A DNA stretch of 64,000 nucleotides, taken from Oligoflexia bacterium. Its GTDB lineage: Bacteria > Bdellovibrionota > UBA1018 > CAIMNF01. Both the position numbers and the translations under genes were made by a program. Positions 1 through 64,000 of this stretch are shown piece after piece; the first letter of the stretch is position 1; each line of letters starts with the position of its first letter. The stretch covers positions 6,498-70,497 of the forward strand of contig CAIMWN010000239.1 in NCBI GenBank assembly GCA_903845155.1. The letters run 5' to 3'. The notes under the pieces were generated by a model. It saw only the letters and a program-made list of their open reading frames with translations. It was not told the origin of the DNA and did not search any database.

Positions 1-279
1 AATGTCCTTTTCAATCACCTCAAGAGGATTGACGTAAGTACCTCCGTAAAACGTGGCGAGCTCTTTTCTCATTTTAATGATGTCAGGGTCTTCTTCAAGT
101 TTTGCGGCTGCAAAGGCATACATGATCACAAAAAATCCGAACAGGAGCGTCATCATGTCCGCGTAAGAAACGAGCCAAGGCTCTCCGTGGCCACCGTCAC
201 CATGGCCTTCATCATGGCTGCCATAGTGAAATGCTGGTTCTTCGTCTTGCCCGGATTCGTTTGGTGGCTGTTCAGACAT
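1..279 (-). CDS. motB: MotB-like stator protein, N-terminal part only. The gene starts at 279 and continues past the window start
   Basis: The reverse-strand translation is MSEQPPNESG...EPWLVSYADMMTLLFGFFVIMYAF. This has the MotB-type TM helix with the conserved Asp in the YADMMTLL motif. It lies 9 bp downstream of motA, and the C-terminus is outside the window. Confidence 0.65.
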   Translation of the reverse strand, partial: MSEQPPNESGQDEEPAFHYGSHDEGHGDGGHGEPWLVSYADMMTLLFGFFVIMYAFAAAKLEEDPDIIKMRKELATFYGGTYVNPLEVIEKDI

Positions 280-288
280 TCAACATTC

Positions 289-1083
289 TCACTTCGTCAT
301 CGCTTTCCAATCCAAACGTTCGTTTGGAAGTAGGTAGGAGTTCAACTCTTCCGCAAGTACGACTGGATTTTGCTTTTGCTGGATGAATCTAATTCCTTCG
401 ACAATAATGGTATTTTTTAGCTTTATTTTTTTGGCAATTTCTTGAAGGTGCTCGCCAATAGGAATAATAAATAAATTTGCAAGTGCGATACCATAGAGAG
501 TGGCCACTAACGCTACAGACATATGTGGTCCTACATGTTTTTCGGCACCGGGTTGACCCAATGAACCCAAAAGCAAAATCATCCCAGTCACTGCGCCCAT
601 GAGGCCCATCGCTGGAGGATACTTTCCACAGGATGCAAACATTTTGGCATCATCAGTATAGCGCTCGTACATGGTGGTTACTCTCGAATGTAAAACGCGA
701 AGTAGCTTATTAGGCTCAAGCACTTCGTCAGTGAGCGCCGTCATTGCTTCCTTCATGAATGGATCGCTACAGTTTTGGATCAAGGCATCCAGGTCGGGCG
801 AGCCGGAGCGATACGCTTCCGCTAAGGTCATGAGTTCCTGAATTATTTTTTTATTAATATCTTTTGGTACGGACGTTTTAAAAAGTCCGCGAAAAAAGAT
901 CATGAGCATTGAAGCTGCCCGAGGAAGTGAAAACGCTACCCCTACACAGGCAAGAGTCCCCCCAAGGACGATAGTGGCGCCGTGGAGGTCCAGCATTTTC
1001 ATAGGGTTCGGGTTTCCATAAACCATTGAAAAAACCATGATAAATGCTGCAAAAGCAATACCGCCTAAGTTAACTAGATTCAT
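289..1083 (-). CDS. motA: MotA/PomA-family proton-channel stator protein (MotA/TolQ/ExbB superfamily)
   Basis: 264 aa with 4 predicted TMs. The C-terminal TM pair, ...GLMGAVTGMILLLGSLG...VALVATLYGIALANLFIIPI, is typical of MotA/TolQ/ExbB. It sits immediately upstream of a MotB-like gene. Confidence 0.75.
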   Translation of the reverse strand: MNLVNLGGIAFAAFIMVFSMVYGNPNPMKMLDLHGATIVLGGTLACVGVAFSLPRAASMLMIFFRGLFKTSVPKDINKKIIQELMTLAEAYRSGSPDLDALIQNCSDPFMKEAMTALTDEVLEPNKLLRVLHSRVTTMYERYTDDAKMFASCGKYPPAMGLMGAVTGMILLLGSLGQPGAEKHVGPHMSVALVATLYGIALANLFIIPIGEHLQEIAKKIKLKNTIIVEGIRFIQQKQNPVVLAEELNSYLLPNERLDWKAMTK

Positions 1084-1131
1084 AGCCCAATTACCTCATA
1101 GGACTGAAGTGGGGTCAAGGATAAGTGATGC

Positions 1132-1767
1132 CTAAAAACTATAGATCATTCCCAAAAGTATGCGTTGTGTTTGTGCAGTTGCTGAAGCACCAGTAAACCC
1201 ATAAGCCATCCCCATTCCAAGCTGCGCATCGAATGCAATGGACTTAGACATTTGTCGGATGTAACCAACACAGAGGCTACCATCGAGCATATAACTTGTG
1301 GTTTCGAGTTGGGCGCCTAGTGTGGTCACGAGCCCGGTGGCAAATCCAGCGTCAAAGCCATAATAAAATCGACGCGCCGGAACCACTTCCACATCAAACC
1401 CCGACCCTGATACATGACTAATGAGACCGTTTGAATTCAGGAAATAATATCGTTTTCCCACCCCCATAAAAGTATAAACGGCTTTTCCTAATTTAGAGTC
1501 AATGGCAATAATTGCCCTGAATATATTCGACGAACGAGAGGAATTTAGGGTTTCATACTCTAAGTCAAGCGTGCTCGAAGAACTATAAGACTTTGACAAA
1601 CCACCACCCGAAATCGACATGCTTAAATCTCCTGTTCTCAGATGAAATTGGTGCGACTTAATTTCTTCTTCAGCTTGCGCTGGACGCAGGGACGCAAAGA
1701 GTGGAAAAATGAGAAACAAGAAGAGAAGTGATAAGGCATTATGCGGCTTTTTGTATATGATTTTCAC
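1132..1767 (-). CDS. hypothetical secreted protein, probably a small outer-membrane beta-barrel
   Basis: N-terminal signal peptide (LFLFLIFPLFASLRPAQA). Alternating hydrophobic pattern, Gly/Ser/Tyr rich, ends in ...GMIYSF (a C-terminal aromatic as in OMPs). Overlaps the upstream gene by 29 bp, so the start is uncertain. Confidence 0.4.
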   Translation of the reverse strand: MKIIYKKPHNALSLLFLFLIFPLFASLRPAQAEEEIKSHQFHLRTGDLSMSISGGGLSKSYSSSSTLDLEYETLNSSRSSNIFRAIIAIDSKLGKAVYTFMGVGKRYYFLNSNGLISHVSGSGFDVEVVPARRFYYGFDAGFATGLVTTLGAQLETTSYMLDGSLCVGYIRQMSKSIAFDAQLGMGMAYGFTGASATAQTQRILLGMIYSF

Positions 1768-3679
1768 CTGGTCCGCTTTGACGTATCCATTGTTGAATTA
1801 CTTCTAATGCCACATCCCTCACATGCTCGTCGGCTATCACAATAGAGCGTATGTTTTCCACAAATTCCTTTTGAAGAGCAGGCGCCGCTTTGGATATTTT
1901 CTTTTTGCGTAAATCATTGTTCCCGATTTGCTTTAATTCGTAGTCGATAATCTCGCGCACCTTACTGCCCTCTTTACCACAAACCTCTAAATAGAATTTT
2001 TGATTCTGTTCATTCATAGAAAAAATAAAGTCTGCCTTTTTAGCTGCAGTAAAGCGGTCGAGCACGGCCTTTAGGGTCGCAGCAGGCAGTTTGACGGCCA
2101 AGTGACTCGGAAATACTTTTGCTGCCGTGGAAAGAATCACTGCGGTCTCGCCTGCCTCCAGAAGCGCATTCCAAATCGACCGTTCTTTATTATCATCCAC
2201 AGTACGAAGCAGCTCTGTAATGTTTTCAACAAATGGAGCGCTTGATCTGGCAACTTGATTATTTTTAAATTCGTTAATTCTTTCCTTTAGTTCCATTCCC
2301 TTTTCGGCAAACTCTGTATCCGAGTATTTGATACTCATTAGGGTAATGTCGTCTGCCTTGTCCTGAGGAAGTAAAGAATAAATCCTGCTTACAATCGCAG
2401 TCGGTAAAAGGTTAATCAGTAAAGGAGAATACTCGGGATGTCCGCTCATCAATTCTACGCATTCTTTCAGCGAGAGTGATTGCAACAACTTCTTTAACTC
2501 GTGATCAGTAATCGGGTTCGGTATGAGCATCGACTCTACGATTTGTCTTGAGATGAAAGATTCAGCAACCCTTGCTTCACTATTGCTTGGTCCCGTCATT
2601 TTTTCACTTAAGACCGCTTTCCAAAGTTTTCTCTCCTCAAGGGTCAGTAGCGAGAACAATGACATGAGAGATTTTGAATCCAATACTTGCGGAAGCGTCA
2701 AGAGCGCCTCAAGCGGGCCGTTTTTCCCGGGATGTTGAATCCACGCGCGCACCATTGCAGCTGCATGATCTGCTTCGTGGTGGACGATATCTTGAAAGCG
2801 TTTAAAACCTGAATCGACGTTTTCCTTCTCTCCCCAGTCGGAATCATCTTGGAAGGAACCACTGATGGCTCCCGCTCCGGCAAAATCCTCTGTGGCGGCG
2901 ATCGCCTCTTCCGGTTCTTCTTTGTTCGATTTTTCTTCTTTAATTTTGTTCTCTTCGAGTATATTTCGCGCCTCTAATACAGATATCTTTTTCGTTTCGA
3001 TTTTTTTATATGAGGCGAGCACTTGCGTGCTCACCATGAATAGGAAAATTGATAAAATCAATGCCCCAAAGCTAAGTCCAATCACGTTTTTAAATTCTAC
3101 CAGCCACTTTTTCATCCCCCACGATTCATCTTCTTTAATCATTTTTGGGGAGTTAAACTCTTCAATGCTGACTGCGACTATCGCCTTAGGGGTAACCTTG
3201 GCCATTGCTTTCAATTGCTTTTCAATTTGTTCTTTGCTTGCATCCAACACGAATTTTGGCAGATAGGCATTCATGGTTACTTTTTGAATTTGATCAAAGA
3301 ACCCAGGCCCATCGGCCCCCTGTGCCTCTCTCCTCGAATTGCTCATTTGATCAAAAATGGGTACCGACAAATCAATTTTACCTAAGAAAACCTCATTTTC
3401 AGCATTGGTTTTGTTGTTATTTATCGCGGAGGTCTTTGACGCCGGAACTCTTTTATCCTTCATTGGCGGGATTAAAGTAATCGCTACCTGAACGCTGGAC
3501 GATTGGCCTTGTGAGTATGCAGCAAGTAAAGCCTTTGCTTTTTCGGCGAGAGAATTTTCTAAATTTACTTTTTGCCATTCCGGATTTTCAGTGCTGGAGA
3601 ACCCTTCAGCGTTGGCGACTGAGAGGGATCCATAGACCAGCAGTCCGAACACACATAAAATATTTGTAATTTTAATCAT
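1739..3679 (-). CDS. hypothetical single-pass membrane protein with a predicted periplasmic N-domain and a large cytoplasmic helical-repeat domain that looks FliG/MgtE-N-like
   Basis: 646 aa. Signal peptide with a VANA-EG cleavage-like site. One TM (GLSFGALILSIFLFMVSTQVL) followed by KK, so positive-inside. The C-terminal ~400 aa contain an acidic linker and helical repeats. The segment GHPEYSPLLINLLPTAIVSRIYSLLPQDKADDI resembles the FliG middle-domain EHPQ...L.L.L motif. This is an impression only and was not searched. Confidence 0.4.
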   Translation of the reverse strand: MIKITNILCVFGLLVYGSLSVANAEGFSSTENPEWQKVNLENSLAEKAKALLAAYSQGQSSSVQVAITLIPPMKDKRVPASKTSAINNNKTNAENEVFLGKIDLSVPIFDQMSNSRREAQGADGPGFFDQIQKVTMNAYLPKFVLDASKEQIEKQLKAMAKVTPKAIVAVSIEEFNSPKMIKEDESWGMKKWLVEFKNVIGLSFGALILSIFLFMVSTQVLASYKKIETKKISVLEARNILEENKIKEEKSNKEEPEEAIAATEDFAGAGAISGSFQDDSDWGEKENVDSGFKRFQDIVHHEADHAAAMVRAWIQHPGKNGPLEALLTLPQVLDSKSLMSLFSLLTLEERKLWKAVLSEKMTGPSNSEARVAESFISRQIVESMLIPNPITDHELKKLLQSLSLKECVELMSGHPEYSPLLINLLPTAIVSRIYSLLPQDKADDITLMSIKYSDTEFAEKGMELKERINEFKNNQVARSSAPFVENITELLRTVDDNKERSIWNALLEAGETAVILSTAAKVFPSHLAVKLPAATLKAVLDRFTAAKKADFIFSMNEQNQKFYLEVCGKEGSKVREIIDYELKQIGNNDLRKKKISKAAPALQKEFVENIRSIVIADEHVRDVALEVIQQWIRQSGPGENHIQKAA

Positions 3680-4356
3680 TTCTTATCCTCGCTAGTGGCC
3701 GGCGCAGCCTTAAGGGGTTCTGCTCGCTTAGATCCAACATTAATACCGAGTGATGACATTAAATGGTTTCTCATTCTTACCGCCTCAACATTTTTAGGAT
3801 TATAGCGGATTGAGGTTGAATAGGAATCAAGCGCCTGTTGCGGTTTCTTCTGTAGATAGTAGATTCCACCTTGAATTTCATAGAGGGCCGACAATTCTGG
3901 CGCTTCTTTTTGAATGCTCTCGGTAAGTTTCATGGCGTCTTCTAATCGTCCTACTCGCGCCAGACGTTGCGATTCAAAAAGACGATCAATCACCTTATTT
4001 AATTTTTCAATGTCTTCTAGTCCTGATGAGCGCTGAAGTTCAGCGGTCATGGTGATGTCCGCAGGCGCAAGATCAGTGACCATTGACTTCGATGGTACAA
4101 AACCATCTTTTCTGAACTCAAGCATGACTGGCCCAATCGTATTTGCTGCCTTCACTGCATCTTCTGCTGGAATCAAGAGTGGTGTAGTTCCAATTTTCTT
4201 AGGGTTCGCGCCGTCGAGCGAGGTGACGTAAACATCAGCGCCTGTTGGATTACTTTGAAGGTTGAGTGATGTACTGGACGCACATCCAAACAATGAGATC
4301 ATCATGGGTGTGACTGCCGAACATAATAAGTAGAGTCGTATTTTTGGTTTCATCAT
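3676..4356 (-). CDS. lipoprotein with a PEGA-like domain and a C-terminal TPR-like region
   Basis: Lipobox at ISLFGC-ASS. PEGA-like segment PTGADVYVTSLDGANPKKIGTTPL. The C-terminal ALYEIQGGIYYLQKKPQQALDSYSTSIRYNP looks like a TPR. Overlaps the next gene by 4 bp. Confidence 0.55.
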   Translation of the reverse strand: MMKPKIRLYLLCSAVTPMMISLFGCASSTSLNLQSNPTGADVYVTSLDGANPKKIGTTPLLIPAEDAVKAANTIGPVMLEFRKDGFVPSKSMVTDLAPADITMTAELQRSSGLEDIEKLNKVIDRLFESQRLARVGRLEDAMKLTESIQKEAPELSALYEIQGGIYYLQKKPQQALDSYSTSIRYNPKNVEAVRMRNHLMSSLGINVGSKRAEPLKAAPATSEDKK

Positions 4357-4571
4357 CGTTTAAGGGCCTCGCCCTACGTAACCTATCGACTTCTATTTAC
4401 ATTTTGTTTAATAAAAACAAAGAAGTCACTGGCTTGACGACTTCTTTAACGCACATTGTTGACGATCATGAGAAATTTGTTAATTATAACAATTTGTTAG
4501 CGTTTTTTATGAAATACCATCCGATCATTTCCATGGCCAAATTCCTCACTTTTCGGTACAGTTTCCCCATT

Positions 4572-5684
4572 ATGTTGAAACAAACTGCACTTCTCGCTGA
4601 GCACAAGAAGCTTGGCGGCAAACTCGTTGATTTTGGTGGCTGGGAACTTCCGGTGCAATACTCAGGCGTTCTCGCGGAGCACACAGCGGTAAGGACCGCC
4701 GCTGGCCTTTTCGATGTAAGCCACATGGGCGAAATTTTAGTCGAAGGTGATGGGGCACTTGATTTTGTGAATTACTTGGTCACGAACGACGTATCTACCC
4801 TCGCGGTCGAACAAGCCCAATACTCAGCACTTTGCAATCAGAACGGCGGAATAGTAGACGACCTAGTTGTTTATCGCTTGGGCGAAAAGAAATTTTTTCT
4901 AGTGGTGAATGCATCCAACACAGACAAAGATTTTGCCCACATTCAAACTATCTATTCTGGATACGACGGCACCAAACCCAAACTTTCAAATGTTTCCCCA
5001 CAATACTCACAGATCGCAATTCAAGGACCAAAATCTGAGCTCATTTTACAAAAATTAACTGAAACTAGATTAAATGAAATCAAAACCTACTGGTGCAAAG
5101 AGGGTAAAGTACTGAATATTCCTACCATCATTGCCAGAACAGGCTACACCGGCGAAGACGGGTTCGAAATTTATGTACCATGGCATGACGCCCCCACCAT
5201 TTGGGGCGCACTCCTCCAAACTGGCTCCCCAGATGGCTTGATCCCTTGTGGCCTTGGGGCGCGCGATACTTTGAGACTTGAAATGAAATATTCACTCTAT
5301 GGACATGAGTTGAGTGATGACACCAATCCACTTGAGGTGGGTTTGGGTTGGGTAACTAAGCTCAACAAGAAATCTGATTTTGTCGGCAAAGAGGCTATTT
5401 TAGCATTAAAAAATAAAGGCCAAACTAAATCATTAGTAGGCGTAAAGTCGCTCGGCCGAGGAATTCCTCGCCAAGGATATGAAGTCTACTCACATGACCA
5501 AAAGAAGAGAATTGGAGTCATTACCAGTGGCACCTCTTCTCCTTCACTCAAATACCCCATTGGTGTTGCCTTCATCGATAAAGAATTTGAAGCCGTAGGA
5601 ACTAAACTATTTGTAAAAGTGAGAGACGATTTTCACGAATTTGAAATCATTAAAACGCCGTTTTATAAAAAGGAGCAAGCATGA
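4572..5684 (+). CDS. gcvT: glycine cleavage system T protein (aminomethyltransferase)
   Basis: Translation from 4572 is MLKQTALLAEHKKLGGKLVDFGGWELPVQYSG...AVRTAAGLFDVSHMGEI, which aligns with the GcvT N-terminus. The ORF track begins at 4344 but the upstream 76 codons have no homology, so the start is set by similarity. Confidence 0.88.
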   Translation: MLKQTALLAEHKKLGGKLVDFGGWELPVQYSGVLAEHTAVRTAAGLFDVSHMGEILVEGDGALDFVNYLVTNDVSTLAVEQAQYSALCNQNGGIVDDLVVYRLGEKKFFLVVNASNTDKDFAHIQTIYSGYDGTKPKLSNVSPQYSQIAIQGPKSELILQKLTETRLNEIKTYWCKEGKVLNIPTIIARTGYTGEDGFEIYVPWHDAPTIWGALLQTGSPDGLIPCGLGARDTLRLEMKYSLYGHELSDDTNPLEVGLGWVTKLNKKSDFVGKEAILALKNKGQTKSLVGVKSLGRGIPRQGYEVYSHDQKKRIGVITSGTSSPSLKYPIGVAFIDKEFEAVGTKLFVKVRDDFHEFEIIKTPFYKKEQA

Positions 5685-6067
5685 GTTACCCTAGCCAATT
5701 TAAATATACAAAAGAGCACGAGTGGGCAGAATTACTTTCCGACACTCAAGTCAGAGTCGGTATCACTTTGCATGCACAGAGCAGCTTGGGTGATATTGTT
5801 TATCTTGATCTTCCAAAGGTAGGCCGTGAATTGAAGGCCAATGAGACATTTGGCGTTGTGGAAAGCATTAAGGCTGTGTCTGATCTTTACTCACCACTCG
5901 CAGGTAAAGTAGTCCAAGCAAATACTGACCTCACTCAGGATCCAGGTAAAATTAATTTAACCCCACACACGGAGTGGATGATTGTAATTGAAGCACAAGA
6001 TGCTAAAGCACAATTCAATGCACTCATGGGTGCGGACGAATATACCGCTTACGTAAAGAACTCTTAG
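5681..6067 (+). CDS. gcvH: glycine cleavage system H protein (lipoyl carrier)
   Basis: 128 aa. Lipoyl-lysine motif ETFGVVESIKAVSDLYSPLAGKV. 4-bp overlap with gcvT. Confidence 0.9.
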   Translation: MSYPSQFKYTKEHEWAELLSDTQVRVGITLHAQSSLGDIVYLDLPKVGRELKANETFGVVESIKAVSDLYSPLAGKVVQANTDLTQDPGKINLTPHTEWMIVIEAQDAKAQFNALMGADEYTAYVKNS

Positions 6068-6972
6068 AAAGAGTAGCGGCCACTAAGATTAATACCGAGG
6101 TGTGAATACCCCATGGCATTTGCATATTGTGAACCAGCCACGTTGACGCTCGTAGAGTTTGATTCAGCAATCGTCATCGTATTAAAACTCATCAGGGTGT
6201 AACTCAAACTCAGCGTGGCAGAAAAGTGTTTTGAAAAATCCTTTACCGCACCAACCTCAACCATTTCTCCGATTCCTGACGAAGAATAGGTCCAGTTATA
6301 CGGCGACTCTAATCCCACACCAGTAAGCCTGTTATATCCAATAGACGCTCCCACAAAGGGAGTCATCCATTTTTTGGAAAAATAATATTGATACCCTAGG
6401 TGAAAGTCGTAAATTTTTTCGGTGAGCGTACCGTTATAAGTGATAATTTGAGTGAGTGAGGTTGGTTGACTACCCGAAAAATATCCCATCTCGAAATATA
6501 ATGCACTTTTCTGATTCAACCATTTTCCAAGGCGAAGTGAAAACCCAAGCCCCGGGCTATACTTCCCCGTCGAATTAGTCACTATTCCAGCGGTAGTAGA
6601 AAGGCCCGATGTACCGCTACCATTCATCATGATGTCACTCAAGCGTAGATCTACGAAATAATGTTTCGCTATGGTACTCTCGGGAGCGCCCTTGTTCGTT
6701 TCTGATTTTAAAATAAAACAATCTGTTTTTGCAGCAAACCAAGACCCTTTAAAAAAGAAATTAGAATATTCCTTATTGGACTTAGACGGAATCACCACGA
6801 GTGACTCCCCTTGGACTTCGTCACCGGTTACCACTTCCCACTTTTTATTTACATTCTTTTTGAGCGTACAGTTCGCATTTACTGCAAAACTGTAAAGATC
6901 AGCCGCCTTTGCATTAGACTGAAAGAACATTACTGACAGAAGCAATGGTAAAATAAATGGCGTTTTTTTCAT
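6064..6972 (-). CDS. hypothetical outer-membrane beta-barrel protein
   Basis: Signal peptide at [23 protein letters not shown]. Ser/Gly/Tyr-rich amphipathic strands and a C-terminal ...GRYSF. The start is trimmed to the MKK at 6972. 4-bp overlap with gcvP. Confidence 0.45.
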
Positions 6973-9866
6973 CCGTTTTGATAACTTTCTATAGGTGGAC
7001 ACGAACATATTAAATTCCTATCTCCATAAACATTATCTATTCTGGCGACTGAAGCCCAGAATTTTTTTTCACGCACCCAGGGGCGAGGATATGCGGCTTG
7101 CTCGCGAGAATAAGGATACATCCATTCTGTCGAGGTAACCATTTCAGCCGTATGAGGGGCATTCTTCAGAACATTGTTCTTTGGATCTGCCTTTCCAACC
7201 CTTACCGCCTCAATTTCTTCACGAATCGCAATCATGGCTTCAATGAATCGGTCTAATTCTGCTTTCGATTCACTTTCCGTCGGTTCAATCATTAAGGTTC
7301 CCGAAACAGGAAAAGAAATAGTAGGTGCGTGAAATCCATAATCAATGAGTCTTTTTGCAATATCTTCTACTTCAATGCCTGTTGCAGCTTTTAACGGCCT
7401 CACATCGAGAATACACTCGTGAGCAACCATGCCCATTTCTCCTCGATAGAGTACCGGGAAATGTGGTTCCAGTTTTTTCGCTATATAATTTGCGTTCAGA
7501 ATTGCCGTTTGCGTCGCGCGAATGAGGCCCTCTGATCCCATCAATTTCATGTAAGTCCATGAGATGGGAAGAATACTAGCACTTCCCCACGGAGCGCCCG
7601 ATACGGCGCCGCTTGTTTTCAAAAACACATGACCCGGTAAAAATGGAGCAAGTTGTTTTTTCACGCCGATTGGTCCCATTCCTGGGCCCCCTCCACCGTG
7701 CGGGATACAAAATGTTTTATGTAAATTTAAGTGACAAACATCGGGACCAAACTCTCCTGGCTTGCATAAACCAATTTGAGCATTCATGTTTGCTCCATCC
7801 ATATAAACCTGTCCGCCATTTGCATGAACAATGTCGCAAATTTCGCGAATGCGTGTTTCAAACACTCCGTGAGTTGACGGATAGGTGACCATCAGGCTCG
7901 CCAAATCCTTTGCATGCTCGGCAGCAAGGCGCTTTAAGTCGGGAATATCTACATTGCCATCCTTATCACACTCAACAACCACTACTTTGAATCCCGCCAT
8001 TGCAGCTGAAGCGGGATTCGTTCCATGCGCTGATTTAGGAATTAAACATACGTTCCGATGATGATCACCACGAGACGCGTGGTATGCACGAATCGTGAGC
8101 AAGCCTGTATATTCCCCTTGTGAGCCGGCGTTGGGCTGAAGTGACACGGCATCAAAACCGGTTACATCTGCAAGCATCGACTCCAGTTCAGAAAAGAGTT
8201 CAAGATAACCTGTAATCTGATCCAGTGGTGCTGCTGGATGAAGTTTCGAAAACTCTGGCCAGGTCACCGGAATCATTTCCGTGGTTGCATTGAGTTTCAT
8301 GGTGCAAGACCCGAGCGGAATCATCGAAAAGTTCAATGATAAATCTTTTCTCTCAAGCGAAGACATGTAGCGAAGCATTTCGTGCTCTGACTGGTGTTGG
8401 TGAAAAACGGGATGAGTTAAAAATTCATCTTCACGAATTAATGATTCGGGAAGCATTACGTTCAAACCCTTCTGAATCCATTCCTTCAGTTGCGTAATTT
8501 TACCGCCCGATAAAACTGAAATAACTTGAGTGACTTCGGCTTCCGTAGTCGCTTCGTCAAATGCGATTGAAAGAATCGACCCTCCCAAGTACCTAATGTT
8601 CATTTGCTGTTTTTCGAACGCAGCGACCAGTGCTGTTGCTGCAGCGTCACTTTTTACATCAAAAGAAATGGTGTCGAAAAAAGTGGGAGTAAGAAGACTA
8701 AATCCCAGTTCCTTTACTGCATGTGCAATTAAGGTAGTAAAACCATGTGTTTTTTTTGCAATTTGTGTGAGTCCCTTCGGTCCATGGTAAATCGCGTACA
8801 TCGACGCCATGACTGCAAGTAAAACTTGTGAAGTACAAATGTTACTCGTCGCCTTTTCTCTGCGAATATGCTGTTCACGGGTTTGAAGTGCAAGGCGGAT
8901 TGCAGGTTTTCCTTTAGCATCTCTAGAAAGTCCAACGATTCTACCTGGCATTTGTCTCTTGTACTCATCTTTACAAGACAGATAAGCAGCACTCGGACCA
9001 CCCAACCCCATCGGCACTCCAAAACGTTGAAAACTTCCAACGGCAACATCCGCCCCCAAGGCTCCCGGGCTTTTTAAAAGAGTTAAGGAGAGTGGATCAG
9101 CTGCGAGCGTAACGATCAGGCCTTTCTCGTGTGCCATTTTAATCCAAGACTCAATCCGGGCGTCTACCGCCCCATGAGTGTCAGGGTATTGAAAAATTGC
9201 GCCAAACATTTTTTCGGTCGGAGAAAAGGTGTCATAAGAAAATTTTTGCACTTGCAGGCCAAGTGGCTTTGCTCGGGTTTCAATTACATCTATATTTTGG
9301 GGATGCAAGCGATCAGACACATAGAAAATATTTCTTTCTGACGAACCCTTGAGCGCCATCGACATTGCCATCGCTTCGGCACACGCAGTAGCTTCATCTA
9401 ACAGAGATGCATTCGCAACCGGCAAACCAGTAAGATCGATCGTCAGCGTTTGAAAATTAAGAAGAGCCTCAAGTCGACCTTGGGCGATCTCGGCTTGATA
9501 GGGAGTATATTGAGTATACCAACCTGGGTTTTCTAAAACATTTCTTAAGATTACGGTCGGAGTGATGGTATCCGAATATCCCATTCCTAAAAGCGAGCGG
9601 TAAACTTTATTCTTCGATGCAATTTTTTTCAATTCAACAAGCGCTTCATTCTCGCTGGAATATTTTGGAACTTGAATTTTATTTTTTACTCGAATGCTAT
9701 CTGGAATTGTTTTCGCGATCAACTCGTCAAGCGAATTCAGGTCAAGCACATTTAACATTTCCTTCTCGTCTTTCTGGCGAGGTCCAATATGGCGCATTGA
9801 AAATGAATGAAAATCTTGTAATTGAATTTTTTCTAGAATTTCGGCTCTTTTGGAATTGTTTTGCAT
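6969..9866 (-). CDS. gcvP: glycine dehydrogenase (decarboxylating), single-chain P protein
   Basis: 965 aa. N-terminal ...RHIGP as in GcvP. A PLP-dependent fold with two aminotransferase-like halves. The length matches single-chain GcvP. Confidence 0.9.
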
Positions 9867-9972
9867 GAATTCATTTTACAAGATGAAATCGATTTCAGAA
9901 AGCACTTCCAAAAAAATATTTGTTCAGGTAGGCTCGGTCTTCTTCACGTGGCAACACATTACTGGGACGGGT

Positions 9973-10353
9973 ATGCAGAACAATCGCGACAACAACTTTG
10001 ATTTACAGCAAAACTTAAGCTTACAGTCAGTCGAAGCAAGCGCATCTTCAAATACAAACGACTTCAACTCTACAGACCTCACCTCTGAGCCGTCATTTGA
10101 ATGGATCAGCGCCTTTAACACATCCCTGCTCACTACTCGCGCGGCTCAATTAAAAGATCGCTCTCAAGACTTGACGGAGCTCATGCAGTCGTCAGAGTTT
10201 AAATGTTTAGTCATCGGCGCTAAACACTTAGCTGAAATTGAAGGCCTTTCAAAAGAACAGGCAACTGAGCGAATGATTGAAGTATTTCGTAGAATTGATT
10301 TCGCATGGAAGCAAATTGTAATGAAGCGCGGCATGCAAGCAATGATCGAATAG
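9973..10353 (+). CDS. hypothetical protein (start uncertain, anywhere from 9850 to 9973)
   Basis: The ORF at 9850-10353 overlaps the gcvP start by 17 bp. The first plausible internal starts are MKSISE at 9883 and MQNNRD at 9973. No recognisable domain. Confidence 0.3.
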   Translation: MQNNRDNNFDLQQNLSLQSVEASASSNTNDFNSTDLTSEPSFEWISAFNTSLLTTRAAQLKDRSQDLTELMQSSEFKCLVIGAKHLAEIEGLSKEQATERMIEVFRRIDFAWKQIVMKRGMQAMIE

Positions 10354-10371
10354 CCCTTTGTGAGCGCATCA

Positions 10372-31148: not shown

Positions 31149-33049
31149 AATATTTGTCTGCTAACTGGCGCATTCGCCTTCTTATATTTACTCTTAATGA
31201 AAATCATCAGTGTGGCTACCGCAGCTGGTGTCACCCCTTGAACCCGAGATGCTTGTCCCAAGTTTTCCGGCCTTACTTCTTTGAGCTTTCCTCTAATCTC
31301 GTTCGAGATACCGGGGATGGCTGCGTAGTCCAATTCACCGGGAATAATCAGGTGCTCAGCATTCCGAACCCCCTGAAGCAGGTCCATGTCCCTTTGAATA
31401 TAACCCTCATACTTAATCTGAATATCAATTTGCTCGAATACATCAGCATCCTCCAACAGGGTAGTGTAACCAAGTGACTTGAGCGTAACGAAATTCACTT
31501 CTGGCCGACGTAACAAAGCTGCCGCCGAAACTCTATCTTTAAGGGCAGAGATTCCTACCGATTCAAAACTTCTATTGGTCTCTTCAGTGGGATAAAAAAA
31601 AGTAGTGCTCATCTCACTTCTCAATTTCTCAATTGCTTCTTGTTTCCAGAAAAAGCGGGCCTTTGAAAACTCATCCAATAGCCCAATATCAATTGCCTTA
31701 GGAGAAAGCCTTAAATCAGCATTGTCTTCTCTTTGTAGCAAACGATATTCAGCTCTTGAAGTGAACATACGATAAGGCTCATCAGACCCCTTTAAGATCA
31801 AATCATCAATCATTACACCTATATAGCCATCAAGCCTGGTCAACGAGAACTCGGGCTTCTCGAGTGCTTTATGCGCCGCATTAATGCCGGCAACAATTCC
31901 CTGCCCCGCCGCCTCCTCGTATCCTGAGGTTCCATTTACCTGACCTGCGAAGAACAATCCTGGTACATCTTTACACTCAAGTGTTCTCTTGAGTTGTCTT
32001 GCGTCCACGGAATCGTATTCAACCGCATAGGCGTAACGAATAAATTTCGCCTTTTCTAGTCCGGGAATAGTGTGAACAAACTCTTCTTGGATCTCTTTTG
32101 GTAAAGATGTTGAAATTCCGTTCACATAAATTTCATCTACATCAAGACCTTCGGGCTCTAAAAAAAGTTGGTGCTGGGTCTTGTCCTTAAAACGAGTAAT
32201 TTTATCTTCTATCGAAGGACAGTAACGTGGACCAATCCCAGTGATTGCTCCGCTATACATTGCTGAAAGACCAATATTCTTTTCAATAACCGCATGAGTC
32301 TTCTCATTGGTGTACGTTAAAAAACAATTCACCTGAGGCAAAAACGGGTACGGACTTGGACGATGATAAAATGAAAAAGGAATGAGCAAATCATCACCCG
32401 GCTGAGGAATGGTAACTGACCAATCGATAGAGTCTTTATGCAAGCGCGGTGGAGTACCGGTTTTGAGCCGACGCAACTTCAATCCCAACAACAACAAATC
32501 ATCACTCAGTGTTTTCGAAGATTTATCTCCTAGCCTTCCACCCTCCTCCTGCTCAAAGCCTCGGTGCATGATCGCTTTCAAAAAAGTACCGGACGTAATG
32601 ACAACAGACGTTGCGGTAATTTGCCCGCCAGGTATTTTCACACCCACTACTCGACTTCCATCAATCATCAGTCCTAAAACTTCCCCTTCAATAATGGTGA
32701 GATTGGGTACTTTTGAGAGCAAAATTTGCATGTTTTTAGCATATTTCAGCTTATCACATTGCGCGCGCGAGGACCGGACTGCGGGCCCCTTGCTTGAATT
32801 AAGTCGTCTAAACTGAATAGTAGATTGATCAGTAATCTGACCCATTATCCCACCCAGTGCATCGACCTCTTTTACCAACTGTCCTTTTGCAAGACCACCA
32901 ATGGCGGGATTGCAAGACATGCTCCCAATTTTAGAGACATCAAGAGTGATCATCGCGGTCCGAGCGCCAAGACGAGCCGACGCGTGGGCTGCCTCACATC
33001 CGGCATGCCCTCCGCCAATTACCAGTACATCATAATTTATCGTAGTCAT
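31145..33049 (-). CDS. mnmG: tRNA uridine 5-carboxymethylaminomethyl modification enzyme MnmG (GidA)
   Basis: FAD motif DVLVIGGGHAGCEAA. 634 aa. Confidence 0.95.
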   Translation of the reverse strand: MTTINYDVLVIGGGHAGCEAAHASARLGARTAMITLDVSKIGSMSCNPAIGGLAKGQLVKEVDALGGIMGQITDQSTIQFRRLNSSKGPAVRSSRAQCDKLKYAKNMQILLSKVPNLTIIEGEVLGLMIDGSRVVGVKIPGGQITATSVVITSGTFLKAIMHRGFEQEEGGRLGDKSSKTLSDDLLLLGLKLRRLKTGTPPRLHKDSIDWSVTIPQPGDDLLIPFSFYHRPSPYPFLPQVNCFLTYTNEKTHAVIEKNIGLSAMYSGAITGIGPRYCPSIEDKITRFKDKTQHQLFLEPEGLDVDEIYVNGISTSLPKEIQEEFVHTIPGLEKAKFIRYAYAVEYDSVDARQLKRTLECKDVPGLFFAGQVNGTSGYEEAAGQGIVAGINAAHKALEKPEFSLTRLDGYIGVMIDDLILKGSDEPYRMFTSRAEYRLLQREDNADLRLSPKAIDIGLLDEFSKARFFWKQEAIEKLRSEMSTTFFYPTEETNRSFESVGISALKDRVSAAALLRRPEVNFVTLKSLGYTTLLEDADVFEQIDIQIKYEGYIQRDMDLLQGVRNAEHLIIPGELDYAAIPGISNEIRGKLKEVRPENLGQASRVQGVTPAAVATLMIFIKSKYKKANAPVSRQIL

Positions 33050-33070
33050 AATACCTATACTTCGAAGAGA

Positions 33071-33505
33071 TCAGCGTTTCGGTGCGTTTTTGTCGATCGC
33101 AGTAATAATTTCCTCTAAAGAGGTGCCTGGGGTGAATACTAAATGCGCTCCAGCTGCTTTTAAGGAAACAAAATCTTCATCAGGAATAATCCCGCCCACT
33201 AAAAATAAAGCGTCAGTCAGCCCTGCTCCCTTTATTCCATTAATCACTTCCGGAACCAATGCGTTATGGGCTCCCGAAAGTATGCTCAAGCCAACCACAT
33301 GAACGTCTTCCTGAATTGCAGCCTGTACGATCATCTCTGGCGTTTGATGAAGGCCAGTATAAATAACTTCAAAACCCGCATCACGGAGCGCGCGCGCGAT
33401 CACTTTCGCTCCACGATCGTGGCCATCCAACCCCGGCTTTGCAATGAGTACACGAATTTTGTTTCTAGATGGAAGTGGCGTAATAGCTGTGCTCATAAAA
33501 TTCAC
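33071..33505 (-). CDS. methylmalonyl-CoA / isobutyryl-CoA mutase small subunit (cobalamin-binding domain)
   Basis: B12-binding DxHxxG motif in [18 protein letters not shown]. 144 aa. Confidence 0.8.
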
Positions 33506-33651
33506 CTTCTATATAATTTCAATCGAATATTATACTGATTTAATAATATAAGCGACTGAAATCTTTAAGGAAATCAACATTAAACAAAATTCGTTGACCA
33601 TAACAAAACCATTAAAAAAACTATAACCCATTGATATTAAATAAAAAAACC

Positions 33652-33927
33652 ATGAGCAGAGAGCCACAATTTCTCCACCCATGGTTAACCGATCTAAAAG
33701 ATCGGCTTAGAACAACCCCTAAGACTAAGCCCAGGAGAGGCCTTAAGATTTTCTGTCCGATTTTTGATTACGAAGAATATGCAATAAAACTTGTACGAGC
33801 GGCAGAACGAAAAAACAGAGCCACCACGGCTAACATTACTTCACCTCACTTTCTTCACTTTCACCTGTGGCTTGCAAAAGCTAACTGCTGTGGCGGCAGA
33901 ATTATGGTTAATTTAAAAAAATCATGA
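33652..33927 (+). CDS. hypothetical small basic protein (could instead be a non-coding transcript)
   Basis: The 98-aa ORF 33631-33927 has a first plausible start at MSREPQ (33652). No domain and no obvious RBS. A strong terminator lies 14 bp downstream. Confidence 0.25.
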   Translation: MSREPQFLHPWLTDLKDRLRTTPKTKPRRGLKIFCPIFDYEEYAIKLVRAAERKNRATTANITSPHFLHFHLWLAKANCCGGRIMVNLKKS

Positions 33928-33940
33928 TCATGAATAAGGG

Positions 33941-34011
33941 AAATATCTGCACAGGCTGTACTGGGGGGAAATTCACAAGTGGGAATTGGAATTCCTGTGC
34001 AGATATTTTTT
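33941..34011 (+). terminator. strong rho-independent terminator (15-bp stem)
   Basis: aaatatctgcacagg ... cctgtgcagatattt is a perfect inverted repeat with a 38-nt loop that contains a ggaatt/aattcc sub-hairpin. It is followed by ttttttaaaaaa. Confidence 0.55.
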
Positions 34012-34407
34012 AAAAAAGTTACTTGAACACTCATGTCAAAATATGAATAAGCAATAAAAGTGCCAACACATTAATTTAATTATGTTTTGTAATAACGAAG
34101 ACTTTGTGTGACGCGTAATAAAGTGTTTTTTTTTTAGAGCCTTACTTGAGCTATTTTGCACCAGTAGCAAAATGGAAGCCCAAGCCGCATCACAAAGAAG
34201 TAGATCAACAGATGATGAGCGACTCGAGCTTCCTCTAGGTGAGATCCTGCGAAGGAACTACACCAAACCAAATTTTTAAATTTCCCGAACTGGGCAATCA
34301 AAAATATCAAAGAAGAAATTTTTTGTAAATAAATTTTAAATAATAATTAATGCGAATAAATTTAAGTTATTTCAACTCAAATTTTCAAAACTATTGTAAA
34401 TGAACAT

Positions 34408-36102
34408 TTAAAATTTACCATCCTCGCGATATTCGCCATAGACCGAACGAAGTGCATCACAGGCTTCTTGAAGCGTGACGTATGCCTTTACTGCCTCGAT
34501 CATTGACGGCATTACATTTTTGCCACTTTTCGCATCACTTTTAATTAAATTAAGTGTTCGCGAAACTTCAGCGGAATTTCGTCTCGCCTTCAGAGCCTTC
34601 AGCTTATCCACTTGGCGTTTCTCCACTGCCCGATCTAAATAAAGTGTATCAATTTGTCTCTTTTTCTCGACCATTTGATACTTATTTACTCCGACCATTA
34701 CCTTTTCTTTCGTCTCTAGTTGCCGTTGAAAATGATACGCACTATTTGCAATCTCCGCCTGGGGGTAACCATTTTCAACTGCTTTAATCATCCCGCCCAT
34801 TTCATCAATCTTACGAATATACTCAAGCGCCTCTGCTTCAATTTTGCTCGTCAATGATTCAACCAGATAAGATCCGCCGAGTGGGTCGGCATAATTTGCT
34901 ACCCCACTCTCTTCTGCGATCACTTGTTGCGTGCGCAACGCGACCACTACTGCATCATCAGTTGGAAGAGCCAAGGTTTCATCCATTGAATTAGTGTGTA
35001 AGGAATTTACCCCTCCCAAAACGCCAGCCATTGCCTGAATCGCAACTCGAACCACATTATTCATCGGTTGCTGCGCAGTTAAAGATACCCCTGCCGTTTG
35101 TGCATGGGTGCGAAGCATCCAGGATTTTGGGTTCTTTGCGTGATAACGCTCTTTCATCATCTTAGCCCAAATTCGTCTAGCAGCCCTGAACTTAGCTATT
35201 TCTTCGAAGAAATCATTATGAACATCAAAAAAGAACGAAAGCCTTGGGGCAAAATCATCAACATCCATTCCGCGTTTGATCGATTCTTCAACATAAGCCA
35301 TTCCATCCGCAAGTGTAAAAGCAAGCTCTTGAATTGCAGTCGCCCCCGCTTCACGAATATGGTACCCAGAAATCGAAACGGTATTCCAATTTAAGTAATT
35401 TTTAGTCCCATATTCAATTGTATCGATGACCAGCTTTACTGCGGGCTCAATCGGAAATAACCACTCCTTTTGAGCTATATATTCTTTTAAAATATCATTC
35501 TGAAGTGTTCCTCTCACTTTTTCGCGTGGAACCCCCTGTTTATCAGCCATCGCATAATACATGGCTAAAATAACAATTGCTGGGCCATTGATGGTCATCG
35601 ATACTGTGACATCGCCAAGTGGAATCCCTTTAAATAAGTCTTCAATATCTTCGAGCGAAGAAATTGAAACTCCGCACTTCCCCACCTCACCCAGTGATTT
35701 AGGAGAATCGCAATCATAGCCCATGAGCGTTGGCATATCGAATGCGGTAGATAGGCCAGTCTGCCCTTGTTCCAATAGTAGTTTAAATCGCTTATTCGTC
35801 TCTTCTGGAGAAGAAAATCCAGCGAACTGCCGCATTGTCCATAGTTTTCCCCGATACATATTATGTTGAACGCCACGGGTGAAGGGATATTCACCCGGAA
35901 AACCGAGATCACGTTCATAATTAAAATCTATTTTCTCTAAATCATCCGGCGTTGAAAGAAGAGGAACTTCCATGTCACTGAGAGTGGTCGGACGGACCGC
36001 GCGCGGTGGCGATTTCTTCTCAATCTGTTCGCGGCGTTTTTCCCACTCCACTCGGGCTCCAGCAATTTTCTTGTTCACATTATTCTCTGTTTGATTCGAC
36101 AT
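34408..36102 (-). CDS. methylmalonyl-CoA / isobutyryl-CoA mutase large (catalytic) subunit, lacking the B12 domain
   Basis: MCM TIM-barrel motifs (...[19 protein letters not shown]..., ...RARRIWA...). Start chosen at MSNQTE (36102); the ORF track start is 36129. Confidence 0.82.
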
Positions 36103-36247
36103 AAATTTCCTCTCCATAAAAGTATACAAACGTTAAGAATCAAGCAAGTTTACGATGAAAATGAATTCTTGACGCAATCAGTTGTTTTGAGCTTGCGTTT
36201 CTCTGCCTCCTTGGCTAAAAGCTTTTGATCAATTTAGGAAAGTCCTC

Positions 36248-36643
36248 ATGAAGAAACATATCTTAGTGGCTGGAATATTCATCCTGTCCCTTGCAGGGTG
36301 CAAGGACCAACCCGGCGTCAATGGCGACGGAACTTGTAACGCAACGTTTGTCGAGTCATACAATTCGATCTCTTCCGAAATTCAAAGTCTTTCAAACCAA
36401 CCGAATGGGGATATTGATGCGGTCTCTGCCAATTTCAAAGTCATTGAGAGCCATTGTGATGAATTCAATGCCAACTATTCCTCTGTGAGTTGCATAGCCA
36501 AAGACGTGAAGTCAGGAAATCAAGTGACGGTTAGTTCTGAAGATATCTCACCTCTGTGTGACAAGATTAAAAGTTTACTTTCCACTGCTGCCGGCACCCA
36601 GGCAGCTCTGGTCACTGTGCTCTCTAATGATCAAGCTTTATAA
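36248..36643 (+). CDS. hypothetical small Cys-containing lipoprotein
   Basis: Lipobox LSLAGC-KDQ. 131 aa with 6 Cys. Confidence 0.45.
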   Translation: MKKHILVAGIFILSLAGCKDQPGVNGDGTCNATFVESYNSISSEIQSLSNQPNGDIDAVSANFKVIESHCDEFNANYSSVSCIAKDVKSGNQVTVSSEDISPLCDKIKSLLSTAAGTQAALVTVLSNDQAL

Positions 36644-36694
36644 ACCGAGCATTCCACAAAAAAACAGTTCCATTCGGAAGACTTTTCTTTGTCA

Positions 36695-37855
36695 TTACTT
36701 TTTAGTAAGTTCACTCGCTGCAATCACAATTTTTTGGATTTCACTCGTTCCTTCGTAAATCTCGGTAATTTTTGCATCCCTAAAATTCCGTTCAACGACA
36801 TACTCTTTCGTATATCCATAACCACCATGAACTTGAATCGCTTTAGTAGCAATCCACATTGAAGCTTCGGCCGCAGCAAGTTTAGCCATCGCAGCTTCCC
36901 TTACATAGGGAAGTCCTTGATCTTTTCGTTGAGCTGCAAACCACGTCAACAACCGCGAAGCTTGAAGTCGGGTAGTCATTTCGGCAATATAAAATTGAAT
37001 CGCCTGAAGTTTTGCAATTGGAGCACCAAACTGCTCTCGCTCCATCGCGAACTTCTTTGATGCTTCCGTTGCACACATAGCAATTCCAAGAGCCTGAGAA
37101 GCAATACCAATTCGGCCGCCATCTAGAGTATTCATCGCGATTTTAAATCCATCGCCTTCTTTACCTAAAATACATTCATCAGGAACGATCACGTCATCGA
37201 AAAAAAGAGACGCAGTAGAGGAAGCGGTGATCCCCAGTTTGTCCTCAAGTTTATTAACGCTGAAGCCCTTTAGTTTCGTATCAACAATAAAAGCTGAAAT
37301 GCCTTTGTGTCTGAGATCAGGATTTACTGAAGCAAATAAAATACAATAATCTGCTTCGCGTCCATTCGTAATCCAATTTTTCGAACCGTTAATCTTGTAA
37401 CCACCCGGAACTTTCTCAAATCTGCACTTGAGGCCGGCTGGATCGGATCCGTGACCCGGTTCAGAAAGCGCAAAACAGCCCAATTTCTGGCCGCTGGCGA
37501 GAGGCCTTAAATATTTTTCCTTTTGCAGATCATTTCCATAAGCATTAATAGGCGCGCAAACAAGTGAGTTATTCACGGACATAATCACACCCGTAGATGC
37601 ACAAGCAGCAGAAATCGCCTCCATTGCCATCGCATAGGTAACGGTATCAAGTCCGGCCCCGCCCCACTTCTCATCAACCATCATTCCCATTAATCCCATT
37701 TCACCCATCTGTTTGATGTTCGCTGTGGGAAACTCACCTGTTTGATCGTGATGAGACGCAACTGGCGCTACCACTTCTTGAGCAAATTGGTGAATTTGAT
37801 CCATGAGCATAATTTGAGATTCGTTGAGATTCGGCCAAGATTTTGAGTAGTCCAT
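36695..37855 (-). CDS. acyl-CoA dehydrogenase
   Basis: 386 aa. ACAD motifs, including the C-terminal ...QVHGGYGYTKEYVVERNFRDAKITEIYEGTSEIQ. Confidence 0.88.
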   Translation of the reverse strand: MDYSKSWPNLNESQIMLMDQIHQFAQEVVAPVASHHDQTGEFPTANIKQMGEMGLMGMMVDEKWGGAGLDTVTYAMAMEAISAACASTGVIMSVNNSLVCAPINAYGNDLQKEKYLRPLASGQKLGCFALSEPGHGSDPAGLKCRFEKVPGGYKINGSKNWITNGREADYCILFASVNPDLRHKGISAFIVDTKLKGFSVNKLEDKLGITASSTASLFFDDVIVPDECILGKEGDGFKIAMNTLDGGRIGIASQALGIAMCATEASKKFAMEREQFGAPIAKLQAIQFYIAEMTTRLQASRLLTWFAAQRKDQGLPYVREAAMAKLAAAEASMWIATKAIQVHGGYGYTKEYVVERNFRDAKITEIYEGTSEIQKIVIAASELTKK

Positions 37856-37893
37856 AATTTTCCTTACTTCGCTTATTTAATCACAGGAGCGGA

Positions 37894-39306
37894 TTATCGG
37901 CAAAGGTCTAATTCCTTAGAGGCGTGGGCCTGAAACCCCTCCACAAAGAGACAAGGTACTGGCGACCACGACGAAGAAACTACTTCGCCCTTCCTTGAAA
38001 TCAACACGGTGTAGGGAGTTGATTCTCTTGTTAAAGAAAAATTTCCTATTGCCTGCCAATCCGTTTTGCCCATTACCGTCGCCAAGACGAGCCATAGATC
38101 ACCCGATGCTTCCGTAAATGCCAACTGATGAATACTTGTTCTCTTTTCTAAAGATAGCTTATTCACTTCATTCACCCAAAGGACAGGAGCTGTAAATTTA
38201 GGCTCATGCATCGTAGGAGCTATGGTCGCTACAAAAAGACTGGCTACCAACAAAAGTCCGTAACCCCAAGATAAACCCTTCTCATTCAATTCAGGAAGAA
38301 AAGCTGCGAGCTGAACCCCCACTAAAACTGCGGCAAAAGGATAAAATGGAGTGAGGTAGTGTTCGAGATATACAGACCCAAAACTAAAACCGATCGGAAA
38401 CGATAAGGCACCAACTAATATGATAAATAATAGTGGCTTCTTAGCACGTAATTGTCGAACTGCGGCCACCACTGAAAGGACAAATAAAGGCCACCACGGC
38501 CACCATAGTTTATAAATATTTCTCCAGGGATGAATGGAGTGTTCAAGCGACAGTCCCGAATTTACTCGAGAAGCAACGCTTCCCGAAAAGTAGTTTTGAA
38601 GATAATCCCAACCATGCGCAAACTGAATCCAAAGACATAAGGGCGTCGCAATACCAATTCCATACAAAAGTAAATAACGTAGATTAGTTGCTGATAAGTA
38701 AAAGATGAGGCTGGCTACACTCACTCCCAGAATTGAAAACGCAATTACTCCCTTGGTCATAAATGCGCAAGAAATTAAAAACCCAGACAGGAGAGCGACC
38801 AGCGGTTTTCTACTTTCCTTTATTGCATTGCCCTCTAGAACACTCAACCAAAGCGCAAAGCTAGTAAAACAAAAAAAAACCAAAATTCCATCAAGATAAA
38901 AATTACTCCCCCACTTCACAAATCGCGTTGAAGACAAAAGTACGAAGCTTGCGTAAAAGGCTTGAGTTAAACCGAAACGAGCGCGAGTAAAAAGAAAAAC
39001 TGCAACCACGGTCAGTACACCGAGGGTGGCGGGCAAAACTCTTGCGATGGCTTCACTAAAACCAAAACATTTAAAAACAAGGGCCTGCAACCAAATCGCG
39101 AGCGGAGGATGTTGATAAAAATTAATATACTGTTCGGGCGAATAGTGAAGTGTAAACCAATCACCCGTTCTTAAAATATTTTTGGCGAGGGCTGTATAAG
39201 TTAAGCCATCCACTAAAAGTAAAAAACTTCTCGTTTGGGCAAATAAAATCAGGATAGAAAAGGAGAGAATTAATAAAAATGCTTTCTTTTCCGTTTTCAA
39301 ATTCAT
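37894..39306 (-). CDS. polytopic membrane glycosyltransferase, GT-C fold (family 39/83, ArnT/PMT-like)
   Basis: 470 aa with about 11 TMs. The N-terminal ...YSPEQYINFYQHPPLAIWLQAL... is typical of ArnT/PMT-like GT-C enzymes. 4-bp overlap with hbd. Confidence 0.55.
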   Translation of the reverse strand: MNLKTEKKAFLLILSFSILILFAQTRSFLLLVDGLTYTALAKNILRTGDWFTLHYSPEQYINFYQHPPLAIWLQALVFKCFGFSEAIARVLPATLGVLTVVAVFLFTRARFGLTQAFYASFVLLSSTRFVKWGSNFYLDGILVFFCFTSFALWLSVLEGNAIKESRKPLVALLSGFLISCAFMTKGVIAFSILGVSVASLIFYLSATNLRYLLLYGIGIATPLCLWIQFAHGWDYLQNYFSGSVASRVNSGLSLEHSIHPWRNIYKLWWPWWPLFVLSVVAAVRQLRAKKPLLFIILVGALSFPIGFSFGSVYLEHYLTPFYPFAAVLVGVQLAAFLPELNEKGLSWGYGLLLVASLFVATIAPTMHEPKFTAPVLWVNEVNKLSLEKRTSIHQLAFTEASGDLWLVLATVMGKTDWQAIGNFSLTRESTPYTVLISRKGEVVSSSWSPVPCLFVEGFQAHASKELDLCR

Positions 39307-40163
39307 TTTACTTGCTCGTATTGATAAAATCCCCTACCCGATTTTTTTCCTAACCAACCAGCAGTTACATATTGTTTTAGCAGAGGACAGGGACGGTATT
39401 TAGAGTCTGAAAATCCATCGTAGAGCACTTCCATGATGGCGAGACAAGTATCCAGACCAATAAAGTCGGCGAGAGTAAGCGGCCCCATGGGCTGATTTGT
39501 CCCTAGTTTCATCGAAGTATCAATATCTTCAACCGATGCAATTCCTTCGTATAAAACAAAAACGGCTTCATTAATCATTGGCATGAGAATTCGATTTACC
39601 GCAAAACCAGGCATATCCTTTACTTCAACGAAAGTTTTACCCATTTTTTCAGCCACTTGGCGAATAGCTAAAAATGTTTCCTTCGACGTTTGAATTCCGC
39701 TGATTCCTTCAACCAGTTTCATCACCGGAACTGGATTCATAAAATGCATCCCAGCAAATTGGCTGGGGCGTTTGGTGGCGGCAGCAAGCTCAGTAATGCT
39801 GATGGACGACGTGTTCGTTGCAAATAAACAATCCGTCTTTACACTTACATCCAATTCCTGCCAAATCTTCTTTTTTAAATTGATATTTTCCGATGCCGCT
39901 TCAATGATCAGGCCACAGTTCTTTAAGTCTGAAAGTGATGCCACCGGTTTTAGTAATGAAAGAACATGATTCGCTTGCTCATTCGTCACTTTTTGCTTTT
40001 CGATTAATTTGTCGAATTGAGCTTTAATCTTTTGAATCCCCTTACTCGCGGACTCAATGCTTTGATCAGCAATCAGTACTTCAAAACCACTTTGTGCCGC
40101 TGTTTGAGCAATTCCTTGCCCCATTTGTCCTGCGCCCACTACACCTATTACTTTAATTTCCAT
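39303..40163 (-). CDS. hbd: 3-hydroxybutyryl-CoA / 3-hydroxyacyl-CoA dehydrogenase
   Basis: NAD motif VIGVVGAGQMGQGIAQ. 286 aa. Confidence 0.88.
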   Translation of the reverse strand: MEIKVIGVVGAGQMGQGIAQTAAQSGFEVLIADQSIESASKGIQKIKAQFDKLIEKQKVTNEQANHVLSLLKPVASLSDLKNCGLIIEAASENINLKKKIWQELDVSVKTDCLFATNTSSISITELAAATKRPSQFAGMHFMNPVPVMKLVEGISGIQTSKETFLAIRQVAEKMGKTFVEVKDMPGFAVNRILMPMINEAVFVLYEGIASVEDIDTSMKLGTNQPMGPLTLADFIGLDTCLAIMEVLYDGFSDSKYRPCPLLKQYVTAGWLGKKSGRGFYQYEQVK

Positions 40164-40170
40164 CTTATCC

Positions 40171-41634
40171 TCATTTACCTATACAAAAGTCTGAAAAAAT
40201 TTTACCGAGCACATCATCTGGCAACGTTTCGCCAATCAAAGGACCAAGCTCATTCATGCCGTGTCTCACATCTGTCGCAAATAATACTAAATCAGAAGCC
40301 TCATTCATTGCTCTCTTCAAACATTCTAATGATTTCTTTACTGCCTGTACATGCTCAAATTGAGTGAGAAGCACCTCTCCTGGACTTCGTTCTAAAAACC
40401 CTTCAGCGAGCGCAGTCATTCTTTGGGCCACTTCGGTGATCCCCTCTAAATTCACTGATGAAACTGAATACCACTGATCTATTTTCAGAACTGTATTTAA
40501 ACTCGAGATTGCATTATTCAATTCCTCAGTTTCAGTTTCGAAAAGAAGATCCTTTTTGGTAGTCACTCCAATAAACCTTTTGCGGCCCAATTCGGTTTCG
40601 GTGGCAAGTTTTTCTAAAAATCTCGTCGCTTCTGCGACATTGGGGTCCACACCATCAATGATAACTAAAATTAAGTCTGCGTCTTTCGCAGCTTTTAAGG
40701 AACGTTCAATACCAATTTCCTCAATCTCATCGCCGCTTTTACGAAGTCCTGCTGTATCTGACAATTTAAAGGAAACATACCCGTGCTCCCCCCGAAGATT
40801 CAATTTCTCTCTCACTACATCTCTCGTGGTGCCCGGAATATTTGAAACAATTGAACGATCCTCTCCCAGTAAAGAGTTAAAAAAGGAAGATTTTCCAGCA
40901 TTCGGAAGGCCAAAAATGGAAACGGGAATGCCGTCTAAAAACCGTTTTCCTCGATCAAAACTTCCCATCAAATGATTCAACAATTTAATAATTTCAATGA
41001 GTCTCATTTTTAACCTTGGAAGACTGACTTCGTCGATGTCTTGGTCTGAGAAATCGATACCCACCTCAGAAAGGGTCACTAGCTGCATCAGATCCGTTCG
41101 AATCTGGTCGATGAGTACATGTTGAGAGCCGGATAGTTTCTCAATCGCTAGATCTAAGGCGAAATCGTTTTCCGCAGCAATCAACTCTTTTACAGCTTCT
41201 GCCTGCGATAACATCATTTTTCCGTTTTTAACCGCCCTAAATGAAAACTCACCAGGAAGGGCCAAACGTGCTTCATTTGAAAACATCAAATCGAGTACTT
41301 TTTGCGCGATAATCGAACTTCCATGAAGGAAAAACTCAACCACGTCTTCACCAGTAAAGGATCTGGGATTAAAAAATGGAATCAGGATGGCATCGTCAAT
41401 GCGTTTTCCTTGGTCGTCATGAATCCACACCCGTGTAGCTCTCCGATCCAAATCCTTAATTAGAACAATCCCAGTAATCTTTTCAGTAATCTTAAATGCA
41501 CTCTCCCCCGAGAGTCTTAAAATACAAATCGCCCCACCCGTTGGAGAACAGAGTGCGGCGATTGTTTTATCTGATAAATATCCAGCAGGATCTAAGTGTT
41601 TTTTCTTAGAAGCTGGTTGCAATTCCTGAGACAT
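40171..41634 (-). CDS. mnmE: tRNA modification GTPase MnmE (TrmE)
   Basis: G-domain motifs GLPNAGKSS, DTAG, TKKD. C-terminal ...CIGK. 487 aa. Confidence 0.9.
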   Translation of the reverse strand: MSQELQPASKKKHLDPAGYLSDKTIAALCSPTGGAICILRLSGESAFKITEKITGIVLIKDLDRRATRVWIHDDQGKRIDDAILIPFFNPRSFTGEDVVEFFLHGSSIIAQKVLDLMFSNEARLALPGEFSFRAVKNGKMMLSQAEAVKELIAAENDFALDLAIEKLSGSQHVLIDQIRTDLMQLVTLSEVGIDFSDQDIDEVSLPRLKMRLIEIIKLLNHLMGSFDRGKRFLDGIPVSIFGLPNAGKSSFFNSLLGEDRSIVSNIPGTTRDVVREKLNLRGEHGYVSFKLSDTAGLRKSGDEIEEIGIERSLKAAKDADLILVIIDGVDPNVAEATRFLEKLATETELGRKRFIGVTTKKDLLFETETEELNNAISSLNTVLKIDQWYSVSSVNLEGITEVAQRMTALAEGFLERSPGEVLLTQFEHVQAVKKSLECLKRAMNEASDLVLFATDVRHGMNELGPLIGETLPDDVLGKIFSDFCIGK

Positions 41635-43081
41635 TTCCAGGAACTCCTAGTTTTTTATTTAAGTACTGTTGCTGAAGTACACTGCAAAACGCATTTACGA
41701 ACATATACACACAAAGACCCGCAGGCGTGGTGAGCATGAATCCACCGAACATCAGGGGCATGAATTGCATCACTTTCCGTTGTGCAGGATCCATCCCTGG
41801 CGCCGGAGGGGTTAGTTTTTGCTGTGCGAACATCACCAAGGTCATGAGAACCGGGGTGATAAAATAAGGATCCTTAGCCGACAAATCATGAATCCAAAAA
41901 GAATCAGAAATGAATGGAGCTCGGTAAAGTTCAACCGCTGCATAAAGTACACTATAGAGTGCGAAGAAAATTGGCATTTGAAGAAGCATTGGCAGACAAC
42001 CCGCCATCGGATTATATCCAGAACCCTTCATGAGCACCATCATTTCGCGATTCAGAGCCGCTTTGTCATCCTTGTGTTTATCTTGAAGTGCTTTCATTTT
42101 TGGCTGAAACTCAGCCATTTTTCTAGCGCCCTTCATGCTCTTCAAGACGAGTGGGAAAGTGAGAATTTTAATGATAACGGTCAGGATAATAATGGCAATT
42201 CCATAATTATGAACAAACCCAAAAATATATTTGAGCGCCCAAAGAATAGGATAAGCGATGAAGGTGAAAAAGCCTAAATTAACGGTCGTATCTAAGCTTT
42301 GATCAATGGCGCGTAGTACATCCAGTTTTTTGGGAACAAATACCACCTTAAATTTCAAATTCAATTGTTGGTTCACTACTGGAAACTGAAGTGATGCCTG
42401 CGCGTTTTGAGGGCCGGTACTTTGCACAAGAAGCTTCTCTGCGGTGATTCCATCTGGAATCACTGTAAAAATAAAATATCTGCTACCTGCACCCATCCAT
42501 TTGACTGGGGTAGAAACCTCTGTCGCATCAATATTTTTATCTACAAGATGACGTTCAATTTTGCTGTTGGTAAAATAAAAGAGTTCACGATCTCTCGCCT
42601 CTGGATCGTCCTTGCCGCCCTTAGATACGAGATTTAAAAAGGCTTTTGCGGGCGCTTTTTGTTTGAATTGAATAGCAACATTCACCGAAACGGTATCGCC
42701 TTGAAGCTCATACGTGCGGTGGTAATCCACATTCGCATCACTATATCGCCAGTCATAAGTAGAGGCGTTTGTGTTTTGAAGCGAATTAGCTACTTGGCCG
42801 TTCAAATAAGTGAAGTCACCTCCTGAGAAAGTCATGAGGAGTCCACTGTCAAAATTGGTAATGCTTTTTAAATCAATTCCTGTTGGTTCATTCATGGACC
42901 ATTTGCGAATCCAGAATGACCCATTGTCTATTTCCACAGCGGAGTGAGGAAGTGCAACAGAGTATTTTGAGGTTGAAGCGACCGCTGATCCAATCACGGC
43001 ATCTTCCGCGAATGAATTCACATTTAATCCGAAGAATAAAAGTGTCGATAATAAAATGGGTGTCAAAGCTGTGTTTTTCAT
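41606..43081 (-). CDS. yidC: membrane protein insertase YidC
   Basis: The C-terminal 5-TM core is conserved (...[13 protein letters not shown]...). The start is probably MKNTALTPI at 43081; the ORF track begins at 43135. Confidence 0.85.
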
Positions 43082-43308
43082 ATGGGGTCGTACCCTCCTG
43101 ATTTTGAGAACGGATGACATCTTAAAATGCGCCAAATACTTTTAATGCTTCCACGAATGAGTCCATGTTTTTCAATCGCCTGTTCACAATAACAAGAACA
43201 GGTGGGTTCAAACTTACATCCGTTATATGGATTTCCACTAAATGTACTAGAAAATCCATGAAAAAGGGGAGAAATTAATTTTTGATATAATTTAAAAAAT
43301 ATTCGCAT
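43078..43308 (-). CDS. yidD: membrane protein insertion efficiency factor YidD
   Basis: 76 aa with the conserved [15 protein letters not shown] / GGYDPI motifs. Confidence 0.8.
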
Positions 43309-43630
43309 GTGCCCAAATCCGCTCCAAAGTCTGTCTCACCTTCTTTGGCGTTTGGTAATCTACTTTGATATGTCCTGGGACCACTACATTATAATCGAAA
43401 GATTTCATTTCACATCGGTAGAGTCGAAACACTTCTTTAATTTGTCGTTTGAGTTTATTTCTGTAGACACTGTTCACGCGTGACTTCACCGTGATTCCAA
43501 GCCGTGCTTGATCCACATTGTTTTGGATTCTAAAAATTGTGCATGAATCTAAGCGCTTAACATCGCTTTTTTGAAAAAAATTAAGGTATTCTTGTCTTTT
43601 TCGAACTCTTGCGCTTTTTGGATAATCCAT
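43292..43630 (-). CDS. rnpA: RNase P protein component
   Basis: 112 aa. ...[25 protein letters not shown]... carries an RNR-like basic motif. Confidence 0.85.
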
Positions 43631-43769
43631 AATAATATTACCGCCAGGTAATTGCTTTAAAATCCAGCCTGATCATTTACCGAGCGTTCCGCCAAGTAAG
43701 CACTTTAGTGTTTCATAAGTTAATAACTTAGCGTCCGGTATCACCATTCACTAAACTATAAAACCAAGA

Positions 43770-43919
43770 TTACTTAGCTGCGACAGTTGGAACTAAGCGC
43801 TTGCGTCCGCGGGTGCGGCGACGCTTGAGTACTTTTTGGCCACCTGCTGTAGCCATTCTTGCACGAAAACCGTGAGTTTTCGTTCTCTTCTTACGAGAGG
43901 GTTGATATGTACGTTTCAT
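43770..43919 (-). CDS. rpmH: 50S ribosomal protein L34
   Basis: The reverse translation is [49 protein letters not shown]. The ORF track missed it because it is under 60 aa. Confidence 0.88.
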
Positions 43920-44104
43920 AGTAAAAATTCCTTTTCAATCGATTGTCTAGAATTGAAGGTTTTATCGGATTTTGGGCCTACTTGTCAACTATTGAATATA
44001 GGAGGTCTTGAGTATTCATTCAAATTAGCAAAACCCCCGGGTTGTCAGCATGTCAGGATCGTGCTAGTTAAAGTCAGTCATTCAATATTAGGGTAGCTTT
44101 ATAA

Positions 44105-45580
44105 ATGAACCATACAAATCTTTGGGCAACAACGTATAGTCATATACTTCAAAACCATCAGAATCCAAATGAGGTTAAGTTCTGGCTAGATGCGCTAAAA
44201 TGGGACAAAGCCGAGCGCCTTGGTCCGGGAAGAGTGAGGGTACTCCTCTCCGCCCCAAATAATTACTACGCAAATTATATTAACTCCATTTTTAGAAGTG
44301 AAATTGAAAGTGCCGTTACCTATGTACTTGGAGAAAGCTGTGAAGTTTCGATAGAAGTGTCCCAAGCACAAGTTGCTGATGAAGTTGCGGCATCCAAGCT
44401 AAATACTTCACCTACAGTAGCAGTTTCTATTCCCACCATTGGAGTGAGCAATCCTCTTGCGCCACCACGATTAACTGACTTCACTCATCCTTCAATTGAA
44501 ATGACGACTCCTTCACGGTCGCCCATTAAAACAGGGGGCTTTAAAACCAATTCCTCTCAAGACCTTTTTGATCATATCGATACTCACCTCACTTTTGATA
44601 ACTATATAGTAGGACCTTCAAATCAATTTGCTTACGCATCTGCATTTTCTACTGCTGAGAATCCAGCAGTTCAATTTAACCCGCTCTTTATTTACGGTCC
44701 TCCTGCTGTGGGTAAAACCCACCTGCTCCATGCCATTGGGAACCACCTAAAAAAGAAGAATCCACATATCCGTGCATACTTTGTCTCCGCTGAGAAATTT
44801 GTAAATGAATTTATTGAAAGCATACAACACAAAAACCCAGGCGATTTTAGGGCTAAATACCGCGAAAATGTAGATTTACTCTTAATAGATGATGTCCAAT
44901 TTATTGTGGGAAAAGATCGTTCTGAAGAAGAATTTATCCATACTTTTAATACCCTACATAGTTTGAAAAAAATGATTGTCCTTACTTCAGATAAAGCACC
45001 CAAAGATATCGATGGGCTTGAGGAGAGAATTCGCACACGTTTTGAAATGGGTTTGGTCGCAGATATTCGGGCTCCAGAAATTGAAACTAGAATTGCAATT
45101 TTGAAAGCCAAAGCGGAATCAGATGATATTTATTTACCAGACGAAGTCGCTACTTTTTTAGGAACCTACATCAAGGATACAGTTCGTAATCTGCATGGAT
45201 CACTCGTGAAGCTCCAACAATATGCATCGCTCACTGGTTCTGAAATCACGCTCGACCTTGCTAAACAAGTTCTTCAGGCTTCCATTCCTGAAGAGGGACA
45301 AGAGTTTCATGTGGAATCCATCCTGACCGGCGTGTGTAAGCATTTTAATATCAAACTAAAAGATATTAAGGGTGTTTCAAGAGCGAAAATTTACTCAGAA
45401 CCCAGACAAATTGCAATGTACCTCATTCGTCACTATGCCCATCTAGGGTTCAGAGAAATCGGTCTCATTTTTGGCAAGGATCACTCCACTGCAGTTCATG
45501 CTCATAAGAAAATACAAATGGAACTGGAAACGGACCTCGGCCTCAAACGGAACGTTGAGACCATCAGCGGTCAACTTTAG
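44105..45580 (+). CDS. dnaA: chromosomal replication initiator DnaA
   Basis: AAA+ Walker A GPPAVGKTHLLHAIGN. C-terminal DNA-binding domain ...PRQIAMYLIRHYAHLGFREIGLIFGKDHSTAVHAHKKI. Confidence 0.95.
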   Translation: MNHTNLWATTYSHILQNHQNPNEVKFWLDALKWDKAERLGPGRVRVLLSAPNNYYANYINSIFRSEIESAVTYVLGESCEVSIEVSQAQVADEVAASKLNTSPTVAVSIPTIGVSNPLAPPRLTDFTHPSIEMTTPSRSPIKTGGFKTNSSQDLFDHIDTHLTFDNYIVGPSNQFAYASAFSTAENPAVQFNPLFIYGPPAVGKTHLLHAIGNHLKKKNPHIRAYFVSAEKFVNEFIESIQHKNPGDFRAKYRENVDLLLIDDVQFIVGKDRSEEEFIHTFNTLHSLKKMIVLTSDKAPKDIDGLEERIRTRFEMGLVADIRAPEIETRIAILKAKAESDDIYLPDEVATFLGTYIKDTVRNLHGSLVKLQQYASLTGSEITLDLAKQVLQASIPEEGQEFHVESILTGVCKHFNIKLKDIKGVSRAKIYSEPRQIAMYLIRHYAHLGFREIGLIFGKDHSTAVHAHKKIQMELETDLGLKRNVETISGQL

Positions 45581-45599
45581 TTTCTGGTCATTCTATTCA

Positions 45600-46040
45600 C
45601 CATTTTATCCCCCTTGTTTGTGAATTAAATTTCTTATTAAATTACAATTAGTTATGAATATTATCCCCCAAAACAAAATTTTTCTAGTTTTTACCCCCCA
45701 CTATTCACCAAGCATTCACCAGGATAAGTGGATCACTTTTGGGATAAGTTCAATTTCGACATCAAAAAAAAGATGGAAATTGTTAGCTGCAGGTCGGCAT
45801 TGATAAAAACGGTGGATAATTTGGTGAATAGGGACCAAAAAGTAAGGTTTTCAATCCAAATTGAAGTTATCCCCAAAACACTCATTTTTATCCCCCTGGA
45901 GTTATACTCCAGTCATAAACCAATATTATATAGTAATTACAAATGGTTATATCACTTATCCCCCGCATTCACAGCACTACTACTACTATGATCTTTATAT
46001 ATATATGATTTTATGAGAGACAAAATAATTCAAGGTGGTG
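45600..46040. other. candidate oriC (DnaA-box cluster plus AT-rich unwinding element) in the dnaA-dnaN spacer
   Basis: Five direct TTATCCCC[C/A] boxes at 45605, 45661, 45867, 45888 and 45956. Three inverted GGATAAG/GTGGATAAT boxes at 45722, 45741 and 45812. The AT-rich stretch tatgatctttatatatatatgattttatgag at 45985-46020 sits just upstream of the dnaN RBS. Confidence 0.55.
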
Positions 46041-46048
46041 GATTAAAT

Positions 46049-47164
46049 ATGAAATTCAGTATTCAAAGAGAACAGCTCTTAAACGCATTACAGAAAATCT
46101 CAACAGTCATTGAGAAGAAACACACCATGGAGATTCTTGGAAATATTCTTTTTGAAGTAAAAAAAGAAAATGGTAATGACAAGCTCACACTGAGTGGAAC
46201 AGATCTTGAGGTAGGCATTCAAATCACTCTTGATGCAAAAATAGATGAACCAGGCAGACTGACACTTTCTACTAAGCATATTTTAGACATCACTAAAGAA
46301 CTTCCTAATCAGCCAATGACATTTAACTTAAAACCAAATCATTGGGTTGAGATCACCTGTGCAAAGGCTCGATTTAATGTAGTGAGTATTTCTGCTGACG
46401 GTTATCCAACCTTACCTTTGTTTGAAGAAAAAAATTATACTTACGCTAATTCGGAACGATTAAGTGAAATGATCGATAAAACAGAATTTGCAGTTTCTAC
46501 CGATGCTACTCGATATCATTTGAATGGTGTTTACCTAGAAGTTCTTCCAAGTGGAATGATGAGAATGACAGCAACGGATGGTCATCGACTTTCATATATT
46601 GATCATGAAGTATTCGCAAAACCGATTGAACTCAAACGAGGAGTAGTCATTCCTAAAAAAGGATTATCTGAACTTCATAAGATTCTCCAAGGAACGAAGA
46701 ACATTGGTATTGCTTTTGAAAAAGGCTATCTCTACGCCAAATCAGAAACTGCCTTCCTTTTTATTAGATTGATTGAAGCCGACTATCCTGATTATAGGCA
46801 AGTGATTCCTCAAAGTTTAGATAAAATTGCAAAACTAAAAAGAGAAGACTTATTAGGAGCTTTGAAAAGAGTATCCTTAATGGCCCATGAAAAAAGCAAG
46901 GGAGTAAAACTGAATATTCAAGATGGTTTACTTTCTGTAACTTCTTCAAATCCTGATATGGGAGAAGCTAAGGATGAGATCAGCATCGATTATCATGGTG
47001 AGTCTTTTGAAATAGGTTTTAATGCAAAATATATTTTAGATTGTCTGGAAGTCATGAAAGAATCTGACATTGAATTTAATTTTAAAGATAAAACCAAACC
47101 CGGGCTTATACAAACCGCTGGTCACAAAAATCATTGTTATGTGATCATGCCGATGAGAATTTAG
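46049..47164 (+). CDS. dnaN: DNA polymerase III beta sliding clamp
   Basis: MKFSIQREQLLNALQKISTVIEKKHTMEIL... is a typical DnaN N-terminus, preceded by the RBS aaggtgg. The ORF track start at 46013 was trimmed. Confidence 0.9.
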   Translation: MKFSIQREQLLNALQKISTVIEKKHTMEILGNILFEVKKENGNDKLTLSGTDLEVGIQITLDAKIDEPGRLTLSTKHILDITKELPNQPMTFNLKPNHWVEITCAKARFNVVSISADGYPTLPLFEEKNYTYANSERLSEMIDKTEFAVSTDATRYHLNGVYLEVLPSGMMRMTATDGHRLSYIDHEVFAKPIELKRGVVIPKKGLSELHKILQGTKNIGIAFEKGYLYAKSETAFLFIRLIEADYPDYRQVIPQSLDKIAKLKREDLLGALKRVSLMAHEKSKGVKLNIQDGLLSVTSSNPDMGEAKDEISIDYHGESFEIGFNAKYILDCLEVMKESDIEFNFKDKTKPGLIQTAGHKNHCYVIMPMRI

Positions 47165-47174
47165 TCATTCACAC

Positions 47175-50770
<3,596 letters not shown>

Positions 50771-50785
50771 AGGAGTTAAAATTAA

Positions 50786-51796
50786 ATGCTAAGATCCAAA
50801 ATTTTATCGACGGGGATGTATGTTCCTCCGAATCTTTTTAAGAATAACGACATCGCAGCCATGATGGATACATCCGATGAATGGATTCGACAAAGAACCG
50901 GTATTGAACAGCGCTATTGGGTAGATGAAAACACATCTACTTCTGATTTGGGTGTGGAAGCGGCAAATCGTGCACTTAAAAATGCAGGTATTGATAAAAG
51001 TGAAATTGACATGATTATTGTGGCAACGCTTAGTCCTGATCATGAATTCCCGGGGACTGCATGTTTCGTACAAAAAAAATTGGGTCTGCCCGGAATCGCT
51101 GCACTTGATATTCGACAACAATGTACAGGATTTATTTACAGTCTTTCTATTGCTGATCAGTTTATTCGCAGCGGAACCTATAAAAAAATATTGATTGTTG
51201 GAGCCGAAGTTCATTCAAAAGGAATGGATAAAACTACAAGAGGACGCGATGTCGCCGTCTTATTCGGTGACGGGGCTGGTGCTGTTGTGTTGGGTGCAAC
51301 TGTTGTAAAAGACGCAAAAACGGATTCTCATATTCTTTCTACTCACATTCATGCCGATGGAACATTCGCAGATGAGCTTTGGACCCAAGCTCCGGGTACC
51401 GGAAATGGAAAAGACAGAATTAATGAACAAGATCTCCTTGAGTTGAGACAGTATCCAAAGATGAATGGCAAGACAGTATTTGTTCATGCCGTGAAAAGGA
51501 TGCCCGAAACCCTTCTAAATGCACTTCAGGTAAACTCACTTACACCTGAAGACATTGATCTCTTTGTGTTTCATCAAGCCAATCTTCGAATCAACGACAT
51601 GATTGCCAAGCAGTTCAATATTCCAGAAGAGAAGGTTTTTAACACAATTCAAAAGTATGCAAACACCACGGCCGCAACCATTCCAATTGGATTGGATGAA
51701 GCCGTGCGCGCAGGTAAACTAAAAAAGGGAATGCTGGTAGCATCAGCGGCTTTTGGTAGCGGGTTTACTTGGGGTTCAGCAATTTATAGATGGTAA
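50786..51796 (+). CDS. fabH: 3-oxoacyl-ACP synthase III (KAS III)
   Basis: ...DEWIRQRTGIEQRYW... with the active-site Cys in ...QQCTGFIYSL. 336 aa. The C-terminal GSGFTWGSA. Confidence 0.88.
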   Translation: MLRSKILSTGMYVPPNLFKNNDIAAMMDTSDEWIRQRTGIEQRYWVDENTSTSDLGVEAANRALKNAGIDKSEIDMIIVATLSPDHEFPGTACFVQKKLGLPGIAALDIRQQCTGFIYSLSIADQFIRSGTYKKILIVGAEVHSKGMDKTTRGRDVAVLFGDGAGAVVLGATVVKDAKTDSHILSTHIHADGTFADELWTQAPGTGNGKDRINEQDLLELRQYPKMNGKTVFVHAVKRMPETLLNALQVNSLTPEDIDLFVFHQANLRINDMIAKQFNIPEEKVFNTIQKYANTTAATIPIGLDEAVRAGKLKKGMLVASAAFGSGFTWGSAIYRW

Positions 51797-51836
51797 TTTT
51801 TTTAAATTTTAAAGCAAAGTAGCGAGAAGAAAAAAT

Positions 51837-54335
51837 ATGGAAACACCACCCAATACAACTACCCCTGACAACAAAGGGCCAAATAAAAGCATCGTTCAAG
51901 TAAACATTGAAGATGAAATGCGTGGAGCTTATCTCGATTATGCCATGAGCGTAATTGTGGGTCGTGCTCTGCCCGACGTTCGTGATGGACTAAAGCCAGT
52001 TCACAGGCGTGTGCTTTTCGCGATGTACGATTTAGGTAACACTTATAATAAAGCGTATAAAAAGTCTGCTCGTGTGGTCGGGGATGTGATCGGTAAATAC
52101 CATCCACATGGTGATAGCGCTGTTTACGACACGATCGTTCGGATGGCTCAAGACTTTTCTCTTCGCTATCCACTTATCGACGGACAAGGTAACTTCGGAT
52201 CCGTCGACGGAGATTCTGCCGCAGCGATGAGGTACACCGAAATCAGGATGGACAAGCTTACAGATGAAATCTTGGCTGATCTTGAAAAAGAGACCGTTGA
52301 TTTTGGACCTAACTATGATGGATCCTTGCAAGAGCCGCTCGTGTTGCCTACTCGCATTCCAAACTTATTAATTAATGGTTCAACCGGCATTGCGGTCGGG
52401 ATGGCGACCAATATTCCTCCCCACAACATGGGTGAAGTGATCGATGCCACTCTTGCTTTGATCCAAGATCCAACAATTACGATCGAAGGATTGATGGAGC
52501 ATGTGAAGGGCCCCGACTTTCCAACAGGCGGCATCGTATTTGGCGGAAACGTGCTGAAACTCGCTTACAATACCGGCCGCGCAGTGATTACCATTCGGTC
52601 AAAGACAGAAATCGAAACCACTAAAAATGATCGCGAAAGGATTATTGTTACCGAACTTCCATATCAGGTAAATAAAGCGCGATTAATTGAGAAAATTGCA
52701 GACCTAGTCAATGAAGATAAATTAGATGGTATTTCAGATATCAGAGATGAATCTGACCGCACCGGCATGAGAATTGTTATCGAAGTGAAGAAGAACGAGA
52801 GCTCAAGCATCGTACTCAATCGACTTTATAAAATGACCCAACTTCAAGATAGCTACGGAATTGCTCTTTTAGCGATTGATCATGCACAACCAAAAATGTT
52901 CAATCTGAAAGATATGATTCAAGCGTTCATCGAACATCGTAAAGATGTCGTTATTCGTAGAACCGTCTTTGACCTTCGCAAAGCTGAAGCGCGCCTTCAC
53001 ATTTTGGAAGGCTTAAAACGTGCGGTTGAAAACTTGGATCAAGTGATCGCTCTTATTCGCGGATCTGCGAATGCTCCTGAGGCGCTTGCGGGTTTGATTA
53101 GCAAGTTTCAGTTTTCACAAATTCAAGCGCAGGCAATTCTGGATATGCGCCTTCAACGCCTCACCGGTTTAGAGAGAGATAAAATTGTTGAAGAGTTTAA
53201 CGAAGTATTAAAAGTTATCGTTGATCTCAAAGATATTCTTGCGAATGAACCACGCGTTTACGTAATCATTAAAGATGAACTGACTGAGATTCGCGAACGT
53301 TACAGCGACAAGCGTCGCACTGAAATTACTCAAGATGAGAACTCTGATATCGATATTGAAGCGCTGATCACGGATGAGCCGACTCTCGTGACCATTACAC
53401 GCACTGGATACGTGAAGAGACAAAATCCAAACCAATTTAAATCACAACACCGGGGTGGTAAGGGAATCATTGGCGTTCAAACGAATGACGAGGATTTTGT
53501 TACTCAATTGTATCAAACAACTACCCTCTCTCATTTGTTTTGTTTAACAGACAAGGGTCGCTTACATGTGATCAAAGTTTATAAAATACCTGAAGCGAGC
53601 CGTACAGGAAAAGGGAAAGCAATCGTGAATTTGCTCAACCTACAAGCCAATGAAAAAGTCGTTACGATTCTTCCAGTTCTTCAGTTTGACGAAGACAAGT
53701 TTTTAATTATGGGCACCCAAAAAGGTGTGATTAAGAAAACAGCGTTAAATGAATATAAAAATATTCGGGCCACAGGCATTAACGCCATTTCTATTGAAGA
53801 AGGAGATGCACTCGTTGGAGCGCGACTCACGGATGGAAATCAAGAGATTTTCCTAACCAGCGCAAGTGGGATGAGCATTCGTTTTAGCGAGAAAGACGTA
53901 AGGGCGATGGGCAGAACTGCCTATGGAGTTTACGGAATGTCGCTAGATACAGGCGATATTGTAGTCGGAATGGATGTGCTTTCTGCAACCGACACGAGTA
54001 CTGAGATTCTTGCAGTGACCGAACTTGGATATGGAAAACGGACACCGGTAAGTGAATATCGTGTTCAAACTCGGGGAGGTAAGGGAATTATCACGCTAAA
54101 AGTCACAGAGAAGACCGGTAATCTTGTCTCTGCTCGCCAAGTAAGCTCTAAAGACGACCTCATGATTGTTTCAAGCAGCGGAAAGTTAATCCGAATCAGT
54201 ATTGGTGAGATTTCAGAACAAAGCCGCAATACACAAGGCGTACGACTCATGAATGTTGACTCTGGTGGAGAAAAAGTGGTCGCTGTTGAGTTTCTTGCCG
54301 AAGTGGAAAACGGAACCAAAGAAGTGATTCAGTAA
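51837..54335 (+). CDS. gyrA: DNA gyrase subunit A
   Basis: Active-site Tyr context AAMRYTE. The QRDR region ...[18 protein letters not shown]-terminal beta-pinwheel repeats. 832 aa. Confidence 0.95.
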
Positions 54336-54340
54336 TTGAA

Positions 54341-55171
54341 ATGGAAGTGTTCAAAAAAAAAGCATATCTAACTTTGCTTCTTCTTTTGAGTGCGTGTTCA
54401 ATTCAATCGTCTGTTTCAAATCGCTATCTTGCAGCCGAAAAGCTTTGGACTGATAAGAACTATCAAGCGGCCGTTCTTCAGTTCGATCAGATTATAAAGG
54501 AAAATCCGAATAGTGCCATTGCGCTTCAGGCACTTTGGCGTGCTTCCATGACGAGAACTCTTTTTCTTGGGGAGCATGAGGAGGCATTGCGAGGATTTAA
54601 TACTTTCTTAGAGCGTGCAACGTCGTCGGAACTCGCTCCCCAAGCACAAAAGGAAATTGGAGAGATTTATTTCACTAAGCTTTCGCAGTATTCGAAGGCA
54701 ATAGATCATTATCAAAAGCTTATTTTGAGTAAGAAATTTAGTAGTGATGATGAGGCCTTGTTTCGCTATCGAATTGCTAGGTCAAATTTCCTATTGAATA
54801 AAGTAAAGAAATCAATCGAAGATGACGAAGATTTGATCCGCAACTACCCGAAAAGCCCACCGGTTTTGAAGGCAAAAATCGATTTGGGGAATGCCTGGTA
54901 CACTCTGGGTGAAACCGACAAATTGGCCTATTCAAAAGCATTAAAAATATTCCAAGATTTAGTTTTAGAAACCCAAGGGAAAACCGATGACGAAAGTGTG
55001 TCTATTTACTTGCAGGCAAAATTCAATGAGGCCGCCACTTTGGAAGAGGTGGATCAACTCGAGAAGGCCCGAGACGAATTTCAATCCATCCTCACTCGCT
55101 ACCCAGCCCCTAATGTTGTAAAAATTAGGATTTATCGCTTGGAAGAGCGAATGAAGAAGAAGCGAAAATGA
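54341..55171 (+). CDS. TPR-repeat lipoprotein
   Basis: Lipobox LLSAC-SIQ. Several TPR-like repeats. 5 bp after gyrA and overlaps the downstream atpZ-like gene. Confidence 0.55.
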   Translation: MEVFKKKAYLTLLLLLSACSIQSSVSNRYLAAEKLWTDKNYQAAVLQFDQIIKENPNSAIALQALWRASMTRTLFLGEHEEALRGFNTFLERATSSELAPQAQKEIGEIYFTKLSQYSKAIDHYQKLILSKKFSSDDEALFRYRIARSNFLLNKVKKSIEDDEDLIRNYPKSPPVLKAKIDLGNAWYTLGETDKLAYSKALKIFQDLVLETQGKTDDESVSIYLQAKFNEAATLEEVDQLEKARDEFQSILTRYPAPNVVKIRIYRLEERMKKKRK

Positions 55172-55395
55172 GTGAAGAAAATCGCTATCGCCAATTGAGC
55201 TTATTTGCCGTAATTGTCGCAGAAATGGTGATTACTCCCTCTACTTTGGGTGGACTTGCCTATTTTCTAGCAAAGGGATCGAATACCAGAGTGATTTATA
55301 CAGGTCTTGGAGTGATGGTGGGCCTCGGGATCGCCATTTACCGAATCTATTTAATGAGTAAAAAAATGAACTCTGATTCAAAGGACTCAAAGTGA
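55168..55395 (+). CDS. AtpZ-like small 2-TM protein (F-ATPase accessory)
   Basis: 75 aa with two hydrophobic helices, located directly upstream of atpI-atpB-atpE. Confidence 0.45.
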   Translation: MSEENRYRQLSLFAVIVAEMVITPSTLGGLAYFLAKGSNTRVIYTGLGVMVGLGIAIYRIYLMSKKMNSDSKDSK

Positions 55396-55787
55396 TGGAA
55401 TCATACTTTGGCAAACGCTTCATTTATCTACTTTTCTGGGTCGGATCATTTTGGCTTGGTCTCGGAGTCGTCTATCATCTATTGAATGGTTTGGAGATTA
55501 CTCCCTTTGTCGAAGTGTTCACTTTTTCCGCCCTCGACTTAATTTTTTTGATTCTGATTTTCTGGAAACTGTTTTTTACACCGCCAACGCAGCGCAATAA
55601 AAAAATTCAATTTTTAATTTTCATCCTTTTTAAGTTGGTTTGTCTCGGATTTTTGGCTATAGTGCTGAAAAGATTAAGAAATGCACCAACACCGAGCATT
55701 ATACTCGGAGTTGCCTTTATAGGGATTGGCCCCATTATCGCCGGTACTATTTCAAATTCTTTTCCGAAAATTTCAACTAAGGAATGA
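55392..55787 (+). CDS. atpI: ATP synthase protein I-like (AtpI), 4-TM
   Basis: 131 aa with 4 predicted TMs. Lies in the position of atpI upstream of atpB. Confidence 0.5.
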   Translation: MMESYFGKRFIYLLFWVGSFWLGLGVVYHLLNGLEITPFVEVFTFSALDLIFLILIFWKLFFTPPTQRNKKIQFLIFILFKLVCLGFLAIVLKRLRNAPTPSIILGVAFIGIGPIIAGTISNSFPKISTKE

Positions 55788-56521
55788 CTTCTATGCATAA
55801 CGAGGCAGCACATTCAGAACATGGATTCAATTGGTTAAGCTTGTTTCCAGGCTATGACCACGAATATAATCATGTGATCATGACCGTGGTCGTGATGGTG
55901 TTAATTATTCTTGGTGCGTTGATCGCACGAGTACAACTTTCTTCAGCCGTAAAAAATGAAGATGAAGGGTTAATCCCGGATTCAAAACTCACATTCAGAA
56001 ATTTTTTCGAAATCATAGCTGAAAAACTTTATACTCTCGCAGAGAGTGTAATGGGTAAGCATGGAGCTGAAAAATATTTCCCTATTGTGGGATGTTTATT
56101 TCTGTTCATTTTTGTTTCCAATTTTTTGGGCATTATTCCAGGCTTACTTCCCCCAACAGACAATCTCAACACCACACTCGCACTGGGCGTGTTTGTCTTT
56201 ATTTATTATAATTATATTGGCCTAAAAGAAGGTGGTTTGGGATATCTGAAACACTTTTTAGGCCCTATCCTTTGGCTTGCTCCCCTTATGTTAGTGGTTG
56301 AGCTTGCATCACACGTTTTCCGCCCTATTTCACTCGCGCTTCGTTTGCGCGGGAACATCATGGGCGATCACATTGTACTTGGCATCTTTAATAATCTGAC
56401 TCCGTACGTTCTTCCTATTGTTTTCTACGGAATTGGGTTATTTGTTTGCTTCGTGCAAGCATTTGTTTTTTGTTTGATGACGATGGTTTATATCTCGTTG
56501 TCGCAAAGTCATGATCACTAA
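55784..56521 (+). CDS. atpB: Fo ATP synthase subunit a
   Basis: Conserved Arg in ...ISLALRLRGNIMGDHIV... 245 aa. Confidence 0.88.
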   Translation: MTSMHNEAAHSEHGFNWLSLFPGYDHEYNHVIMTVVVMVLIILGALIARVQLSSAVKNEDEGLIPDSKLTFRNFFEIIAEKLYTLAESVMGKHGAEKYFPIVGCLFLFIFVSNFLGIIPGLLPPTDNLNTTLALGVFVFIYYNYIGLKEGGLGYLKHFLGPILWLAPLMLVVELASHVFRPISLALRLRGNIMGDHIVLGIFNNLTPYVLPIVFYGIGLFVCFVQAFVFCLMTMVYISLSQSHDH

Positions 56522-56568
56522 ACGATGAATCACAAAGGTTAACACCGCAACGAAAGGAAAGTAGAAGA

Positions 56569-56883
56569 ATGAAAACTAAAACAATTTTAATGACAATAGC
56601 AGGTCTAGTAGTAGCGAATGCAGCATTTGCACAAGATGCAGCGAACGCAGCAGCTCACACCAGTGGGTTAGATCTTGGTGGTCTCGGAGCAGGATTAGGT
56701 TTAGGCCTTGCCGCTCTCGGTGGAGCACTCGGACAAGGTAAGACTGCAGGCGCAGCACTTGAAGGTATTGCTCGCAATCCAGCAGCTTACGATAAAGTGT
56801 TCACTCCGATGATCATCGGTTTGGCCCTCATCGAGTCACTCGTGCTTTATGCATTCGTAATTGCATTCACAAAAATTAAATAA
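56569..56883 (+). CDS. atpE: Fo ATP synthase subunit c, with an N-terminal signal-peptide-like extension
   Basis: C-terminal helix ...MIIGLALIESLVLYAFVIAF carries the ion-binding Glu. About 35 extra N-terminal residues (MKTKTILMTIAGLVVANAAFA-QD) look like a signal peptide. Confidence 0.85.
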   Translation: MKTKTILMTIAGLVVANAAFAQDAANAAAHTSGLDLGGLGAGLGLGLAALGGALGQGKTAGAALEGIARNPAAYDKVFTPMIIGLALIESLVLYAFVIAFTKIK

Positions 56884-56932
56884 TATCGAGGCTCAAGCCT
56901 AGTTATTATTTGGTTGTGAAACCAAATATTCG

Positions 56933-56976
56933 AAACCCTCGTTGGTTCATTTCAACGGGGGTTTTTCATTTTTGTG
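56933..56976 (+). terminator. rho-independent terminator after atpE
   Basis: aaaccctcgttg / caacgggggttt stem (one G:U), then ttcattttt. A smaller hairpin (atttggtt gtga aaccaaat) lies at 56908-56927. Confidence 0.55.
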
Positions 56977-57002
56977 AGTCGACAATAGAGATGAGTTGAA
57001 GG

Positions 57003-59558
57003 TTAAAGCTTCAATTTCAAAAACGGAGCAATTTTGCTCTCTTTAATCTTCGACACTTCTTCAGGAGATCCCCGAGCAATTACCCTACCACCGGCGTCTC
57101 CACCCTCAGGTCCAAGGTCAATCAAGTAATCCGCGGAGCAAATGATATCTAAATTGTGCTCGATCACCATCACTGAGTTACCTTGATCCACTAAGCGGTG
57201 GAGTAAATCTAATAATTTTTTAATATCGGCGAAATGTAAACCCGTGGAAGGCTCGTCTAGAATAAAAAGGGTCTTTCCAGTGGATCGTCTCGAAAGCTCT
57301 TTTGACAATTTAATTCGTTGAGCTTCGCCACCAGAGAGTGTCGTAGCCGCTTGGCCAAGTTTTAAGTAACCCAAGCCCACATCATTCAATACCTGAAGTT
57401 TATCTTTTACGGGTGGAATATTGGTAAAAAATACCAAAGCCTCTTCGACCGACATTGCTAATACTTCCGCAATATTTTTCCCCTTAAACAGAACTTGGAG
57501 CGTTTCTGTTTTATAACGTGAGCCCTTACACGTCTCGCAGGTAACATATGCATCCGCCATAAAGTTCATCGAAATTTTCTTGATCCCATCGCCCTGACAA
57601 TCATCGCAACGGCCGCCTTTTACATTGAACGAAAAGCGCCCCGGCTTAAAAGAGCGGAGAGCAGAGTCTGGGAGTTGAGCATAAAGAGTTCGAATAAAAC
57701 CAAACATTCCCGTGTAGGTTGCAGGATTTGAGCGCGGTGTCCGACCAATAGCACTTTGATCAATTTGGATCACCTTATCTATTTGGTCTATTCCCTTAGT
57801 GATTTTTGCAGTCATCTCAGGAATCTCTGAATCGAAAAAATGATTGAGTAAGAGCGGATACAAGGTATCCATAATGAGCGAGCTTTTTCCACTTCCAGAA
57901 ACACCTGTAATGCAGGTGAATAGCCCCAGAGGAATATCAATATTCATTTTGCTAAGATTATGAAGATTTACATTCTCCAGGCGTAACGTTTTCTTTGGAT
58001 CAAACTTTCTACGGTTTTTAGGTGGATTCACTTGGAGTTTCTTAGACAGGTAAAGACCGGTAATGCTTTTTGTGTCCTTTATTACCACTTTTGGCACGCC
58101 TGCAACAATGATCTCACCACCGTGGATTCCCGCACCCGGACCAATGTCGATGAGGTAATCACTCTCCATCATAGTTTCTTCATCGTGTTCAACGACGATG
58201 ACCGTGTTACCCATGTCCCTTAATCGTTTTAAGCTTTCAATGAGTAGCTGATTATCGCGTGGGTGAAGGCCAATAGAGGGTTCGTCTAAGATGTAAGTGA
58301 TTCCCACCAGTGAACTTCCGAGCTGTGAGGCTAATCTAATTCTTTGGGATTCACCGCCGGAAAGCGAAAAGAGTGGACGTTCTAATGAAAGATACCCGAC
58401 ACCCACTTTATTTAAAAACCCTACTCGTTCACTGGTTTCTTTAATTAGTCCGGCTGCAATTTTTTCTTCGCGAGCTGAGAGTTTAATTTTAGAAAGGAAA
58501 GATGGCAGGGCCCCGATACTGAGAGCACACACCTCAGCAATGTTAATTCCTGAAATTCGAAAGGAACGCGATTCCACTGAAAGTCTTGCTCCCTTGCAAT
58601 CTTTGCATACCTCGTGAAATTCATAGTGATGACTTTCGTCGGGATCATCTTTTTCTTCTGCGTTTTCGGTATCAAACGATTCAAAACCGAGACCGTCACA
58701 GCGTTTACATGCCCCAAGCGGGCTATTAAAGGAAAACACTCTGGGCTCAGGGGCGGGTAAAAATATATCGCACTTACTGCAAGCGAAATTCTGTGAAAGC
58801 ATTCGCTCTTTAGTTTTTCCACCAGAAAGGTGTTCTAATAATGTTAAAATACCATTTGAAAGTTTAAGCCCCAATTCAACGCTGTCGTAAAGCCTAGCCT
58901 GAAGTGAGGTATCTTTAGCCTTAACCACGACTCGATCGATGACTACCTCAATAGTATGTTTGAAGGTCTTCTCGAGTCGGATTGGATCGGAGAGGTCTTT
59001 GAGTTCGCCATTGATTCTCACTTTTGAGAATCCTTTTTGTCTGAGAGAGAGTAGTTCCTTTTGGAATTCACCCTTCTTTTCACGTGCAATCGGAGCAAGA
59101 ATGGTGAATCTACTTCCTTCGTCATTGCTTAGAATTGAATCCACAATTTGTTGAGTGGACAGAGACTCGATGGGGTCGCCGCATTTCGGACAAAACGCCT
59201 TAGAGATTCTGGCAAAGAGGACGCGAAGGTGATCATAAATTTCGGTAACTGTTCCCACGGTGGATCTGGGATTGTATGAGGTTGTCTTTTGTAAAATGGC
59301 AATTGTGGGCGAGAGTCCAGAAAGCTCATCGACATCTGGTTTTTCCACTTGTTCTAAAAACTGCCGGGCATAGGTAGAAAAGGTTTCAATGTACCGCCTC
59401 TGCCCTTCCGCGTGAATAGTATCAAAGGCGAGAGAGGACTTACCCGAACCCGAAGGACCAGTAATGACCGTAAGTGAGTGATGAGGAATACTAACTGAAA
59501 TATTTTTTAAGTTATGTACCCTGGCGCCTTTTACAAGGATAAACTCATTCGAACTCAA
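57003..59558 (-). CDS. uvrA: excinuclease ABC subunit A (UvrA), a short form that appears to lack the insertion domain
   Basis: Two ABC modules (GPSGSGKSS and GVSGSGKSS; signature LSGGE twice). Zinc fingers CX2CX20CX2C at residues 260-287 and near the C-terminus. 851 aa, versus about 940 for canonical UvrA. Confidence 0.9.
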   Translation of the reverse strand: MSSNEFILVKGARVHNLKNISVSIPHHSLTVITGPSGSGKSSLAFDTIHAEGQRRYIETFSTYARQFLEQVEKPDVDELSGLSPTIAILQKTTSYNPRSTVGTVTEIYDHLRVLFARISKAFCPKCGDPIESLSTQQIVDSILSNDEGSRFTILAPIAREKKGEFQKELLSLRQKGFSKVRINGELKDLSDPIRLEKTFKHTIEVVIDRVVVKAKDTSLQARLYDSVELGLKLSNGILTLLEHLSGGKTKERMLSQNFACSKCDIFLPAPEPRVFSFNSPLGACKRCDGLGFESFDTENAEEKDDPDESHHYEFHEVCKDCKGARLSVESRSFRISGINIAEVCALSIGALPSFLSKIKLSAREEKIAAGLIKETSERVGFLNKVGVGYLSLERPLFSLSGGESQRIRLASQLGSSLVGITYILDEPSIGLHPRDNQLLIESLKRLRDMGNTVIVVEHDEETMMESDYLIDIGPGAGIHGGEIIVAGVPKVVIKDTKSITGLYLSKKLQVNPPKNRRKFDPKKTLRLENVNLHNLSKMNIDIPLGLFTCITGVSGSGKSSLIMDTLYPLLLNHFFDSEIPEMTAKITKGIDQIDKVIQIDQSAIGRTPRSNPATYTGMFGFIRTLYAQLPDSALRSFKPGRFSFNVKGGRCDDCQGDGIKKISMNFMADAYVTCETCKGSRYKTETLQVLFKGKNIAEVLAMSVEEALVFFTNIPPVKDKLQVLNDVGLGYLKLGQAATTLSGGEAQRIKLSKELSRRSTGKTLFILDEPSTGLHFADIKKLLDLLHRLVDQGNSVMVIEHNLDIICSADYLIDLGPEGGDAGGRVIARGSPEEVSKIKESKIAPFLKLKL

Positions 59559-60993
59559 AGGCAGGGTGTCCTAGTTTTCGAGCAGCCGATTGCAAGGCAG
59601 CCTCAAAAGCATGCTTTATCAATTGAAGTTTTTCCTCATTTTGAGCTTCAAAGCGCATCACAATAACGGGTTGTGTGTTTGAGGCGCGAATCAATCCCCA
59701 GCGGTCATCGTAATCCACCCGGAGTCCATCTATGCTGGTAAGTTTGCCTTTTGGATCTTGAAGAAGTTTTGCAGCCTCTTCAATTAATTTAAATTTCTTG
59801 TCTTCTTCACAGTCAATTCGAATTTCAGGAGTGTTGATCACAGGAGCAAGATCAATGGTGAGCTCAGAAAGCTTCTTTCCTTCGTTAATTACAATTTCAT
59901 AGAGACGAGCGGATGCATAAATTGCATCATCAAAGCCAAACCAACGGTCGGCAAAGAAAATATGCCCTGACATTTCACCAGCGAGGGCCGCCTTCTCTTC
60001 TTTCATTTTTGATTTAATGAGAGAATGGCCTGTTTTCCACATAATGGGACGGCCACCGTGTTTGGCAATGTCTTGATATAGACGATTACTCGATTTCACT
60101 TCAGAAATAATGGTAGCACCTGGATTTGTTTTCAAAACAGCTCTTGAAAAAATAATCATGAGTTCATCCCCAAAGATGACCCGGCCGTTTTCGTCCACTG
60201 CGCCAATTCGATCGGAGTCCCCGTCGTACCCCACTCCGAAATCGGCCTTGTGCTCCTTTACCGCAGCGATCAGTGCCGTCAGGTTTTTTGGTACGGTTGG
60301 GTCTGGATGATGATTAGGAAAACGACCATCGAGTTCGCAATAAAGAGGAATGATTTCCGCACCCATTTTTTTAAATAAAACGGGAGCAACAGTCGCTGCC
60401 GTACCGTTCCCCGCATCCAGCACCACCTTTAATTTTTTGGTGGCTTTAATATTTGCTGCAACATAATCAACATAGGGATTAATAATTTCCACCGTTTTAG
60501 TTGTGCCGGCGGTGCGTTTCGTAAATTCTTTCTTGAGCATGACTCGCTTAAGTTCTTGAATCTGCTCTCCATGGAGGGTGTCTTTTCCAAAGCAAATTTT
60601 AAAACCATTGTATTCGGCAGGATTATGGGAACCGGTGATCATGATTCCGCCATCGGTATGATAGTGAAAAATTGAAAAATAAGTGAGTGGAGTTGGACAA
60701 ACTCCGATATCGAGCACACTCACCCCCGCGTCATTGAGTCCCCCGATTAATCCCTCTGAATACTCATCACTGGTTAAGCGACAGTCTCGCCCAACTGAAA
60801 TGGTTAATCCCGAACTTTTACCGAGTTTTTGATACACCCATTCTGCATAGGTTTTACCAAGGTAATATGCGAACTCTTTAGTGAGGTCGGTACCTGCAAG
60901 GCCGCGAATGTCGTATTCCCTAAAAATGCTTTCATTTACTTTAAAGTTGATATCGTTCATGGGTGTTGTAGCTCCTTCGGTTAATCTTTTCAA
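59545..60993 (-). CDS. phosphomannomutase / phosphoglucomutase (alpha-D-phosphohexomutase family)
   Basis: Active-site loop ITGSHNPAEYNGFK. Mg-binding GYDGDSDR. 482 aa. Overlaps the uvrA start by 14 bp. Confidence 0.82.
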   Translation of the reverse strand: MKRLTEGATTPMNDINFKVNESIFREYDIRGLAGTDLTKEFAYYLGKTYAEWVYQKLGKSSGLTISVGRDCRLTSDEYSEGLIGGLNDAGVSVLDIGVCPTPLTYFSIFHYHTDGGIMITGSHNPAEYNGFKICFGKDTLHGEQIQELKRVMLKKEFTKRTAGTTKTVEIINPYVDYVAANIKATKKLKVVLDAGNGTAATVAPVLFKKMGAEIIPLYCELDGRFPNHHPDPTVPKNLTALIAAVKEHKADFGVGYDGDSDRIGAVDENGRVIFGDELMIIFSRAVLKTNPGATIISEVKSSNRLYQDIAKHGGRPIMWKTGHSLIKSKMKEEKAALAGEMSGHIFFADRWFGFDDAIYASARLYEIVINEGKKLSELTIDLAPVINTPEIRIDCEEDKKFKLIEEAAKLLQDPKGKLTSIDGLRVDYDDRWGLIRASNTQPVIVMRFEAQNEEKLQLIKHAFEAALQSAARKLGHPAFEFE

Positions 60994-61004
60994 AAACCTA
61001 TTCG

Positions 61005-61934
61005 TTATATATTTGAATATTCTAAAGCTTTCTTAATGGCATAAATCATGCTGCTTGGATCGGCTTTGTCTTTCCCGGCAATATCAAATGCGGTCCCATG
61101 GTCGACAGACGTTCGAGTAAACGGGAGACCAAGTGTGAGATTTAAGCTTTCACTAAAGTTAGAAAGCTTTACTGGAATCAAACCCTGATCATGGTACATC
61201 GCTACGATAGCGTGGTGTTGATCCTTTGCTTTCTTGTTTTTTTCAATCGCAAAAAAAGAGTCGGCTGGATGTGGCCCGCTCAGGACGCAGTCCTCATATT
61301 TCTCACTAAATTTTTTCATGGCCGGAATAATGACCGTATTCTCTTCTAGGCCAAGAATGCTATTTTCGCCGGCGTGAGGGTTAAGTCCAAGTACCGCTAT
61401 TTTTGCCTTCTTCTGTTGAAGTAGTTGGCGGGCAAAAAAGCGTGAGTGCTCAAGGGTGGCTAAAATCTGCTTTTCAGTGATTCGAGCGGAAACATCTTTA
61501 AGGGCGCAATGATTGGTCACGAGGGCTACGCGAAAGCAGTCATTAGCAAGCATCATCGTTACATTAGGTGTTCGCGTAAGACTGGCTAAAAAGTCGGTGT
61601 GGCCATTAAAAAAGTAGCCACCCAACTGTAAGCGCTCTTTGCTGATGGGACCAGTGATCATAACACGAGACTTAGGTGCAGCCATGACAAATTGGGTTGC
61701 GGTTTCAATCGACCAGCCAGATTGATAGCCAGGAGATGAACGAGAGGGAGGCTCGAAAAATTGAACATTTTTAGGAAGCAATCGCTGAAACTTAGAAAAA
61801 GGCTTCTTCGAGCCGAAAATAATGATCTCATATTTCTTAAGATTATTTTTCAGCTTATTTAAGGCCTTTGCGGTGACTTCTGGACCTATCCCATCTGGGT
61901 CGCCCGCAGTAATGATAATACTTCCCTGTTTCAT
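61005..61934 (-). CDS. pdxA: 4-hydroxythreonine-4-phosphate dehydrogenase
   Basis: ITAGDPDGIGPEV N-terminal motif. ...HGTAFDIAGK... 309 aa. Confidence 0.85.
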   Translation of the reverse strand: MKQGSIIITAGDPDGIGPEVTAKALNKLKNNLKKYEIIIFGSKKPFSKFQRLLPKNVQFFEPPSRSSPGYQSGWSIETATQFVMAAPKSRVMITGPISKERLQLGGYFFNGHTDFLASLTRTPNVTMMLANDCFRVALVTNHCALKDVSARITEKQILATLEHSRFFARQLLQQKKAKIAVLGLNPHAGENSILGLEENTVIIPAMKKFSEKYEDCVLSGPHPADSFFAIEKNKKAKDQHHAIVAMYHDQGLIPVKLSNFSESLNLTLGLPFTRTSVDHGTAFDIAGKDKADPSSMIYAIKKALEYSNI

Positions 61935-62902
61935 GATTTTTTAGTGTTAATTTTAATATAATTTAAACTTCTTTGTCTCTCGATCCAAAGTTTAATTTGG
62001 TGTTGAAATTCAGTTTCAAGTAATTTTCCTCGAATCACTTCCTTTTCTTTTTCAAACCCAGAGTCCACGTCGGCCTTTACGTCGGCAACTTTGAGAACAA
62101 GAAAGCTATTTCCATCGTCGGTAATTCCGCCTACTTTTCCCGGCCCAAGGAGTCGCACTTCCTTTTGTAGAACCTCAGACATATCGCTATAGGATAAGTA
62201 ACCAAGATCGCCACCGTTACTCGCACTCGCGTCGTCGCTAATGCTCTTTGCAACCTCTTCAAATGAATCGCCCTTTTTGAGTCGCGCAACTGCTTTTTCT
62301 GCTTCACCTTTTGCCAATGCTACCGATTTATAGTTTTTCTTTGTAACTTTGATTAAAAAAAGATGAAACGAGCCTGAAAAAGTTTTTTTCCCAGAGCGCT
62401 CTTTATTGTATTCGGCTTTTAAATCGTCTTCGGAAACAGTAGCCTTGCTCCGAATCTCGCGATCAATGAGCGTGCGCTTTGAAAGAGAAGCCCGCATGAG
62501 TTGGTAATACTCTTCGAATTTAAAACCCTCTCTAGAGATTGCTTGTTTTAAACTGTCTCGGTCGATTTTAAGGTTGGCTTGAATGCCATTAATTTCTTGT
62601 TCGACGTCAGAATCAGTCACTGGAAATTTCTGAGAAATAATTTCCTCATCAACTAGAAACTGTACAATCTCAACATCAGAAGGTGATGCGACCTTCGCGA
62701 TTGCTTGATTTGAAAAAATGGGATCAATTTTCATTCTGAGGGGCACCAGTTTTCGGAAACGAGCCACATCAGATTTGTAAATTGCCTTTTTATTGATAAT
62801 CGCTTCGACGCGATCCACCACCTCTGCCGCTCCACTAGAGTGAGTGACCGCCAATATTGAAGTGAGAAGGAGGAAAATTGAAGCAATTCTTTGAGTATTC
62901 AT
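61931..62902 (-). CDS. SurA-like periplasmic chaperone / parvulin peptidyl-prolyl isomerase
   Basis: Signal peptide. SurA-N-like helical domain. Parvulin domain (...GGDLGYLSYSDM...GKVGGITDDGNSFLVLKV). Confidence 0.7.
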   Translation of the reverse strand: MNTQRIASIFLLLTSILAVTHSSGAAEVVDRVEAIINKKAIYKSDVARFRKLVPLRMKIDPIFSNQAIAKVASPSDVEIVQFLVDEEIISQKFPVTDSDVEQEINGIQANLKIDRDSLKQAISREGFKFEEYYQLMRASLSKRTLIDREIRSKATVSEDDLKAEYNKERSGKKTFSGSFHLFLIKVTKKNYKSVALAKGEAEKAVARLKKGDSFEEVAKSISDDASASNGGDLGYLSYSDMSEVLQKEVRLLGPGKVGGITDDGNSFLVLKVADVKADVDSGFEKEKEVIRGKLLETEFQHQIKLWIERQRSLNYIKINTKKS

Positions 62903-62937
62903 TCACCCAAAGTTTTCCCATAATCAGCATGAAAACA

Positions 62938-63759
62938 CTAGTCTTTAATGAGTTTCTCGTTCACTGAAACCTTTGCTTTTTGACGCAAATCGTTCAGAAA
63001 TTTCGCCACGAGATCGTAACGGCGCTCTTCGAGAATAATCTTCTTCACGTGGGCACGATCTACCTCAATCCAAGAGTGTTTTCCCGTGAGGCGAATGAGG
63101 TGGAGTCCATAGGAGGTACGGACCGGAGCAGAAATCTCGCCCGCTTTTCCAAGACGAAGTGAAGACTTATAATAGGTGGCATCGAGGTGGTCTTTCATGC
63201 GGTAGTCAAGGTCACCACCCATTGCCGCACTGGGGTCTTCTGAGTACTTTTGTGCCGCTTCTGCAAAGGACATCTTCCCCGCTTTGATATCAGAATTGAT
63301 TTGATTCAGTTTTGCTACAGCTTTTTGCACTTCGTCCGCAGTTGCGTCTGGTGGGAGCGCGATAAAAATATTACTCGTGCGAATTTCGGGATTTTTTTCG
63401 TACCAACTTTTCGCTTCGGCATCCGAAAGGGTAATTTTATCAAACTCGCTTCCTAGCTTCTTTTCGATCAGCGCGAAATAAAGAACATTGTTGATGCGTT
63501 CGGCGACTGCAGGATCTTGATCAAGCTTGATTCTTTTTGCTTCCTGAATTGCCGCTTCATGCTTGATTAAATCGTCGAGCACGGCACGCTTAGTATTCAA
63601 CGTGGTGTTTCCAGCCTTTGAGAGTTCTGCAAGGCGGGTTGTGACTTGTTCAATAGTGATGATTTTGTCATTAACTTTTGCCGCTTCCGTAACCGCGTGG
63701 GCTGGAGTGATGAGTGCAGGTAATCCGATGACGAGGATAGAGATGATGATTTTGTTCAT
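62938..63759 (-). CDS. parvulin-type peptidyl-prolyl isomerase (PrsA/PpiC-like)
   Basis: Signal peptide. Parvulin motif ...MGGDLDYRMKDHL...TSYGLHLIRL. Confidence 0.65.
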   Translation of the reverse strand: MNKIIISILVIGLPALITPAHAVTEAAKVNDKIITIEQVTTRLAELSKAGNTTLNTKRAVLDDLIKHEAAIQEAKRIKLDQDPAVAERINNVLYFALIEKKLGSEFDKITLSDAEAKSWYEKNPEIRTSNIFIALPPDATADEVQKAVAKLNQINSDIKAGKMSFAEAAQKYSEDPSAAMGGDLDYRMKDHLDATYYKSSLRLGKAGEISAPVRTSYGLHLIRLTGKHSWIEVDRAHVKKIILEERRYDLVAKFLNDLRQKAKVSVNEKLIKD

Positions 63760-63785
63760 AAATTTAGTGTATCAGGGGTTTTTTG

Positions 63786-64000
63786 CTAAGCAAATGCTTT
63801 AGGAGCGATTTTTTTGAATAAAGTTTCTAGCTCAAAAAGATGACTCTGGAGTGTGGTGAGTTCAATTTGGTAAATGATCTTCGAATCAGGAGTGATAGAA
63901 ATTCGCGGGTCGCGAATTGACTTCGGCCCAGTATAAAGTTTCATCACTTCATCCCCATCGATGAGTGTTGTTTTTCTGACAGTCAGTACTGTTTTGTTAG
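63786..64000 (-). CDS. 3' end of a gene that continues beyond the window (C-terminal 71 codons); possibly Mfd, very tentative
   Basis: The minus-strand open frame runs ...NKTVLTVRKTTLIDGDEVMKLYTGPKSIRDPRISITPDSKIIYQIELTTLQSHLFELETLFKKIAPKAFA* and has no start inside the window. The product guess rests only on the common mfd-surA neighbourhood. Confidence 0.3.
   Translation of the reverse strand, partial: NKTVLTVRKTTLIDGDEVMKLYTGPKSIRDPRISITPDSKIIYQIELTTLQSHLFELETLFKKIAPKAFA

Follow-up and report, generated by a model that had tools for sequence, protein, structure and literature searches.

The machinery that most resembles the locus described here is the flagellar motor's core, formed by the FliF MS-ring, FliG and the MotA5B2 stator, the last of which is rotary by structure (PMC13023049, citing Deme 2020 and Santiveri 2020). 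FliF and FliG are two polypeptides in the flagellum, and the RBM1 and RBM2 domains of FliF house the export gate. MotA R90-FliG D289 and MotA E98-FliG R281 are named as charge partners in two papers (PMC7564593; PMC12505986). A natural fusion of shortened FliF to FliG-like sequence is found in the Chlamydiaceae, where the flagellum is incomplete (Bergeron 2016, PMC4768692); it comprises about 330 aa with RBM2, one RBM-like domain and only the M region of FliG, has no linked MotAB and was proposed to work with the injectisome. Engineered Vibrio FliF-FliG fusions, in which the FliF tail is followed head-to-tail by the FliG N-domain, form rings (8z4d and 8z4g; PMC11481574). Since such fusions assemble into MS-rings, a FliF-FliG architecture is compatible with ring formation, although these are laboratory constructs with full-length FliF that act within a complete flagellum. 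Fusions of this kind have also been engineered in Salmonella.

A possible functional analogy is offered by the GldLM/T9SS system with SprB in Bacteroidota and by Agl-Glt in Myxococcus, in which a proton-motive-force-driven inner-membrane 5:2 motor is coupled through the periplasm to outer-membrane lipoproteins or barrels and to adhesins that are giant or lipoproteins. The Glt gliding machinery, too, contains TPR lipoproteins and small outer-membrane barrels. Salmonella SPI-4 resembles the present module in carrying the genes for SiiAB, a MotAB-like proton channel, beside that for the giant Ig-repeat adhesin SiiE, but the channel there cooperates with a type I secretion system, the adhesin is no lipoprotein, and we know of no FliG- or FliF-like partner of SiiAB. 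GldLM and the TolQR-like AglRQS belong to motor families other than that of MotAB, and no FliG/FliF-like rotor is known in GldLM or Agl-Glt systems (PMC13104615).

The gene cluster described here has the look of a rotary machine driven by ions and new to the literature, in so far as we found no description of such a module in the literature searched. It lies at the beginning of the window (the whole stretch of 64,000 nucleotides analysed), where the open reading frame list bears out the five co-directional genes reported in the earlier note, all on the minus strand and in the order lipoprotein, 646-aa fusion protein, barrel, MotA, MotB. The features, by position, are:

1..279, minus strand: MotB, N-terminal 93 aa with plug and TM helix, cut by the window edge (MotB_plug, 2.1e-15)
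289..1083, minus strand: MotA, flagellar-type stator A subunit, 264 aa (Pfam MotA_ExbB, 6.5e-23)
1132..1767, minus strand: small predicted outer-membrane beta-barrel, 211 aa, GTG start, signal peptide, C-terminal ...GMIYSF (weak DUF2715/OMP_b-brl matches)
1739..3679, minus strand: mini-FliF/FliG fusion, candidate rotor subunit, 646 aa (family profile against PDB, AF2 model, Foldseek)
1775..2716, minus strand: FliG-like N, M and C domains of the fusion, residues about 322-635 (Foldseek, HMMER, Pfam MgtE_N)
1907..1969, minus strand: charged segment resembling the FliG torque helix, residues 571-591, GSKVREIIDYELKQIGNNDLR (hhalign to E. coli FliG)
2735..2809, minus strand: helices resembling the FliF C-terminal tail, putative FliG-binding segment, residues 291-315, with F295 and W313 (HMMER)
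3005..3085, minus strand: predicted transmembrane helix, FliF TM2 equivalent, residues 199-225 (hydrophobic in 136/136, K+R bias on the C-terminal side)
3155..3583, minus strand: RBM3-like ring-building domain, predicted periplasmic, residues 33-175, alpha-beta-beta-alpha-beta (secondary structure of the model)
3676..4356, minus strand: lipoprotein, 226 aa, lipobox LFGC, PEGA-like N-domain and about 3 TPR repeats (ORF; TPR_2/TPR_1)

Read from the sequence, the lipoprotein and fusion genes share a 4-bp ATGA overlap and the fusion and barrel genes a 29-bp overlap, followed by gaps of 48 bp between barrel and MotA and 9 bp between MotA and MotB. The operon does not end at MotB, as had been supposed, but continues beyond it: on a near-identical sister contig (L001) a sixth gene, encoding a 348-aa HEAT-repeat protein with two invariant cysteines, begins 39 bp after MotB, just outside the window edge. 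A larger flagellar or Tol-Pal locus beyond the window is excluded by the neighbours, which are the HEAT gene, unknown genes and one giant lipoprotein gene downstream and gcv genes upstream. The cluster sits in the core chromosome, about 40 kb from dnaA.

The evidence for the nature of the 646-aa protein comes from a family profile built from 136 members and from an AF2 monomer model (mean pLDDT 84.2). Against the PDB, the profile matched FliG 3ajc (M and C domains) at E=1.7e-9, ahead of MgtE at 4.6e-3, which supports the FliG/MgtE-N-like helical domain recognised previously; it further matched the engineered FliF-FliG fusion 8z4d in four collinear stretches (E=3e-7), FliG 8umx (2.4e-5) and FliF 6scn and 8z5s (3.5e-4 and 9e-4). 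The structural comparison gave the same answer, in that the 12 best Foldseek matches of the model were all FliG, aligned at full length over about 328 columns with prob 1.00 (8umx_B over 328 columns of a 328-residue FliG), and were followed by FliF RBM3 rings, PrgK and EscJ. Single fusion sequences, in which MgtE_N was the sole Pfam domain found (35 of 72 members, best E=2.1e-7), are missed by the Pfam FliG models because their identity to FliG is just about 12-17%. By profile and model the likeness extends further than had been noted, to all three FliG domains (N, M and C), the FliF C-terminal tail and an RBM3-like periplasmic domain. We therefore interpret the protein as a naturally occurring "mini-FliF" (signal/TM1, RBM3-like domain, TM and FliG-binding tail) followed by FliG N-M-C, and these comparisons identify it as the predicted counterpart of the C-terminal half of FliF (RBM3, TM2 and tail) fused to a complete FliG, homologous along its length. 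Unlike the flagellar proteins it combines both parts in one polypeptide and is missing RBM1 and RBM2, and unlike the chlamydial fusion it retains RBM3 together with FliG in its entirety and has dedicated stator genes.

The topology previously proposed, with an N-terminal domain, one TM and a cytoplasmic domain, holds across the family: an N-terminal hydrophobic segment is present in 128/136 members and an internal TM in 136/136, ahead of a C-terminal domain of ~410 aa, with K+R counts of 3.4 after the internal TM against 2.2 before it. The periplasmic domain, on the other hand, is no longer anonymous but FliF-RBM3-like. The 8z5s match (HMMER) pairs residues 37-78 with FliF 268-309, hhalign aligns the domain with E. 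coli FliF 236-270, and Foldseek returned FliF RBM3/MS-ring entries at prob 0.93-0.98 along with PrgK and EscJ. It carries a 60-aa insert (residues 70-130) with a conserved motif around K101/G103/P107, K101 being kept in 134/136 members. The TM helix region aligned with the TM2/C-tail region of FliF (466-559). The tail helices, in which W313 is found in 134/136 members and F295 in 116/136, were aligned by HMMER with residues 466-559 of Salmonella FliF (E=3.5e-4) as well as with the tail segment in the Vibrio fusion of FliF and FliG. In the charged segment, K573, E581 and R591 are the hhalign equivalents of E. coli FliG R281, D289 and R297, and across the family E581 is 99% acidic, E576 98% acidic, K573 80% basic and R575 87% basic. 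The motif flagged as FliG-like in the earlier note, GHPEYSPLLINLLP, does align with the EHPQ(R) segment of FliG, although the FliM-binding EHPQR motif is not conserved in the family.

The stator assignment made at the outset stands on the Pfam matches listed above, and sequence comparison places both subunits firmly in the flagellar type, with catalytic residues, plug and peptidoglycan-binding domain kept. NCBIfam MotA/MotP/PomA models match MotA over its full length at 118-128 bits. None of 70 fusion-linked MotAs departs from P157 or P208, which correspond to the two essential prolines of E. coli (P173 and P222); a basic residue stands at R92 in 96% of them and an acidic one at E89 in 97%. 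MotA is 84% identical to orthologues whose fusion proteins share 50%. The putative channel aspartate of MotB, D41 in SYADMMTLL, aligns by motif with E. coli D32, and the full-length protein on the sister contig has 264 aa with an OmpA domain. A TolQ identity for MotA was considered and rejected, the TolQ model giving 23.6 bits where its cut-off is 221, and the ExbB model 13.9 where it is 135.

Of the PEGA/TPR architecture ascribed to the lipoprotein, the TPR part is upheld by 34 of 39 family members and weakly by the window copy itself (TPR_2/TPR_1, E about 3e-4); a Pfam PEGA domain was not detected in the window lipoprotein, and PEGA was found in 3/39 relatives (best E=6.7e-5). In 52 loci the lipoprotein gene lies immediately 5' of the fusion gene and co-directional with it, with a modal 4-bp overlap. 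The outer-membrane barrel suggested before is likewise favoured by a signal peptide, the C-terminal ...IYSF and weak OMP_b-brl/DUF2715 matches; the long GTG start yields the signal peptide and agrees with homologues of 205-206 aa, and barrel homologues adjoin the fusion gene in 57-61 loci.

The fusion family comprises 334 representatives at 50% identity. Among the 80 nearest MotA loci, which all belong to Bdellovibrionota, a lineage of predatory bacteria, a neighbourhood survey found the fusion within 10 kb in 65 and all five genes in 47, in about 20 gene orders. Dozens of diverged genomes share this gene set, arranged in many ways, so the arrangement is far beyond chance; it is conserved across the phylum despite repeated rearrangement, and it lies at a distance from flagellar genes. 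One MAG has two modules (L015 and L025), UBA3083 has a fusion-linked and a fusion-free MotAB (L080 and L065), and a 13-kb contig (L008) carries fusion and lipoprotein genes without MotAB. A gene for a HAMP-SpoIIE (PP2C) phosphatase occurs in 20 loci, overlapping motB in those of Oligoflexales, and a family of FecR-like appearance (judged by sequence, without a Pfam match) recurs in 15. The absence of nearby flagellar genes noted earlier extends to the relatives: across the window and the 87 related loci, with about 1.3 Mb of flanks, phmmer searches with 39 E. coli flagellar and chemotaxis proteins turned up no structural gene of the flagellum; one FliL-like ORF lies some 5 kb away from the core of L035. 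At the loci examined the module thus stands without genes for the flagellar export apparatus, rod, hook, filament or switch, FliM/FliN included, and it is accompanied by the lipoprotein, the barrel and the HEAT protein.

We think it probable that these genes code for an ion-driven rotor and stator forming a unit of their own, made of flagellar-motor parts and coupled to the outer membrane. By way of its RBM domain the fusion protein would oligomerise to give a ring in the inner membrane, with one FliG-like unit per subunit, and H+ or Na+ flow through peptidoglycan-anchored MotA5B2 would drive the ring round by pressing on the charged helix. CheY-type switching would be absent, because FliM/FliN are absent and the EHPQR motif is degenerate. 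The periplasmic face of the ring, with its conserved K101 insert, may couple to the lipoprotein, whose gene is probably translationally coupled to that of the fusion, to the small barrel and, in some lineages, to a periplasmic HEAT protein, and would in this way carry work to the outer membrane. As loads the best candidates are giant Ig/fn3-repeat lipoproteins whose genes neighbour members of this MotAB clade and all of which have a lipobox; if they are the loads, surface adhesin movement or gliding would be indicated. ORFs of at least 1000 aa are equally common at fusion loci (30/72) and at fusion-free MotAB loci (6/15), so any cargo link is to the MotAB clade rather than to the fusion specifically. 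Of the proton-motive-force-driven, non-flagellar trans-envelope machine envisaged in the earlier note, the FliG-like partner and the non-flagellar context are borne out, while a rotary or gliding function stays conditional.

The module could instead be an accessory or alternative part of a real flagellar motor, these bacteria having sheathed polar flagella, though we regard this as unlikely. At the base of the flagellum the fusion may then build a further or substitute ring acting with the same stators, with lipoprotein and barrel as stator scaffolds comparable to PflA/PflB, MotX/MotY or FlgP. Such scaffolds are known among TPR proteins and lipoproteins, and the MgtE_N protein MotE/FlgY has TPR partners (PMC13023049). 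The FliL-like ORF and the clearly flagellar type of MotA and MotB fit this reading, and so does a rough NJ tree, in which the phylum's MotAs with and without a linked fusion are interspersed. All three B. bacteriovorus MotAB pairs reportedly contribute to swimming. Since a fusion-free sub-clade is nested among the fusion-linked MotAs, this MotAB could also serve a flagellum, and the fusion-linked MotAs are close kin of MotAs that may be the true flagellar stators of Bacteriovoracia. However, Halobacteriovorax sp. CON-3 has MotAB of this clade without the fusion within 10 kb, and Halobacteriovorax marinus SJ reportedly has a flagellum and one motAB pair only (PMC3526173). The roughly 1.3 Mb around 87 loci hold no flagellar structural or export gene, and the module has its own stator genes and can occur twice in one MAG. 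Moreover, a membrane-ring domain, FliF tail and complete FliG amount to a rotor in itself, and the fusion is missing the very domains that house the export gate.

It is also possible, if doubtful, that the fusion does not rotate, the FliG-like domain docking MotA so that MotAB serves, in the manner of Tol-Pal or TonB, as a proton-motive-force-dependent energiser or mechanosensor, or as a stator 'parking' or brake device, and conformational work or a signal passes to the outer-membrane lipoprotein and barrel or to signalling proteins. It is hard to see how a ring could turn freely if a lipoprotein fastened it to the outer membrane while MotB was anchored to peptidoglycan, the conserved charges fit binding as well as torque, and the recurrent phosphatase and FecR-like families fit such a reading. 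Against this, RBM domains build rings, the parts of FliF that are kept (RBM3, TM2 and tail) would give a 1:1 S-ring/FliG rotor, MotA5B2 is rotary by structure, and MotB retains the plug and peptidoglycan-binding domain of torque-generating stators.

It is highly improbable that the 646-aa protein belongs with FlgY, FlbB and MotE (the E-ring group), as a membrane-anchored protein whose MgtE_N head lies in the periplasm and which encircles the MS-ring. MgtE_N, its sole single-sequence Pfam domain, is the hallmark by which FlgY homologues are found, and these share the MgtE_N/ARM-like fold and pair with TPR proteins; as described in PMC13023049, however, they are short flagellar-motor components that consist of an anchor at the N-terminus, a long helix and a single head domain in the periplasm. 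The ARM-like region of the fusion, by contrast, spans about 320 residues after the second membrane segment, on the K/R-rich and predicted cytoplasmic side, and matches full-length FliG; the N-terminal domain matches FliF RBM3, and FlbB/FlgY chains are absent from the PDB profile and Foldseek matches. A Zorya-like anti-phage, Tol-Pal, ExbBD-TonB or Agl-Glt type system with a MotAB-like proton channel is hardly conceivable: MotB matches the PADLOC ZorB models (best 1.9e-20) because ZorB is a MotB homologue, whereas the PADLOC models gave no ZorA match for MotA and no ZorC/D-like proteins, Agl motors belong to the TolQR class (PMC13104615), the TolQ and ExbB scores fall far below their cut-offs, the MotB plug and OmpA domain are of the flagellar type, and the cluster has its place in the core chromosome.

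The 646-aa protein encoded in the operon is, judged from profile searches and a predicted structure, a mini-FliF fused to FliG. A word-indexed homologue search recovered only three relatives, at about 50% identity, to which a 136-sequence profile added none, and a genome scan with one fusion-protein alignment returned pattern matches and no relatives. HMMER, run exhaustively over 1.84 billion cluster representatives with an alignment of the protein and its three homologues as the query, identified 334 family members at E<=1e-3, of which 163 reach E<=1e-30. With few exceptions their length is 600-750 aa, and they share an N-terminal hydrophobic segment (128 of 136 sequences), an internal TM (136 of 136) and some 410 residues thereafter. 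Their database names read 'hypothetical protein', and full-text searches of the openly searchable literature on FliG-like proteins, non-flagellar MotAB and Bdellovibrio stators, gliding and cryo-ET yielded no description of the family.

The earlier note had likened the cytoplasmic domain to FliG, and both sequence and structure comparison bear this out. Profile A2, built from 136 family members and searched against all PDB sequences, gave the following matches.

Matches of profile A2 among PDB sequences
3ajc, Thermotoga FliG M+C domains, E=1.7e-9, profile 401-595
8z4d, engineered Vibrio FliF-FliG fusion, E=3e-7, four collinear stretches: RBM3 start, TM2/tail, FliG
8umx, Salmonella FliG, E=2.4e-5
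6scn, Salmonella FliF, E=3.5e-4, profile 222-318 on FliF 466-559, i.e. TM2 and the FliG-binding tail
8z5s, Vibrio FliF, E=9e-4, profile 37-78 on FliF 268-309, RBM3 start
2oux, MgtE, E=4.6e-3

An AlphaFold2 model from the 136-member alignment has a mean pLDDT of 84.2, with 433 residues at or above 90 (45 in a four-sequence run). The first twelve PDB entries returned for it by Foldseek are FliG, including the full-length Salmonella C-ring protein and that of Aquifex (prob 1.00, about 328 columns; top matches include 8umx_B, with 328 columns, 3hjl and 9n49_G). FliF MS-ring/RBM3 entries follow at prob 0.93-0.98, and then PrgK and EscJ. The Foldseek TM-scores are low because the relative placement of domains differs in the multi-domain model. 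Foldseek thus finds the FliG fold with its three ARM-like domains (N, M and C), HMMER its M and C domains, and the RBM3, TM2 and C-terminal FliG-binding tail of FliF are matched at modest E-values. The predicted layout is as follows.

Layout of the 646-aa fusion protein
Residues 1-24, signal peptide or TM1
Residues 33-175, RBM3-like domain
Residues 199-225, TM
After the TM, acidic linker
Residues 291-315, FliF-tail-like helices
Residues ~322-635, FliG N, M and C domains

In the AF2 monomer model the periplasmic part, of about 165 residues, is a single alpha-beta-beta-alpha-beta unit (residues 33-175) with a 60-residue insert of low pLDDT between beta1 and beta2, which is where FliF, a protein that assembles into rings of about 34 subunits, has the beta-collar of its RBM3. 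RBM1 and RBM2 are absent, there being no Pfam YscJ_FliF match and one periplasmic unit only; in flagella these two domains of FliF are the SctJ-homology region surrounding the export gate. Pfam FliG_N, FliG_M and FliG_C do not recognise the family (FliG_M and FliG_N each matched 1 of 72 members, at E ~5e-3), and MgtE_N is found in 35 of the 72. The window protein itself matches MgtE_N below threshold (residues 486-569, E=0.0033), with a score of 18.4 bits against a cut-off of 25.9. A natural FliF-FliG fusion has been described in chlamydiae, where it is about 330 aa long, contains the FliG M region only and is not accompanied by MotAB (PMC4768692); no other was found in the literature searched. 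Engineered FliF-FliG fusions assemble MS-rings (PMC11481574).

Alignment of the family profile to E. coli FliG with hhalign pairs K573 with R281, E581 with D289 and R591 with R297, and places the hydrophobic Y580 opposite D288. Conservation was counted across 136 fusion sequences, in which mean column identity is 18%.

Conserved residues of the fusion family
E581, 99% acidic
E576, 98% acidic
R575, 87% basic
K573, 80% basic
W313, FliF-tail-like helix, 134/136
F295, 116/136
P524, FliG MFxF region, 136/136
K101, periplasmic insert, 134/136

The charged residues of the torque helix in the FliG C-domain are therefore among those conserved. The segment aligned to the FliM-binding EHPQR motif reads GHPEY in the window and varies across the family, and the search of the window and 87 related loci detected neither FliM nor FliN homologues. 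In flagella, FliG D289 is partnered by MotA R90 and FliG R281 by MotA E98 (PMC7564593; PMC12505986). The stator side is likewise preserved. MotA has the MotA_ExbB channel domain (6.5e-23), prolines P157 and P208 (E. coli P173 and P222), which are invariant in 70 fusion-linked MotAs, and a charged loop in which R92 is 96% basic and E89 97% acidic across the same set, R92 corresponding to E. coli R90 by motif position only. MotB has the plug (MotB_plug, 2.1e-15), the channel aspartate D41 within SYADMMTLL and, in the full-length copy of a near-identical scaffold, an OmpA-like peptidoglycan-binding domain. MotA aligns end to end with the NCBIfam flagellar MotA/MotP/PomA models at 118-128 bits, below their equivalog cut-offs of 237-394, and is by sequence a diverged member of the flagellar-type group. 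The module therefore retains what ion conduction and a charged rotor-stator interface require, but not what switching requires.

The genes lie in the following order of transcription.

Genes of the operon within the window
3676-4356, minus strand, 226-aa lipoprotein, lipobox LFGC
1739-3679, minus strand, 646-aa fusion protein
1132-1767, minus strand, 211-aa protein with signal peptide, C-terminal ...IYSF and GTG start
289-1083, minus strand, MotA
1-279, minus strand, first 93 codons of MotB

In this order, neighbouring genes are joined by overlaps of 4 bp (ATGA) and 29 bp, then by gaps of 48 bp and 9 bp. The sequence past the window edge was recovered by exact-protein look-up with MotA, which led to three near-identical metagenomic scaffolds of ENA GROS21 (L001-L003). 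In L001, which differs from the window by a single residue in the MotB fragment, MotB is 264 aa long with an OmpA domain (2.9e-13) and is followed after 39 bp by a gene for a 348-aa HEAT-repeat protein (HEAT_2, 6.8e-11) with an N-terminal hydrophobic segment; beyond it the opposite strand carries three unknown genes, after which comes a protein of 4299 aa (Big_1, Invasin_D3). The five reading frames of the earlier note thus stand, its count of five genes becomes six, and no flagellar or Tol-Pal cluster begins where the operon leaves the window.

Upstream, gcvT-gcvH lie on the opposite strand, with a TonB_2 protein past the gcv genes, about 6 kb from the operon. The window also contains the following genes.

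Chromosomal landmarks in the window
31145-33049, minus strand, mnmG/gidA
41606-43135, minus strand, yidC
44105-45580, plus strand, dnaA
48356-50770, plus strand, gyrB
51837-54335, plus strand, gyrA

The module is therefore placed in the core chromosome, about 40 kb from dnaA and the origin, and not in a mobile element. Rfam gave no match in window 1-5000, repeats were short chance pairs only, and promoter and terminator scans gave no signal above shuffle level. Among the other genes of the window, a 314-aa protein (6064-7008, minus strand) sits between gcvH and gcvP, overlapping the 3' end of the latter by about 40 nt; it has no Pfam match, is likely an outer-membrane barrel given its signal peptide and C-terminal ...GRYSF, and shows no homology to the 304-326-aa 'X' gene found ahead of MotA in relatives. 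A 772-aa ORF (19716-22034, minus strand) has no Pfam match at E<=1e-5, and the N-terminal half of a 790-aa protein (13743-16115, plus strand) is a LuxC-type acyl-CoA reductase.

The module is widespread in the phylum. The three closest relatives have the same six families in the order X-MotA-MotB-lipoprotein-fusion-barrel-HEAT, and between these genomes MotA is 84% identical and the fusion protein only 50%. A MotA-alignment scan of one genome per GTDB species was carried out and the best 80 loci were taken, of which the nearest has 83% MotA identity. All 80 are labelled Bdellovibrionota, a few MAGs bearing vaguer or discordant labels, and include Bdellovibrionales, Pseudobdellovibrionaceae, Bacteriovoracaceae, Halobacteriovoraceae, Oligoflexales and Silvanigrellaceae. 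Purpose-built HMMs placed the fusion gene no more than 10 kb from MotA in 65 of the 80, the loci without it being short contigs for the most part, and detected all five core genes in 47, in some 20 orders and orientations. In 52 loci the lipoprotein gene immediately precedes the fusion gene, most commonly with a 4-bp overlap, which argues for co-translation and a physical complex. The HEAT gene is confined to a subset of 13-19 loci. Even in three loci at about 20% identity (L010, L096 and L097) the lipoprotein, barrel, fusion and MotAB genes remain together. A 13-kb contig (L008) has the lipoprotein and fusion genes only, and in another locus (L009), which has the barrel, lipoprotein and fusion genes, no MotAB lies within 10 kb. 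Two modules (L015, L025) and a third MotAB (L090) occur together in one MAG, UBA3083 has both a fusion-linked (L080) and a fusion-free MotAB (L065), and a MAG assigned to Bacteriovorax stolpii carries the module (L014). In Oligoflexales loci (L019-L024, L030, L042) motB is split from motA in a divergent operon, and the fusion protein, at 760-866 aa, is both longer and more diverged.

That no flagellar genes are nearby, as the earlier note had observed for the window, holds for the window and its relatives. When all ORFs of the window and 87 loci, about 1.3 Mb in total, were searched by phmmer with 39 flagellar and chemotaxis proteins of E. coli, none proved to be a rod, hook, ring, export, switch or filament protein. 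Matches were limited to ATP-synthase subunits (with FliI as the query), a few receivers of the CheY type, one MCP and a single FliL-like ORF. A Tol-Pal or ExbBD-TonB system was rejected, MotA scoring 23.6 bits against TolQ (cut-off 221) and 13.9 against ExbB (cut-off 135), with no TolA/TonB-like gene in the operon. Zorya was rejected too, PADLOC giving no ZorA match for MotA, generic ZorB=MotB similarity only and nothing for the remaining proteins.

Among the partner proteins, the lipoprotein has weak TPR matches in the window copy, with TPR in 34 and PEGA in 3 of 39 family members; the barrel family has weak OMP_b-brl, DUF2715 and DUF3575 matches only; and in the HEAT family two cysteines, C270 and C344, are invariant, which we read as a putative periplasmic disulfide. 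Profile searches of these three families against the PDB gave generic TPR and HEAT designs or nothing. Recurrent accessories are a HAMP-SpoIIE/PP2C membrane phosphatase in 20 loci (for example L050 3007-4821), overlapping the motB stop in Oligoflexales, a 350-aa membrane protein in 15, a 500-aa putative outer-membrane protein in 13, and giant ORFs. Of the 72 fusion loci, 30 have ORFs of at least 1000 aa (11 of the ORFs within 150 bp of a core gene), as do 6 of the 15 fusion-free MotAB loci. All inspected giant proteins and 633-638-aa fn3 proteins start with lipoprotein signal peptides. Giant adhesins as a cargo specific to the fusion protein are weakened as a candidate, since loci with a fusion-free MotAB have giant ORFs just as often; the link is thus between the MotAB clade and giant lipoproteins, and it suggests a load without being specific to the fusion.

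Several loci illustrate these surroundings. A MotAB sub-clade without a fusion gene within 10 kb (L088, from Halobacteriovorax sp. CON-3, L065, L060, L066, L072, L076 and L078) is transcribed divergently from 633-aa and ~1720-aa fn3 lipoproteins and has a 190-aa membrane protein after MotB; in L096, which does have the fusion cluster, MotAB is flanked by the same fn3 pair and a 186-aa protein. The 4299-aa lipoprotein of L001 (15253-20795; lipobox VTSC, T/S/A/G-rich, with Big_1/Invasin_D3 repeats) lies about 2.5 kb past the HEAT gene and has syntenic homologues of 5066 aa and >773 aa in the related loci L004 and L005. Next to it is a conserved gene pair (L001 14214-15026 and 13787-14197, both minus strand). 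The soluble member (256-270 aa) is weakly like the FliF-tail motif at its N-terminus (hhalign E=0.0034, prob 9.5%) and matches FliG entries at E 0.8-3.5; the membrane member has 256-306 aa and a weakly OmpA-like C-domain in relatives but only 136 aa in this organism.

From the homologies, conserved residues, module and context established here, a mechanism can be proposed. The fusion protein would form an inner-membrane ring via its RBM domain, and peptidoglycan-anchored MotA5B2 units would turn this ring through the charged helix, without switching. The periplasmic face of the ring would engage the lipoprotein, barrel and HEAT proteins and so deliver work to the outer membrane. We see in this the rotor-stator principle of the flagellum, placed in a new architecture and a new context, and there is a real chance that the module is a new kind of envelope machine. 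More specifically, and tentatively, it may be a stand-alone envelope rotary motor, without secretion or filament functions, that moves or tensions giant outer-membrane Ig/fn3 lipoproteins. An accessory ring of the flagellum is an unlikely alternative that draws on a rough NJ tree, in which fusion-linked MotAs intermingle with the fusion-free sub-clade; the latter may be the flagellar stator of Bacteriovoracia, and the module MotAB may be shared with the flagellum. Even then, the ring would add a new component to the motor of sheathed flagella. A device for docking or energising that does not rotate, and so would put the stator to use without a turning ring, is improbable to the same degree. 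An E-ring protein is disfavoured, since FlgY, FlbB and MotE have an N-terminal anchor, a long helix and one MgtE_N head in the periplasm, whereas the fusion protein has a signal/TM1, an RBM domain, a TM and then a 410-aa C-terminal domain on the K/R-rich side, a topology that together with the full-length FliG match opposes this reading (PMC13023049).

If the module is an envelope motor, it could be the missing gliding or surface-adhesion motor of Bdellovibrionota, and either a present-day analogue of a proto-flagellar motor from before secretion or a drastically simplified form of such a motor. To our knowledge, torque generation by FliG and MotA is known from flagella only, and a phylum-wide torque core fused into one rotor protein with outer-membrane partners would mark the first use of the flagellar rotor outside flagella. 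Such a core would also offer a natural minimal system for rotor-stator mechanics and a fresh data point on the evolutionary assembly or disassembly of the flagellar motor.

The gliding machinery of Bdellovibrio is described as unidentified in a 2026 review (PMC13104615). The module and its neighbouring giant lipoproteins are a concrete, genetically testable candidate in cultivable relatives. With a Bdellovibrionaceae family member as the query, the homologue search returned MAG 'hypothetical proteins' only and no protein of B. bacteriovorus HD100. A 2011 study by Morehouse is said to deal with three motAB pairs of B. bacteriovorus. Two of the pairs, motAB1 and motAB2, are missing from epibiotic predators (bioRxiv 10.1101/2025.02.19.638989), and the G256V substitution in bd0149 of strain HD100 is tied to Type II host-independent growth and biofilm formation (PMC11323537). 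By its numbering, the uncharacterised bd0149 lies near motAB1 (bd0144/5).
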